Of a stretch of DNA of 64,000 nt, positions 1-64,000 are shown piece by piece. The notes beneath the pieces are model-generated. The model did no database searches and was not told the origin of the DNA. It worked only from the letters and a program-made list of their open reading frames with translations. The DNA is taken from the NCBI GenBank assembly GCA_963812085.1, contig CAWETL010000009.1, forward strand, positions 525,955 to 589,954, written 5' to 3'. The translations under genes and the position numbers were made by a program. How positions within the stretch are numbered: the stretch's first letter is position 1; every line of letters starts with the position of its first letter. This stretch comes from an uncultured Gemmatimonadales bacterium (GTDB taxonomy: Bacteria; Gemmatimonadota; Gemmatimonadetes; Gemmatimonadales; GWC2-71-9).

Positions 1-597
1 ATGGCGCTGGCCGGGAAGTTCAACACGAAGATCGACGCCCGGCTCAGCATCACCACCGGTATCCTGCTGTTCGGCGTCGCGATGTGGATGCACTATCACT
101 TCACGATGGAACTCGGGATGGGCGACCTGCTCCTTCCCATGATCCTGCGCGGCGTGGCCATGGGTCTGATCTTCGTGCCGCTGGTCGGGGCCACGGTGGC
201 CGACCTGCCGTCGAAGCACATGGCCCAGGGCACCGGCCTCTTCAACCTGTCGCGCCAGCTGGGCGGCAGCTTCGGCATCGCGATCACCGCCACCCTGCTC
301 ACCCGCTGGACCGAGCAGGCGCGCGACGCGCTCCGGCCCCACCTCGGCATGACCGAGGACCGGCCGCGGCAATGGCTGGCGGGAATGGAACAGGTGTTCC
401 TGCGGCAAGGGGGGACGCCGGCAGAGGCGGGGCTCAGGGCACGGGCGGTGCTCGAGGGGCTGGTCCATCAACAGGCGTCGGTCATCGCGTTCGAAAAGGT
501 GTTCCTCACGATGGGAATCACCTTCCTGCTCGCGCTCCCGCTGCTGCTGCTGTTCCGGACCGGCAAGGCCGCCGCCGGCGCGGGGCCGGCGCACTAG
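1..597 (+). CDS. MFS drug-efflux transporter, C-terminal fragment (EmrB/QacA DHA2-like); 5' end lies outside the window
   Basis: The ORF is open from the window edge. It has several hydrophobic TM segments and the stretch GTGLFNLSRQLGGSFGIAI, typical of the DHA2 C-terminal half. Stop TAG at 595-597. Confidence 0.75.
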   Translation: MALAGKFNTKIDARLSITTGILLFGVAMWMHYHFTMELGMGDLLLPMILRGVAMGLIFVPLVGATVADLPSKHMAQGTGLFNLSRQLGGSFGIAITATLLTRWTEQARDALRPHLGMTEDRPRQWLAGMEQVFLRQGGTPAEAGLRARAVLEGLVHQQASVIAFEKVFLTMGITFLLALPLLLLFRTGKAAAGAGPAH

Positions 598-600
598 GGC

Positions 601-1362
601 CTAGCGGCAGGGGCCGGGCAGGCGAACGACTCGCACCTCCTGCACCACGTCAGTCCGTCCGCCGGCACCGGGAAACTCGACGCCCGCGCGGACGGCGCTG
701 TTCCACCCGAGCGGTCCGTCCTGCCAGCGCAGATCGCCGCTTTCCGATTCGCTCCGGTGCAGGCGCACCGTGGAATCACCGGCGGCGACCCCTTCCTCCC
801 ACGCGGACCGCCGCGTCCACCCGTAGCGCGCCACTGCCCCGTGCGCGGTGGCGCTGTCCGCCAGGCGCCAGATGGTGAGGTCGGGATCGTCCTTCCACTC
901 GCCGCCGGGGCGGAGCGCGCGCGGCGGGAGCGGCGGGAAGAAATGGAGCAGGACCCGACCGAAGTCGAACACGTCGCGCAGCGCGGCGGGGACGAACGGA
1001 CTGGCCACCGACAGGTAGTCGCCCTGCGGCGCCAACTCTCCCCGGTAGCGTCCGCCCAGGATCCCCTCCGCATTCGGCTCGACCCGCCCTTCGGGCCCCT
1101 GCCGGAACACCGACAGCGAATCGTACCACGCCTCGACGAGGAGCCCGCCGCTGTCGGGAACGGCCCGCACCGACAGCACACCGGAACGGCCGACGGTCTC
1201 GTTGCGGCGCACCGTGCCCATCGCGGTATGAACCTCGCTCCGCACCGACTCCGCGAACCGCGCGCAGCCGAGCGTCGCCGCGTCGTACACGGGCGCCTGG
1301 GCGGGGGCGGCGGCAGGCAAAACCACCGCCAGCGCGATGAGGAGGAGCCTCGGTGCTTGCAT
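601..1362 (-). CDS. Exported hypothetical protein with N-terminal signal peptide
   Basis: Balanced amino-acid composition with W/Y/F/D/E present. Signal-like N-terminus MQAPRLLLIALAVVLPAAAPAQAP, starting from the ATG at 1362 (the track start at 1371 is TTG). Convergent with the MFS gene with a 3-nt gap. Confidence 0.6.
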   Translation of the reverse strand: MQAPRLLLIALAVVLPAAAPAQAPVYDAATLGCARFAESVRSEVHTAMGTVRRNETVGRSGVLSVRAVPDSGGLLVEAWYDSLSVFRQGPEGRVEPNAEGILGGRYRGELAPQGDYLSVASPFVPAALRDVFDFGRVLLHFFPPLPPRALRPGGEWKDDPDLTIWRLADSATAHGAVARYGWTRRSAWEEGVAAGDSTVRLHRSESESGDLRWQDGPLGWNSAVRAGVEFPGAGGRTDVVQEVRVVRLPGPCR

Positions 1363-1427
1363 GGGAGCCAATGTGACTGCATCGTAGCATCCTGTCCATC
1401 ACGCCCACTCCAGCCCGGACCCTGCCC

Positions 1428-2717
1428 ATGCGGATGCCCTTCGTCCTGCTCGCGCTCACGCTCACGGCCGGCACCCTCGGCGCCCAGCAGGCCGCGCCGG
1501 CTCCGGTTCGCACCCTGGTACGGGCCGGCAAGCTCATCGACGGCACGGGAGCGGCGCCCCGCAGCGACCAGGGCGTCCTCGTGGAGGACGGCCGGATCAC
1601 CGCGGTGGGAGCCTGGGCGGAGGTTTCCGCGCGCGCGCCCGGGGTCACCACGATCGACTTGAGCGGCATGACGGTGCTGCCCGGGTTGATCGACGCCCAC
1701 ACGCACATCCTGCTCCAGGGCGACATCACCGCCGCGGACTACGACGACCAGCTCCTCAAGGAGTCCATTCCGTACCGCACCATCCGGGCGGTGGCCGCCG
1801 GCCGCACGGCGCTGATGAACGGCTTCACGACCCTCCGCGACCTCGAGACCGAGGGGGCGATGTTCGCCGACGTGGACCTGAAGCGCGCCTTCGCCCTCGG
1901 CATCGTGCCGGGGCCGCGAATGTTCGTCGCCACGCGCGCGTTCAGCGCCACGGGGATGTACCCGCTCAGCGGCTATTCGTGGGAGCTCAAGGTGCCCGAC
2001 GGCGTCCAGATCGTGGACGGGCCGGAGGAGATCCGGAAGGGCGTGCGGGAGCAGGTGAAGTACGGCGCCGACTGGATCAAGGTCTACGTGGACCGCCGCT
2101 ACTACCTCGGCGACGACGGCCGGCTCCACAGCTGGGTGAACTTCACCGACGAGGAGCTGAAGATGTTCGTCGACGAAGCCCACCGGCTGGGCAAGCGGGC
2201 CGCCGCCCACGCGATCGGCTACGACGGCATCGACGCCGCGCTCCGCGCCGGGTTCAACAGCATCGAGCACGGCGACGGCCTCACCCCGGACCTGATGGAC
2301 CGGATGATCAAGCAGGGCGCGTACTGGTGCCCGACGATCTTCGTGGGGGCCTACGTGGCCGAGGGGCGCGGAGGAATCTGGCCCAAGATGGTGGACATCG
2401 AGCGCGTGGCGTTCGGACAGGCGGTGACGAAGGGCGTGAAGATCGCGTACGGCACCGATGCCGGCGGGTACGCCTGGACGGAGAACCAGGCGCAGGAGAT
2501 GGCCTACATGGTGCGCTACGGGATGGCGCCGCTCCAGGTGATCCGTTCAGCCACGTCCGTGGCGGCGGACCTGCTGGGCCAGTCGGCAAACCTGGGCGCC
2601 GTGGCCGCCGGGCGCTGGGCGGACCTGGTGGCCGTGAAGGAAGACCCGCTGGCGGACATCACCGCGCTGCAACGGGTCGCGTGGGTGATGAAGGGTGGGG
2701 CGGTGATGAAGAACTAG
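1428..2717 (+). CDS. Amidohydrolase-family metallo-hydrolase, exported
   Basis: Signal peptide MRMPFVLLALTLTAGTLGAQQ. Metal-binding HxH motif in LPGLIDAHTHIL. Later HAIG, IEHG and GTDAG motifs are typical of the amidohydrolase superfamily. Confidence 0.85.
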   Translation: MRMPFVLLALTLTAGTLGAQQAAPAPVRTLVRAGKLIDGTGAAPRSDQGVLVEDGRITAVGAWAEVSARAPGVTTIDLSGMTVLPGLIDAHTHILLQGDITAADYDDQLLKESIPYRTIRAVAAGRTALMNGFTTLRDLETEGAMFADVDLKRAFALGIVPGPRMFVATRAFSATGMYPLSGYSWELKVPDGVQIVDGPEEIRKGVREQVKYGADWIKVYVDRRYYLGDDGRLHSWVNFTDEELKMFVDEAHRLGKRAAAHAIGYDGIDAALRAGFNSIEHGDGLTPDLMDRMIKQGAYWCPTIFVGAYVAEGRGGIWPKMVDIERVAFGQAVTKGVKIAYGTDAGGYAWTENQAQEMAYMVRYGMAPLQVIRSATSVAADLLGQSANLGAVAAGRWADLVAVKEDPLADITALQRVAWVMKGGAVMKN

Positions 2718-2780
2718 GCGGGGCAGCGGGAATGCGGGGAGGGAGGGGTGTGGACTTCCCCGCTTCCCCGCTTCCCCGCC
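2718..2780. terminator. Long imperfect GC hairpin between convergent genes (candidate bidirectional terminator)
   Basis: The left arm ggcggggcagcgggaatgcggggaggg is nearly complementary to the right arm cttccccgcttccccgcttccccgcc. It lies between the stops at 2717 (+) and 2786 (-). Confidence 0.5.
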
Positions 2781-2785
2781 TCCAC

Positions 2786-4410
2786 CTATTCGGAACTCAT
2801 GAACGGATAGCGGTAGTCCGTCGGCGGAACAAATGTCTCCTTGATGCTGCGGGGAGAGATCCACCGCATCAGGTTCAAGATCGATCCAGCCTTGTCGTTG
2901 GTGCCGCTGGCGCGCGCCCCCCCGAAGGGCTGCTGCCCGACGACGGCGCCGGTCGGCTTGTCGTTGAGGTAGAAATTCCCTGCCGCGTTCCGGAGCGCGC
3001 CGGTCGCCTCCGCGAGCACCCGCCGGTCCTGCGCGAACACCGCGCCGGTCAGCGCGTACGGACTGGTGCCGTCCACCAGCGCGAGCGTCTCGGTCCACGC
3101 GGCGGCCGGATAGACGTGCAGGGTCAGCACGGGACCGAAGATCTCCTCGCACATCGTGCGGTACTTGGGGTCGTCCACGCGGAGGAGCGTCGGCTCGATG
3201 AAGAAGCCGACCTTGCCGTCGGACGTCCCGCCCGCCACCAGCTCCACCCCCGGGGCCTTCCGCGCCGTGGCGATGTATTCCCCGATCTTGTCGAACGCCT
3301 TCTTGTCGATCACGGCGCCCACGAAATTCCGGAAGTCGGCCACGTCTCCCATCTTCATGTCGGCCATCATCGCGACCATCCGCTCGCGCACCGCCGGCCA
3401 GAGGTTGTCCGGCACGTAGGCCCGGGAGGCGGCGCTGCACTTCTGGCCCTGGTACTCGAACGCACCCCGCACCAGCGCCACCGCCAGCGCGTCCGCGTCG
3501 GCGCTCGCGTGGGCCAGGACGAAGTCCTTCCCCCCGTCTCGCCGACCAGGCGCGGGTAGGTCGCGTAGGTCGGCAGGTTCTGCCCCACCGTCCGCCACAG
3601 CGACTGGAACACCTCGGTCGAGCCGGTGAAGTGGATCCCGGCGAGGCGGCGGTCGGCCAGCAGGAGGTCGGACACCTGGGCCGCGCTGCCGGGCACGAAG
3701 TTGATGACGCCCGGCGGGAGGCCCGCCGCCTCGAGCATCTTGTACACGTACCAGTTGCTGAGAAGCGCGGAGGCCGCCGGCTTCCAGACGACCACGTTGC
3801 CGAGGATGGCCGGCGTGGTGGGAAGGTTGCCGCCGATGGCCGTGAAGTTGAACGGCGTGATCGCGTAGACGAAGCCTTCGAGCGGCCGGTGATCCATCCG
3901 GTTCCAGATGCCCGGCGAGGATATCGGCTGCTCCTCGTACAACCGTTCGGCGAAGTGCACGTTGAAGCGGAAGAAGTCGATCAGTTCGCAGGCGCTGTCG
4001 ATTTCGGCCTGGTAGGCGGTCTTGCTCTGGCCGAGCATCGTGGCCGCGTTGACCACCTGGCGCCAGGGACCGGCCAGCAGGTCGGCCGCCTTGAGGAAGA
4101 CCGCCGCGCGGTCGGCGAAGGGCATGGCCGCCCACTCATGCTGCGCGGCCGTGGCGGAGTCGATCGCCTTCGCGATGAGCTCGGGATCGGCGAGGTGCGC
4201 CTTGGCCAGGACCCGGCCGTGTTGGTGCGGGGAAATAACGTCGACCGTGCGCCCGGTGCGGTACTCGCGGCCGCCGATGACGACGGGAATCTCGATGGTC
4301 TCGCCCGACATCCGGGCCAGCGCCGACTTGAGCGCCGCGCGTTCGGGGGAGCCCGGCGCGTAATTGAGGACGGGTTCGTTCCGCGGAGCGGGGGTGCGAT
4401 AGGCGCTCAT
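2786..4410 (-). pseudogene. pruA: 1-pyrroline-5-carboxylate dehydrogenase (aldehyde dehydrogenase family), split by a 1-nt frameshift in a homopolymer
   Basis: Two overlapping minus-strand ORFs (3367..4410 and 2786..4135) together give a colinear P5CDH. The N-terminal part ends ...RLVGETGG and the C-terminal part resumes KDFVLAHASAD...EYQGQKCSA (catalytic Cys). The junction falls in the C6 run at 3530-3535. One extra base restores ETGGKDF and a 1626-nt reading frame. Confidence 0.85.
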
Positions 4411-4416
4411 CTCGGC

Positions 4417-5391
4417 TCACTCGTGGGGAAAAAGGCCCTGCAAAGATAGCGGCGGCCGGCCCGGCCCGCCGAGGGCGGGCGGCGCCAGGGGCTGAAGCCC
4501 CGCGTCCGCGATTATGCCCTGCCCTGCCGGGGAAAAGAGGAACCGGACGAAGGCCTCCGCCACCTCCGGATGCGGCGCCCCCCGCGGGATGGTCAGGGCG
4601 TAGACGATCGGCTCGCCGCGAAACTCCACGCTGTCGCCCGGGGCCCTGGTGGCGCCGGGCAGCGCCACGCGCGCCGAAGCGTAGGTCTTGGCCATCGCCG
4701 GATCGCTGAGATTGACCTCGGCGGGAAGGTCCAGCCACCGGAAGCCGCTGGCCCGCGCGATCGACAGGTAGGTCCAGATGTAGTCGAACTCGCCAAGCTG
4801 GAGCAGCGCGGTGAGATCGGCCTCTTTCGGGCGGACGTAGCGCATCGGACTCGCGATCGTGAGCAGCGAGGCGAGATTCGGCTGGCGATAGTACCGCTCC
4901 GCCAGCTGCCACACCATCAGGGTCCGGTACCCCGCCGGGTCGAGCGCAGGATCCGCCCGGCCGGTGCGTATGCCGCTCCGAAGCAGGATCCGGTACCAGT
5001 TGGAGTTGTCGATCTCGAGCGCCGCCTGGGACTCGTTGCGAAACGCCAGCACCAGCGCATTGTGGGCAAAGCTGGCGTACCAGTCGGCGTGCGAGGGGAT
5101 CAGCAGCTTGGGGATGATGGCATAGTCGGACACGGCCAGGATGTCGGGGATCTTGCCGAGGTCCGTGATCTTCCGGGCTGCCTCGAGGCTGCCCGAGGAC
5201 TCCTGTGCCGTGACGACCCCGGGATTCGCCTTCTTGAAGGCCTGGAGCAGGTTCCTGATCGGGAGGCCCAGGCTCCCGGCGTTGAACACCAGCAGCGAGC
5301 CGGTGAGCGGCGCGGGGGCTTGCGCCGGCAGGGCGGCGGGAAGGACCGCTAGCAGCAGCAGCGCCAGAACGGCGCGCAGATTGAGTGACAT
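4417..5391 (-). CDS. Periplasmic solute-binding protein, molybdate/tungstate (ModA/WtpA-like) type, with no adjacent permease or ATPase
   Basis: Signal peptide MSLNLRAVLALLLLAVLPAALPAQAP. The stretches LLVFNAGSLGLP and SSGSLEAARKI resemble type-II SBPs of the molybdate/tungstate group. The ATG at 5391 is preferred because it avoids overlap with the upstream PAP2 gene. Confidence 0.6.
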   Translation of the reverse strand: MSLNLRAVLALLLLAVLPAALPAQAPAPLTGSLLVFNAGSLGLPIRNLLQAFKKANPGVVTAQESSGSLEAARKITDLGKIPDILAVSDYAIIPKLLIPSHADWYASFAHNALVLAFRNESQAALEIDNSNWYRILLRSGIRTGRADPALDPAGYRTLMVWQLAERYYRQPNLASLLTIASPMRYVRPKEADLTALLQLGEFDYIWTYLSIARASGFRWLDLPAEVNLSDPAMAKTYASARVALPGATRAPGDSVEFRGEPIVYALTIPRGAPHPEVAEAFVRFLFSPAGQGIIADAGLQPLAPPALGGPGRPPLSLQGLFPHE

Positions 5392-5402
5392 GAACTGATC
5401 CC

Positions 5403-6149
5403 CTAGAAGGTGCCGTGCCAACTGACCGTGACTTCACGTCCGTCGGTGAAGATGGTGGGCGGACGGATTCCCCAGACCTGCCACTTTCCGCTGACGAGCT
5501 TGGCCGAGGTGATCCCGACGACGGCACCGGCCACCACGTCGCTGGTCCAGTGCTCGTTGTTGTAGACCCGGGACCAGGCCGTGCCCGTCGCCAGCGCATA
5601 CAACCCGATCTTGGCCCACAGCGGATGCACGTCCTGGGCGAGGCTGGCGGAGAATCCGAAGGCGGCCGATGTATGCCCCGAGGGCATCGAGGCATTGCCG
5701 GAGAACGGCTTGAAATCGAGCGGCTCCGACCCCTCCACGTTGGGCCGCACCCGGCCGATGACTTCCTTGAAGACGGCCGCGACCCCGCCGGCCATCACCG
5801 CCGACGTGACGGCACGGAGCCCTGAGCGCGCGAGCCCCGGTTTCTTGAATACGAGTCCAGTCCCGACCATCACGGCCGGAACGAGCGCCCAGACCTCGGG
5901 CTGGCCGACCTTGCGGAAGGCATCCGCCACATCGTCCTTGCCCGCGGTCTGGTTGTCCAGCATGTAGGTCCGAACCGGGTTGTCCACCAGGAGGAAGACC
6001 GACACGCCGGCCACGGCGATGGCCGCATCGTACCACTGAAACTGGCGGGGGGGCGACTGGGCGGAGACCGCTGGGCAGATGGCAACGAGGAGCGCCGCGA
6101 GCAGCGACAGGGATCGGTGCCCCCCCTTGGGGGAATGCGGTTTCGGCAT
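5403..6149 (-). CDS. PAP2-family (acid phosphatase / lipid phosphate phosphatase) membrane protein
   Basis: All three PAP2 motifs are present: KEVIGRVRP, PSGH and SRVYNNEHWTSD. Confidence 0.9.
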   Translation of the reverse strand: MPKPHSPKGGHRSLSLLAALLVAICPAVSAQSPPRQFQWYDAAIAVAGVSVFLLVDNPVRTYMLDNQTAGKDDVADAFRKVGQPEVWALVPAVMVGTGLVFKKPGLARSGLRAVTSAVMAGGVAAVFKEVIGRVRPNVEGSEPLDFKPFSGNASMPSGHTSAAFGFSASLAQDVHPLWAKIGLYALATGTAWSRVYNNEHWTSDVVAGAVVGITSAKLVSGKWQVWGIRPPTIFTDGREVTVSWHGTF

Positions 6150-6194
6150 TATCTAAGGTACCTGTAGACCCGACCCGGGCACACGGCCGGGACC

Positions 6195-6620
6195 ATGAAG
6201 TCCTTCATTCCAGCCAGGATTTCCGTGATGCGACGCCTCCTCGCCCTGCCGCTGTTGGCCCTGACCGTGACGGCCTGCCCGAGCTACGACAATTACGCCC
6301 CCCTGGTCTCCCAGAAGGGGCTGGTGCCGCCCGACCAGTTCGCGCGCTACGGCCAGGAACAGGCCGAGGCCGTGGCGATCGGGCGGGAGTTCGCCCATGC
6401 CTACCAGGGCGACACGCCGGCCGACTACGGCGCGCAAGCCGCGGCCGGCGTGGCCTACGCCCGCACCCTGCCCGACGTCGTCAACGTCACGGCCGACACG
6501 CTGGGCCACCGGCTGACCATCCAGTTCAAGAGCGGCTGGCGCACGGCGGTGGACCCGATCGCCGACGGCCGGCGCGGCGGCGAGACCCCCGGCGTCCCGG
6601 CGGCAACGCCCGCGTCGTGA
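6195..6620 (+). CDS. Hypothetical lipoprotein
   Basis: Signal peptide with lipobox LTVTAC. Its stop overlaps the cutA start. Confidence 0.55.
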   Translation: MKSFIPARISVMRRLLALPLLALTVTACPSYDNYAPLVSQKGLVPPDQFARYGQEQAEAVAIGREFAHAYQGDTPADYGAQAAAGVAYARTLPDVVNVTADTLGHRLTIQFKSGWRTAVDPIADGRRGGETPGVPAATPAS

Positions 6621-6946
6621 TTCACACCTGTCTCCAGGTGACCGTGTCGGCCACCTCGCACGAGGAGGCTGACCGGATCATTCGGACGGCGGTGGAAGCT
6701 CGGCTTGCGGCCTGCGGCCAGTTGCTCGGTCCGGTGTCCTCGACCTATTGGTGGCAGGGCCGGGTCGAGCGTGCCGAGGAATGGCTCTGCCTGCTCAAGA
6801 CCACGCAGTCCCGTTTTCCGGATCTCCGGCGGCACATCTTCAAGACACACAGCAACCAGGTTCCGGAAATCGTGGCCACCGCCATCGTGGAAGGAAGCAT
6901 CGACTACCTCGAATGGGTGCTCGTCGAAACCACGCCCCGACCGTGA
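6617..6946 (+). CDS. cutA: Divalent-cation tolerance protein CutA
   Basis: About 109 aa, with the typical CutA1 stretches AACGQLLGPVSSTYWWQG, EEWLCLLKT and YLEWV. GTG start overlaps the upstream stop (GTGA). Confidence 0.85.
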   Translation: MIHTCLQVTVSATSHEEADRIIRTAVEARLAACGQLLGPVSSTYWWQGRVERAEEWLCLLKTTQSRFPDLRRHIFKTHSNQVPEIVATAIVEGSIDYLEWVLVETTPRP

Positions 6947-6953
6947 GGACACC

Positions 6954-7691
6954 ATGACAGCACCGATCGCCGCCCCCACCCCCGAACCCGCCGCGATGTG
7001 GGAGGATTTCCTCGAGATCTTCATCAAGCCGGCCGCCGTGTTCGAGCGGCGCAAAGCCGCCGGGTTCGTCGTCCCGCTCCTGGTGCTGACGGTCGTGTTC
7101 GGATTGCTCTTCTTCGGGCTCAAGGGGGCGTTCCAGCCCATCATGCAGGCGGAGAACGCCCGCGCCATCGCCAAGGTCATCGCCAAGAACCCCCAGATGA
7201 CCGAGGAGATGCGGGACGCGATGACGCAGCGGTCCGCATCGGGCGGCAACCTGGCGCCGATCTTCGCCACGGTGTTCCTCCCGGTGGCCGTGTTGCTGGT
7301 CGGGCTCGGCACGTGGCTGGCCGGCAAGCTGGTCGGCGCCGTCACCTCGCTGGGTGCGGCCATGATGATCGCCACCTACAGCTATTTTCCGCGCGTCCTC
7401 GAGCTCCTCGTCGGCGGCGCCCAGGCCCTGCTGCTTCCGGAGGAACAGTTGGTCGGGCGCTCCTCCACCGCGCTCGGCCTCGCCCGCCCGCTCGATCCGG
7501 ACACGACCGCCTCCATGGTCATGGCGCTCGCGCTCCGGGTGGATGTCTTCACCCTCTGGGTCACGTTCCTGATCGCCGTGGGGCTGAGAGTGGTCGGGAA
7601 GGTGCCGATGAGCCGCGCGCTCGCCGCCGCCGCGATCGTCTGGGTGCTCGGCGCGATTCCGGGGGTCCTCGGCGCGATGGTCAGCGGCTGA
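6954..7691 (+). CDS. Yip1-domain integral membrane protein
   Basis: The ATG at 6954 gives MTAPIAAPTPEPAAMWEDFLEIFIKPAAVFERRK followed by about 5 TM segments, the typical Yip1/YIF layout. The track ORF begins earlier, inside cutA, and that part is rejected. Confidence 0.65.
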   Translation: MTAPIAAPTPEPAAMWEDFLEIFIKPAAVFERRKAAGFVVPLLVLTVVFGLLFFGLKGAFQPIMQAENARAIAKVIAKNPQMTEEMRDAMTQRSASGGNLAPIFATVFLPVAVLLVGLGTWLAGKLVGAVTSLGAAMMIATYSYFPRVLELLVGGAQALLLPEEQLVGRSSTALGLARPLDPDTTASMVMALALRVDVFTLWVTFLIAVGLRVVGKVPMSRALAAAAIVWVLGAIPGVLGAMVSG

Positions 7692-7693
7692 CC

Positions 7694-9388
7694 TCAGTGG
7701 TGGTGCGGCGCCGGCGGGCCCCGCCACTCCTCATCCGGCATCACGTTCCGCGTGCCGTCCCGGAACTCGGCCAGGGCCGCCTCGATGGCGGCCCGCTTGT
7801 TGTCGGGGGCCACGAGATCCGACAGCAGGATGTCCGAGATGATGTCGTGCAGGCTGTGCAGGTTGTCGAAGATCGCCGCGGCGCGCGGGTGGCGGGCGGT
7901 AAAGGTCGGCGCCACCATCGGCGTCATCGGCATCGCATCGGGAAAATCGCTCGGGATCATGGAACGGAACCGCGCGACCGCCGAGTCCACGCCCCGGTGA
8001 CGCGCTTCCGGTGATTCCTCCACGATGAGCGGCTCGTACAAGCCGACCTGCAGCCAGTGGTAGGCCCAGATCAGGCCATTGAGCCTCGGATACGCCCGCT
8101 CGAACGTGCCGCTGTACGGCTGGTCCATCATCAGCGACATCGCCTTGGGCACCGCGGCGAACGCCAGGTCCCGCCGCGACAGGTAATAGTCGGTCAGCCG
8201 CTCCACTAGCGAGTCCCGTCCCGCTGCGCTCCTCCGCCCATCGACCAGCGCGTCGTACACCTGGCGGTGGAAGAGATGCGCCCAGTCGAAGGCGAGCGCC
8301 GCGGGCCAGTAGCGCTCGGCGTAGTCCGGGAAGATCGTCTCCTCCGAAATGGGCAGCCGCGGCGGATGGACCAGCAGGTCCTGCGTGATGTACCGGAACT
8401 GGCGCACCTCGAGCCAGGCGGGATCGCCGTGCGGGTCGGTCGTGAGCCGTTCGTAGAGCACCGCGTGGCCGTAGTCGAACGCGTTGAAGAGTCGCGCCGC
8501 CTCCGGATACTGCGCCAGGAAGCCCCAGTTGAAGCTTCCCGGGTAGTAGAACTGCTCCGCGCGGCTCCGCACGACCGCGGGTCCTGACGGCGGGCCGACC
8601 GGAACCAGCCGACGGATGCCGAACGTGCTCGAGAGTCCGAGGGTGAGCCGCAGGTCGGGACCGGTGGGGCTCAGGCGCCGACCCGCGCCGGCCTCGACGA
8701 CGAGCGTCGGGGTCCACTGCCAGCGCACGCCGGCGCTCACGGTCGTGGCGGTGGGCTCCCCCGCCCCGGGCGCCGAGGCGCTCAGCGCGCTCACCAGCAG
8801 GAGGCTCGGCCTGAAGAACGTGTAGTCGAACGCCGCGCCAGCCTGCCAGCGCGGAAGCTCCTCGTCCGCGCCCTCGCCGGCGGCGGCGCCTGCGTTGAGA
8901 TGGAGGCGGGCGGCGCCGAAGCTCCGGGTGGCCAGCGCGGTGACGCCGCCGCGCACGGCGGCGCCGGACGGGGCAAAGACATCGCCACGGATGGCGAACG
9001 CAGGCGTGGAGGGCCCCTCGCGCACCGGATTGTAAAGGCCGAAGAGGCCGATGCCCCCCAGGCCGGTCTCGCCACCCGGACCCAGGCCGAACGGAAGCCG
9101 GAGGCCGATGTCTCCATTCAGAAACGCGCCGTAGCTGAGGTCGAGATCCAGCTGATTTCGCCCCTCCGCGCCAGCGGGCTGGGCGTAGTCCCACGGCGCC
9201 AGGAACTCGAAGGCGTGACGCGCCACGGGAAAGGCGTCCTCCACCGGCACCGGATGCAGCATGTCGAGGTCCCGGAACTGCACCTGCGCCGCCGCGGGCA
9301 CCACCGCCAGGAACCCGAGCAGCCCGACGGAAGCGGCCGGCATGCGAAGGAGGGCGGCAGCGCGGCGGCGCGCGGAGGACGTGGGCAT
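7694..9388 (-). CDS. Exported two-domain hypothetical protein: beta-barrel-like N-terminal half plus helical C-terminal half with repeated His motifs
   Basis: Signal peptide ...LGFLAVVPAAAQ. Residues about 35-255 show alternating hydrophobic beta-strand patterns and Gly-rich turns. Residues about 270-564 carry AFDYGHAVLYE, AFDWAHLFHRQVYD, IWAYHWLQVGLYE and IFDNLHSLHDIISD. I recognised no family. Confidence 0.6.
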   Translation of the reverse strand: MPTSSARRRAAALLRMPAASVGLLGFLAVVPAAAQVQFRDLDMLHPVPVEDAFPVARHAFEFLAPWDYAQPAGAEGRNQLDLDLSYGAFLNGDIGLRLPFGLGPGGETGLGGIGLFGLYNPVREGPSTPAFAIRGDVFAPSGAAVRGGVTALATRSFGAARLHLNAGAAAGEGADEELPRWQAGAAFDYTFFRPSLLLVSALSASAPGAGEPTATTVSAGVRWQWTPTLVVEAGAGRRLSPTGPDLRLTLGLSSTFGIRRLVPVGPPSGPAVVRSRAEQFYYPGSFNWGFLAQYPEAARLFNAFDYGHAVLYERLTTDPHGDPAWLEVRQFRYITQDLLVHPPRLPISEETIFPDYAERYWPAALAFDWAHLFHRQVYDALVDGRRSAAGRDSLVERLTDYYLSRRDLAFAAVPKAMSLMMDQPYSGTFERAYPRLNGLIWAYHWLQVGLYEPLIVEESPEARHRGVDSAVARFRSMIPSDFPDAMPMTPMVAPTFTARHPRAAAIFDNLHSLHDIISDILLSDLVAPDNKRAAIEAALAEFRDGTRNVMPDEEWRGPPAPHHH

Positions 9389-9495
9389 GCCGTGGAGGGT
9401 AGCGGGATCCGATGATCGGGAGCAAGGCGCCGCAGTTACGCTCCGGGCGTCGAGCCGCTATTCTGAAAGAGACCTCAAGCCCGACAGGAGCCTCC

Positions 9496-9765
9496 ATGAA
9501 GCGCAGCACCATCGTCACCCTTCTCGCCGCCGTGGCCTTCGGCGCGCTCCTGCTCTATTCCACGCTGAGCAGCCAGCGGGTGGAATGCACGGTCACGATC
9601 GACTTCAACGGCCGCAGCAACACCGCCACCGCGTCCGGCGCCAATGAAGCCGAGGCGACCAAGCAGGCCCAGACCACCGCCTGCGGTCCGGTCGCGAGCG
9701 GCATGAACGAGTCGATCGCCTGCGGCAACATCGTGCCGGCCAAGAAAGTCTGCCGGACCCTTTGA
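9496..9765 (+). CDS. Small membrane-anchored or secreted Cys-containing protein
   Basis: AGGAG at 9486-9490 precedes the ATG at 9496. The product is MKRSTIVTLLAAVAFGALLLY... with 4 Cys in the mature part. The stop sits immediately before the yfcC-like start. Confidence 0.5.
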   Translation: MKRSTIVTLLAAVAFGALLLYSTLSSQRVECTVTIDFNGRSNTATASGANEAEATKQAQTTACGPVASGMNESIACGNIVPAKKVCRTL

Positions 9766-9767
9766 GG

Positions 9768-11117
9768 ATGCCGCGCCTCCGCTTCCCGCACCCCCTCGTC
9801 CTGCTCACGGGGTTCGTGCTGGCGGCGGCGGCGCTGACGCACCTCGTGCCGGCCGGCGAGTATCAACGGCGCGAGGACCCCGCCACCGGTCGACAGGTGG
9901 TGGTCCCCGGCACCTACCACGAGATCCCGTCGGCGCCCGTCTCCCTGGCGGACGCCCTGGTCGACATCCCCAAGGGGATGGCCGACGCCGCCTCCGTCAT
10001 CTTCCTGGTGTTCCTGGTCGGCGCCTCGTGGACCGTCGTCGAGCGCACCGGCGTGTTCGGCACCCTGCTGGACGGGATGGTCGAACGGCTCCGCGGCCAC
10101 GACGAGTTGGTCATACCCGTATCCTGCATCGCCTTCGCCCTTGGCGGCGTGCTCATCCAGATGCAGGAAGAGCTGATCGCCTTCGCCCCGATCCTCGTCC
10201 TCCTCGTGACCCGGCTCGGCTTTGACCGGGTGACCGCCGCCGCCATGAGCATCGGCGCCGCGCTGGTCGGGGCCGCATTCAGCCCCATCGACCCCTTCAT
10301 GGTCGGCATCGCCCAGAAGGTGGCCGGCATTCCGCTGCTGTCGGGCTCCGCCTTTCGCATCGCCTTCCTGCTTCCCGCGCTCGGGATCTGGATCTGGTGG
10401 ACCATGCGTCACGCGGCGCGCACCCGCACCGCCGGCGTGGCGGTGACCGCCCAGGAAGCCGCCCCCGGCGCGCGGGGCTGGCGCATGTGGTCCATCTGCG
10501 CGCTCGTCGTGCTCAGCTTCACGGTGTTCGTGATCGGCGTGCTCAGGTGGGGGTGGGATTTCGACCAGATGTCCGCCCTCTTCTTCGCGATGGGCGTGAT
10601 CGCCGGCTTGCTCGGCGGCCTCCAGCTCGAGGGCACCGCCGAGGCGTACGTCGATGGGTTCAAGTCGCTCGCCTACGCGGCCCTGCTGATCGGGTTCGCC
10701 CGCGCCATTTTCGTGGTGATGAACCAGGGCCATATCGTGGACACGATCGTGCGGGGGCTGTTCCTGCCGCTGGAGAACCTGCCCGTCGCGCTCACGGCCG
10801 TCGCGATGATGGGGGCGCACGCCCTGCTGCACATCCCGGTGCCGAGCACCAGCGGCCAGGCGGTGCTCACCATGCCGCTCCTCGTGCCGCTCTCCGACCT
10901 GCTGGGCCTGTCGCGGCAGGTGACGGTGCTGGCCTACCAGTTCGGCGCGGGGTTGGTCGACCTGATCAACCCCACCAACGGCGCGCTCCTGGCGATGGTG
11001 GCGGCCATCGGCGTCCGGTTCGAGGACTGGGGCCGGTTCGTGCTGCCGGTGCTGGGGATCCTCGCCGCCCTGGCCACGGTGGCGCTTGGGCTGGCCATTA
11101 CGACCGGACTCGCCTAG
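9768..11117 (+). CDS. YfcC/DcuC-superfamily anion or amino-acid transporter
   Basis: Polytopic membrane protein of about 450 aa resembling the YfcC family (N-terminus LTHLVPAGEYQR, multiple TM segments). The ATG at 9768 is preferred over the TTG at 9762. Confidence 0.7.
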   Translation: MPRLRFPHPLVLLTGFVLAAAALTHLVPAGEYQRREDPATGRQVVVPGTYHEIPSAPVSLADALVDIPKGMADAASVIFLVFLVGASWTVVERTGVFGTLLDGMVERLRGHDELVIPVSCIAFALGGVLIQMQEELIAFAPILVLLVTRLGFDRVTAAAMSIGAALVGAAFSPIDPFMVGIAQKVAGIPLLSGSAFRIAFLLPALGIWIWWTMRHAARTRTAGVAVTAQEAAPGARGWRMWSICALVVLSFTVFVIGVLRWGWDFDQMSALFFAMGVIAGLLGGLQLEGTAEAYVDGFKSLAYAALLIGFARAIFVVMNQGHIVDTIVRGLFLPLENLPVALTAVAMMGAHALLHIPVPSTSGQAVLTMPLLVPLSDLLGLSRQVTVLAYQFGAGLVDLINPTNGALLAMVAAIGVRFEDWGRFVLPVLGILAALATVALGLAITTGLA

Positions 11118-11137
11118 GCACAACGACCGGGTCCGGG

Positions 11138-11176
11138 GACGGCCGGGCTTTCGCATCGAAACGCCCGGGCCGTCGA
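11138..11176 (+). terminator. GC hairpin downstream of the transporter gene
   Basis: gacggccgggc ... gcccgggccgtc forms a near-perfect inverted repeat about 20 nt after the stop at 11117. Confidence 0.4.
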
Positions 11177-11366
11177 GGGGCGGCAGGCGAAGCGTCAACG
11201 GCGCGGGCAGTTCTGCTGTAAGCCAAGGAGGCAACGCGAGTTCCCGGCGCGGCTGGGCCGCCCCGACCGGGCCGGTGGTCGTCCCGGCGGCTGATGGCAC
11301 TCAAGTTGCTCAATTCGGCGCCGCGGGAGCGCATTCCCTTCACGCCACACTGGGGACGCCGGACCG

Positions 11367-11795
11367 ATGAGCGAGACGACGATCCGCGAAATGGAGCAGG
11401 ACGAAGAGTTCTCCGCCTGGTTCTCGGACCTGCTGGCCGAGGAGGACGCGGCCGCCGGCACGTCCAGCCATGTCGAGGATCGCTACCTGGTGTTGAGCAG
11501 CGAGATCGGCGACTGGGTGGGTGGCCTGCGTTACACCATGCAGGGTGGCGTGGCGCACCTCGTCGAGCTGGCCGTCGCTCCGGCCGAGCGCGGACAGGGG
11601 CATGCCCACCGGTTGCTCGGGGCGTTCGAGGAACGGGCCGCGGCGCACGGGGCGCACCTCGCCGAGTTCTGGACCGACGACCACCGCTCCGAGACGTTGC
11701 TCACGGCGGCGGGATGGCGGCGGGTGGTCGTCCGCCCCGGGTACATCGGCGGCCGGACCTGGTCGCTCATGGAAAAGGCGTTCTTCGCGGAGTGA
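11367..11795 (+). CDS. GNAT-family N-acetyltransferase
   Basis: About 142 aa. Acetyl-CoA binding motif in LAVAPAERGQGHAHRLL (R/Q-x-x-G-x-G/A). Confidence 0.75.
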   Translation: MSETTIREMEQDEEFSAWFSDLLAEEDAAAGTSSHVEDRYLVLSSEIGDWVGGLRYTMQGGVAHLVELAVAPAERGQGHAHRLLGAFEERAAAHGAHLAEFWTDDHRSETLLTAAGWRRVVVRPGYIGGRTWSLMEKAFFAE

Positions 11796-11833
11796 GCGGA
11801 CCGGCTGCGGGCCGGGGCTCTCCGCGTTAGCTT

Positions 11834-12874
11834 ATGGAGTCGGGGCGGCCGGTCCGCCCCGGCTCCTTCTCGTTTCGGGCCGGTCACCCCGAGGGCACCA
11901 TGGGCATGCTCGATTCGGCGCACACCCTGATGGCCAAGTTCGAGGTGCTGCGCGATTTCGAAGGCAAGGTGCGCGAGCTGATGGCGGCGCACGAGGAAAA
12001 GCGGCCGCTCTGGTTCCCCAACGACCTCATCGGGCCCGGGCCCGACGAGTCCCTCGCGGAGCACCGGGCCCGCGCCCGAAAGCGCGCCGCGGGGATCCCG
12101 GTGCCCGCCCGGGCCGCAGTGGCGCTCAACCTCCTCACCGAAGAAGGACTGCCGCACTTCCACCGGGTCTTCGCGGCCCATGTGGGCGAGGACAGCCACT
12201 GGCGCGACTGGCTGAACCTCTGGACCGCCGAGGAAGACCGGCACGGACAGGTCTTGCACGACTATGCCCGCGACACGGAGTTGCTCGACCAGCGCCGGCT
12301 CGAGGAGATGCAGTTCGAGTACCTGCGCGCGGGATTCAACCCGGCGTGGGACCAGGACCCCTATCGCGTCTTCGTCTACACCTCCGTGCAGGAACGGGCC
12401 ACCCAGCGTTCCCACTCCGAAACGGGCAGGCTGGTGGCGGAATACGACCCGATGCTCGGGGCCGTGCTCGAAAAGGTGGCCCAGGAGGAGGCGCGGCACT
12501 TCACCTTTTATCGTTCGGTCTTCAGCGAGGTGCTCGCACGCGACCCCAACGGCGGCCTCGAGTCCGCTTCGCACATCCTGCCTGGCATCGACATGCCGGG
12601 ACTCACCATTCCCGGCTTTCGCGACTTCGCCGAGGTCATCCGGCGCTCCGGCATTTACGGCCCCTGGGACTACCTCAAGATCGTCCGGGAGCAGATCGCC
12701 TACTGGAAGGTCGAGAAGCTCGAGGACCTGAACGAAATGGGGCGCAAGGCACAGGAGCGGATCCTGGCCGTGCCCGACCGCCTGCGGCGGATCGCCGAAC
12801 TGATCGAAACCCGGAGCCGGGCCAAGACCTTCTCCTTCGAGGTGGTGTTCAATCGTGAATTCGCGATGGAATAA
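11834..12874 (+). CDS. Soluble acyl-ACP desaturase (di-iron, DesA-like)
   Basis: Di-iron ligand motifs WTAEEDRHG and AQEEARHFTFY are present, and the overall length is typical. The start is uncertain (11834 or the ATG near 11900). Confidence 0.85.
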   Translation: MESGRPVRPGSFSFRAGHPEGTMGMLDSAHTLMAKFEVLRDFEGKVRELMAAHEEKRPLWFPNDLIGPGPDESLAEHRARARKRAAGIPVPARAAVALNLLTEEGLPHFHRVFAAHVGEDSHWRDWLNLWTAEEDRHGQVLHDYARDTELLDQRRLEEMQFEYLRAGFNPAWDQDPYRVFVYTSVQERATQRSHSETGRLVAEYDPMLGAVLEKVAQEEARHFTFYRSVFSEVLARDPNGGLESASHILPGIDMPGLTIPGFRDFAEVIRRSGIYGPWDYLKIVREQIAYWKVEKLEDLNEMGRKAQERILAVPDRLRRIAELIETRSRAKTFSFEVVFNREFAME

Positions 12875-13325
12875 CCTGGCGATGGCGGTGGTTTGTCTCG
12901 TGGGTGCGGTCGCCTGTGGCCGCGACCGGGGAGGCAAGCCTGCGCCGCCTGCGGCACGCCCGGCCCCGCCCTCGGGCGAGGTCGCCGAACAGGAAGCCAC
13001 GCTCCTTGGCCGGGAGGTCTTCGACCTCGTCGACCGGCTGGCCGCCTACGCCGCCGCCAACCAGCGGAAGTACCCGGCGTCGCTCCGCGCAGGCGGGATC
13101 GACAGTCTCACCCCGAAGGTCGCCCGCAGCATCGACACCCGCGCCGTGCCCCCGATGGGCATCGCGATGTTCCGGAATCCGCTCGGCCACCTCATCACCA
13201 GCTGTCGCGGCACCACGGACATCCTCGAGGAGTCGGCGCTCCACGACGGCCATTTCACCGTGACCTGCACCGACTCGCTCGGGCGGGGCTCCCCCTACCG
13301 CGTCCAGCGGGCATCCGGCCGGTGA
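12855..13325 (+). CDS. Hypothetical lipoprotein
   Basis: Signal peptide with lipobox VGAVAC. GTG start at 12855 overlaps the desaturase end; the alternative ATG is at 12882. Confidence 0.5.
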   Translation: MNSRWNNLAMAVVCLVGAVACGRDRGGKPAPPAARPAPPSGEVAEQEATLLGREVFDLVDRLAAYAAANQRKYPASLRAGGIDSLTPKVARSIDTRAVPPMGIAMFRNPLGHLITSCRGTTDILEESALHDGHFTVTCTDSLGRGSPYRVQRASGR

Positions 13326-13332
13326 CCACGCC

Positions 13333-13905
13333 ATGAACGCGATCGCTCTCGCCGCGCGCGGCGTGAGCATGGTGGCGCTGTTCGTGGCCCTGGCCGTCGC
13401 CGTCACCTTCTACCTGGTGCGGAGCCGGCGCATCGGGCCGTTTGGCTGGTGGGCCCGCACGGTGCGCCGCGCGGCCGACCCGCTGCTCCGGCCCATCGAG
13501 GCGCGCCTCGCGCGCGCCGGACGCAACCCGCAGGACGCGCCGGCCTGGCTCCTTGGCTTCGCGGTGGCCGGCGGTCTCCTCCTCATTTCGCTCGTGGACT
13601 GGCTGCTCGGCTTTGCGTCCGAGGCCCGGATGGCGGCGTCGAGCGGCGGGGCCGGGGTCGCCGTGTTCCTCATCAACGGTGTGTACACTGTCCTGCTCGC
13701 GGCGCTGATCATCCGGGTGGTGGCGTCGTGGTTCGGCATCGGCGCCTACGACCGCCGCTTTCGCCCGGTCATCCTCCTCACCGAATGGCTGCTCGCGCCG
13801 ATCCGGCGGTTGGTGCCGCCGGTCGGCATGGTGGACTTGAGCCCGATGGTGGCCTGGATCATCCTCGTGGTGCTCCACATGGTCCTCCTCGGCCTGGTCC
13901 GGTGA
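13333..13905 (+). CDS. YggT-family membrane protein
   Basis: Four TM segments. It has the YggT-like repeats RPIEARLARAG..., IIRVVASWF and LLAPIRRLVPPVGMVDLSPMVA. Confidence 0.75.
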   Translation: MNAIALAARGVSMVALFVALAVAVTFYLVRSRRIGPFGWWARTVRRAADPLLRPIEARLARAGRNPQDAPAWLLGFAVAGGLLLISLVDWLLGFASEARMAASSGGAGVAVFLINGVYTVLLAALIIRVVASWFGIGAYDRRFRPVILLTEWLLAPIRRLVPPVGMVDLSPMVAWIILVVLHMVLLGLVR

Positions 13906-14198
13906 GCCCGCTCGAGGCGACTGCGCAAGGCGTCCGCCTCCGGCTCCGGATCCAGCCCCGCGCCTCGCGGAGCGAGGTGGCCGGACTCCACGGCGAACTG
14001 CTCCGTATCCGGCTCGCCGCGCCGCCGGTGGACGGGGCCGCGAACGCCGAGCTGGTCCGGTTCCTGGCGGAGTTGCTGGACGTGTCCCAGCGGTCCGTGT
14101 CGATCACCGCCGGCCACGGCGGCCGGCAGAAGACGGTGACGGTGGCGGGCGTCGAACCGGCCGCGGCCGCGCGCGCACTCGGGCTGGCGGGGGCGTAG
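13902..14198 (+). CDS. DUF167 (YggU-like) protein
   Basis: GTG at 13902 overlaps the yggT stop (GTGA). The sequence VRLRLRIQPRASRSEV...RIRLAAPPVDGAANAELVRFLAELL is the characteristic DUF167 core. yggT-yggU synteny is conserved in many bacteria. Confidence 0.75.
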   Translation: MSPLEATAQGVRLRLRIQPRASRSEVAGLHGELLRIRLAAPPVDGAANAELVRFLAELLDVSQRSVSITAGHGGRQKTVTVAGVEPAAAARALGLAGA

Positions 14199-14353
14199 GG
14201 CGGACCCTTGCCATCAGGGCCCCGCCGGGTGCACACTTGTAGCTGACAATTCGCTTCGTGGTGATTTGCGCACATTGCGGCCACGTTAAACAATCCGCTA
14301 AAACGCCCGCCCGGAGCCGTTTTGGCCCCGGGCGCTGTCGTTGGAGCCACTCG

Positions 14354-18060
<3,707 letters not shown>

Positions 18061-18064
<4 letters not shown>

Positions 18065-19917
18065 CGCGCGCGGGAGGAACCGGCATGCCTGACCTGCGCG
18101 CGCTCCTGGCCGACGGCCACGTGCACGTCACCGACGGCGCGATGGGGACGATGTTGTACAGCAAGGGTCTCTTCCTCAACGTCTGCTACGACGAGCTCAA
18201 TCTCAGCCACCCCGACATCATCCGGGACGTGCACCGGGAATACGTGCGGGCAGGCGCCGAGGTGATCGAGACCAACACCTTTGGCGCCAATCCGGTCAAG
18301 CTGGCGCAACACGGCCTGGCCGGGGATACCGAGGCGATCAACGCCGCCGCAGTACGCATCGCACGCGACGCCGCCGGCACCCGGGCCGCCGTCGTGGGCG
18401 CGATCGGCCCCCTCGGCATCCGGATCGAGCCCTTCGGCGAGACGTCGCTCGAGGAGGCGCGGCAGGCGTTCGCGCGGCAGGCGGCCGGCCTCCTGGCCGG
18501 CGGCGTGGACGGATTCCTGCTCGAGACCTTCAGCGACGTCGAGGAACTGCGGACCGCGGTGGACGGCGTCCGGCAGGTCTCAAACCTGCCGATCATCGCC
18601 CAGATGACCGTAGGCGAGGACGGGCGCACCTATTTCGGCACCGCGCCCGCCGACTTCGGGCCGGCCATCGAGGCGATGGGCGTGGACGCCGTCGGGGTGA
18701 ACTGCTCCGTCGGCCCGCACGGCGTGCTGGAGGCCATCGAGCAGCTCGCCAAGGTGGTGACTCTTCCGCTCACCGCCATGCCCAACGCCGGGCTGCCGCG
18801 GGACGTCGGCGGCCGGAAGATGTACATGGCCTCGCCGGAGTACATGGCGAGCTACGCCAAGCGAATCGTCGAGGCGGGCGCGAAGTTCGTCGGCGGCTGC
18901 TGCGGGACCACGCCGGAACACATCAAGGCCATGGTGGGCTTCGTCCAGAGCGCGTCGCCCCGCCACGCCACGTCGATCACCGCGGTGCACGCCGCCGCGC
19001 CGGGGGTGCCTTCGGTGCCGCTCGGCGAGCGGTCCCGCCTGGGGGCCAAGCTGGCCGCCGGGGAGTTCGTCACGACGGTGGAGATCGTGCCGCCCAAGGG
19101 CGTGGACCCCGCGCCGATGTTCGCCCAGGTCCGCGCGCTCAAGGCCGCGGGCGTCGATGCGGTGAACGTGCCCGACGGGCCGCGCGCGCAGAGCCGGATG
19201 GGCGCGCTCCTTTCCGGGCTCATGATCGAGCGGGAAGTGGGGCTCGAGGCGGTGGTCCACTACGCCTGCCGCGACCGCAACCTCCTCGGCATGCTCTCCG
19301 ACCTGCTCGGCGCCGCGGCGGCGGGCCTCCGGAACCTGCTCATCATCACCGGCGACCCGCCGAAGATGGGCCCCTACCCCGACGCGACCGCCGTCTTCGA
19401 CATCGACGCCATCGGCCTCACCAATCTCGTCTCCCGGCTGAACCACGGACTCGACCCGGGCGGCAATCCGATCGGGGCCCCCACGAGGTTCGTCATCGGC
19501 GTCGGCGTAAATCCCGCCGCGCCCGACATCGAGCGCGAGCTCTCGCGCCTGGCGTGGAAGGTGGACGCCGGCGCGGAGTACGCCGTGACGCAGCCGGTCT
19601 TCGACCTCGACCAGCTCGACCGGTTCCTCGACCGCACCGCCCGCCACGAACTGCCGATCGTGGCCGGTATCTGGCCGCTGGTGTCGCTCCGGAACGCCGA
19701 ATTCCTGGCCAACGAGGTGCCGGGCATCTCGGTGCCAGAGGCGGTACTGGAACGGATGCGACGGGCCAGCGCGGCGGGGCGCGAGGAAGGACTTGCCGAG
19801 GGGGTGCGGATCGCGCAGGAGATGCTGGTGGCGGTCCGGGGGCGGGTGCAGGGGGTACAGATCGCCGCGCCGCTTGGCCGGGTCCCGGTGGCGCTGGAGG
19901 TCCTGGCGCCACGTTGA
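18061..19917 (+). CDS. Bifunctional homocysteine S-methyltransferase / 5,10-methylenetetrahydrofolate reductase (YitJ-like)
   Basis: The N-terminal S-methyltransferase domain has [11 protein letters not shown]. The C-terminal MTHFR domain has [12 protein letters not shown] and WPLVS. Its ATG overlaps the metH stop (ATGA). Confidence 0.9.
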
Positions 19918-19983
19918 ACGGGTTGGGATGGGCGGGTATCTTCCCGCTCGACCCGAGTCCCCGCACCGCGGGGGAGGCATCAC

Positions 19984-21147
19984 ATGACCGACCTGACGAC
20001 CGCGCCCCTTCCACTCACGACGCTCAGCGAGGAAGAGGAGATGTTCCGGAGCGCGGTCCGCGACTTTGCCGAAAGCGAAATCCGCCCGCACGTGCACGCG
20101 ATGGACGCCCGCGCCCAGTTCAACGCCGACATCATCCCCAAGTTCTTCGAGCTCGGCCTCATGGGCATCGAGATCCCGGAGCAGTTCGGCGGCGCGGGGG
20201 GCAACATCTTCCTCGCCGTGCTGGCCATCGAGGAGCTGGCCCGGGTGGACGCCTCCGCGGCGATCTACGTGGATGTGCACAACACGCTGGTCAACAACTG
20301 CGTGCTCCGGTGGGGCTCCCCCGACATTCACCAGCGCTACCTGCCGCGGCTCTCGAGCGGCATGCTCGGCGCCTTCGCGCTCTCGGAGCCGGCCAGCGGC
20401 AGCGACGCCTTTGCCCTCGAGACCAAGGCCGAACGGAAGGGCGATCACTGGGAGTTGACGGGCCGGAAGTTCTGGATCACCAACGGCGGCGAGGCGGAGT
20501 TCTTCATCATCTTCGCCAACACCGACTTCTCCAAGGGCTACAAGGGCATCACCGGCTTCCTGGTGGAGCGCGACTTCCCGGGCTTTGCCGTCGGGAAGAA
20601 GGAGGACAAGCTCGGCATCCGCGCCTCCAGCACCACCGAGTTGATTCTCGAGAACTGCAAGGTGCCGGACGAGAACGTCCTCGGCCCGGTGGGCATGGGG
20701 TACAAGATCGCCATCGAGACCCTGAACGAAGGCCGGATCGGCATCGGCGCGCAGATGATCGGCGTGGCCACGGGGGCGCTCGAGGCCGCGATGGCGTACG
20801 TGAAGGAGCGGAAGCAGTTCGGCAAGCCGATCGCCGAGTTCCAGGGCATCCAGTTCCAGCTGGGGCAGATGGGCACCGAGCTCGAGGCGGCCAAGCTCAT
20901 GGTGTACAACGCGGCGCGGATCAAGTGCGCCGGCCAGCCCTTCCTGCGCGAAGCGGCGATGGCCAAGCTCTTCAGCTCCCAGGTGGCCGACCGGATCACC
21001 TCGCAGTGCCTCGAACTCTTCGGCGGCTACGGGTACTCGAAGGAGTATCCGGCGGAAAAGTTCTATCGCGACGCGAAGATCGGCACGATCTACGAGGGCA
21101 CCAGCAACATGCAGCTGCAGACCATCGCGAAGCTGATGCTGAAGTAG
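19984..21147 (+). CDS. Acyl-CoA dehydrogenase (short/branched-chain type)
   Basis: 387 aa. Typical ACAD stretches GAFALSEPASGSD, WITNGG and YEGTSNMQLQTIAK. Confidence 0.92.
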   Translation: MTDLTTAPLPLTTLSEEEEMFRSAVRDFAESEIRPHVHAMDARAQFNADIIPKFFELGLMGIEIPEQFGGAGGNIFLAVLAIEELARVDASAAIYVDVHNTLVNNCVLRWGSPDIHQRYLPRLSSGMLGAFALSEPASGSDAFALETKAERKGDHWELTGRKFWITNGGEAEFFIIFANTDFSKGYKGITGFLVERDFPGFAVGKKEDKLGIRASSTTELILENCKVPDENVLGPVGMGYKIAIETLNEGRIGIGAQMIGVATGALEAAMAYVKERKQFGKPIAEFQGIQFQLGQMGTELEAAKLMVYNAARIKCAGQPFLREAAMAKLFSSQVADRITSQCLELFGGYGYSKEYPAEKFYRDAKIGTIYEGTSNMQLQTIAKLMLK

Positions 21148-21216
21148 GGCCAAAGCCGCTCACTTGGCTTGGTGATTCAAACTGGAACGCATTGTAACGG
21201 ATCCAGTCGCCAAGTC

Positions 21217-21246
21217 TTGACGCCCCAAGTGGTTGAACCCTATGTT
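21217..21246 (+). promoter_or_regulatory. Sigma-70-like promoter candidate upstream of the PBP4 gene
   Basis: TTGACG (21217-21222), 18-nt spacer, TATGTT (21241-21246), in a locally less GC-rich intergenic region. Confidence 0.35.
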
Positions 21247-21382
21247 GGAACATCGACCCGCGGCGAGCGCCGCGGGTCTGCCTGTCTGGACTGTTGCACG
21301 GCGTTCTTGCGACCTGCCCGTCCTGCCCCCCGTGGGCGGCGCCTCCCCCGGCGCAATGTTTGGGAACGGTCCTTGCTAGAAG

Positions 21383-23026
21383 TTGCAGGTGGACGGTTTT
21401 CAGCCGCACCCCTGTCACCAACCTGGCGGTATCCCCGTGACGCGTTTCGCTCGCGCGCCCCAAGCTGTTGTCCGCACCCTCCTGGGGCTCTGTGCCCTGT
21501 GGGGCGGACTGGCCGTGGGGCCGCTCCACGCCCAGAGCGATGCGCAGGTGCAGCGCGCGCTGGACACGTGGTACAAGCGGGCCAAGCGGCGGGCGCCGGG
21601 CGAGTGGGGCATCGCCGTGTCCGACCAGACCGGCCGCATCATCTGGAGCGTCGCCGAAGACCAGCCTCTCCTGCCTGCCTCCACCGTCAAGCTCTTCACG
21701 ACCGGGTTTGCCCGGAGCACCGTGGGCGGCGACGCCCGCCTGGCCACGCGCGTCGTCGGCACCGGCGCGGTCGAGCCCACCACCGGCCTCTGGGTCGGGA
21801 CCTGGGCCCTCGAAATGAACGGCGACCTTTCCCTCGAGCGCACCACGCGCCAGGGACCGCAGCTCGCCGATCTCGCCCGCCAGCTCGCGGCAAAGGGCAT
21901 CACCCAGTTGCAGGGCCCCCTCGTCGTGCAGAGCGCCGACGGCCCGGCCGACGCCACCTTCCCGTCCGTGTGGGCCTCGCGCCACCGCGGGCGGCTCTTC
22001 GCGCCACCCATCGGCGCGATCACGCTGCACGAGAACATCATCAATCTCTCGGTCCGTCCGGGCGCGAAGAACGGCGCGCGGCCGATCATCGTGGGCGAGT
22101 CCCCGCGCGGCGTGAGCCAACTGGTTTCGAACCAGGCCAGGACGGTGTCTGGTCGCCGCTCCTCGCTCGGGCTCTCCCCGACCACCAGCGGCGGCTGGGT
22201 CCTCACCGGCACCATCGGCCGGTCGTCCCGCGGCCGCACCTTCGCCCGGGTCGCCAACGATCCTGCCGCCGTCCTGCGGGCGGCGTGGGGCGCCGCGCTC
22301 CGGGATGCCGGCATCAAGTGGGACCAGTCGCCCCCGCTCATGGCGTCCGGGCCGGCACTGCCGGCCATTCCGGCGGTGCCCTCGGTGACGCCGATGGATC
22401 CGTCCAGCGTGCTGGCCGAGGTGGAATCGCCGACGCTCGACTCGCTGGCGTCCGAGGTCAACACGCGGAGCCTGAACATCGGCGCCGAGCTGATCCTGCG
22501 CTGGGCCGGTGGCGCCACCGACGCCGCCGAGAAGCTCATGGCGCACATCCGGTCGGTCACCGGCGCGACGACCGGCATTCACCTGGTGGACGGCAGCGGC
22601 CTCTCGAGCGACGACCGGCTGACGCCGGCGGTGTACATCGCCTACCTGAGCCGCTTCCCGACGACGCCCGAGGGCAAGAACTTCCCGCTCCTCCTTCCCG
22701 CCAACGGGCAGGGCACGCTCCGCCGCCTGGGCGGGATGCCGGGACGCGGCGTCGTGCGCGCCAAGACGGGCACCCTCGGCAACGTCGCCACGCTGGCCGG
22801 CTACCTCGGCCGCCCCGACGGCGTGCTGATCGTCTCGCTCATGTACAACGGCACGCGGCCGGGAACGGCCCGCCAGGAAGAATGGCGGATCTTCCGGACC
22901 CTGGGCGCCGAGGGGATCACGATCCCGGCGGAGCACGAGGTGGACGGGGAACCGGCCCAGCTGGGTGGCGACGACGCCGAACTGCCGCCGCCGGTCAGTG
23001 TGAATCTGCCCTCCGCCCAGCCCTGA
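21383..23026 (+). CDS. dacB: D-alanyl-D-alanine carboxypeptidase/endopeptidase, PBP4 family (peptidase S13)
   Basis: SxxK motif in ASTVKL, SxN-equivalent DGSGLS, and KTG in KTGTLG. The start is uncertain; a GTG near 21437 gives a cleaner signal peptide. Confidence 0.85.
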   Translation: MQVDGFQPHPCHQPGGIPVTRFARAPQAVVRTLLGLCALWGGLAVGPLHAQSDAQVQRALDTWYKRAKRRAPGEWGIAVSDQTGRIIWSVAEDQPLLPASTVKLFTTGFARSTVGGDARLATRVVGTGAVEPTTGLWVGTWALEMNGDLSLERTTRQGPQLADLARQLAAKGITQLQGPLVVQSADGPADATFPSVWASRHRGRLFAPPIGAITLHENIINLSVRPGAKNGARPIIVGESPRGVSQLVSNQARTVSGRRSSLGLSPTTSGGWVLTGTIGRSSRGRTFARVANDPAAVLRAAWGAALRDAGIKWDQSPPLMASGPALPAIPAVPSVTPMDPSSVLAEVESPTLDSLASEVNTRSLNIGAELILRWAGGATDAAEKLMAHIRSVTGATTGIHLVDGSGLSSDDRLTPAVYIAYLSRFPTTPEGKNFPLLLPANGQGTLRRLGGMPGRGVVRAKTGTLGNVATLAGYLGRPDGVLIVSLMYNGTRPGTARQEEWRIFRTLGAEGITIPAEHEVDGEPAQLGGDDAELPPPVSVNLPSAQP

Positions 23027-23050
23027 GCTGATCGCGGGAGAGAGGAAGAC

Positions 23051-23073
23051 GGGGGCGGCCGATGGCCGCCCCC
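23051..23073. terminator. Perfect GC hairpin, candidate bidirectional intrinsic terminator
   Basis: gggggcggcc-gat-ggccgccccc forms a 10-bp perfect stem and is followed by gtttgcg. It lies between convergent stops at 23026 (+) and 23096 (-). Confidence 0.7.
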
Positions 23074-23095
23074 GTTTGCGTCCGCCCCCCTCCCG

Positions 23096-23197
23096 TTACC
23101 AACCGCCCGTATTGCGCTTCACCGCGTGGTCGTTGCACCCGACGAGCACAGTCAGGGCGACGAGGAGAACACTTCGCATGCCGAAGTTGGTCTTCAT
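23096..23197 (-). CDS. Small lipoprotein (33 aa), absent from the ORF track
   Basis: My own translation of the minus strand gives MKTNFGMRSVLLVALTVLVGCNDHAVKRNTGGW followed by TAA. GGAG lies 7 nt upstream of the ATG. Lipobox LVGC. A terminator hairpin lies just downstream. Confidence 0.5.
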   Translation of the reverse strand: MKTNFGMRSVLLVALTVLVGCNDHAVKRNTGGW

Positions 23198-23363
23198 GTG
23201 ATCACTCCGGATACTGGATGGTCCGGGGAATTCCCTGTACACTTACGACCCAGGACGACGAGGCGCAAGGCGGTCGCTTGCACATCGTCTGTTGCGGACC
23301 GCCGAGCTTGAGTGCAATCTCCGACTCGGGGCTCCGGGCCCCCCCCAACCAGGAGGCACCAGA

Positions 23364-23912
23364 ATGGCACTGCGCAAAGGCGTCTACATCGTCCCCACGA
23401 GTCACTGGTACATCGAGCGCACGGTCTGGCTCATTGCGGGGTTCTTCCTGCTCACCGGGACGGCCCTCGCGGCCTTCGTCGACCCCCGCTGGGTGTTCCT
23501 CATCATCGTGACCGGATTCGCCTCCATCACGGTGGCGCTCACCGGCTTCTGCATCGTCGGTAACGTGCTCTACCGACTCGGCTTCACACCAATGCTGGGC
23601 GAAACGCGCCCGAACCGCCGAAACCTCTACTTCATGCAGACCGACACCTGGTACCTCGAGCGGCGGATTTACCTGGCCGTCGGGATCAACATCTCGATCG
23701 CGTCCACCCTGTCCCTGGTGTGGAGCCCGTGGTGGCTGGCGTTCACCGGCTTCGTAGGCGCCGCCATGGTGTGGTTCGCCGCCACCGGCTACTGCATCAT
23801 GGCCAACGGCCTCTACTGGCTCGGCGCCGAGCCGCGGCTCGCACCCGAAAAGGGCGCGACCTCCCCGGCCGCAGCGCCCGCTGCGCCGCCCACGGCCCTG
23901 CCGGCGTCCTGA
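23364..23912 (+). CDS. Membrane protein with two tandem DUF2892 (YgaP-like) repeats
   Basis: AGGAGG at 23351-23356 precedes the ATG at 23364. An internal duplication is visible: HWYIERTVW...[15 protein letters not shown] versus TWYLERRIY...[15 protein letters not shown]. Confidence 0.7.
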
Positions 23913-23923
23913 CCCATTTGCCT

Positions 23924-24403
23924 GTGAAAGTCCGGGTCTTCAATCGTCAGGGCGGCCTCGTCGGCCCCGTGGAGTCGGCCCGGGTGGTCAAGACCGACGC
24001 CGAGTGGCAGGCCCAGCTCACGCCGGAGCAGTACCAGGTGGCGCGAGGCAAGGGAACCGAGGCCCCGTTCTGCGGCACCCTGCTCGACAACAAGCGGAAC
24101 GGCGTGTACACCTGCCTCTGCTGCGGGCTGCCGCTCTTCACCTCGGACTCCAAGTTCGAGTCTGGCACCGGCTGGCCCAGCTTTTTCCAGCCGGTCGCCG
24201 CCGAGAACGTGACCACGCACGAGGACCGGAGCTGGGGCATGCGCCGGGTGGAGATCCTCTGCGCGCGCTGCGATGCGCACCTCGGCCACGTCTTCGAGGA
24301 CGGGCCCCGCCCCACCGGCCGCCGCTACTGCGTGAATTCGGAATCGCTGGCCTTCACCGACGCCGCGGACCTGGCCTCGCTGGCCGATCCCGCCGCAGGA
24401 TGA
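23924..24403 (+). CDS. msrB: Peptide-methionine (R)-S-oxide reductase
   Basis: Zn-binding CxxC pairs (CLCCGLPLF and [12 protein letters not shown]) and the catalytic RYCVNS. GTG start at 23924. Confidence 0.92.
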
Positions 24404-24410
24404 GACTCGA

Positions 24411-24722
24411 ATGACATCGGCTCCGATTACGGTCGTCATCGCCTACCGCGCCCAGCCCGCCAAGGGCTCCGCCGCGCGCACGGCGCTCGCCGACCTCATC
24501 GCGCTCGTCGTGGCAAGAGAACCGTCCTGTCTCGGCATCACGCTGCTCCAGGACCCCGCCGACGCCACCCGCTTCCTGCTCTACGAACTCTGGACCGACC
24601 AGGCCGCCTACACCGGGCCCCACATGCAGACGCCGCACATCCAGGCGTTCATCCAGGGCGCCGGTGCCCTGTTCCTGGGCCCGCCCGAGATTTCCTTCTG
24701 GCAGGAAGTGCGGCGGGCCTGA
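24411..24722 (+). CDS. Antibiotic-biosynthesis-monooxygenase (ABM) domain protein / putative quinol monooxygenase
   Basis: About 103 aa with a ferredoxin-like ABM pattern, including LLYELWTDQAAYTGPHMQTPH. Confidence 0.7.
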   Translation: MTSAPITVVIAYRAQPAKGSAARTALADLIALVVAREPSCLGITLLQDPADATRFLLYELWTDQAAYTGPHMQTPHIQAFIQGAGALFLGPPEISFWQEVRRA

Positions 24723-24730
24723 GCCGGAGC

Positions 24731-25294
24731 ATGACGACGCCCGCACCGCGCGCGTTCAGGTCCGCCGCCGCGCTGCGGGCCTGGCTGGCGGCGAATCACC
24801 GAAAGGCCGAGGAACTCCTCCTCCGCTGCTACAAGAAGCACGCGGCGCACCTCGGCGTGACGTACACCGAGGCGCTGGACGAAGTGTTGTGCGTGGGGTG
24901 GATCGACGGCCACCGCCGCTCGCTCGACGCCGACAGCTACTCGATCCGCTTGACGCCCCGGACGCCGCGCAGCATCTGGAGCCGGGTGAACGTGGCGCAT
25001 GTCGAGCGGCTGATCGCCGCGGGCCGGATGACGGATGCGGGCCTGGCGGCCTACCGCGCCCGCGACGAGGCCCGGACCGGGATCTACTCCTTCGAGCGGG
25101 CCGCGATGGAGTTCGCGCCGGAGTTGGCCCGGAGGTTTCGGGCGACCCGGAAGGCCTGGACCTTCTTCGAGGCTCAGCCGCCCGGCTACCGCAAGCAGAT
25201 GACCTATCGGGTCATGAGCGCCAAGCGAGAGGCGACGCGAGTCCGACGGCTGGAACAACTCATCGACGCGTCTGCCAGGCACACAAGGCTATGA
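24731..25294 (+). CDS. YdeI/OmpD-associated family protein
   Basis: The N-terminus FRSAAALRAWLAANH and the C-terminus FFEAQPPGYRKQMTYRVMSAKREATRVRRLEQLI are typical of the YdeI family. Confidence 0.7.
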   Translation: MTTPAPRAFRSAAALRAWLAANHRKAEELLLRCYKKHAAHLGVTYTEALDEVLCVGWIDGHRRSLDADSYSIRLTPRTPRSIWSRVNVAHVERLIAAGRMTDAGLAAYRARDEARTGIYSFERAAMEFAPELARRFRATRKAWTFFEAQPPGYRKQMTYRVMSAKREATRVRRLEQLIDASARHTRL

Positions 25295-25316
25295 TACGAG
25301 AAAGGCCGACGATTCC

Positions 25317-25673
25317 ATGATCCAGACGCCGATCCCGACACCCCCACCGGTCCCCATGCCGCCCGGCTTGGACCCCAACTACGTCTTCGGCGAGCTCATG
25401 CCGCTGGTGGCGATCGTCACGATGGTCATTGTCGGGGCCATCGCCCTGCGCTGGCTCTTCCGCACGCCGGTGGGCGAGGCGCTCGCCCAGCGCATCCGGT
25501 ATGGCAAGGCGTCCCGCGGCCAGTTTGACACGGCGGGTGAACATGCACACGCCGAACTCGAGGCGCGGGTCTCCCTGCTCCAGGACCACGTCGGCGAGCT
25601 CGCCGAGCGGCTGGACTTCACCGAGCGGTTGCTGGCCGACCGGCGCGAACGCCGCGTCGGGCCGGGCGAATAG
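25317..25673 (+). CDS. Hypothetical single-pass membrane protein
   Basis: Pro-rich N-terminus, one TM segment (LMPLVAIVTMVIVGAIAL), and a coiled-coil-like C-terminus. Confidence 0.45.
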   Translation: MIQTPIPTPPPVPMPPGLDPNYVFGELMPLVAIVTMVIVGAIALRWLFRTPVGEALAQRIRYGKASRGQFDTAGEHAHAELEARVSLLQDHVGELAERLDFTERLLADRRERRVGPGE

Positions 25674-25688
25674 GACCGGAGGCCGTTC

Positions 25689-26030
25689 GTGTACGAATCG
25701 CTCGGAAGCCCCCCCATCGCGCGCCGGCATTTCATCCGCCGGGTGCTCGCGCACCTGGCCGTGGCGTTCCTCCTGTTTACCCTGTCCCTGGCCCTCGGCA
25801 TCTGGGGATACGGCCACTACGAGGGGCTGCCGTGGCGCGACGGGTTCGTGAACTCCGCGATGCTGCTCGGCGGGATGGGCCCGGTGAACATGCCCCAGAC
25901 CGACGGCGGGAAGATGTTCGCGGGGATCTACGCGCTCTTTGCCGGACTGTTGTTCATCGTGGTCGTGGGGCTGGTGCTGGGACCGCCGCTGCACCGGCTG
26001 CTCCACACCCTGCATTGGGAAGAGGACTAG
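25689..26030 (+). CDS. Small two-TM protein with K-channel-like pore loop (non-canonical filter)
   Basis: Layout is TM1 VLAHLAVAFLLFTLSLALGIWGY, then the pore-helix/filter-like FVNSAMLLGGMGPVNMPQTDGGK, then TM2 MFAGIYALFAGLLFIVVVGLVLG. GTG start. Confidence 0.5.
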   Translation: MYESLGSPPIARRHFIRRVLAHLAVAFLLFTLSLALGIWGYGHYEGLPWRDGFVNSAMLLGGMGPVNMPQTDGGKMFAGIYALFAGLLFIVVVGLVLGPPLHRLLHTLHWEED

Positions 26031-26034
26031 CGCC

Positions 26035-26640
26035 ATGGGCACACGCGATCCGCGGGTTGACGCATTCATCGGAAAGGCCGCGCCCTTCGCCCGGCCGATC
26101 CTGACCCATGTCCGCGAGGTCGTCCATGCGGCCTGCCCCGAGGTCCAGGAGACCCTGAAGTGGAGCAGCCCCGCGTTCATGTACCACGGCATCCTCTGCA
26201 TGATGTCGGCGTTCAAGGAGCATGCGGTCCTCGGGTTCTGGAAGGGCTCCTTGATCGTCGACCAGAAGGGGCGGAAGTTCGACAAGGCGATGGGCAATTT
26301 CGGCCGCCTCACCGACGTGAAGCAGTTGCCCTCCCGGCGGGTGCTGACCTCGTACGTCAAGCAGGCCATGCGGCTCAACGCGGAGGGCGTCACGGCGCTG
26401 CGGAAGACCGCCGCCCGGCGGAAGGCGCCGCTCCGGACGCCGCCCGACCTCGGCGCCGCGCTCAGGCGGAACGCGAAGGCGCGCGCGAACTGGGAGGGGT
26501 TCAGCCCGAGCCACCGACGGGAGTACGTCGAGTGGATCACGGAGGCCAAGCGCCCCGAGACCCGCCAGAAGCGGCTCGCAACGACAGTCGAGTGGCTGGC
26601 CGTGGGGAAGTCGCGCAACTGGAAGTACGTGGCGCGCTGA
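26035..26640 (+). CDS. DUF1801 plus YdeI-domain protein
   Basis: The N-terminal PRVDAFIGKAAPFARPILTHVREVV...LKWSSPAFMY fits a DUF1801-like domain. The C-terminal WEGFSPSHRREYVEWITEAKRPETRQKRLATTVEWL fits YdeI. Confidence 0.7.
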   Translation: MGTRDPRVDAFIGKAAPFARPILTHVREVVHAACPEVQETLKWSSPAFMYHGILCMMSAFKEHAVLGFWKGSLIVDQKGRKFDKAMGNFGRLTDVKQLPSRRVLTSYVKQAMRLNAEGVTALRKTAARRKAPLRTPPDLGAALRRNAKARANWEGFSPSHRREYVEWITEAKRPETRQKRLATTVEWLAVGKSRNWKYVAR

Positions 26641-26686
26641 TTTCGTCTGGACGCGGGCCCCGAAGTTCCGTACCTTCCCCCGTCTC

Positions 26687-27112
26687 ATGACGCCGCCTCC
26701 CGTTCCGGCACCGGCCTCGCCTGCCACCGCCGCCCGCATCCTTCACCTCGGCCTCGCCATGAGCGCCGTGGTGATCGCGGCGGGGGCCTGGTACTTCCGC
26801 GGCACGCTTGCGCTGCCCGCCGGCACCGGCGGCGCTCTTACCTTTGCCGCCTACGCCCTGGCCGCCTCCGGGCTGCTCGCGGGACTGGCCTTCCGTCGGC
26901 TCATCCCCAGCCGGAGCGCCTCCGAGACCGCGGACGCCTGGTGGCGTGCCAACCTGCCCAAGGCGGTGGCGGTCTGGGCCGTTGGCGAGAGCATCGTCTG
27001 CCTGGGCGCGCTGGTCTATGTCGTCGGCGGCCAGCTGGCCGCGGCCGGCGTGGTGGCGCTCGCCGGGTTTGCCGTGCTCGTCGCCACCGCCCCCACGAGG
27101 CTGGACCCGTAG
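26687..27112 (+). CDS. Hypothetical membrane protein (about 4 TM)
   Basis: Four hydrophobic segments. I recognised no family. Confidence 0.45.
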   Translation: MTPPPVPAPASPATAARILHLGLAMSAVVIAAGAWYFRGTLALPAGTGGALTFAAYALAASGLLAGLAFRRLIPSRSASETADAWWRANLPKAVAVWAVGESIVCLGALVYVVGGQLAAAGVVALAGFAVLVATAPTRLDP

Positions 27113-27142
27113 TCTCCATTCACCAATCGCAGATCGGTTCCC

Positions 27143-28210
27143 ATGCCCCCTCGCTCCTACGAATTCCTGACCCGCCTGCTCGACGCCCCCGGTCCGTCCG
27201 GCTTCGAGTCGGCGCCCGCCCGGCTCTGGCGCGACGAGGCGTCCGCCTTTGCCGACGTCGTCCGCACCGATGTCCACGGCAACTGCTACGCGACCCTCAA
27301 CACCGCCGGTGCGCCGCGGGTCATGTTCGCCGGCCACCTCGACGAGATCGGTCTCATGGTCGTCCACGTGGACGACGACGGCTTCGTCTCCTTCGCGGGC
27401 ATCGGAGGATGGGATTCCCAGGTCTTCGTCGGCCAGCGAGTCACGATCATGGGACACGCCGGTCCGGTGGACGGCGTCGTCGGCAAGAAGGCCATCCACC
27501 TGATGGAAAAGGACGACCGCGAGAAGGTGTCGAAGGTGGAGGACCTCTGGGTGGACATCGGCGCCAGGAACCGGAAGGAGGCGCTGACCCGCGTGCGGGT
27601 GGGCGATGCCGGCGTGCTCACCTCGAAGGTGCTCCGCCTGCCCAACGGTCGGCTCTCGAGCCGCTCGCTCGACAACCGGATCGGCGCCTACGTGGTGCTC
27701 GAGGCGCTCCGTCTCCTCAAGGGCAAGCGACTGGCCGCCCAGGTGACCGCCGTGGGCACCACGCAGGAGGAAATCGGCTACACGGGGGGAGGGGCGCGGA
27801 CCAGCGCCACGGAACTCGACGCACAGGTCGCGATCGTGGTGGACGTGACGCACGCCACCGATTATCCGGGCGTGGACAAGCGCCGGCACGGCGATTTCAA
27901 GCTGGGAGGCGGCCCGATCCTGAGCCGTGGCAGCGCCGTCAACGGCGGCGTGTTCGACCGGCTGGTGGCGGCCGCCGAGAAGGAGAAGATCCCGTACACG
28001 GTGGAGGCGGCGCCCAAGATGACCAACACCGACGCCGACCACATCTTCACCGCTCACCGCGGGGTGGCCACCGGCCTGGTCAGCGTGCCGCTCCGCTACA
28101 TGCACAGCCCGAACGAACTGGTCCAGCTGGAGGACCTCGACCGCGCCGCGCGGCTCCTCGCCGCATTCGCGCGGGGCGTCAAGTCGGACGCCGATTTCGT
28201 GCCGCGCTAG
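27143..28210 (+). CDS. M42-family metallo-aminopeptidase (FrvX/glutamyl aminopeptidase-like)
   Basis: Typical M42 stretches: LLDAPGPSGFE, FAGHLDEIGLMV, SRSLDNRIG, TQEEIG and YMHSPNE. Confidence 0.88.
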   Translation: MPPRSYEFLTRLLDAPGPSGFESAPARLWRDEASAFADVVRTDVHGNCYATLNTAGAPRVMFAGHLDEIGLMVVHVDDDGFVSFAGIGGWDSQVFVGQRVTIMGHAGPVDGVVGKKAIHLMEKDDREKVSKVEDLWVDIGARNRKEALTRVRVGDAGVLTSKVLRLPNGRLSSRSLDNRIGAYVVLEALRLLKGKRLAAQVTAVGTTQEEIGYTGGGARTSATELDAQVAIVVDVTHATDYPGVDKRRHGDFKLGGGPILSRGSAVNGGVFDRLVAAAEKEKIPYTVEAAPKMTNTDADHIFTAHRGVATGLVSVPLRYMHSPNELVQLEDLDRAARLLAAFARGVKSDADFVPR

Positions 28211-28222
28211 CCGGTCCCTCGC

Positions 28223-29686
28223 TCAGCCGCGGCCCAATGCCCGGGCCGCGGCTTCCCGCACCGATTCGTCGTCGTCCGCCAGCAGTTCCTGCAGCGCCCC
28301 CGCCGCCACGGGCCCACCTGCGAGCCCCAGTCCCTCGATCGCCGCGAGTCGCACCGCCGCCGGCTTCCGGTTGAGCAGTCCCTTGCCGGGGGCCGCCGCC
28401 GCGCGGAGCGCCTGCACCGCTTCCGGGGTGCCGAGGCGCCCGAGGGCCCGGTGCAGCTCGCGGAGCACATCGGCATTGCCCTCGTCGGGGAGCCGTACCG
28501 CCAGCGACATGGCGAGCCCGCGCCCCCACGGATTCTCGATACCCTGCACCGCCTGCAGCCGGACCACCGGCTCGACGTCGTTGATCAGCTGCCTGAGCGG
28601 GGCCAGGACCTCGGGCGAGCCGATCTTGCCGAGGGCGCCGGCCACCGCGCGCCGCACCCGCTCGTCGCGGTGCGTCACCTGGTCGGTGAGCGGGCGGACC
28701 GCCCCGGCAAGCCGCAACTCTCCGCACAACTCCGCCACGTTCCGCACCACGAACCAGTCGGGGTGGTGGAGCCGCGTCACGATGCGGTCGGTGCCGCTTT
28801 CCATCTTGGTCAGGATGCCGAAATATCCACGTCGTTCCGCCAGCGTCGGTGCCGCGGTGAGGAGCTCGAGCAGCGCCTCGACGGCGTCCGCGTCCATGCG
28901 TTTGAGCACCGCGGTGGCTTGCGCCCGGCGCCCCTCCGCCAGCGCCGCGCGCGCGATGTGCTGCAGCGCCGACTTGGGCAGGATCCGCCGCAGGGTGACG
29001 GAGTACCGCCGGCGGCGGCTTTCGTCCTTCTCCGCCGCCTCGGCCTGCAGGAGCTTCGTGGCGAGCGACAGCAGCTCGTCCCATTCCTCGCGGCGATAGG
29101 CCAGGTCGGCTTGCACCTCGACGTCGCGGAGCGGGTCCAGCTCGGGTGCTTCGCGGCGTGTCGGAGTCGGCGGAGGTGTCGGCGCCGGCGCCACGGGTGG
29201 CGGGGCGGCCGGGCGGACAGTGCCGGCCTTCGCTCCACCGATCGGCTCGGAGAGATTGTCCAGCGTGCGCACATCGCCGGCCGTGGGCAGGGCGCGCGGG
29301 CCGTCGACCTGGATGGCGAGGGCCGCCTCCACCGGCAGGCGCTGCACGAATGACTCGACCGAACCAGGGCCGACCGGCTCGGTGGCAAGGAGGCGCACGA
29401 CGGCCAGGAGGTCGGCCGGCTTGACCGCCGCCGGCACCCGCACCGATCCCACGCCGTGCGCATGGAAGCGCACGCGCACTTCCCCGCCGCCGGGCAGGCC
29501 GTGGGGCAGCGGCATCCCGTCCACCATCATGCCCTTGACGTCCACCGCGATGGTGGCGCCGGCCGGTTCGACGGCTGCGTACAGGTCCCGGAAGGCGGCC
29601 TTGAGCTTGTCCCGGTCGTCGGGGTCGCTCTGGAGCAGGTCGAGCATCCGCGCCAGGGCGGCCACGATACTGGAGGGAGCGGTCAT
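28223..29686 (-). CDS. HEAT-repeat protein with unknown N-terminal domain and Pro-rich linker
   Basis: The C-terminal half has PBS-lyase-type HEAT repeats, for example RNVAELCGELR, ERVRRAVAGALGKIGSPE, PVVRLQAVQGI, AVRLAAIEGLG and ESVREAAARALG. Its ATG overlaps the stop of the upstream ECF ATPase gene (ATGA at 29683-29686). Confidence 0.75.
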   Translation of the reverse strand: MTAPSSIVAALARMLDLLQSDPDDRDKLKAAFRDLYAAVEPAGATIAVDVKGMMVDGMPLPHGLPGGGEVRVRFHAHGVGSVRVPAAVKPADLLAVVRLLATEPVGPGSVESFVQRLPVEAALAIQVDGPRALPTAGDVRTLDNLSEPIGGAKAGTVRPAAPPPVAPAPTPPPTPTRREAPELDPLRDVEVQADLAYRREEWDELLSLATKLLQAEAAEKDESRRRRYSVTLRRILPKSALQHIARAALAEGRRAQATAVLKRMDADAVEALLELLTAAPTLAERRGYFGILTKMESGTDRIVTRLHHPDWFVVRNVAELCGELRLAGAVRPLTDQVTHRDERVRRAVAGALGKIGSPEVLAPLRQLINDVEPVVRLQAVQGIENPWGRGLAMSLAVRLPDEGNADVLRELHRALGRLGTPEAVQALRAAAAPGKGLLNRKPAAVRLAAIEGLGLAGGPVAAGALQELLADDDESVREAAARALGRG

Positions 29687-30501
29687 GCCTCAAGCGTCCC
29701 GGTCTCGGGGTGAGAAGTCAAGAGCGGCGCCAGAGATTCGACCGCGGGGCGCACGCCGCCGAGGCCGAGCCGCCGGCTGAGGGCGAGGAGCGGCGGCGCC
29801 GGATAGCTCGCGTGACGGCCCACCACGTCGAGCAGCGGCGCATCGTTGGTCAGGCGGCCGCGTTCGAGCACCACGCCCCGGTCGAGCGCCTCGACCGCGA
29901 AGCCGAGATCGTGGGTCACGGCCAGCACCGCCGTCCCCGTGGCCCGGCGGGCGTGCACCACCGCCGCGACGCGCGCGCGCGCGGCGCGGTCGAGCCCCGC
30001 CGTCGGCTCGTCCAGCAGCAGGAGCAGCGGAGCGCTCACGAGCGCGGCCCCGAGTGCCACCAGCCGCCGGGTGGGTTCCGGCAGGTCGTACGGATGGAAT
30101 CCTGCCAGTGACTCCAGTCCGAGTTCGTCCAGGACGGAAGCGACTGCCGTTTCCACCTGCGTCGCAGGCCAGCCGAGGCGCCCGGGCCCGAATGCGATCT
30201 CGGCCCGGACGGTCCGTTCGAACAGTTGCGCCGCCGGATGCTGGAAGAGATAGCCCGCCACGTCGGCGAAGTCCTCCGGTCGGCGCCCGTCGGTGTCGCG
30301 CCCCGCGGTGACGACCCGGCCCGCCGTCGGATGCCGAAGCGCCATCGCCAGCCGGGTCAGGGTGGTCTTTCCCGCGCCGTTCGGCCCGAGCAGCGCCACG
30401 CCTTCGCCTGCCTCCACCCGGAGCGACACATCCTGCAGGACGGGCCCGCTGCCGTAGTGGAAGCCGACCGACTCCATCACCAGCGGCGTCACCGGGCCCA
30501 T
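29683..30501 (-). CDS. ECF-transporter ATPase subunit (A2): consensus Walker A, degenerate signature
   Basis: Walker A GPNGAGKT, Q-loop FQHP, Walker B LLLLDEPTAGLD and H-loop VTHD are intact. At the LSGGQ position the sequence reads YDLPEPTRRL. Confidence 0.85.
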   Translation of the reverse strand: MGPVTPLVMESVGFHYGSGPVLQDVSLRVEAGEGVALLGPNGAGKTTLTRLAMALRHPTAGRVVTAGRDTDGRRPEDFADVAGYLFQHPAAQLFERTVRAEIAFGPGRLGWPATQVETAVASVLDELGLESLAGFHPYDLPEPTRRLVALGAALVSAPLLLLLDEPTAGLDRAARARVAAVVHARRATGTAVLAVTHDLGFAVEALDRGVVLERGRLTNDAPLLDVVGRHASYPAPPLLALSRRLGLGGVRPAVESLAPLLTSHPETGTLEA

Positions 30502-31316
30502 CGCGCCACGCCCTCGTCCACGGTGAGCGGCCTCGGTGCCCCGACGCCCGCCGCGCGGGCCAGGGTCCCGATCGAGGTGGAACCGGCGCCGGCGTCCCAG
30601 ATCCCGTCGCCGCGCAACAGCTCAAGCGGGGCGCCAACCAGCGCGACCCGCCCCGATACCAGGACCACGAGCCGGTCCGCGACCGCAGCGAGCCCGTCGG
30701 CGTCCTCGCTCGCCACCACGACCGCCGCGCCACGCGCCGCCTCCCTGCGTAGCAATGCGTGCAGCAGCTCGCGGCCCGCCACATCCAGCGCCGAGGTCGG
30801 TTCGTCGAGCAGCCACAACTCCGGCTCGAGCACCAGCATCGCGGCGATCACCACGCGCTGCATCTCTCCGCCGGAGAGCGTGGCGGGATCCCGCGAGGCG
30901 AGATGCGGAATGGCCAGCGCGTCCAGCGCCCGCGCGACACCCGCGTGGATCCGCTCGCGAGGCCAGCCCAGGTTGGCCGGCGCGAACGCCACCTCCTGCG
31001 CCACCGTTTCGGCGATCCCCGAGAGCTGCGCCACCGGCGAGCTCAGTACGAGCGCCACTCGTCCACCCAACGCCCTCGCGGCGCCCTCCTCGGCGGGATC
31101 GATGTCCAGCGTGCAAACTCGACCGGTGCGGACTCCACCCGTGTGCCGCGGCGCCAGCCCGGCCGCCAGGAGCAACGCCGTGCTGGTCCCGGCGCCGAGC
31201 GATCCGGTGAGCCAGGTCACGGCCCCGGGCTCCGCGACGAAACCGCACCCGGTGAGCGCCGGCGTGTCCGCCCCCGGATACGTGAACCCCACCGCCTCGA
31301 AGACCAGGGCCGTCAC
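30489..31316 (-). CDS. ECF-transporter ATPase subunit (A1): degenerate Walker A, Q-loop and H-loop, intact signature
   Basis: Walker A position reads GSLGAGTST (no Lys). Q-loop position reads VLSSP. Signature LSGGEMQR and Walker B LWLLDEPTSALD are intact. H-loop position reads VASEDAD. GTG start overlaps the EcfT stop (GTGA). Confidence 0.8.
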   Translation of the reverse strand: MTALVFEAVGFTYPGADTPALTGCGFVAEPGAVTWLTGSLGAGTSTALLLAAGLAPRHTGGVRTGRVCTLDIDPAEEGAARALGGRVALVLSSPVAQLSGIAETVAQEVAFAPANLGWPRERIHAGVARALDALAIPHLASRDPATLSGGEMQRVVIAAMLVLEPELWLLDEPTSALDVAGRELLHALLRREAARGAAVVVASEDADGLAAVADRLVVLVSGRVALVGAPLELLRGDGIWDAGAGSTSIGTLARAAGVGAPRPLTVDEGVARWAR

Positions 31317-32056
31317 CCGAACACCCGCCACGCCACGGCCGCCACGGCGGCGCCCGCCGCCATCCACCGAATGCACCGATCGGCCAGCGAGTCCGGCGGC
31401 GGCGCGAGGGCCGTGCGCCGCGCGAATCCGCTGGCGCAGCGCGTTTCCAGCGCGAAGCCGCGCTCGTCCACTTCGGCCAGGGCACCCAGCAGCAAGGGGA
31501 AGGTGATCGGACCGAGCGCGCGGAAGCGATTCACCAGGCTGCCGCGAAGCCGGAGGCCGCGGCTCCGCTGGGCCTCGAGAATGACGGCGGCGCGCGCGCG
31601 GAATCGCGGCAGGGCGAGCAGGGTGGCCACCACCAGGTAGGCCACCGAAAACGGCCAGCCCCGCTCGGCCACCGCGTCCACGAAGCGGGCCGGGGAGAAC
31701 GCCGCGTACAGCCCGAGCGAGGCCGTCGCGATCGCGCCGAGCCGGGCGGCCTGCGTCACCGCGAGGGTCAGTCCGTCGCGCGAAAGGGAGACGCCCTCGA
31801 CGGTGATGCGCCCCCCTTCCCCGAGGACGCCGTGGAGCAGGAAGAGGAAGAGCCAGAGCGGGGCGAGCGGCACCAGCGCGCGGAGTGCCGCACGACCCGC
31901 CCCCACGACGATGACCAGGCCGATGGTCGTGCCGTAGAGCGCCACGGCCGGCACGGCGCCGGGGAGCGCGAGCGCCACCACGGCGATGGTGGCGGTGAGG
32001 GCGAGGGGCGTGAAGGGGTGGGCCCGGGCGGCGAGCGCGCCCGGCGCGAGCGTCAT
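31313..32056 (-). CDS. ECF-transporter transmembrane (T) component, CbiQ/EcfT family
   Basis: About 247 aa and polytopic. Has the typical EcfT coupling-helix region AQRSRG...R. The ATG at 32056 overlaps the S-component stop. Confidence 0.8.
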   Translation of the reverse strand: MTLAPGALAARAHPFTPLALTATIAVVALALPGAVPAVALYGTTIGLVIVVGAGRAALRALVPLAPLWLFLFLLHGVLGEGGRITVEGVSLSRDGLTLAVTQAARLGAIATASLGLYAAFSPARFVDAVAERGWPFSVAYLVVATLLALPRFRARAAVILEAQRSRGLRLRGSLVNRFRALGPITFPLLLGALAEVDERGFALETRCASGFARRTALAPPPDSLADRCIRWMAAGAAVAAVAWRVFG

Positions 32057-32622
32057 CGGCCAACCGCGCGGGCGGCGCGCGGGAACCGGCCCATCATCCG
32101 CAGGGGCAGCGCCCGGACCAGCGCGCCGACGAGGAGGAAGGCCGCCGCCTTGTCCACCAGATCGAGCAGGAGGCTGGAGGCGGTCACGGCCACCGGCAGG
32201 GACCATCCCAGTTGGCGGAGCAGCGTCACCACCGCCGTCGTGCCCGTGGCGGTGACGCCCTTGAACAGCACGTAGGAAATGACCGAGGAGAGCGCGCCGG
32301 CGAGCAGGCCCGTCAGGAGGCCCCACGCCAGCGTGGTGGAGGGCGACCGGAATCCGGCACGCGTCGCCGCCAGGCCGGCCAGCCCCGCGATGACGAGCTG
32401 GATCAGCCCGAACGGAATCCACTGGTAGCCGTTGATCAGCCCGAACAGCAGCTGGCCGATCGCGCCGGCGAGCATGCCGACGGCCGGACCGGCCAGCACC
32501 GCGGCCAGGATGGTCCCGATCGAGTCCAGGTAGAGCGGCAACCCGAGCGCGTTGACCAGGCCGCCGATGACGAGGTTGATGGCGATCGCGGCAGGGAGGA
32601 GCGCGAGGAGACGGGCGTTCAC
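32053..32622 (-). CDS. ECF-transporter substrate-capture (S) component, substrate unknown
   Basis: About 189 aa, with about 6 TM segments rich in Gly/Ala. It is the first gene of an S-T-A-A operon. GTG start at 32622. Confidence 0.7.
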   Translation of the reverse strand: MNARLLALLPAAIAINLVIGGLVNALGLPLYLDSIGTILAAVLAGPAVGMLAGAIGQLLFGLINGYQWIPFGLIQLVIAGLAGLAATRAGFRSPSTTLAWGLLTGLLAGALSSVISYVLFKGVTATGTTAVVTLLRQLGWSLPVAVTASSLLLDLVDKAAAFLLVGALVRALPLRMMGRFPRAARAVGR

Positions 32623-32745
32623 GGGACCCCGGGTGTGGGAGGCGGGGACGGCCCTCTCTTGGGTTCCGACCCTCCCCGAGGTTAGAATCTGAGGCGTCCA
32701 CCAAGGGCCGGCAACCCCGACCGGCCCCCAACCATCGAGAGATCC

Positions 32746-34041
32746 GTGACAGCGCCTCGCCTTTACCCGCTCTTCTCCCTCGCCCTCACGCTTGGACTCG
32801 CCGCTCCGCTCGCGGGCCAGGCCGCGCTCCCGACCAACAACGACGCCGCCGTCAAGCGCGCCACGGCCGACGTGAAGGTCCTCGCCTCCGACCAGCTCGG
32901 CGGCCGCATGACCGGCTCGGCCGGCGCCGACACCGCCGCGGCCTACATGGCCCGCCGATTTGCCCAGAGCGGCCTGCAGCCGGCCCCCGGCGGGTGGTTC
33001 CAGGACTACACTGTGCCCAAGGAGGCGCCCGCCGTGCAGCAGGCCGGCCTCGGCGAGATCCACGGCAAGAACGTGATCGGCATCCTGCCGGGCAGCGACC
33101 CGGCGCTCCGCAACGAGACGGTCGTCGTGGGCGCGCACTACGACCACCTCGGCCTCGGCGGGTTCGGGGCGCTCGATCCCGACAGCACCGGACGGGTCCA
33201 CAACGGCGCCGACGACAACGCCTCGGGCTCGGCGGCCCTGCTCACGATCGCGGCCCGGCTCCGGGACGCGCACCTGGGCCGCACCGTGGTGTTCATCGCC
33301 TTCAGCGGCGAGGAGCTCGGTCTCCTCGGCTCGGACTACTACGTGAAGCACCCGCTCTACCCGCTCGCGTCCACCGAGGCGATGATCAACCTCGACATGG
33401 TGGGGCGCCTCCGGAACGACAAGCTGATCGTCTACGGCACCGGCACGGCCACCGAGTTCCCCGCCCTGCTCGACTCGCTCAACTGGTACGCCAAGTTCGA
33501 CCTGCATCCCCAGCCGGAAGGCTACGGACCGAGCGACCAGACCTCCTTCTACGCCGCCAAGGTGCCGGTCCTCCACCTGTTCACCGACCTGCACGCGGAC
33601 TACCACCGCAGCACCGACGACTGGGACAAGATCGACGCGGCCGGCCTGGTGCGGGTCGCGGATTTCGCGGCGGCCCTCGCGACCGAGTTCGCCAACCGTC
33701 CCGGCCGGCTGACCTTCGTGGACGTCCCGCCGCCGCAGCCCAAGGGCGGCGTCGCCGTCACCTCAGGCTATGGCGCCTATCTCGGCACCGTTCCCGACAT
33801 GGCCGCCGGTGACGTGGGCGGGGCCCGCATCACCGGGGTCTCCAAGGGCAGCCCCGCCGAGGTCGGCGGGCTCCTGGGCGGCGACATCATCACCAAGATC
33901 GGCGACTACGACGTCCCCGACCTTGTCGGAATGACGACCGCGCTGCGCGCCTACAAGCCGGGCGACAAGGTGGTGGTCGTGGTCCTCCGTGACGGCAAGC
34001 CGATGAGCTTCGACGTCACCCTCGGAAAGCGCGGCGGGTGA
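32746..34041 (+). CDS. Exported M28-family metallopeptidase with C-terminal PDZ domain
   Basis: Signal peptide. M28 motifs GAHYDHLG, GADDNASG and FSGEELGLLGS. The C-terminal region GGDIITKIGDYDV...VVVVLRDGK is PDZ-like. Confidence 0.88.
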   Translation: MTAPRLYPLFSLALTLGLAAPLAGQAALPTNNDAAVKRATADVKVLASDQLGGRMTGSAGADTAAAYMARRFAQSGLQPAPGGWFQDYTVPKEAPAVQQAGLGEIHGKNVIGILPGSDPALRNETVVVGAHYDHLGLGGFGALDPDSTGRVHNGADDNASGSAALLTIAARLRDAHLGRTVVFIAFSGEELGLLGSDYYVKHPLYPLASTEAMINLDMVGRLRNDKLIVYGTGTATEFPALLDSLNWYAKFDLHPQPEGYGPSDQTSFYAAKVPVLHLFTDLHADYHRSTDDWDKIDAAGLVRVADFAAALATEFANRPGRLTFVDVPPPQPKGGVAVTSGYGAYLGTVPDMAAGDVGGARITGVSKGSPAEVGGLLGGDIITKIGDYDVPDLVGMTTALRAYKPGDKVVVVVLRDGKPMSFDVTLGKRGG

Positions 34042-34499
34042 GCGTACCCGCGCTCGACGCGGAACGGCTGGTCGCGGCGCTCCGGAGCGCCTTTGCCCAC
34101 GAAGCCGGCCGGCAGGGGCTGCTCCAGCTCGCTGCCGACCGGATCCGGGCCGCCGGGCCGCCCTACACCTCCGTCTATCTCTACATGCTCCACGGCAAGG
34201 AACTGGTGCTGGAGGCGTTCAGCGGCCGGGTCACCGACCACACCCGCATCGCCGTCGGCACCGGCGTGTGCGGGACGGCGGTGGCCACCGGGCAGGACCA
34301 GAACGTCGGCGACGTCCAGGCCGTCGGGAACTACCTCGCCTGCAACCTCGAGACCCGCTCCGAACTCGTGGTCCTTATCCGCCGCGGGGCCACCGTCCTC
34401 GGCCAGATCGACATCGACAGCGACGTGCCCGACCCGTTCACGCCGGCGGAGCACGCCGCCGTCAAGCAGGTCGCGGACGCCCTCGCCGTCCTGCTGTGA
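34038..34499 (+). CDS. GAF-domain protein (free methionine-(R)-sulfoxide reductase-like)
   Basis: About 153 aa, single GAF domain. The stretches GTGVCGTAV, ACNLETRSELVV and GQIDIDS resemble the YebR/fRMsr family. GTGA overlap with the upstream gene. Confidence 0.65.
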   Translation: MSVPALDAERLVAALRSAFAHEAGRQGLLQLAADRIRAAGPPYTSVYLYMLHGKELVLEAFSGRVTDHTRIAVGTGVCGTAVATGQDQNVGDVQAVGNYLACNLETRSELVVLIRRGATVLGQIDIDSDVPDPFTPAEHAAVKQVADALAVLL

Positions 34500-35395
34500 G
34501 GGCCTGGTCCTCCTCCCGTTACTCCGTCGCCCTGCCGCCCGGCCACCGCTTTCCGATCGCGAAGTACCAGGCGGTCCGCGAAGGCGTGGTGGCCCGCGGC
34601 CTCCTCGAGGCCGGCGACATCCACGAGCCTGACCGCGTCGAGCGCACCGCGCTCGCGCTCGTCCACACCGACGATTACGTCTCGGCGATCCACGACGGCA
34701 CGCTCGGCGCCGCCGAGCAGCGTCGGCTCGGCTTCCCTTGGGGGCCCGGGCTCCGCGAACGCTCCCTCCGGACGGTCCAGGGCACCATCGAGGCCGCGCG
34801 GGACGCGCTCGACTGCGGCGCAGGGATCAACCTGGCCGGTGGCACGCACCACGCCTTCGCCGAGCGCGGCGAGGGCTTTTGCGTCTTCAACGACGTCGCG
34901 GTGGCTGCGCGCGTCCTCCAGCGCGAGGGGCGGGTCCAGCGGATCGCCGTGGTGGACCTCGACGTCCACCAGGGCAACGGCACGGCGCGCATCTTCCTGG
35001 GCGATCCCGACGTCTTCACCTTCTCCCTGCACGGCGCGCGGAACTACCCCTTCCATCGCGAGCAGAGCCGGCTGGACGTGGAGCTGCCGGACGGCGCCGA
35101 CGCCGCCGCCTACCTCGCGGCTCTCGACGCCCATCTCGACCGCGTGTTGGACGAGGCGGCGCCTGAGTTCGTCTTCTACCTGGCCGGCGCCGATCCCTAC
35201 GCCGGCGATCGCTTCGGCCGCCTCGGCGTGTCGATCGACGGGCTCCGCCAACGAGACCGCCGCGTCTTCGCGGCCTGCCGCCGCCGCGGGCTGCCCGTGG
35301 TCGTCACGCTCGCCGGTGGCTACGCCGAGCGGCTCGACGACATCGTGACCATTCACGCCAACACCGTGCAGGAACTCCGTGCCGCCTGTAGTTGA
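34496..35395 (+). CDS. Histone-deacetylase-superfamily (Zn deacetylase / acetylpolyamine amidohydrolase-like) protein
   Basis: Motifs GGTHHA, VDLDVHQGNG, AGADPYAGD and LAGGY. GTG start overlaps the GAF gene stop. Confidence 0.88.
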   Translation: MRAWSSSRYSVALPPGHRFPIAKYQAVREGVVARGLLEAGDIHEPDRVERTALALVHTDDYVSAIHDGTLGAAEQRRLGFPWGPGLRERSLRTVQGTIEAARDALDCGAGINLAGGTHHAFAERGEGFCVFNDVAVAARVLQREGRVQRIAVVDLDVHQGNGTARIFLGDPDVFTFSLHGARNYPFHREQSRLDVELPDGADAAAYLAALDAHLDRVLDEAAPEFVFYLAGADPYAGDRFGRLGVSIDGLRQRDRRVFAACRRRGLPVVVTLAGGYAERLDDIVTIHANTVQELRAACS

Positions 35396-36215
35396 GACCA
35401 CCCGCGTGGTCCGTGGGGTCGCCCTCTTCGAGCGCCGCGCCGGGAGCGGTCCCGCGACGGTGGTGCTGCACGGGGGCCCGGGCGCACACCACGACTACCT
35501 CCTCCCGGGCTTCGACACCCTCGCCGGGCGTCGCACGCTCATTTACTACGACCAGCGGGGCGGCGGCCGGTCTCCCGTGCCGCGGGAGGTGCCGGTCGGG
35601 TGGCGTGAACAGGTCGCCGACCTCGAGGCGCTGCGCGTCGTCTGGGGCCTCGAGCGACTCAGCATCGCGGGGTATTCCTGGGGCGCCTTGCTGGCCATGC
35701 TCTACGCCACGGAACACCCGGACCGTGTGGAGCGGATGGCGCTCGTCTCGCCGGCGCCGGCCTGGCGGTCGGCACGCGCGGAGTTCGAAGCCCGGTTCGC
35801 GGCGCGCACCATGGCGCCCGCGCTCCAGGAGGCGCGCGCCGCGCTCCGAAGCAGCGGGCTCCGCGAACGCGATCCGGAGGCGTACCAGCGCCGGACCTTC
35901 GAGCTGTCGGTGGCCGGCTACTTCCATGACCGGGCCAAGGTCGCCGGCCTCACTCAGTTCCGGGTGACGGGGCGCACCCAGCAGGAGGTCTGGGACAGCC
36001 TCGGCGAGTTCGACCTGCGCCCGGCCTTGGCCGCGCTCCGGGTGCCGGCGATCGTCCTCCACGGCGACGACGACCCGATTCCCGAGGCGTCCGCCCGCGC
36101 CGTGGCCGACGCGCTCCGCGCGCCGTTCCACCTGCTCAGTGCGTGCGGTCACGTGCCCTACGTCGAGGCCCCCGACGAATTCCGCCGCCTGCTCGATCCC
36201 TTCCTGCCGGCGTAG
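35379..36215 (+). CDS. Alpha/beta hydrolase (proline iminopeptidase-like)
   Basis: HGGPG oxyanion motif, nucleophile elbow GYSWG, and C-terminal CGHVPY containing the catalytic His. Confidence 0.8.
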   Translation: MPPVVETTRVVRGVALFERRAGSGPATVVLHGGPGAHHDYLLPGFDTLAGRRTLIYYDQRGGGRSPVPREVPVGWREQVADLEALRVVWGLERLSIAGYSWGALLAMLYATEHPDRVERMALVSPAPAWRSARAEFEARFAARTMAPALQEARAALRSSGLRERDPEAYQRRTFELSVAGYFHDRAKVAGLTQFRVTGRTQQEVWDSLGEFDLRPALAALRVPAIVLHGDDDPIPEASARAVADALRAPFHLLSACGHVPYVEAPDEFRRLLDPFLPA

Positions 36216-36258
36216 CCCGCGGTTGCGCGCCGCACCGGGCGGCCGCATCCTTCCCGTC

Positions 36259-37119
36259 ATGACAGAGAATTCTCCGCGGAGCCGGATTGCCCTCGTTATT
36301 GGCTCCGGCGGCGTGAAGTGCGCGGCGGCGGTGGGGCTCCAGCAGGCGCTTCGGGACGAGGGAATCGAGATTGACCTGGTCGTCGGCTGCAGCGGCGGGG
36401 CCATCTACGCCACCGCAGCCGCGCTGCGCTGGACCGTCGACGAGACCATCGAGCAGACGCTCCAGCTCTGGACCCGGGACACGACCTCCCAGCCACGGCG
36501 CCTGGCCCTGCTCAAGGCGATGTTTCCGCGTCTGTTCGGGTTCTCGTCCGATTTTTCCTTCCGCGACGACCGCCTGCTCAATTCGCGCCTTCGGCAGGCC
36601 TTCGGGGTGCGCACCTTCGGCGACACCCGGATTCCGCTGTACATCACCGCCACCGACTTCAACAACGGTCAGCAGGTCGTGCTGTCGGAGGGCCTGCTTT
36701 GGGAAGCCGTGCGGGCGAGCATCGCCATTCCGCTGGTCTTCGCTCCCCGGCGCATCAACGACCGCCTCCTGATGGATGGCTTCCTCTCGGACCCCCTCCC
36801 GGTCAACGTGGCCATCCAGGAGCGGGCCGGAGTGATCCTGGCCATCGGCTTCGAGAGCCCTAACCTGCGGCGCTTCACCAGCCCGATGCGCGTGGGACTC
36901 CAGCTGACCAGCGTGATGACGAACAACCTCCTCCGCTCCCGTTTTGCCTTCCACAACCTTACGCACCACGCCGAGGTGATTCCCATCCTGCCCGAGTTCC
37001 GGAAGCAGGTCGGCATCTTCGACACGCGGCAGATCCCGTACGTCATCGAGGAGGGCCGGCGCGCCGCGCTGGCCCACATTCCGTACATCCGCCGCCTGAT
37101 GGCGGAGCCCGCCGCGTGA
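36259..37119 (+). CDS. Patatin-like phospholipase
   Basis: Oxyanion GSGGVKCAA, nucleophile GCSGG (GxSxG), and catalytic Asp in LMDGF. Confidence 0.88.
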   Translation: MTENSPRSRIALVIGSGGVKCAAAVGLQQALRDEGIEIDLVVGCSGGAIYATAAALRWTVDETIEQTLQLWTRDTTSQPRRLALLKAMFPRLFGFSSDFSFRDDRLLNSRLRQAFGVRTFGDTRIPLYITATDFNNGQQVVLSEGLLWEAVRASIAIPLVFAPRRINDRLLMDGFLSDPLPVNVAIQERAGVILAIGFESPNLRRFTSPMRVGLQLTSVMTNNLLRSRFAFHNLTHHAEVIPILPEFRKQVGIFDTRQIPYVIEEGRRAALAHIPYIRRLMAEPAA

Positions 37120-38357
37120 GCCGGGAGCCCGAAACCGCCCCGGCCCAGGTCCTGGTCGCCGATGACGTGGAAATGAACCGCGACCTGCTGGCCCGCCGGG
37201 TGCGCCGGCTGGGGCACGAAGTCACCATGGCCGAGGACGGCGTCCGAGCGCTCGAGCTGCTCAAGGCGCGCGACTTCGACGTGCTCCTCCTCGACATCAT
37301 GATGCCCAACATGAACGGGTATGAGGTGCTCGAGGCGATGGCGCTGGACGAACGGCTGCGCCGGGTGCCGGTGATCATGATCTCCGCGGTGGACGACAAG
37401 GAGAGCATCGCCCGCTGCATCGGTCTCGGCGCCGACGACTACCTGCCCAAGCCCTTCGACCCGGTGATCCTGCAGGCCCGGCTCGGCGCCAGCCTCGCCC
37501 GGAAGCGCCTGCACGACCGGGAGCAGCTCTACCAGAAGAGCCTCGAGCGAGAACTGGAAATCGGACGCGAGATCCAGGCGCATTTCCTGCCCGACAGCCT
37601 GCCGATCCTGCCGGGCTTCGACTTCGCCGCACGGCTTCGCTCGGCGCGGATGGTGTCCGGCGATTTCTACGACCTCTATCCCCTCGGCGGCGGGACCGAG
37701 GTGGTCGCGGTGGTGGGCGACGTCTGCGACAAGGGCGTCGGGGCGGCGCTCTTCATGGCCCTCTTCCGCTCCCTGCTGCGGGCGCTCACCGAGCAGTCGG
37801 ACGGCGCCCGGTGGAACGAGCGGGGCGCGAGCCGCGAGCGGCGGCGTGACGCGGGGACACGGACCGAGGCCGTCACCGGGCACCTGCTCCGCACTGTGAC
37901 CCTGGCCAACGATTACATCGCCGGCACGCACAGCCGCTCCAACATGTTCGCCACGGTGTTCTTCGCGATCGTCGACGCGGACTCGGGGCTGGTGCAGTAC
38001 GTGAACGCCGGCCATGAACCCCCGGCAGTCGTCGGACCCGCCGGCGTGCGGCGGCTGGAGCCCACCGGGCCCGCCCTCGGCCTCCTGCCCGGCCTCCCCT
38101 TCGTGGTGGGCGAGACCACGCTCGCGCCGGGAGAGACCCTCGTAGCGTGGACGGACGGCGTCACGGAGGCCCAGGCGACGGGCACCACCGAACTGTTCGG
38201 GGAGGAACGAACGCTGGCGGTCGCGGAGGGAACCGATGGAACCGCCGCCGAGCTGCTCGACCGGATGCTGGCGGTGGTGGACGCCTACGCCGCAGGCGCG
38301 GAGCAGGCGGACGACATTACCCTGCTGGCGGTGCGGCGGCACCGCGCGGGCGCTTAA
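37116..38357 (+). CDS. Response-regulator receiver fused to PP2C/SpoIIE Ser/Thr phosphatase (RsbU/RsbY/HsbR-phosphatase-like)
   Basis: The REC domain has VLVADD, LLLDIMMP and YLPKP. The SpoIIE domain has SGDFYD, VVGDVCDKGVGAALFM, NAGH, TDGVTEA and DDITLLAVR. GTGA overlap with the patatin gene. Confidence 0.9.
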   Translation: MSREPETAPAQVLVADDVEMNRDLLARRVRRLGHEVTMAEDGVRALELLKARDFDVLLLDIMMPNMNGYEVLEAMALDERLRRVPVIMISAVDDKESIARCIGLGADDYLPKPFDPVILQARLGASLARKRLHDREQLYQKSLERELEIGREIQAHFLPDSLPILPGFDFAARLRSARMVSGDFYDLYPLGGGTEVVAVVGDVCDKGVGAALFMALFRSLLRALTEQSDGARWNERGASRERRRDAGTRTEAVTGHLLRTVTLANDYIAGTHSRSNMFATVFFAIVDADSGLVQYVNAGHEPPAVVGPAGVRRLEPTGPALGLLPGLPFVVGETTLAPGETLVAWTDGVTEAQATGTTELFGEERTLAVAEGTDGTAAELLDRMLAVVDAYAAGAEQADDITLLAVRRHRAGA

Positions 38358-39151
38358 GCCTCGAAACTCCTTGCCGCCGCGTCCGCGTCGGGATAGAGCT
38401 TCAGGATGCTGGTGAATCCGCTGAGCTCGAGCACCTTCCGCACGTTGTCCCGCACCCCGGCCAATCGCACGTCGCCTCCGCGGCCTCGCGCATCCTTGAC
38501 CACCGCCAGGAGCACCCGGAGTCCGGCGCTGCTCGTGTAGTCCACCCCCTCCAGCGACACCACCATCCGGTGCCCGCCGTCGGCGACCTCGCCGCCAAGC
38601 ACGCGATTGAGTTCCGCCGAGGTCATGCCATCCACGTTGCCCTGCACGCGCGCGATCGTCACCTGCCCGCGGCGCTCCACTTCGATCTGCATAGAAAGGT
38701 GTCCCTGCATGATGGGAGAGGCCGATCCGGCGGAGCCGAATCGCTTGACCATGGTCAATTCATTGCCGGTGGCACCGAGGCTGCGGTGACGGATCTCGTC
38801 CATCACCTTTTCCACCAGGTGCCACCCCAGTCCACCGATCGGCCGGTCGGCCCACGGTGCGGTCAGGTCCGGCGTCGGGGCCATGTCGGGCGAGAAGGGT
38901 GCGCCCTCGTCGAGCACCGTCAACGTGAGCGCGCCCGGCTCGATCCGGGCGCGCAGGACCAGCGGCCCGGGCTGTCCCGCCGGGTAGGCGTGGTTGATCA
39001 CGTTGATGAGGACTTCTTCCGCCGCGAGCCGGATGTCGTGCTGGCCCTCGTCGCCGGCCCCCGCCTCGCGGGCGGCGCGGGTCGCGAGGTCGAGCAACTC
39101 GCCGAGGGACTCGAGCCGCGCGGTGGTCCGCGACAGCCGCACGAGCGTCAC
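38354..39151 (-). CDS. Fusion of RsbW/SpoIIAB-like anti-sigma Ser kinase (HATPase_c) with STAS anti-anti-sigma antagonist domain
   Basis: The N-terminal roughly 135 aa carry the N-box EEVLINVINHAY, G1 LDEGAPF and G2 GGLGWHL. With no intervening stop, the sequence ...KRFGSAGSASPIMQGHLSMQIEVERRG... leads into a STAS domain with the phosphorylatable-Ser motif VDYTSSAGLRVLL. GTG at 39151 overlaps the upstream stop (GTGA). Confidence 0.8.
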   Translation of the reverse strand: MTLVRLSRTTARLESLGELLDLATRAAREAGAGDEGQHDIRLAAEEVLINVINHAYPAGQPGPLVLRARIEPGALTLTVLDEGAPFSPDMAPTPDLTAPWADRPIGGLGWHLVEKVMDEIRHRSLGATGNELTMVKRFGSAGSASPIMQGHLSMQIEVERRGQVTIARVQGNVDGMTSAELNRVLGGEVADGGHRMVVSLEGVDYTSSAGLRVLLAVVKDARGRGGDVRLAGVRDNVRKVLELSGFTSILKLYPDADAAARSFEA

Positions 39152-40527
39152 GACGCGGTACGCCCCCGGGCGCAGGGTTCGACCAGGCCGGGAGTCGCGC
39201 CGAAGACAAGAGTAAAGACGTCCGCTTCCGCCGCCGGCCGCGATCCCAGGAATGCCGGAGCTCCGTTCGTTCCGCTCACGCACAGGTCCCCGACCTTCAC
39301 CGGGAAGCGGCTCCGCAGTTCCGACTCCAGCGGCTCCGTGCGGGCCGCGAGGCCCACCGCGGCGGCGGGCACCCGACCGCCGAACGCGGCCGCCGCCGCG
39401 ACCAGGTCCTTCTTCTTGACGATCTCCGGCTGGCCGGCGGCGAGCCGCAGCTCGGCGAGCCGGAGGGAATCGTCGCGCACCTGGAGGAGGCCGATCAGCG
39501 AAACCGTCGTCGGCGTGCGCTTGGTGCCGGTGAGCACCAGTTCGACCCGCGCGCCGCCTCCGGCCGGATGGACGCTCACCGATTGCACCGACAGGTCGGA
39601 CACCTTGCCGCCGCAGCCCGGCTTCACGGCGCAGGGACGTGCGCCGGCGAGCGCCGCCTGCACCTGCGCTGCGAGCTCCTTGCCGGGCACGTTCACCTCG
39701 AGCGGAAGCTCGAGGCCGGGAAGCGGCGTGCGCCCGGTGCCGACGGCCAGCGCGTTCCGCAGGCTGGACACCCGGACCGTGGCCCGAAGCCGCTGCTCCA
39801 CCGAGTCCCTGGCGCCGGCGGTGGCCGCGCGCGCCGTCACGGACGCCGCCACCGAATATCGCCCGCCCCGCGACAGCGTCGCCACGAACGTGTTGCCCGT
39901 CTGGGTGGGAGCGAGCTTCTGGCCGGCGCTGTCGGTCACGCTGAGCGCCCACTCGCCGGCGTCGAGTCCGGTCGTCTCGATCAGCAGCTGGTCCTGGTCC
40001 CCCGCGCCGCCGCCGAGGTCGATCCACGCCTGCCCGCGTGCCATCGTCGCGGCCTGCGCGTCGGTGCGGTTGATCGTGGTGCAGCTGAGCGTGGCCTTGG
40101 TGTGCCAGTAGCCCCGCCGTGCCATGGCGATGGCGCTCAGGGTGAAGCCCGCCGAGCGGGCGGTCCGGCTCACGTCCGGCGTGACGGTCGATACCGACCG
40201 CGCGGACGAAGCGCGCCAGTCCTTGCCGCACGCCTTGCTCTGTTCGTCTCCGGTGGCGACCTCCCTGAGCTCGAACGTCTGGCCCCGAACCCCCGCGACC
40301 TCCCGGAAGTACTTCGACCCGGCGGCGGCGAATCCGTCCACCCAGCCGTTGCCGGTCACGGCGCCGTCGAACGACGGCGCCACGCCCACCGGAATCCGGA
40401 CGGGAGGAACGTCGGACGGCGGCGCGACCGGGGCCGGTGCGGGCGCCGTGCCGCCGGCGCTGCTGCAGGACAGGGCGCCGACGAAGAGCAGCGGGGCGAG
40501 GCGGATGCCCCGGGACATGCGGATCAT
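39148..40527 (-). CDS. Exported hypothetical protein (possible lipoprotein), 459 aa
   Basis: Signal peptide MIRMSRGIRLAPLLFVGALSCSS. Varied composition with several Cys and no recognised domain. Overlaps both neighbouring genes by 4 nt. Confidence 0.6.
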   Translation of the reverse strand: MIRMSRGIRLAPLLFVGALSCSSAGGTAPAPAPVAPPSDVPPVRIPVGVAPSFDGAVTGNGWVDGFAAAGSKYFREVAGVRGQTFELREVATGDEQSKACGKDWRASSARSVSTVTPDVSRTARSAGFTLSAIAMARRGYWHTKATLSCTTINRTDAQAATMARGQAWIDLGGGAGDQDQLLIETTGLDAGEWALSVTDSAGQKLAPTQTGNTFVATLSRGGRYSVAASVTARAATAGARDSVEQRLRATVRVSSLRNALAVGTGRTPLPGLELPLEVNVPGKELAAQVQAALAGARPCAVKPGCGGKVSDLSVQSVSVHPAGGGARVELVLTGTKRTPTTVSLIGLLQVRDDSLRLAELRLAAGQPEIVKKKDLVAAAAAFGGRVPAAAVGLAARTEPLESELRSRFPVKVGDLCVSGTNGAPAFLGSRPAAEADVFTLVFGATPGLVEPCARGRTAS

Positions 40528-40895
40528 GGCGTCGCTCCGAGCAGCGTGGTGATCTTGAGCAGCAGGCGTTCCATTTCCACCGGCTTCGTGTCGTAGTCGT
40601 CACAACCCGCCTCGATCGCGCGCTCCCGGTCGCCGGCCATGGCGTGCGCCGTCAGCGCGATCACCCGCGCGCCGGCGAGCTCCGGGTCCGCCCGCAACCG
40701 CCGCGTGGCTTCCCAGCCGTCGATACCGGGCAGGCTCATGTCCATCAGGATGAGGTCGGGACGCTCGCTCCGGGCGAGCGCGAGGCCCTGTTCTCCATCT
40801 TCGGCCGCCACGACGGTGTACCCCCGGCGCGTCAGCCGCCGGGACAGCATGTCGCGGTTGAGTTCGTTGTCCTCGACCAGCAGGATCTTCGCCAC
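40524..40895 (-). CDS. Single-domain CheY-like response regulator
   Basis: KILLVEDNELNR, LILMDMSLPGIDG, and the conserved Lys in YDTKP. Confidence 0.92.
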   Translation of the reverse strand: MAKILLVEDNELNRDMLSRRLTRRGYTVVAAEDGEQGLALARSERPDLILMDMSLPGIDGWEATRRLRADPELAGARVIALTAHAMAGDRERAIEAGCDDYDTKPVEMERLLLKITTLLGATP

Positions 40896-40898
40896 GGG

Positions 40899-43340
40899 CT
40901 ACGCCTCCCCGGCGCTGGAGCCGGCCAGCAGGCGCTTGAGTTCGCCCACGAGGGCCTCGCTGTCGAGATGGTCCTTGTCGAACACCCGCGCCACGTGAAT
41001 CGAGAGGTGCTCCCGCTCGGCCGGCGTGAGGTCGTGCGCCGTGACGACGACGACCGGCACCTGCTGGCCGCCTTCGCGCGCATGGAGCGCGGCGAGGAAT
41101 TCGAATCCGTTCATTTCGGGCATCATCAGGTCGAGGAGGATCAGGTCCGGCATCCCGCCCCCGAGCGCGGCGAGGCCCTCGACGCCGTTGCCGGCCTCGA
41201 TCACCTCCCACGACTCCCCGCGCAGCAGCTCGCGCATCCGGTCCCGCGCCGCCACGTCGTCGTCCACGACGAGCGCCCGCCCGCCCTTGCCGTCCCGGTT
41301 GAAGCGGCGGATCACGCGGATCAGCCGCTCGCGGTCGACCGGCTTGGTGAGGTACTCCGCCGCCCCCAGCGAAAAGCCCATGTTCTTGTCGTCGATGATG
41401 GTCAGCATCACGACAGGAATCCCCGCGAGGTCCGGGTCGGCCTTGAGCGCCCGCAGCACGTTCCATCCGTCGCTGCCCGGCATCATGACGTCGAGCGTGA
41501 TGACCGAGGGCTTCAGCTGGCGCGCCAGTTCGAGCCCCTCCTCGCCTCCCAGCGCGGGGATGACCGCGATCCCCTCCTTTTCGAGCGTGCGGCGGACCAT
41601 GTCGTGCATGGCGGGGTCGTCGTCGATCACCAGCACCATCCCCTTGGGGCCCGCCATCAGCGCCACGTGGTCGGAGGTGACTGGACGCGCCGCCACCTCC
41701 GCCGGCAGGACGAGCGTGAAGGTGGAGCCCTGTGTCGGCGCGCTGTCCACGGTCACCGTCCCGCCCATGAGCTCGGCGAACCGCTTGGTGATCGTCAGGC
41801 CCAGCCCGGTGCCGCCGTACTTGCGCGTGGTCGAGGCGTCCGCCTGGGTGAAGGGCTGGAAGAGGCGCCCCACCTGCTCCGGCGTCATGCCGATGCCGCT
41901 GTCCTGCACGGCGAGCCGGATCCAGCGGCGGCCGTCGGCCACCTCGGTCCGCACCCGCAGCGTCACCGTCCCCTGTTCGGTGAACTTCGACGCGTTGCTG
42001 AGCAGGTTGAACAGCGACTGCCGCAGTTTCGTCAGGTCGGCGTGGATGGTCCCGACGTCGTCGGGGCAGTCGATGACGAGCGTGTTGCCCTTCTGCTTCA
42101 CCAGCGGCTGGATGGTGCTCACCACGTCGTCGAGCATGCCGCGGACCGCGAAGGTCTCGAGGTAGAGGTCCATCCGCCCGGCCTCGACCTTGGAGAGGTC
42201 GAGGATGTCGTTGATCAGCTGGAGCAGGTGCCGTCCGGCGCCGTGAATCTTCCGGAGGTCGGGCACCAGGTCGTCGAGCTGGCGGTCCTCCGCCTCCTCT
42301 TCGAGTATTTCGCTGTAGCCGATGATGGCGTTGAGGGGGGTGCGAAGCTCGTGGCTCATGTTGGCCAGGAACCGGCTCTTGGCCTTGTTGGCCACGTCGG
42401 CCGCCTCCCGGGCCTGGCCCAGGGCCGAGTTGCTTTCCTCCAGCTCGCGGGTCCGCAGTTTGACCTTGTCCTCGATGGTCGCGACGGTCTGCCGGAGGTC
42501 CGCCGCCATCCGGTTGAACGCCCCGGCCAGCGCGCCCACCTCGTCGCGGCTCCGGACCTTCACCTCCTGGGGCCACTCCCCCTCGCCGAGGCGCGCCACC
42601 GCGGTGTGGATGGCGCGGAGGGGCCGCAACATTCGGCGCGTCAGCACGAAGAGCAGGAGCGAGGCGCCGAGGGCGACGAGGAGCACGATCGGCGTCAGCC
42701 CTTCCGCCACCTGCCGCGACGCCGCCTTGGCGGCGGCGGCGAACGGCGCGTAGGGAGTGGCAGCGTCGAACAGGCCGACGATCGAATCGGTCCCGGCGGC
42801 CCGGATCGGCCAGTAGAGGGCCCAGTCTTCCTCGCCGCCGACGGCCGGGTTGCCGTCCGCCAGCACGGAGGCGGCCTTCGCGGGCATCAGCGTGAGGGGG
42901 CCTGCCGTGCGGGTCGCAGTGTCGCTGGTGGCCAGGCGCACCGCGCGGCCGTCGCCCACCCGCTGGGCGATGCTGAGTCGGGTGCCCGTCAGGCGCGACA
43001 ACTCGACAAGCAGGGCGGTCACTTCCGCGTTGCCAAGGATCTTCTCGTCGCCCTTGTACAGTTGGGCGGCGAGCGATTCGGCCGGAGTGGAGGGTCCGGC
43101 GTCGAATGCGACCGGCGCGGCGGGGACCAGGTGCCAGCTGCCGGGAAAGCGCTCCTCGAAGATGCGCTGCGCGATGCCGAGGTTGGTGGTGAGCTGCTGG
43201 CTCGCCTGGTGGAGCTGCAGCTGGACGAGTTCGGCGTCCGAGCGCTTCAATGCGAACCAGCCGGTGAGGGCCAGGGCGCCGATCACCACCGCCGAGACGA
43301 CCAGGGCCACCTTGGTGGCGATGCTGCGGGTCTTGACCAA
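40899..43340 (-). CDS. Hybrid sensor histidine kinase (periplasmic sensor domain, HAMP, HisKA, HATPase_c, two REC domains)
   Basis: TM1, then a roughly 200-aa extracytoplasmic region, then TM2. HAMP ([13 protein letters not shown]...AFNRMAADL), H-box [16 protein letters not shown], and N/G boxes ([20 protein letters not shown]). Two receivers (VLVIDDD...LDVMMP and ALVVDDD...LDLMMP). Confidence 0.92.
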
Positions 43341-43432
43341 CCGGACCTCCCCTGCAGGACCACGGCGCGCGGACGGAACGCGTCAAAGTACCGGGTGCCG
43401 GACGGCATCGCCAGAGGGTTTACCTTTGTGCG

Positions 43433-44104
43433 ATGGGCCGACCGACGCCGTATGAACTTGTATTCTCCGACCTCGCCACCGACCGATTCCCCGAGATCCG
43501 GAAGGCGCTTGACGCCGCCGCGGCCGACCCGCACGACCGGGATGCCTTCCTGGTGACCCTGCCGGCCATGACCCTCCTCCGGGAACTCCGCCCCGACGAG
43601 GAAGGCGCCGGCGAGGGGGTGCGGGAGCTCGCCGCCCTGGCCCATCACGCCTACCTGTACTGGGCAGGTGGGCTCCAGACCTGGGCGCACACCCCGGTCT
43701 CCGCCCGCGCGTGCCTCGCCGCCGGTCCGGCAGGTGCCGGCGGGCCGCCGGAGGCGGGATACATTCAGCTCCCGGAGCGCCTGGTGTGGGCATCGCTCGG
43801 CCCGGACGGTCCGTGGGAGCCGCTCGACGGCTGCTTTGTCCACGCCGGGCCGGACGGCGCCCTCCGCGTGCTCGGGATCTTCGGCCTCCATCCCTCGCGC
43901 ATGGGCTTTACCGTGGCCGAGGCGGTGGGGACGCCGGGACGGCTGACCGAGCGGGCCGACGGCGCTCCGCTGTTCGCACCGGCCCTCGAGGGCGGCGAAC
44001 TCGCGGGGCTCCACGCCCTGGTGGATCCCGGTGAACTCGTGGAACTCGCCGGCCGGATGCTCGAGGGGGTGCCGCGCCCCGCAGGACACCAGGAGGTCCC
44101 GTGA
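43433..44104 (+). CDS. Hypothetical protein, translationally coupled to polX
   Basis: 223 aa with balanced composition and no recognised family. Its stop overlaps the polX GTG start (GTGA at 44101-44104). Confidence 0.5.
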   Translation: MGRPTPYELVFSDLATDRFPEIRKALDAAAADPHDRDAFLVTLPAMTLLRELRPDEEGAGEGVRELAALAHHAYLYWAGGLQTWAHTPVSARACLAAGPAGAGGPPEAGYIQLPERLVWASLGPDGPWEPLDGCFVHAGPDGALRVLGIFGLHPSRMGFTVAEAVGTPGRLTERADGAPLFAPALEGGELAGLHALVDPGELVELAGRMLEGVPRPAGHQEVP

Positions 44105-45834
44105 CTGACCGGATGGAGAAGCGGGCCGTGGCCGACGCGCTGGAGCAGGTCGCGTCCTTCATGGAGCTGAAGGGCGAGAATCCCTTCCGCGTCCGGACCT
44201 TTCGCACCGTCGCCCGGGTCGTGAGCGGCCTGCCAGCGACCCTTCGGCAGGCCCTCGACGACGGCTCCCTCGCGGCCACCAAGGGCGTGGGGCCCGCCAC
44301 CCTCGAGGCGGTCAATGAGCTCGCCGCCACCGGCCGTTGCGGCCTCCTCGAGGAACTCCGCGACCAGGTCCCCGCCGGACTGGTGGAGATGCTGGCCATC
44401 TCCGGGCTCGGCGTGGCCAAGATTCGCCAGATTCACGACACCCTCGGCATCGACTCGCTCCCGGAGCTGGAGGCGGCGGCCGCCGACGGCCGGCTGGCCG
44501 CGCTCCCCCGCTTCGGCCAGAAGACCGCCGACAACATCCGGAAGAGCATCGCCTTCCTGCGGCAGGCCAGCGCGTTCCGGCTCGCCCACCACGCCGCGGA
44601 GGAATCTCGCGCCCTGGTCGAGGCGCTGGCACGGGTGCCCGGCGTGCTGAGCGCCACCGCCGCGGGAGAGGTCCGGCGCCGCACCGAGGTCGTCAGCGAG
44701 CTGGTGATCGTGCTGATCGCCGAGGTGCCCGCGGCGGAGCTGTTCGCCCGGTTGGGCCAGGTGCCGGGAGTGCACGAATTCGCGGGGCGGGACGAGCGGC
44801 AGATCACGCTCCGGTTCGCCGGCGGCACGAGTGCCCAGGTGATCGTCACCCCGGCGGGCAACGCGGGGGCGGTCCTGGTGCAGGCGACCGGGAGCGAAGC
44901 CCACCTGCGGGACCTGGAGGCGCTGGCCTCCGCCCAGGGCTGTTCGCTCCGCGGTGCCGCGCTCTGGCGTGGCAGCGAATTCGTCGCCACGCCGGACGAG
45001 GAGACCCTCTACCGCGCCCTCGGCCTCGCCTGGATTCCGCCCGAACTCCGTGAGGGGCGCGGCGAATGCGAGGCCGCCGCGTCGGGAGCGCTCCCCACCC
45101 TGCTGGAGCAGGAGGGGCTGCAGGGCTTCCTGCATTGCCACACCGAGTACTCCGACGGCTCCAACACGGTGGCCGACCTGGCGCGCGGAGTCCGCGACGC
45201 CGGCTACGCGTGGGTCGGGATCACCGACCACAGCCAGTCCGCCGCCTACGCCGGCGGGCTCTCGCCAGCATCGCTGGTCCGCCAGCGCGAGGAGATCGCA
45301 CGGGTGCGCGCGACGATGCCGGGCTTCGGCATCCTCCACGGGGTGGAGGCCGATATCCTGGCCGACGGGCGGCTCGACTACGACGACGAAGTCCTCGCGG
45401 GACTCGATTTCGTCATCGGCTCGATTCACAGCCGCTTCAACCTGGGCGGCCCCGAGATGACCGCCCGCGTGCTCGCCGCGCTCGACAACCCGTATCTGAG
45501 CATCCTCGGCCACCCGACCGGGCGCCTGCTCCTCTCCCGCGACGCCTACGCGATCGACCTCGACGCGATATTCGAGAAGGCCGGGGCACTCGGCGTGGCG
45601 ATCGAGATCAACGCCGACCCGCACCGTCTCGACCTCGACTGGCGGGTGCTCCGCTCTGCGCGGAAGCACGGCGTCATGATTTCCATCGGGGCCGACGCGC
45701 ACAATCTCGCCGGGCTCGGCAACGTGGCGTTCGGCGTCGGCATCGCGCGCAAGGGGTGGCTGGGGCCGGCGGAAATCCTGAACACCCGGGACGCCGAGGG
45801 TTTTCTGGCGTTCGCGCGCGCCAGGCGCCCGTAG
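44101..45834 (+). CDS. polX: Family X DNA polymerase with C-terminal PHP phosphoesterase domain
   Basis: N-terminal HhH/Pol-beta-like region (NPFRVRTF, GVGPAT and ISGLGVAKI). PHP motifs HCHTEYSDGS, ITDHS and SIHS. Confidence 0.9.
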   Translation: MTDRMEKRAVADALEQVASFMELKGENPFRVRTFRTVARVVSGLPATLRQALDDGSLAATKGVGPATLEAVNELAATGRCGLLEELRDQVPAGLVEMLAISGLGVAKIRQIHDTLGIDSLPELEAAAADGRLAALPRFGQKTADNIRKSIAFLRQASAFRLAHHAAEESRALVEALARVPGVLSATAAGEVRRRTEVVSELVIVLIAEVPAAELFARLGQVPGVHEFAGRDERQITLRFAGGTSAQVIVTPAGNAGAVLVQATGSEAHLRDLEALASAQGCSLRGAALWRGSEFVATPDEETLYRALGLAWIPPELREGRGECEAAASGALPTLLEQEGLQGFLHCHTEYSDGSNTVADLARGVRDAGYAWVGITDHSQSAAYAGGLSPASLVRQREEIARVRATMPGFGILHGVEADILADGRLDYDDEVLAGLDFVIGSIHSRFNLGGPEMTARVLAALDNPYLSILGHPTGRLLLSRDAYAIDLDAIFEKAGALGVAIEINADPHRLDLDWRVLRSARKHGVMISIGADAHNLAGLGNVAFGVGIARKGWLGPAEILNTRDAEGFLAFARARRP

Positions 45835-46497
45835 GTGGCCCGGGAATCCGCCTCCGCCCGCCGTGTCCGCGCCCGGCGGGTGCTGGCCGGGCTGGAGGCC
45901 GCCTATCCAGAGGCGCACTGCGCCCTCGAGCACGCGGACGCCTACCAATTGCTCGTCGCCACGATCCTCTCGGCGCAGTGCACCGATGCGCGCGTCAACC
46001 TCGTCACTCCGGCGCTCTTTGCCCGCTACCCCGACGCGCGCGCCCTGGCCCGGGGCCCGCAGGACGACGTGGAAGCGCTCATCCGCTCGACCGGCTTCTT
46101 CCGGAACAAGGCGAAGAACCTCATCGCGATGGCGCAGGCCGTGGTGGCACGGCACGGCGGCCGGATCCCGGACACGATGGAGGCGCTCCGCGCCCTGCCG
46201 GGTGTCGGCCGCAAGACGGCCAACGTCGTCCTCGGCAACGCGTTCGGGCGGAACGAAGGTGTCACGGTGGACACCCACGTGGGCCGGATCGCCCGGCTGC
46301 TGCGCCTCACCGCCGAGGACGATCCCGAAAAGGTGGAGCAGGACCTGATGACGCTCTTTCCGCAGGACCGATGGACGCTACTCTCCCACCTCCTGATCAG
46401 TCACGGTCGCGCCGTCTGCGTGGCGCGCCGGCCCCGCTGCGACGCCTGCGTGCTCGCCGCCGACTGTCCGAGCGCGACGGGGAGGCCACGTGGCTGA
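45835..46497 (+). CDS. nth: Endonuclease III (DNA glycosylase/AP lyase)
   Basis: HhH-GPD motif LPGVGRKTANVVL, catalytic region VDTHV, and 4Fe-4S cluster loop C-x6-C-x2-C-x5-C in CVARRPRCDACVLAADC. Confidence 0.93.
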   Translation: MARESASARRVRARRVLAGLEAAYPEAHCALEHADAYQLLVATILSAQCTDARVNLVTPALFARYPDARALARGPQDDVEALIRSTGFFRNKAKNLIAMAQAVVARHGGRIPDTMEALRALPGVGRKTANVVLGNAFGRNEGVTVDTHVGRIARLLRLTAEDDPEKVEQDLMTLFPQDRWTLLSHLLISHGRAVCVARRPRCDACVLAADCPSATGRPRG

Positions 46498-47701
46498 CGC
46501 CCGTCGGGCCGGGGCCCGGCCCCTGACGTTCATCTTCCTGACGGTCTTCCTCGACCTCCTCGGCGTGGGCATCCTCGTGCCGGTGCTCCCGTTCATCGTC
46601 GCCGAATTCCGGACCGACGCCCTCACCGTGGGCCTCCTGAGCCTCACCTTCGCCGCGGCGCAGTTCCTGGCGAGTCCCGTGCTCGGGGCGTGGTCCGACC
46701 GCGTCGGCCGGCGGCGCGTCCTCCTGCTGAGCGTGCTGGGCACCGGCGTCGGCTACTTCATCTTCGGCGCGGCCCAGACCCTCTGGCTCCTGTTCCTTGC
46801 CCGGCTCGTCGACGGCTTCACCGGCGGCAACGTCTCGACCGCCCAGGCGTACATCGCCGACGTCTCCGCCCCGGAGGACCGGGCCAAGAATTTCGGGCTC
46901 ATCGGCGCCGCGTTCGGGCTCGGGTTCATCATCGGGCCGGCGCTGGGAGGAATCCTGAGCCACTGGAGCCTCCGCGCCCCGGCATACGCGGCGGGCATCC
47001 TCTCGCTCGTGACCGTCACCATCGGGTACCTGGTGCTCCCGGAGTCCCTGCCGCCCGAGCGCCGCACGCGCGAGCCGTTCCGCCTGAGCGACCTGCATCC
47101 CCTCAATCACCTTGGCGAGGCTGTCCGCCGCCCCGGCATCGCGAGGATCTTCATCGCCTTCTTCGCGATGAACTTCGCCATGGCGGGACTGCAGTCGAAC
47201 TTCGCCGTGTTCACCCGCGCGCGTTTCGGGTTGGGCCCGCAGGGCAACGCGGTGCTCTTCACCTTTGTCGGTGTCATCGGCGTTCTTGTGCAGGGCGTCC
47301 TGCTCCGCCGGGTGCCGACCGCCGGTCGCGAGCGACCGATCGCGATGGGGGGCCTGTTCCTGATGGCAGCCGGATTCGCCGCCACCGCATTCGTCCCCGG
47401 GGTGGCCTGGCTCTATCCTGCCATCGGGATCCTCGGCCTCGGCAGCGCTGCCGCGGGGCCGATGCTCACGAGCGAGGTGTCCCGGAGCGTGACGGGCGCG
47501 GAGCAGGGGTGGGTGCTGGGCTCGATGCAGTCGGTGGCAAGCCTGACCCGCATCGCGGGCCCCCTCTGGGCCGGCCTGGCGTTCGACCATGTCGGCCCCG
47601 GCGCGCCCTACTGGAGCGGGGCCCTGTGGGTGGTCGCCGGGCTGGTCGCAGCCTCGCTATCTTTCCGGCCGACCGACCGGGCTCAAGCCCACGCCACCTG
47701 A
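46490..47701 (+). CDS. MFS transporter (DHA1, TetA-like, 12 TM)
   Basis: MFS motif A GAWSDRVGRRRVLL, plus motif LVDGFTGGN. About 403 aa. The start overlaps the nth end. Confidence 0.85.
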   Translation: MADARRAGARPLTFIFLTVFLDLLGVGILVPVLPFIVAEFRTDALTVGLLSLTFAAAQFLASPVLGAWSDRVGRRRVLLLSVLGTGVGYFIFGAAQTLWLLFLARLVDGFTGGNVSTAQAYIADVSAPEDRAKNFGLIGAAFGLGFIIGPALGGILSHWSLRAPAYAAGILSLVTVTIGYLVLPESLPPERRTREPFRLSDLHPLNHLGEAVRRPGIARIFIAFFAMNFAMAGLQSNFAVFTRARFGLGPQGNAVLFTFVGVIGVLVQGVLLRRVPTAGRERPIAMGGLFLMAAGFAATAFVPGVAWLYPAIGILGLGSAAAGPMLTSEVSRSVTGAEQGWVLGSMQSVASLTRIAGPLWAGLAFDHVGPGAPYWSGALWVVAGLVAASLSFRPTDRAQAHAT

Positions 47702-47722
47702 CCCGCACCCAAACGGACTCCC

Positions 47723-48169
47723 ATGAAGACCGCCACGATCACGACCAGCCGGGGCACCATCGTCGCCGACCTGTTCGACGCCGAGGTCCCGGGCACCGTC
47801 GCCAATTTCGAGAAGCTGGCCAACGAGAAGTTCTACGACGGCACGCGGTTCCACCGCGTGATCGACAACTTCATGATCCAGGGCGGCGACCCGCTGAGCC
47901 GCGACCCGAACAATCCCCGGGCGGGCACCGGCGGCCCCGGCTACACCATCAAGTGCGAGACCGAGAAGAACACCCACCGGCACGTGGCGGGGACGCTCTC
48001 CATGGCCCACGCCGGCAAGAACACCGGCGGGAGCCAGTTCTTCATCTGCCACGCCCCGCAGCCGCATCTCGACCGCGTGCACACCGTCTTCGGCCAGGTC
48101 ACGAAGGGCCTCGACATCGTGAACACCATCAAGAAGAACGACGTGATCGAGTCGATCCGGGTGGCATGA
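47723..48169 (+). CDS. Cyclophilin-type peptidyl-prolyl cis-trans isomerase
   Basis: [30 protein letters not shown] and VFGQV. Confidence 0.93.
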
Positions 48170-48579
48170 GCCTGCGGCTCGATTTTGCCGTCCTCGCCGA
48201 TTACGCCCTGATCGACCAGCAGGGCAAGCTGTCAGTGCTGGGAATCTTCCAGCACGTCTGGGTGGCCGCCTTTCCGGCGGTGCACCCCCGGACGCACCTC
48301 GTTCTCCGGGTGCGCGGACGCCGGACCGACATCGGGACCCGCGGCATTCGCATCCGGTTTGTGGACGAGGACAACACCGAGCTGCTTGGCGGCGAGGGCA
48401 GCGTGCAGTTCAACGAGCCGCCCGCCGGGGTCACCGAGGTGGAGGCGGGCGCCGTGCTGGTCTTCGACGTCCCCCTTCCCAAGCCGGGCGCGTACGCCTT
48501 CGAAATCACCATCGAGGGAGAAGGCGTGACCCGGGTGCCGTTGACGGCCGCCCGGGCCCCCGGGATCGAGGCCCACTGA
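48166..48579 (+). CDS. Hypothetical protein (137 aa), coupled to the cyclophilin gene
   Basis: The ATG at 48166 overlaps the PPIase stop (ATGA). The product is predicted beta-rich: [28 protein letters not shown]... The track ORF extends far upstream, and that extension is rejected. Confidence 0.55.
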
Positions 48580-48620
48580 CCGGGAATCCGACCGGCCTCC
48601 TCGGCATTGGAATCCCGTCT

Positions 48621-48650
48621 TTGACAAGCCTTTCCCCCGAACGATATGTT
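48621..48650 (+). promoter_or_regulatory. Sigma-70-like promoter candidate upstream of fadL-like gene
   Basis: TTGACA (48621-48626), 17/18-nt spacer, ATATGTT (48644-48650), in a locally less GC-rich intergenic region. Confidence 0.4.
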
Positions 48651-48719
48651 TGCTGTACTTCCGTTTTCCGGGTGAGTCCCCGGCCTGTCCTGCAGGTCGT
48701 CCTGAATTGGAGTCCACCT

Positions 48720-50120
48720 ATGCGACGGTTCCATGTTTGGATCACCGCCGGAGCGCTCGCCGCCGTCCTGGCGATGCCCCGGACGGTTGAGGCGCAAGGC
48801 TACAGCGTCAACGAACACGGCTCATGCACCATGGGTCGGGGCGGCACCGGCGTGGCCTCGCCCTGCAATGACGGCTCGGCCGTGGTGTACAATCCCGCCG
48901 GCCTGATCGTGGCCAAGGGCAAGGGGGTCGCCAGCGGCGGTGCCACCCTCATCACCCCGACCGGTGACTTCACCAACAGCACCACCGGTGAGACCACCGA
49001 CCTGATGAGCGAAACGACGCCCGTCCCCTCCGTCTTTATGGGCTACGGCCTCTCGGACAAGGTCTCGGTCGGCTTCGGCGTCTTTGCCCCCTACGGCCTC
49101 GCCATCGATTGGCCCCTTTCGTTCGAGGGCCGCTTTCTCGGGTACCACAGCTCCATCAAGGGCATCTACCTCCAGCCCACCGCTGCGTTCAAGGTCAACA
49201 AGTGGCTCCAGCTCGGCGCGGGTTTCGATATCACGCGCACCAGCGTGGAACTGAGCCAGCGGGTGGACCTCGCCAATCAGGAAGCTGCCCCGGGAGTCAC
49301 TTTCGCCAACCTGGGCATCGCGTACGGGACCGATTTCGCCGACGTCCAGCTGTCCGGCAACGCGATGTCGTACGGCTATAGCGTCGGCATGATCATCCAG
49401 CCGATCAAGCGTGTTTCGCTTGGCGTCCGGTATCTCTCGAAGCAGACCGCCAACGTGAACGACGCGCAGGCGCTCATCGCCCAGGTGCCGACCAACCTGT
49501 ACCTGGCGCCGGGCAACCCGCTGGGCCTGCCGGCCGGCACGCCGGTCGATGCGCTGGTCGCGCCGGAATTCCAGCCGGGCGGACCGCTCGTCAACCAGAC
49601 CGGCAACACGGTGCTGCCCTACCCGGCGCAGCTCACCTTCGGCCTGACCCTGCAGGCCACCGACAAGCTGACCCTCCTCGGCGATGTCGGCATCCAGTAC
49701 TGGAACGTCTGGCAGACCCTGCCCCTCGAGTTCAGCGTCATCGGCACCGAAACCATCGTCGAATCCTACCGGAACACCACCTCCTGGCGCGCCGGCGGCG
49801 AATATCTCGTCAGCCCCAAGACGACCGTCCGCCTCGGCTTCATCTCGCACAACGCGGCCGCGCCGGACCAGACCGTCACGCCGAACCTGCCGGAAGCGCC
49901 GCGCACCGAGTTCACCGCCGGCGTCGGGTCGCACCTGACGGACCGCTGGGCGTTCGATTTCGCCTACCAGTACATCGACCAGGCCGACCGCCAGGGACGG
50001 ACGAGCAACGGCTGCACCAATGCGACGCTGCCCTGCCCGGATCCCACCGCCGCGCTGAACGACGGGTTGTACACGTTCAAGGCAAACCTGTTCGGCCTCA
50101 CGCTGACCTACTCGTTCTGA
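48720..50120 (+). CDS. Outer-membrane long-chain fatty acid / hydrophobic compound channel (FadL/OMPP1/TodX family)
   Basis: Signal peptide ...AMPRTVEAQG. The N-terminal hatch-like NEHGSCTMGRGGTGVASP, beta-strand periodicity and C-terminal TLTYSF all fit the family. The ATG at 48720 is preferred. Confidence 0.8.
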   Translation: MRRFHVWITAGALAAVLAMPRTVEAQGYSVNEHGSCTMGRGGTGVASPCNDGSAVVYNPAGLIVAKGKGVASGGATLITPTGDFTNSTTGETTDLMSETTPVPSVFMGYGLSDKVSVGFGVFAPYGLAIDWPLSFEGRFLGYHSSIKGIYLQPTAAFKVNKWLQLGAGFDITRTSVELSQRVDLANQEAAPGVTFANLGIAYGTDFADVQLSGNAMSYGYSVGMIIQPIKRVSLGVRYLSKQTANVNDAQALIAQVPTNLYLAPGNPLGLPAGTPVDALVAPEFQPGGPLVNQTGNTVLPYPAQLTFGLTLQATDKLTLLGDVGIQYWNVWQTLPLEFSVIGTETIVESYRNTTSWRAGGEYLVSPKTTVRLGFISHNAAAPDQTVTPNLPEAPRTEFTAGVGSHLTDRWAFDFAYQYIDQADRQGRTSNGCTNATLPCPDPTAALNDGLYTFKANLFGLTLTYSF

Positions 50121-50137
50121 TCGGGAGACTACAGCAT

Positions 50138-51379
50138 ATGCAGCGCACCCGCATTTCCGCGGCTCTCTTGCTGGCGCTTCCGCTCCTGGCGGGGTGCCAC
50201 GACAACGAACCGCTCAACGCGCCCGACCTCTCGACGAGCAACGGGCTGATGGCCCGCTACATCTCGATGGGGAACAGCATCACCGCCGGCTACCAGTCGG
50301 CCGGCATCAACGACAGCACGCAGCAGCGTTCGTATGCCGTGCTCTTCGCGAACCGTGCCAATGCGCCGTTCTTCGTGCCCTCACTGCAGGGCCGGGGCTG
50401 CGCGCCGCCGCTGGTCAACAATGTCACCGGCGAGCGCGTCGGCGGCGGCACCTCCACCACCTGCGACCTCCGGGCGAACCAGCAACTGTTCTACGTGAGC
50501 AACGTCGCGGTTCCGGGCGCGACGTCATTCTCGCCGACGGACAACCTGTCGGCGTTCGCGAACAGCAACGCGCTGACGACGTTCATCCTGGGCGGCCGTA
50601 CCCAGGTCCAGGCCATGATGGACGCCAATCCGACCTTCGTGTCGGCCTGGATCGGCAACAACGACGTCCTTGGTTCACTCACCAGCAGCACCAATCCGGG
50701 CGATCCGGCATTGATCACGCCCGAACCGGTGTTCGAGGCCAATTACACGGCCATGCTGGACTCGATCGAGGCCACGGGTGCCAAGGCCGTCCTCATCGGC
50801 GTCGCCGACGTCTCGGTGATTCCGTACGCTTCGCGCACGGCCATCTATTACTGCCTGACGTACGTCGATGCCGCCCGCTGCCAGGCGCCGCTCCCGACGA
50901 CCCCTGACCCGAACCTCGCCGGCCTCCAGGCGGCAGGCCTCTGGAACGTGGACGTCAATTGCGCGGCGCCCGGTGGGCTCGCCACGCTCGTCCCGTGGAC
51001 CATCCTGCTGCCGAAGCTCGCCGCGGCCGCCGGCGGCGCCCCGCAAACGCTCGACTGCTCCATCGACACCCAGGTTGTCACGCCCACCGAGCTCGCCGGA
51101 CTCCAGGCGGCCGTCACCGGATTCAACGGCTTCATTTCCGCCGAGGCAACGACGCGGGGCATGGCCTACATGGATCCGAACCCCACGCTGCTGGCCTTGG
51201 TGGCGACGGGTGCCATTCCGCCGGTGCCGGATCTCGCGCCGGCGCTGGCCGGTCAGCCCGTCACGTTTGGGCCGTACTTCACCCTCGACGGCGTGCACCC
51301 GTCCACCCTCGCGCACCAGCTGCTCGCGGACTCGCTGGTTTCTACGGTGAACCAGTTCTTCGGCACCAGCATCCCCTGA
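50138..51379 (+). CDS. SGNH/GDSL-family hydrolase lipoprotein
   Basis: Lipobox LLAGC. Block I GNSITAGYQS (Ser nucleophile). Block V DGVHPS. Confidence 0.8.
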   Translation: MQRTRISAALLLALPLLAGCHDNEPLNAPDLSTSNGLMARYISMGNSITAGYQSAGINDSTQQRSYAVLFANRANAPFFVPSLQGRGCAPPLVNNVTGERVGGGTSTTCDLRANQQLFYVSNVAVPGATSFSPTDNLSAFANSNALTTFILGGRTQVQAMMDANPTFVSAWIGNNDVLGSLTSSTNPGDPALITPEPVFEANYTAMLDSIEATGAKAVLIGVADVSVIPYASRTAIYYCLTYVDAARCQAPLPTTPDPNLAGLQAAGLWNVDVNCAAPGGLATLVPWTILLPKLAAAAGGAPQTLDCSIDTQVVTPTELAGLQAAVTGFNGFISAEATTRGMAYMDPNPTLLALVATGAIPPVPDLAPALAGQPVTFGPYFTLDGVHPSTLAHQLLADSLVSTVNQFFGTSIP

Positions 51380-51405
51380 ACTCCTGAGGGACTCCCGGCT
51401 GCCGC

Positions 51406-51442
51406 GAAGGGCGGCGGGCCATCTCCTGGCCCGCCGCCCTTC
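51406..51442 (+). terminator. Strong GC hairpin after the SGNH hydrolase gene
   Basis: gaagggcggcgggcc-atctcct-ggcccgccgcccttc forms a 15-bp perfect stem 27 nt after the stop. Confidence 0.65.
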
Positions 51443-51516
51443 GTCTGTCCAGGACCCTCTTACCGCTCCCCCGCGCACCCTTACCTTTCCACGCGCGCCC
51501 CCTCAGAGGAGACTGG

Positions 51517-52101
51517 ATGACCCTGACCCGCGATCGCGCCCTCGCGCTGGTCCACGAATACACCGCCTCCGACGCCCTCCGGAAGCACATGTACGCGGTG
51601 GAAATCGCCATGCGGGCCATGGCGGCCCGTGCCGGCGAGGACCCCGACGCCTGGGGCACCGTGGGGCTGGTACACGACTTCGACTACGAGCGCTTCCCCA
51701 ACGCCGCTCACGCTGCGGACGCCGAGCATCCGAGCGAGGGGGTGCGCATCCTGGCCGGGCTCGGGGCCCCCGAGACCTGGCAACGGGCCATCCTGGGCCA
51801 CGCGGCCTACACCGGCGTCGCGCGGGAAACGCCGCTGGCGCGGGCCCTTTTCGCGGTGGACGAGCTCTGCGGTTTCCTCGTGGCCTGCGCGCTGGTCCGC
51901 CCCTCCCGTTCTCTCACGGATCTCGAGCCGAAAAGCGTTCGCAAGAAGCTCAAGGACAAGGCGTTCGCCCGGGGCGTGAGCCGCGAGGACGTCCTGCTGG
52001 GCGCGGAGGAACTCGGCATGCCGCTGGACGACCTCATCCAGTTCGTCCTCGAGGCGCTCCGGCCACACGAGGCGGTGCTCGGGCTCGGGACGCCCGGGTG
52101 A
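51517..52101 (+). CDS. HD-domain metal-dependent phosphohydrolase
   Basis: H...HD...D pattern (LRKHMYAVE, GLVHDFDY). AGAGGA RBS upstream. Confidence 0.8.
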   Translation: MTLTRDRALALVHEYTASDALRKHMYAVEIAMRAMAARAGEDPDAWGTVGLVHDFDYERFPNAAHAADAEHPSEGVRILAGLGAPETWQRAILGHAAYTGVARETPLARALFAVDELCGFLVACALVRPSRSLTDLEPKSVRKKLKDKAFARGVSREDVLLGAEELGMPLDDLIQFVLEALRPHEAVLGLGTPG

Positions 52102-53489
52102 ACGACGCCGCTCTCTCCGCCCTCGGCGAGCGGGCCCTCGCCCGGGCAGGCGGCGCGCGGTTCGTGCCCGGCAATGCTGCGCGGCTCCTGCTGGATGGCC
52201 CCGAGGCGTTCCCCGCGATGCTCGACGCCGTCCGGCGCGCCGAGCGCTGGGTGCATTTCGAGAACTACATCGTGCGGGACGACGCGACGGGCTGGCAGTT
52301 CGCGGAAGCCCTTGCGGAGCGCGCGCGCGAAGGCGTTTCGGTGCGCCTCCTGTGCGACTGGTTCGGCAGCCTGGGCCTGGGGCGCCGCATGGCGAGCCAC
52401 CTTCGCGAGGCGGGCGTCGAGCTCCGGAGGTTCAATTCGCCCCGTTTCCTCGACCTGCTCGGCAACCTGTCCCGGGACCACCGCAAGCTCGTCGTGACTG
52501 ACGCGGGCTCGGCGATCCTCGGCGGACTCTGCATCGGCGACGAATGGGCCGGCGACCCGGCGAAGAACGTCGAGCCGTGGCGGGACACCGCCATCGAGCT
52601 GACCGGACCGGCCGTGGTGACGCTCGACCGGGCGTTCGAGCGGATCTGGGCGCTCGCCGGCGGTCGCATCCCGGACGACGAGCGTGCGACCGAACAGGCG
52701 GCCACCGGCACCGCCGACGTCGGCGTCGTCGCCGGCGAGCCCTACCGCGGCCGCATCCTGCGGATCGTCGAGCTGCTCGCCGCCGGCGCCCTGGACCGGA
52801 TCTGGATCACCGATGCCTACCTGGTGGCCCCCCGCTCACTGTTCCAGTCGCTGCTCGACGCGGCGCGGGGAGGCGTGGACGTGCGGCTCCTCGTCCCCGG
52901 CTCCAGCGACCTCCCGGTGGTCCGGGACCTGACACGGATCGGGTACCGCGAACTCCTGCGGGCGGGCGTGCGCATCTTCGAGTGGGAAGGGCGGATGCTG
53001 CACGCCAAGACGATCGTCGCCGACGGGGAGTGGTGCCGGGTGGGGTCGAGCAATCTCAACGCCTCCAGCCTGGTCGGGAACTACGAACTCGACGCCATCG
53101 TGCACGATCGCGCGCTCGGCACCGCGCTCGAGGCCCAGTTCCGCCGCGACACGGCGCGCAGCGCCGAGGTGGAATTCCGGCCGCTCTCGGCACCGCCGCG
53201 CCTCGGGCGCCTGTTCCCAGGCACGCTGGGTCGTGACCTGCCGGACATACCGCCGGCCCGCCACCCCCGTCGGTTCCGCGAACAGCGCCGACGGACCGGA
53301 CTCGCGCTCCGCGGAGTCGCCACCGCGGCCCGCCGGTCGGTGTTCGCGCCGGTCGCCGCTGGACTCACCTTCCTCGGGCTGCTGTTCCTCGTCCTGCCCC
53401 GGACCATGGCCGTGATCGTGGCCGCGCTGTGCGCCTGGCTCGCGCTGGGGGCGGCGGTCGAGGCGTTCCGTCGCCGGGCGGAGCGCTGA
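52098..53489 (+). CDS. Phospholipase D-family protein (cardiolipin synthase ClsB-like) with C-terminal TM segments
   Basis: Two HKD motifs: HRKLVVTD and HAKTIVAD...GSSNLN. GTGA overlap with the HD gene. Confidence 0.85.
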   Translation: MNDAALSALGERALARAGGARFVPGNAARLLLDGPEAFPAMLDAVRRAERWVHFENYIVRDDATGWQFAEALAERAREGVSVRLLCDWFGSLGLGRRMASHLREAGVELRRFNSPRFLDLLGNLSRDHRKLVVTDAGSAILGGLCIGDEWAGDPAKNVEPWRDTAIELTGPAVVTLDRAFERIWALAGGRIPDDERATEQAATGTADVGVVAGEPYRGRILRIVELLAAGALDRIWITDAYLVAPRSLFQSLLDAARGGVDVRLLVPGSSDLPVVRDLTRIGYRELLRAGVRIFEWEGRMLHAKTIVADGEWCRVGSSNLNASSLVGNYELDAIVHDRALGTALEAQFRRDTARSAEVEFRPLSAPPRLGRLFPGTLGRDLPDIPPARHPRRFREQRRRTGLALRGVATAARRSVFAPVAAGLTFLGLLFLVLPRTMAVIVAALCAWLALGAAVEAFRRRAER

Positions 53490-53532
53490 CCATGTCCCGC
53501 CGCCCCCCCTTGCTCAACGCTTTCCGGGACCT

Positions 53533-54090
53533 GTGCGTATGGCTCCCGTGACCGATGCCGAACTGGCATCCCGGGCGGCCTCCGGAGATGATGAGGCCTT
53601 CGGGGCGCTCGTCGAGCGGCACGCGGCACGGGCCCGCCGGGTGGCGCGGGCGGCGCTGCTGGAGCCGCACGACGCCGACGACGCGGTGCAGGACGCGCTC
53701 TTTTCGGCCTGGCGCGCGATCGACCGCTTCGACCCGGCCCGACCCTTCGGTCCCTGGTTTCTCCGGATCGTGGTGAACGCCGCCGCGGACCTGCGGCGGC
53801 GGCGGTCGCTCCGGCGGACTGAAGAGGTTCCGGCGGCGGCGGCCGACCCGGGCCCGTCGCCGGAACGGGACACCGACCGGGCGCTCCTTCGGGAGGCGCT
53901 CGACAAGGCGCTGGCCACGCTGCCGGAACGCCGCCGGATCGCGCTCGTGCTCCACGACGCCGAAGGGTATGGGCACGACGAGATCGCGACGATGCTGAAC
54001 GTGCCGGTGGGCACGATCCGATCCGATGTCTTTCATGCCCGCCGCGCCATGCGCGCGGCGCTCCCCGCACTGGGAGAGACTGACCGATGA
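53533..54090 (+). CDS. ECF-type RNA polymerase sigma-70 factor
   Basis: Region 2 (DAVQDALFSAWRAIDRFD, FGPWFLRIVVN) and region 4 (LPERRRIALVLHDAEGYGHDEIATMLNVPVGTIRSDVFHARR). Confidence 0.92.
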   Translation: MRMAPVTDAELASRAASGDDEAFGALVERHAARARRVARAALLEPHDADDAVQDALFSAWRAIDRFDPARPFGPWFLRIVVNAAADLRRRRSLRRTEEVPAAAADPGPSPERDTDRALLREALDKALATLPERRRIALVLHDAEGYGHDEIATMLNVPVGTIRSDVFHARRAMRAALPALGETDR

Positions 54091-54431
54091 GCGACACGAA
54101 CGACTTCGACCAGGACCGCGACGAGGCCCTCGGCGCGCTGCTTCGGGGCCACCTCTCCGCCGCCGATGACGCGGCCTTCGCGGCACGGATGCGCGATGAG
54201 GCCGTCGCCACCGCGCAGGCGGGCGACTGGAGCGCGGTGGCCCACTGGGCGCTGCCGGGCCTGGTCGCCGCCGCCCTGCTGATCGCCGCGCTGGGCGCCG
54301 CTGTCGGGCGCGCCATGCCGGCGTCCACCGCGCGCACCGCGTCCGGATCGACGGCCGGGTCGCTGACCGAGCTCGCGAGCGACAGCACACAGGCGGGCGG
54401 CGGTGCGCTGCTCGCGGTCATGAGTTACTGA
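54087..54431 (+). CDS. Putative anti-sigma factor (single TM)
   Basis: ATGA overlap with the sigma gene. 114 aa with one TM segment (WALPGLVAAALLIAALGAAV). The call is made by position; I recognised no zinc-finger motif. Confidence 0.55.
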   Translation: MSDTNDFDQDRDEALGALLRGHLSAADDAAFAARMRDEAVATAQAGDWSAVAHWALPGLVAAALLIAALGAAVGRAMPASTARTASGSTAGSLTELASDSTQAGGGALLAVMSY

Positions 54432-54450
54432 GCAGAAGGAGTCACTCCCG

Positions 54451-54849
54451 ATGTCCAAGTCCACGCGCACAGCCACCCTCCTGCTGGTGGCGGCCTTCCT
54501 GCTCGGCGCCCTGGCCGGCGGGGCGGCGTTCTCGCTCGCCGCCCGCGGGCGGGGCATGGGGCCGGGTGGGCACTCGGCGAACTCCTCGGGGTACCTCTCC
54601 CGGCTGTCGAAGGATCTCGACCTGACGCCCGTCCAGCGCGACAGCGTCGCCGCCATCCTCAAGCGCTATGAGCCCCGGATGGATTCCATCTGGCAGGATA
54701 TCCGCCCGCGGTTTGACACCCTTCGGGGCGAGTTGCGTACGAACATCAACGCCCAGCTCACGCCGGACCAGCAGCGTCACTATGCCGAACTGCTCGAGCG
54801 CCACGACGCCGAGCGCCGAACCAGGGATTCCTCGAATGCGCCTCGCTAG
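54451..54849 (+). CDS. Periplasmic Spy/CpxP-family (LTxxQ) protein
   Basis: Signal/TM segment at the N-terminus. Two LTxxQ motifs (LDLTPVQRD and AQLTPDQQRH). AAGGAG RBS. Confidence 0.75.
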   Translation: MSKSTRTATLLLVAAFLLGALAGGAAFSLAARGRGMGPGGHSANSSGYLSRLSKDLDLTPVQRDSVAAILKRYEPRMDSIWQDIRPRFDTLRGELRTNINAQLTPDQQRHYAELLERHDAERRTRDSSNAPR

Positions 54850-56136
54850 TCTCCTCGCCCTGACGCTGGCCCTCCCCGGGGGTCTCGTCGCCCAGGCGTC
54901 CACGGCCCCCGGGATCACGCTGGACGAGGCCATTCATCGCGCCCAGCTGGCCCAGCCGTCCGTGGTGCAGGCCCAGGGTGCCGTCGGCCAGGCCGCGGCA
55001 CAATATCGGACCAGTTGGGGCGCGTTCATCCCGTCGCTCAACCTGAATTCGAGCTACGGCACCAGCTATTCGAACGGCCCGTCGCGCGTCAACCAGATCA
55101 CCGGCGAAGTCATCAACGGCGCCTCGTACGCGCAAAGCCTCAGCAACTCGGTCAGCGCGTCGGTGGACCTCTTTACTGGATTCCGCCGGGGCGCGCAGAT
55201 GGACGTGGCGCGCTCCAACGAAGCGGCGGCCAGCGCCGGCCTGCTGAATGCGCAGTACCAGGTCACGCTCTCCGCCAAGCAGGGGTTCTTCGCGGCCCTC
55301 GCGGCCAACGAGCTGGTGCGGGTCCGTGAATTGAGCGTTCGGCTGGCGGAGCAGCAGCTCGCCGTGTCGGTGGCCAAGCTGCAGGCCGGGAGCGCCACGC
55401 GCTCCGACTCGCTGCGTTCCCTGGTGACCCTCGGGACCTCCCGCCTCCAGTTGCTCACAGCGTTGACCGGCGTGGCGACGACCGAGGCCAGTCTGGGCCG
55501 GCTGGTCGGCTCCGCCGGACCGGTGCACGCCCTTTCGGATTCGGCGTATCTCCAGGTCGTCACCATCGGGGACACGGCGGCCATCCGGGCCGAAGCGGAG
55601 AACAACTCGCCCGCGGTCCTGGCGGCGCAGGCGCAGGCCGAGGCCGCGCGGGCCAGCCTGAAGGCGAGCAAGTCCGCCTGGTGGCCCCAGCTGAACCTGT
55701 CGGGACGCTACGCCTACAACGGCAACAGCGGCCAGGACTACACCTTCTTCGACAGCCGGTCGATGACGGTGGCGCTCACGTATCCGCTCTTCAACCAGTT
55801 CCAGCGGGATCAGTCGATCGTGCAGGCGTCAACCAATTATGACGCCGCGGTGTCGACCGCCGCGGACGCCCGCCGGCAGGTGGACGCGTCGCTCACCGCC
55901 CGGCTGGCCGAGCTCGACGCCGCGAGCGCGCAGATCGACATCGCGGCCACCAGCCTGCAGGCCGCCACGGAAGACCTCCGGGTCAACCAGGAGCGCTACC
56001 GGGTCGGGGCCGCCACGATCCTGGACGTGCTGACCTCCCAGCAGGTCCTCGGGCAGGCGGGCGTGGACGCGGTGCAGGCGCGCTACAACTACCTGATCGC
56101 CAAGGCCCAGATCGAGGCTCTCATCGGGAGGACATT

Positions 56137-56140
<4 letters not shown>
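54836..56140 (+). CDS. TolC-family outer-membrane efflux protein
   Basis: Signal peptide [21 protein letters not shown]. Has the two-repeat OEP architecture and the typical C-terminal [14 protein letters not shown]. Confidence 0.88.
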
Positions 56141-56886
<746 letters not shown>

Positions 56887-56888
56887 GA

Positions 56889-58421
56889 ATGCGGACCCAG
56901 ACCCTGATCCTCGCCAGCCTCGCCTCCCTCGCCCTCGGCGCCTGCAAGAAGGAGACGCCGCAGCTGGTCTACCAGGCGGTTCCCGTGGAGCGGCGCAATA
57001 TCGTCGTCTCCGCCCAGGCGTCGGGCGCCATCCAGCCCGACACCACCGTCGAGGTGAAGTCGAAGGCCTCCGGCGAAATCCTCGAACTGATGGTGGAAAC
57101 CGGGCAGGTCGTGCCCCGCGGCACGCTGATGGTCCGGGTGGACCAGCGGACCGCCCGCAATACGCTGGCCCAGGCGGAAGCCCAGCTCGAGGTGGCCCGT
57201 GCCAGCCTCCAGAACGCCCAGGTGCAGCGGGACCGGGCCAACGACCTGTTCAAGTCGCAGTCCATCACGAAGGCGGAGCAGGAGACGGCGACGCTCAATT
57301 ACGCAAGCGCCAAGTCGAACCTGGTCAGCGCCCAGGTGGCCGTCGAGAACGCCAAGATCAAGCTGGCGGACACCGACGTCCGCGCGCCGATCACCGGCAC
57401 GATCATCTCGAAGACCGTCGAGCGGGGCCAGGTCATTTCCTCCCCCACGAGCGACGTCGGCGGCGGCACCGTGCTGCTCCAGATGGCCGACCTGAACCTC
57501 GTCCAGGTGCGCGCGCTGGTCGACGAGACCGACATCGGGAAGATCCGGGCGGGGCTCCCCGTGACCGTCACGGTGGACGCCTTCCCGAACACGCCCTTCG
57601 ATGGGCGGGTCATCAAGGTCGAACCCTTGGCGGAGACCCAGCAGAACGTCACGATGTTTCCGGTCATCATCGGCATCCAGAACCGGGACGGGCGGCTCCG
57701 GCCAGGCATGAACACCGAGGTGGAGATCCACGTCGGCCAGCGCGACAGCGTCCTGGCCGTGCCGAACGCGGCGCTCCGGACCCAGAAGGACGTGGGCTCC
57801 GCGGCCCAGGTGCTTGGCATTGATCCGACCGCCGTGCCGGCCATGCTGGCCGCCAACGACAGCGCCGCCAAGCCGGCCGCCGATACCGCCGCCGGCCGCA
57901 CCACACTGGCTGCGCAGGCCCCGCACGACAGCGGCGCGCCCGCCGCAGCGCCGGCCAAGCCGGCCGGCAACACCTTCACCACGCCCGACGGGCGGGTGAT
58001 CGCCCTTCCGCCCGGAGTCACCGAGGCGCAGGTCCGCGCGATCTTCGCGAAGCGGATGAGCGGCCAGGAGCCGACCGACGCCGAGCGCGCCATCCTGCGC
58101 CAGGTATTCGCCGGCATGGGCGGCGGCGGGGGGCGGCCCCGTCCCGCCAGCAACGACTTCCAGTTCGGCGGGAAGTACATCGTCTTCGTGCTGCGGGACG
58201 GCAAGCCCACCCCGGTGAACATCAAGACCGGGCTGACCGACCTCGACTACAGCGAGGTCACCAGCGGCCTGGCGGCGGGGGATTCCGTCGTCTTGCTGCC
58301 GAGCGCGGGCATGATCCAGTCCCAGGCGGAGTTCAAGCAGCGCATCGGCAACATCACCGGCGGCGGGCTCCCCGGTGTACGGCAGCAGACGCCGACACCG
58401 GCGGCAGGCGGAGGGCGCTGA
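56889..58421 (+). CDS. Periplasmic adaptor (membrane fusion protein, MacA/HlyD family) with an extended Ala/Pro-rich insertion
   Basis: Lipobox-like LALGAC. Coiled-coil hairpin region. APITGTIISK lipoyl motif. Beta-barrel and MP domains. Confidence 0.88.
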   Translation: MRTQTLILASLASLALGACKKETPQLVYQAVPVERRNIVVSAQASGAIQPDTTVEVKSKASGEILELMVETGQVVPRGTLMVRVDQRTARNTLAQAEAQLEVARASLQNAQVQRDRANDLFKSQSITKAEQETATLNYASAKSNLVSAQVAVENAKIKLADTDVRAPITGTIISKTVERGQVISSPTSDVGGGTVLLQMADLNLVQVRALVDETDIGKIRAGLPVTVTVDAFPNTPFDGRVIKVEPLAETQQNVTMFPVIIGIQNRDGRLRPGMNTEVEIHVGQRDSVLAVPNAALRTQKDVGSAAQVLGIDPTAVPAMLAANDSAAKPAADTAAGRTTLAAQAPHDSGAPAAAPAKPAGNTFTTPDGRVIALPPGVTEAQVRAIFAKRMSGQEPTDAERAILRQVFAGMGGGGGRPRPASNDFQFGGKYIVFVLRDGKPTPVNIKTGLTDLDYSEVTSGLAAGDSVVLLPSAGMIQSQAEFKQRIGNITGGGLPGVRQQTPTPAAGGGR

Positions 58422-58423
58422 CC

Positions 58424-59638
58424 ATGATGTTCGGCGAGACGATCGCGGTCGCCTTCCAGTCGATCCGCGCCAACAAGCTCCGGGCGTCCCTCACGATGCT
58501 CGGCGTGATCATCGGCGTCGCCGCCGTCATCGCGATGGTGGCGCTCGGCAACGGCGCCCAGCGCGCCGTGAACGACCGGATCGCCGCGCTGGGCGCCAAC
58601 CTGCTCACCATCTACCCCGGTCAGATGTTCCGCATGGGCGTGGCGTCGAACGTCCGGGTGAGCCTCACCACGGACGACGCGGAGGCGCTCAAGCGCGACG
58701 CGACGCTGCTCTCCGCCGTGGTGCCCGAGATGCAGTCGCAGCTGCAGGTCAAGTACGGCAACAAGAACATCAACTCCAACATCATCGGCACCACGGCCAA
58801 CTACGCCGAGGTGCGAAACTACACCGTCCCCTACGGCCGGATGTTCACCCAGGGCGACGACCAGGGCCGGGAACGCTACGCCGTCCTCGGGTGGGACGTG
58901 CCGGAGTTGCTCGGCGGCAACGCCGCCGCGATGATCGGCCAGACCATCATGCTCCGGGGCATTCCGTTCGAGATCATCGGCGTGCTGAGCCGGAAGGGCT
59001 CCGCCGGGTCGTTCCAGAACCCGGACGAGCAGATTCTCATTCCCCTGCAAACCGCGCGGTACCGGATCTTCGGCAGCGACCGCCTCCGGTCCATGACGGT
59101 CCAGGTGGCCCCGGGCGTGCCGCTACAGCAGGGCATGGTGGATTTCGAGCGGATCCTCCGCCGGGAGCACAAGATCCGGCCGGGCGCCGACAACGATTTC
59201 CAGGTCCGCAACCAGCAGGACATCCTGGCCACGCAGCAGCAGGCCACCCAGGTCTTCACCGCGCTGCTGGCCAGCATCGCCGGGGTCAGCCTCCTGGTGG
59301 GTGGCATCGGGATCATGAACATCATGCTGGTCTCGGTCACCGAGCGCACCCGCGAGATCGGCATCCGGAAGGCGCTCGGCGCCACCCGGGCCAACATCCT
59401 CCTGCAGTTCCTGATCGAGGCGATGGTGCTGTCCTTCGTCGGCGGGACCCTGGGCATTCTGCTGGGGAGCGGCACCGCAGTGGCGTTGTCCAGGCTGGCG
59501 GGGTGGAACACGTTCATCTCGCCGACGGCCATCGTCGTGGCATTCGTGTTCAGCGCCGGCGTCGGCCTGTTCTTCGGCATCTGGCCCGCCCGACGCGCCG
59601 CCCGGCTCGATCCCATCATCGCCCTGCGCTATGAGTAG
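58424..59638 (+). CDS. ABC transporter permease (MacB-like, FtsX domain with periplasmic domain)
   Basis: Layout is TM1, then a roughly 220-aa periplasmic domain, then 3 TM segments. Typical stretches SIRANKLRASLTMLGVIIGVAAVI, ERTREIGIRKALGA and PARRAARLDPI. Confidence 0.9.
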   Translation: MMFGETIAVAFQSIRANKLRASLTMLGVIIGVAAVIAMVALGNGAQRAVNDRIAALGANLLTIYPGQMFRMGVASNVRVSLTTDDAEALKRDATLLSAVVPEMQSQLQVKYGNKNINSNIIGTTANYAEVRNYTVPYGRMFTQGDDQGRERYAVLGWDVPELLGGNAAAMIGQTIMLRGIPFEIIGVLSRKGSAGSFQNPDEQILIPLQTARYRIFGSDRLRSMTVQVAPGVPLQQGMVDFERILRREHKIRPGADNDFQVRNQQDILATQQQATQVFTALLASIAGVSLLVGGIGIMNIMLVSVTERTREIGIRKALGATRANILLQFLIEAMVLSFVGGTLGILLGSGTAVALSRLAGWNTFISPTAIVVAFVFSAGVGLFFGIWPARRAARLDPIIALRYE

Positions 59639-60182
59639 GGCCGCACTCGCGGCCCTCACCCTCCTGGTCCTCGGCGGCTGCGGCCCGGCGGCAGCGCCGG
59701 CCAGCAGCCCGGGGGGCCCGGGCCGGATCTACCCGATGGCGCCGCCTGCCCCGGAGTTCCTCCAGGCGCCCGCCGTCCCCGCGATCGCCGGCTTCAGCAG
59801 CGCGGTCAAGGTCGGGCAGACGGTCTACCTGGCCGGGCAGGTGCCGCTGGACAGCACCGGCCTCCTCGTGGGCCGCGGCGACCGGACCGCCCAGCTGCGC
59901 CAGGCGCTGGCCAACGCCAGCGCCGTCGTGCGGTATGCGCGCGGCGTGCCGGCCGACATCATCCGGCTCACCATTTACTGCGTCGGATGCACCCCCGGAG
60001 ACTTCGACAACCTTCGTGCCGAGGCCGCCGGTCTCTTTCCGAAGGACGAGGGCGCCGCCCTGACCATGCTTGGCGTGGCCGCGCTGCCGGAGCCCGAGCT
60101 GCTGGTGGCGGTGGACGCCGTGGCGGTGCTTCGCGGGGCCTATCCCGATCGGAATCGTGACCCCGGGACCACCCCACAGTAG
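59631..60182 (+). CDS. RidA/YjgF-family protein with lipoprotein signal peptide
   Basis: Lipobox LLVLGGC followed by a RidA-like core (VKVGQTVYLAGQVPLD...IIRLTIY...VAVDAVAV). Overlaps the permease gene end by 8 nt. Confidence 0.7.
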   Translation: MSRAALAALTLLVLGGCGPAAAPASSPGGPGRIYPMAPPAPEFLQAPAVPAIAGFSSAVKVGQTVYLAGQVPLDSTGLLVGRGDRTAQLRQALANASAVVRYARGVPADIIRLTIYCVGCTPGDFDNLRAEAAGLFPKDEGAALTMLGVAALPEPELLVAVDAVAVLRGAYPDRNRDPGTTPQ

Positions 60183-60192
60183 ATTGTCCTGA

Positions 60193-62442
60193 ATGCTTAT
60201 TCCCCTCCTGGCCGTCCTGGTGCAGAATCCGCTCCAGGCTCCCTCGCCATCGGTCACGATCCCGCGCATCGACACCGTCATCACGGTCGACGGGAAGCTG
60301 GACGAGCCGGTCTGGGCAAGGGCCGCGCGTCTCGAGGGCTTCCACCAGTATCGCCCGGTGGACGGCCGGCCCGCCGAGGAAGAGACCATCCTGCTCGTCT
60401 GGTACTCGCCCACCGCCGTTCATATCGGCGTGATCGCGCACGACACCGACCCCGGCAGCATCCGCGCCACCTTCACCGACCGCGACAAGATCGACGGCGA
60501 GGACCGGGTCCGGATCTACCTGGACACGTTCAACGATCGCCGCCGCGCGGCGTTCTTCGGCGTGAACGGCCTCGGGGTCCAGGAGGACGGGCTCCGGAGC
60601 GAGACCGGCACGAACGCCGGCAGCCTCTTCGGCGGCCAGGACGACCTCAACGTCGACTTCCTCTGGGATTCGAAGGGCCAGTTGACGGACCGCGGGTACG
60701 AGGTCGAGATCCGCATCCCCTTCAAGAGCCTCCAGTACAGTTCCGGCCCGCAGACCTGGGGGTTCAACGCGGTCCGTTACGTGAAGCGAAGCGCGTTCGA
60801 GGACACCTGGACCGACGTGCGCCGGGCCAACTCCAGCTTTCTGGCGCAGGAGGGAACCATCACCGGCCTCGCGGACATGCAGCGCGGCGTGGTGCTGGAG
60901 GCCCAACCTTTCGTGACCGCCTCCTGGAACGGCAGCCGCGACGACGCCGGGACCTTTGCGCGCGGCGACCCGTCGCCGAGCGCGGGCGTCAACCTGCAGG
61001 TCGCGACCACCAGCATGGCGTTCGACGGCACCATCAACCCCGACTTCAGCCAGATCGAGTCCGACGCCAGCCTGATCACGGTGAACGAGCGGTTTGCCCT
61101 CTTCCTGCCCGAAAAGCGGCCGTTCTTCCTCAAGGGCATCGACCTGTTCACCACCCCCGGGCAGCTGATCTACACCCGGCGGATCGCCGACCCGATCGGG
61201 GGCGCCAAGCTCACCGGCAAGCTGGGCCGCAACAGCATCGCCTACCTGGGCGCCGTCGATGAGCTTCCGGGCGACAACGCAGTCTTCAATATCCTGCGGG
61301 TGCGCCGTGACCTCGGCACGAACAGTGTGGCCGGGCTGACCTACACCGACCGGATCCAGGGCAACGCGTACAACCGCGTCCTGGAGGGCGACGCGCACAT
61401 CGTCTTCGCCACCCTGTATTTCGTGGAGGCCCAGTACGGACAGTCCTGGACGTATCTCGATGACGGGCTGGCCACGGCCAGCGACCCCATCTGGAAGCTG
61501 ACGTTCGACCGGACCGGCCGGACCTGGGGATTCAACTACAGCATCAACGGGATCGGCACGGACTTCGTGGCCGGGGCCGGGTTCGTGCCCCGCAACGATA
61601 TCGTGACGGCGCACATCTTCAACCGATTCTCCTTGTACGGGGCCAAGGGCGCGCTGCTGGAGAATTTCACGACCTTCTTCGGCCCCACTTGGCTGTACGA
61701 CTACCAGGACTTCGGCCACACCGCGCCGCTCGAGGGCAACGAGGAAATCACCTTCCAGTTCCAGCTGCGCGGGGGCTGGCAGCTCAGCAGCGCTGTCCAG
61801 CGGGACTACACGACCTTCGACCCGCTCTCCTACACCGGCATCGAGACCGCGCCGGGGGTGCCGTTCGCGCCGCCGCCGACGCTGGACAACCTGTTCACGG
61901 GGTCACTCTCCGTCACCACGCCGACCTACAAGACCTTCAACGCGGCCGTCACCTTCAAGGCCGGCGAGACGCCGCTCTACGCCGAGGGAAGCGCGGGGAA
62001 GGGCGCCGTCCTCACCGCGAGCCTCAATCTCCGCCCGACCACCACGGTACGCCTGGCGGGCAGTCTGGCCTACGCTCACCTGACGCGCGCCTCCGACGGG
62101 TCGGAGTTCGCCAACAGCGTGATTCCCCGGTTCAAGGTCGAGTTCCAGCCCTCGGTTCCGCTGTTCTTTCGCGTCATCGCGGAGTACCAGTCCACCCGGC
62201 AGGACGCGCTGTACGATCCGGTCACCGGCCAGGTCCTGCTGGTCAACGGCGTGCCGTCCACCCCGGTCAATTCCGGCAGCCTGCAGGTGAACTGGCTGGC
62301 GTCCTACGAGCCCAGCCCCGGCACCGTCGCGTTCCTCGGCTACGGCTCCACATCGTCCACCGACGCCGCATTCGAGTTCAACACGCTGCAGCGCCAAGCC
62401 GACGGTTTCTTCCTGAAGCTCGCGTATCTCTACCGCCGGTAG
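60193..62442 (+). CDS. Carbohydrate-binding-family-9-like (DOMON-like) N-terminal domain plus large DUF5916-type beta-rich domain
   Basis: The N-terminus IDTVITVDGKLDEPVWARAARLEGFHQYRPVDG...VRIYLDTFNDRRRA matches my memory of CBM9/DUF5916 proteins. The protein ends LKLAYLYRR. Confidence 0.65.
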   Translation: MLIPLLAVLVQNPLQAPSPSVTIPRIDTVITVDGKLDEPVWARAARLEGFHQYRPVDGRPAEEETILLVWYSPTAVHIGVIAHDTDPGSIRATFTDRDKIDGEDRVRIYLDTFNDRRRAAFFGVNGLGVQEDGLRSETGTNAGSLFGGQDDLNVDFLWDSKGQLTDRGYEVEIRIPFKSLQYSSGPQTWGFNAVRYVKRSAFEDTWTDVRRANSSFLAQEGTITGLADMQRGVVLEAQPFVTASWNGSRDDAGTFARGDPSPSAGVNLQVATTSMAFDGTINPDFSQIESDASLITVNERFALFLPEKRPFFLKGIDLFTTPGQLIYTRRIADPIGGAKLTGKLGRNSIAYLGAVDELPGDNAVFNILRVRRDLGTNSVAGLTYTDRIQGNAYNRVLEGDAHIVFATLYFVEAQYGQSWTYLDDGLATASDPIWKLTFDRTGRTWGFNYSINGIGTDFVAGAGFVPRNDIVTAHIFNRFSLYGAKGALLENFTTFFGPTWLYDYQDFGHTAPLEGNEEITFQFQLRGGWQLSSAVQRDYTTFDPLSYTGIETAPGVPFAPPPTLDNLFTGSLSVTTPTYKTFNAAVTFKAGETPLYAEGSAGKGAVLTASLNLRPTTTVRLAGSLAYAHLTRASDGSEFANSVIPRFKVEFQPSVPLFFRVIAEYQSTRQDALYDPVTGQVLLVNGVPSTPVNSGSLQVNWLASYEPSPGTVAFLGYGSTSSTDAAFEFNTLQRQADGFFLKLAYLYRR

Positions 62443-62540
62443 GCCGGGCGGTGAAGTGACAGGCCGCGTCCGGCCTGCTTGCGCCCCCCGGCACGCGACC
62501 CCAACATAAGACCAGAAGGTTTCCCGTTTTCGGAGGCGTC

Positions 62541-63539
62541 GTGCGCCGTTCCACCATCCTCGGCACCGGATTCTGCGTGCCCGATCGCGTCGTGACCAAT
62601 GATGACCTGGCCGCGACCATGGATACGTCCGACCAGTGGATCCGCGAGCGCACCGGCATCGAGCAGCGTCACTGGGTCCGCGAGGGCCAGACCTCGGTGG
62701 ACCTGGCGCTCCCCGCCGCACAGCGCGCGCTGGAGGCGGCGGGACTCGAGCCGCACGACCTCGACGCCATCGTCTTCGCGACCTCCAGCCCGGATCATTT
62801 CTGCCCAGGCAACGGGGTGTACCTGCAGCGGGCGCTCGGGGCCGGCAACCTGCCGGCCCTCGACATCCGCACCCAGTGCAGCGGATTCGTGTACGGCCTG
62901 TCCGTGGCTGATGCGTGGATTCGTGCCGGGCAATTCGAGCGAATCCTGCTCATCGGCCAGGAGATCCAGTCCACCGGCATGGACGTCAGCACGGCCGGCC
63001 GGCATACGGCCGTGATCTTCGCGGACGGGGCCGGCGCTGCGGTGCTCGGGCCGATCGAGACCAAGGAGGAGCGCGGCCTGCTGGCGTTCGACCTCCACAG
63101 TGACGGGGACTACGCCGAAAAACTCTGGGTGGACGCCCCGGGGTCGATGTACCACCCGCGCATCACGACGCAACAGCTGGCGGAAGGCCGCCAGTGGCTG
63201 CAGATGGACGGCCGCGAGGTGTTCCGCCACGCCGTGACGAAGATGCCGGAGTCGGCGTCGGCGGCCCTGGCCAAGACGGGCCATGCCTGGAACGACGTCA
63301 ACCTGCTGATCCCCCATCAGGCCAACCTGCGGATCTCCGAGGCCGTCCAGAAGTCGCTCCGCCTCCGGGACGACCAGGTCTACAACAACATCCAGCGCTA
63401 CGGCAACACCACCGCGGCGACGATCCCGATCGCGCTCGACGAGTGCGTCCGGAGCGGCCGCCTCAAGTCGGGCGACCTGCTGGTCGTGACGGCGTTCGGC
63501 TCGGGGTTCATGTGGGGGAGTTGTGTGATTCGGTGGTAG
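62541..63539 (+). CDS. fabH: 3-oxoacyl-ACP synthase III
   Basis: Catalytic triad contexts TQCSGFVYGL (Cys), IPHQANLRI (His) and GNTTAATIP (Asn). GGAGG RBS before the GTG at 62541. Confidence 0.93.
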   Translation: MRRSTILGTGFCVPDRVVTNDDLAATMDTSDQWIRERTGIEQRHWVREGQTSVDLALPAAQRALEAAGLEPHDLDAIVFATSSPDHFCPGNGVYLQRALGAGNLPALDIRTQCSGFVYGLSVADAWIRAGQFERILLIGQEIQSTGMDVSTAGRHTAVIFADGAGAAVLGPIETKEERGLLAFDLHSDGDYAEKLWVDAPGSMYHPRITTQQLAEGRQWLQMDGREVFRHAVTKMPESASAALAKTGHAWNDVNLLIPHQANLRISEAVQKSLRLRDDQVYNNIQRYGNTTAATIPIALDECVRSGRLKSGDLLVVTAFGSGFMWGSCVIRW

Positions 63540-63576
63540 CGGCGGGGTAGGGAGGCAGGGAGGCAGGTGCTCGGCC

Positions 63577-63645
63577 GTCATCCCGGCGCAAGCCGGGATC
63601 CAGTTGGAGTCGAGGGAAATGGACCCCGGGTTGCGCCGGGGTGAC
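63577..63645. repeat. Pair of inverted REP-like 25-nt palindromic elements
   Basis: Copy 1 (63577-63601) is gtcatcccggcgcaagccgggatcc. The reverse complement of copy 2 (63621-63645) is gtcaccccggcgcaacccggggtcc, which matches at 22 of 25 positions. Each copy is itself a hairpin. Confidence 0.7.
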
Positions 63646-63721
63646 GGGCAGCGGGGTACCGGGTGAAACATCTCACCGTGATGTTTCGTACTGAAACACG
63701 CCAACAACCTCAGAGGACATT

Positions 63722-63988
63722 ATGGGCCTCATCGCCCTGCTCGTCACCGTGGCCGCCGCCGTCGGCGGCTTTGCCATCGCCCGCAGATTCGTCCGTCGGC
63801 GCCTGCGCTTCGTCGATGGCGTCTACAGCCCCGCCGCGCCCTATGTCGCCGGGCTCGTCGCCGCCCTCCTGGCCTGGCCGGTCGCCCTGCTCCCGATCGT
63901 GACCGGCGTAACGGCGGCCATCTTCGGCATCGGCGCCGGCGTGGGCACGGCGAGCGGAGTCAAGGCGCTTCGGCGCGGCGATGGCTAG
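63722..63988 (+). CDS. Small hypothetical membrane protein (88 aa, 2-3 TM)
   Basis: AGAGGA RBS at 63712-63717. Hydrophobic segments are separated by RRFVRRRLRF. Confidence 0.5.
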   Translation: MGLIALLVTVAAAVGGFAIARRFVRRRLRFVDGVYSPAAPYVAGLVAALLAWPVALLPIVTGVTAAIFGIGAGVGTASGVKALRRGDG

Positions 63989-64000
63989 CGCGCCCGTCGC

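Follow-up and report, generated by a model that had tools for sequence, protein, structure and literature searches.

A conserved partner-switching cassette with two-component signaling genes and a patatin-like phospholipase as its candidate output

Gene content and organization of the locus

The window, which is the entire stretch of 64,000 nucleotides that was analyzed, carries genes for partner switching and for two-component signaling side by side. The minus strand encodes a hybrid sensor histidine kinase of 813 amino acids (40899-43340; Pfam HAMP-HisKA-HATPase_c-REC-REC), a stand-alone CheY-like receiver of 123 amino acids (40524-40895; Response_reg), a beta-rich lipoprotein of 459 amino acids with a signal peptide and a lipobox (39148-40527), and an RsbW/SpoIIAB-type serine kinase fused to a STAS domain (265 amino acids, 38354-39151; HATPase_c_2 and STAS). 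These genes are as tightly coupled as the first-pass annotation had described, with a 3-nt gap between the hybrid kinase and receiver genes and 4-nt overlaps at the two following junctions (GTGA at the junction of the lipoprotein and kinase-STAS genes). On the plus strand, a gene for a REC-PP2C (SpoIIE/PPM) phosphatase of 413 amino acids (37116-38357; Response_reg and SpoIIE) is convergent with the kinase-STAS gene, and the stop codons of both lie in a common TTAA (38354-38357).

A Pfam scan of the proteins recovered all five signaling genes that had been proposed. The domains of a partner switch (PP2C phosphatase, RsbW-type kinase, and STAS) are accompanied by four receiver domains, and the catalytic and phospho-acceptor motifs of the switch proteins are all intact. 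Just beyond the left edge of the interval originally described (37116-43340) is a gene for a patatin-like phospholipase of 286 amino acids (36259-37119, plus strand; Pfam Patatin, E 9e-31). The stop codon of this gene overlaps the GTG with which the REC-PP2C gene begins.

The genes of the locus encode no Sigma70 or Hpt domain recognized by Pfam, as had been claimed, and neither domain occurs in the neighbors at 32.7-48.2 kb. Among the other window genes scanned (those outside 30.6-32.7, 48.2-51.4, and 52.1-53.4 kb), neither domain was found except in an ECF sigma factor (53416-54087), whose gene is about 10 kb distant and has an efflux/metal-resistance context. Searches of about 92 loci with jackhmmer gave no match to RpoS or FliA and revealed no sigB-like gene, and RpoE matched only the ECF sigma factor of the window (53.4 kb) and, marginally, one other locus (L007, E 5e-4). 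The Hpt domains of ArcB, BarA, and RcsD likewise found no match, although a divergent Hpt could escape these three E. coli seeds.

Switch enzymes, receivers, and sensor proteins

The SpoIIE domain of the REC-PP2C protein is a strong Pfam match (E 4e-42). Its GDFYD, DVCxKGVGAAL, NxGH, TDG, and DDxT motifs, together with Asp60 of the receiver, are kept in at least 90% of 72 cassette homologs. The only full-length match in the PDB is RssB of P. aeruginosa (3eq2/3f7a).

Kinase and STAS domains are read in a single open frame (Pfam E values of 3e-27 for HATPase_c_2 and 1e-18 for STAS). Alignments of homologs show that the N-box residues E46 and N50, D81 of the G1 box, and G106-G109 of the G2 box are invariant in the kinase, as is the STAS phospho-site motif Y205-T-S-S-A-G210 in alignments of 14 and of 25 homologs. 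An AF2 monomer model of the fusion (pLDDT 85.8, pTM 0.76) yields a kinase half that matches SpoIIAB (TMt 0.83) and a STAS half that matches SpoIIAA/RsbV (about 0.9).

Judged by its sequence, the stand-alone receiver has its orthologs in receivers that other lineages carry as part of the kinase protein. Identity amounts to 64% and 67% with the receivers located N-terminally of the kinase(-STAS) in P0036 and P0053, respectively, and REC-kinase fusions were found inside the same cassette in two relatives (L090 and L100). This relationship suggests that the stand-alone receiver regulates the serine kinase.

The hybrid kinase consists of a transmembrane segment, a periplasmic region of roughly 180 amino acids, a second transmembrane segment, and the HAMP, HisKA, HATPase_c, and two REC domains. 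Its H-box reads SHELRTPLN in the translation. Among informative loci, 42 of 59 have a histidine kinase core upstream on the same strand, and some others have it downstream. The lack of an Hpt protein had been viewed as a puzzle. However, some relatives carry a non-hybrid histidine kinase within the cassette (L091, and the second histidine kinase of L100), indicating that direct His-to-Asp transfer suffices in these cases.

The 459-amino-acid lipoprotein matches no family in Pfam or NCBIfam. The lipobox Cys21 and six further cysteines are invariant in its homologs, which amount to only 41 clusters among 1.84 billion representatives, and its AF2 model (pLDDT 80.7) has no fold match in the PDB. 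In the surveyed loci the gene is always located between the receiver and kinase genes, and it is found only where the sensor domain of the window-type histidine kinase is also present. The lipoprotein is possibly an accessory co-sensor.

Conservation of the cassette

The kinase/STAS pair has relatives in 310 GTDB species, which belong to several phyla. The lineages include Gemmatimonadota, Chloroflexota, Acidobacteriota/Thermoanaerobaculia, and Rhodothermales, as well as Burkholderiales (Variovorax, Ottowia) and Xanthomonadales (Luteimonas, Lysobacter). We surveyed 80 loci picked by similarity to the fused kinase-STAS query. In 57 of 61 informative loci, the STAS gene has a patatin gene no more than 3.5 kb away, and 58 of 61 have a PP2C gene nearby; because of the phylogenetic relatedness of the loci, these counts do not represent independent events. 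Precomputed Pfam gene tables also place kinase-STAS, patatin, and SpoIIE together in L003 and L005-L008. When the patatin was used as the starting point, all three homologs looked up (56-63% identity) proved to be within a cassette.

The first-pass annotation treated its five genes as the unit. The signaling genes do recur together, but the lipoprotein gene is restricted to one clade and the patatin gene belongs to the set as well. The conserved unit comprises histidine kinase, receiver, kinase, STAS, patatin (one or two copies), and REC-PP2C, usually in this order and on one strand. The flanking genes vary between lineages, indicating that the cassette is self-contained. Kinase and STAS are encoded by two adjacent genes in most lineages, and thus the fusion in the window is lineage-specific. 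The layout of the window is a clade-specific rearrangement, in which the patatin-PP2C pair is inverted and the lipoprotein gene is inserted; both features are confined to a single Gemmatimonadales clade. We found no published description of the cassette in the literature searched.

Some loci depart from the usual arrangement in other ways. L087 has an additional STAS-patatin pair without a kinase, and the gene order in L092 is kinase-patatin-STAS-patatin.

A patatin-like phospholipase as the candidate output

It had been proposed that the output of the locus is missing. This view is difficult to maintain given that a patatin-like phospholipase gene abuts the REC-PP2C gene, is translationally coupled to it, and is conserved together with the switch genes in several phyla, as tightly as the PP2C gene itself (57 versus 58 of 61 loci). 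Most likely, the phospholipase is the output of the switch. The protein has no signal peptide, which points to a cytoplasmic location. Cassette patatins are 56-67% identical between lineages, and their GxGxxxC, VGCSxG, and DG motifs are kept in at least 95% of 100 sequences, including the Ser-Asp catalytic dyad. From sequence alone, the cassette patatins, kinase, STAS, and PP2C proteins look enzymatically or functionally competent.

No fusion of a patatin to STAS, kinase, or PP2C was seen among the top 120 patatin homologs. In the clade of the window, the lipase gene follows a cluster of four hydrolase/GAF genes and is located on the strand opposite kinase-STAS. At this site, no patatin gene is present in two close relatives (L001/L016 and L015), which keep all the other genes; the switch can thus persist without an adjacent lipase. 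The co-occurrence of patatin and switch could also reflect co-regulation only.

Proposed mechanism and alternative explanations

We consider it fairly probable that the locus represents a rearranged version of a widely conserved cassette encoding an RsbU/V/W-type switch that is set by two-component signaling, and that the co-conserved partner of this switch is the cytoplasmic patatin-like phospholipase rather than a sigma factor. We infer the routes of phosphotransfer and the direction of regulation as follows. The hybrid kinase would sense an envelope signal, and the co-transcribed lipoprotein may serve as an accessory sensor in the clade of the window. The histidine of the hybrid kinase would pass phosphate directly, without an Hpt protein, to two receivers: the stand-alone receiver, which would control the RsbW-like kinase domain, and the receiver of REC-PP2C, which would control the phosphatase. 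Kinase and PP2C would then jointly determine how far a serine of the STAS YTSSAG motif (S207 or S208) is phosphorylated. In response, the kinase-STAS protein would swap its partner. The lipase, as the putative direct partner, might be either held or set free by the kinase face, or it might bind to unphosphorylated STAS, and the swap would turn phospholipid hydrolysis or remodeling on or off.

Since the kinase half structurally corresponds to the anti-sigma factors SpoIIAB and RsbW, the locus could instead be a classical anti-sigma switch, in which the kinase sequesters a sigma factor from another part of the genome and the patatin gene, rather than providing a partner, is co-transcribed cargo or belongs to the regulon. 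Sigma targets without linkage to the switch exist, such as RpoS for Shewanella CrsR. Another precedent is provided by HsbR/HsbA acting on RpoS (PMC6482189), and retention of the switch in the two relatives that lack the lipase gene also fits this explanation. We nevertheless find it unlikely, because no group-3 sigma gene is present in the scanned parts of the window or in about 92 related loci, and because a patatin gene located between STAS and PP2C across several phyla is hard to square with an unrelated passenger. The same co-occurrence data would be compatible with a lipase that is itself the substrate, phosphorylated by the RsbW-like kinase and dephosphorylated by PP2C, with STAS as a competing pseudo-substrate or regulator. 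Both enzymes look catalytically competent, and the phosphorylated STAS domain in Anabaena is part of the regulated enzyme (PMC13555669). However, STAS serines are the known targets of RsbW-family kinases, the STAS phospho-site motif is invariant in the cassette, and the patatin protein has no STAS-like segment (Pfam gives PF01734 only), all of which make direct phosphorylation of the lipase improbable.

It appears very improbable that the locus serves in anti-phage defense or another conflict, with the signaling module triggering a membrane-degrading patatin effector comparable to CapV of CBASS. The patatin does weakly match PADLOC models for phospholipase effectors (34 bits) and a CBASS lipase (19 bits), whereas the switch proteins (kinase-STAS and PP2C) and the lipoprotein match no PADLOC model. 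Moreover, the cassette resides among housekeeping genes with clade-level synteny, and its patatin is highly conserved across phyla, unlike fast-evolving defense genes.

Comparison with known systems

The locus is best read as a two-component-controlled partner switch that has a lipase output in place of a sigma factor. Like the RsbU/RsbV/RsbW and SpoIIE/SpoIIAA/SpoIIAB systems of B. subtilis, it combines a PPM phosphatase, a GHKL serine kinase, and a STAS protein with conserved motifs. It differs from them in lacking a cognate group-3 sigma factor, in joining kinase and STAS in one polypeptide, in receiving its input via receiver domains, and in having a patatin lipase as a co-conserved extra gene. 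Receiver-controlled balance of kinase and PP2C activities on a STAS protein is also a property of V. fischeri SypE-SypA and Shewanella CrsR-CrsA, where a co-encoded sigma factor is not a necessary output either; SypE and CrsR each carry their only receiver together with the PP2C and kinase domains. HptB-HsbR-HsbA of P. aeruginosa operates by the same principle, shows that a co-encoded sigma output is not obligatory, and likewise unites PP2C, kinase, and the one REC domain in a single polypeptide (PMC6482189). In contrast, the enzymes of the window are separate and each has its own receiver; the second, on the kinase side, is free in the window and fused to the kinase in some relatives. The window also has no Hpt protein, and its candidate output is a lipase.

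RsbK-RsbY of B. cereus similarly uses a hybrid histidine kinase and a REC-PP2C protein to feed a kinase/STAS switch without Hpt (PMC9912610), and a histidine kinase and REC-PP2C co-occur in most of our surveyed loci. RsbKY belongs to the sigB operon and has control over SigB (PMC9912610), whereas the window has no sigma factor and ties a second, stand-alone receiver to the serine kinase. The combination of kinase and STAS, which at first seemed unexplained, has a precedent in M. tuberculosis Rv1364c (PAS-PP2C-kinase-STAS), in which an RsbW-type kinase domain phosphorylates the STAS domain of its own protein (PMC9138534). Rv1364c also includes the phosphatase and the sensor, and it acts on SigF (PMC9138534), whereas PP2C in the window is the product of a separate, convergent gene and is REC-regulated. 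There is also precedent for an enzyme as the output, since Anabaena HenR and All4160 form a PP2C and STAS phospho-switch whose regulated target is an enzyme and not a sigma factor (PMC13555669). There, STAS is fused to the glycosyltransferase All4160 and the kinases are unlinked (PMC13555669), whereas in the cassette STAS is fused or adjacent to the kinase and the patatin is separate.

RssA is the best named family for the cassette patatins in NCBIfam. A cassette patatin HMM scores RssA at 101.5 bits and YjjU, the other patatin of E. coli, at 29.8 bits. In the PDB, the score of PlpD is similar to that of RssA. The NCBIfam equivalog cut-offs are not reached by the window proteins, with 66 versus 272 bits for the RssA model and, for REC-PP2C, 79 versus 700 bits for the Pseudomonas RssB model and 72 versus 329 bits for the enterobacterial one. 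Scores throughout the cassette are far under the cut-offs (66-83 versus 272 and 79-106 versus 700 bits), and even proteobacterial members reach only 66-106 bits. In gene order, the E. coli rssA-rssB pair matches the window, with a patatin followed by REC-PPM, and rssB-rssC of Pseudomonadaceae pairs REC-PP2C with a STAS protein as the cassette does (PMC12143880, PMC12923157). Unlike the cassette, rssAB has no kinase and no STAS. E. coli RssB, which aligns over the receiver only, has a truncated and inactive PPM domain and serves as the RpoS adaptor for ClpXP, whereas jackhmmer found no RpoS-like gene linked to the cassette. It is possible that the E. coli rssA-rssB pair is a vestige of the cassette.

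Genes of the locus and an adjoining phospholipase gene

The first-pass annotation described five genes at 37116–43340 of the window (G+C ~70%; closest named relatives are Gemmatimonadales MAGs), and Pfam searches bear out each of them. A REC-SpoIIE/PP2C protein is encoded on the plus strand (37116–38357). The minus strand carries HATPase_c_2 and STAS domains in one open frame, as seen by Pfam and by reading the sequence (38354–39151), a 459-aa protein assigned to no Pfam family (39148–40527), a single receiver (40524–40895), and a hybrid kinase with the Pfam architecture HAMP-HisKA-HATPase_c-REC-REC (40899–43340). Junctions between the minus-strand genes are a 3-nt gap or 4-nt overlaps. The REC-PP2C and kinase-STAS genes are convergent, and their stop codons overlap in a common TTAA (38354–38357) with no intergenic space for a terminator. 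The transcripts of these two genes would be expected to overlap. The same 4-nt stop overlap is present in two related loci, L001 and L002. A promoter and terminator scan returned 0 promoter-like sites and no terminator excess, and is uninformative on operon structure.

The genes are as first described, and their earlier interpretation holds in part: they are the parts of a partner switch, but the actual finding extends past the reported interval, which stopped short of a sixth gene. This gene (36259–37119, plus strand; Pfam E 9e-31) encodes a 286-aa patatin-like phospholipase. It is located directly 5′ of REC-PP2C, and its stop codon overlaps the REC-PP2C GTG start. The protein lacks a signal peptide; its oxyanion motif (GxGxxxC), nucleophile (GCSxG), and catalytic Asp (DG) are all retained. 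Cassette patatins are 56%–67% identical between lineages, a conservation above that of the kinase-STAS pair. In two close relatives (L001/L016 and L015; kinase-STAS 74%–80% identical), synteny is kept and no patatin gene lies between the alpha/beta-hydrolase and REC-PP2C genes.

On the plus strand at 32746–36215, genes for an M28-PDZ peptidase, a GAF protein, an HDAC-like deacetylase, and an alpha/beta-hydrolase lead into patatin-REC-PP2C with overlaps or short gaps. This cluster is syntenic across the whole clade and could form one operon with the lipase gene.

The cassette in other bacteria

When each GTDB species was represented by a single genome, relatives of the kinase-STAS protein turned up in 310 species. 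Carriers include Gemmatimonadota, Chloroflexota, Acidobacteriota/Thermoanaerobaculia, Burkholderiales (Variovorax, Ottowia), Xanthomonadales (Luteimonas, Lysobacter), and Rhodothermales. The first distant homologues whose context was inspected (41%–47% identity) all lie in the order kinase-STAS, patatin (one or two copies), SpoIIE. The genes on either side are unrelated from one homologue to the next, and the input domain of the PP2C protein varies (none, REC, or 7TM-PAS).

We surveyed 80 retrieved loci with HMMs built for this analysis. Among the 61 loci with enough sequence, a patatin gene lies within 3.5 kb of STAS in 57 and a PP2C gene is nearby in 58. A receiver is encoded just 5′ of the kinase in 46 of 59 loci; a histidine kinase is found upstream in 42 of 59 and downstream in several others. 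The modal order, on one strand, is HK(-REC), REC, kinase, STAS, patatin (one or two copies), REC-PP2C. When the test was reversed by starting from patatin homologues (56%–63% identity), all three contigs carried the cassette, one of them with a cNMP-binding PP2C.

Several loci depart from this order. One carries an additional STAS-patatin pair that lacks a kinase (L087, 14167–15361), and another has the order kinase-patatin-STAS-patatin (L092, 6486–9289). Both arrangements hint at a closer association between STAS and patatin than between any other two cassette members. In eight loci (L053, L055, L058, L061, L062, L065, L071, and L081), PP2C is upstream of kinase-STAS-patatin. These are mainly from Chloroflexota, with L061 and L081 labeled as a delta-proteobacterium and Bacteroidetes. 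Most have two patatin copies, several have an extra kinase-only paralogue farther upstream, and neither a receiver nor a histidine kinase was detected near them. In an Anaerolineales relative (L003/L004, 7128–9985), genes for a prokaryotic diacylglycerol kinase and an alpha/beta-hydrolase/AMP-binding fusion protein precede the cassette; such lipid-metabolism neighbors are consistent with a lipid-related output.

Switch enzymes and receiver wiring

The N, G1, and G2 boxes of the kinase, the YTSSAG motif of STAS, and the metal-binding motifs of PP2C are all conserved. An AF2 model of the kinase-STAS protein (pLDDT 85.8, pTM 0.76) has a disordered linker of ~11 residues, and its halves match SpoIIAB and SpoIIAA/RsbV. 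The high pTM for a two-domain chain hints that the kinase and STAS domains may dock in a defined manner.

Inspection of the translations by eye shows that each of the window's four receivers has an acidic pocket together with the Asp, Thr/Ser, and Lys residues. The stand-alone receiver is 64% identical to a receiver fused N-terminally to a kinase-STAS homologue (P0036) and 67% identical to one fused to a kinase (P0053), and REC-kinase fusions are located in the same cassette in L090 and L100. These gene fusions indicate that the free receiver acts with the Ser kinase, and the second receiver would control PP2C. The first-pass annotation remarked on the lack of an Hpt domain. Cassettes of relatives contain non-hybrid histidine kinases (L091, and the second kinase in L100), which argues that direct His-to-Asp transfer should be sufficient there and that the lack of Hpt is no paradox.

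The output of the switch

The classical alternative to a switch that acts on the lipase is one that acts on a sigma factor encoded elsewhere. Most partner switches described so far act on a sigma factor; other outputs are few, and each of them counts as notable. Pfam detected no sigma or Hpt domain in the cassette genes or their neighbors. In jackhmmer searches of ~92 loci, E. coli RpoS and FliA seeds gave no matches, and an RpoE seed matched only one ECF sigma factor in the window and, marginally, L007 (E 5e-4). Three E. coli Hpt domains likewise found nothing in these loci, a search with limited sensitivity for Hpt. The window ECF sigma factor (Sigma70_r2 and r4_2 by Pfam; 53416–54087, plus strand) lies ~10 kb from the cassette and is the sole sigma gene detected where the window was scanned. 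ECF sigma factors are not the type known to be bound by RsbW-type proteins, and this one is probably unrelated to the cassette. It is followed at 54424–59638 by genes for a Metal_resist protein and for OEP, HlyD, and MacB-FtsX efflux components.

It is co-occurrence alone that points to direct control of the lipase by the switch. The gene set is a conserved, apparently undescribed cassette that couples a patatin-like lipase to a partner switch under two-component control. If a lipase is the conserved partner, the reach of partner switching would extend to membrane phospholipid hydrolysis, controlled directly and post-translationally. Since the ~310 carrier species include cultured Variovorax, Ottowia, and Luteimonas strains, experiments are feasible. 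The literature searched contained nothing relevant on patatin together with partner switching, STAS, RsbU/V/W, or an anti-sigma antagonist. A role as a defense system was dropped: a PADLOC scan gave generic phospholipase matches only, and the cassette is not listed in PADLOC.

Features of the Gemmatimonadales clade

The domain partition that had seemed unexplained places kinase and STAS in one protein. Most loci encode the two as separate adjacent genes, and fusion is confined to the clade of the window plus a small number of other lineages; the window partition is therefore a fusion of neighboring genes. Rv1364c is a precedent for such a fusion (PMC9138534). M. smegmatis RsbW3 was ruled out as another, being a 194-aa RsbW homologue. 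At the junctions of unfused kinase and STAS genes (L022–L074), the two are in frame with each other at 49 of 60 loci, in many with a single stop between them. The common frame probably reflects a ranking bias introduced by the fused tblastn query and not biology; programmed readthrough is the less likely explanation.

The patatin-REC-PP2C pair is inverted in this clade, which creates the convergent layout. Kinase and STAS are unfused in three loci (L028, L075, and L076) that share the inversion and the 459-aa protein, a pattern suggesting that the fusion came later than both. The 459-aa protein, a lipoprotein, is confined to the clade, is always encoded between the receiver and the kinase, and occurs only alongside a histidine kinase whose periplasmic sensor domain is of the window type. 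Its lipobox Cys and six further Cys residues are invariant. AF2 confidently predicts a beta-rich structure (pLDDT 80.7), for which a Foldseek comparison with the PDB gave no meaningful match (best TM ~0.15). An exhaustive profile search of 1.84 billion representatives found only 41 clusters. A role in accessory sensing at the envelope is no more than a fair guess.

Divergent from the hybrid kinase gene, a plus-strand group at 43433–46497 is syntenic in the clade and encodes a conserved 223-aa hypothetical protein without a Pfam family, PolX (HHH-PHP), and endonuclease III.

A possible link to rssA-rssB

In E. coli, the patatin-like gene rssA directly precedes rssB, which encodes REC and a truncated PPM domain. 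In Pseudomonadaceae, rssB encodes an active PPM domain and has a STAS gene, rssC, as its partner (PMC12143880, PMC12923157). Among named NCBIfam families, RssA fits cassette patatins best: it is the top match for the window copy and, at a threshold of E ≤ 1e-10, the sole match for six proteobacterial copies. RssB models align REC-PP2C over its full length. All of these scores are far under the equivalog cut-offs. The cassette patatin HMM scores RssA at 101.5 bits versus 29.8 for YjjU. In the PDB, only P. aeruginosa RssB matches REC-PP2C from end to end. Orthology of the E. coli RssB PPM half with REC-PP2C is not demonstrable, as the alignment covers the receiver domain only. These similarities are suggestive of common ancestry of the cassette and rssA-rssB, not proof of it.

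A far broader reading, which we put forward as rather unlikely, is that the cassette represents an ancient phylum-spanning phospho-switch. STAS, the RsbW-like kinase, or both would directly gate a cytoplasmic phospholipase by partner switching, placing membrane lipid turnover under two-component control, and enterobacterial rssA-rssB and pseudomonad rssB-rssC would be decayed remnants. If true, long-unexplained rssA would gain a functional context, and evolution of the RssB adaptor from a lipase-controlling phosphatase would be suggested. The cassette offers a concrete, testable hypothesis for the patatin gene adjoining rssB in E. coli.

Comparison with known systems

The enzymology of the cassette is the same as that of RsbU/V/W, and its input from histidine kinase to REC-PP2C resembles that of B. 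cereus RsbK/RsbY. A 2026 precedent for an enzyme regulated by a PP2C/STAS switch is Anabaena HenR/All4160 (PMC13555669). Receiver control of kinase versus phosphatase is shared with HsbR, SypE, and CrsR. However, these are single-receiver proteins, whereas the cassette splits this control over two proteins, with one receiver per enzyme.
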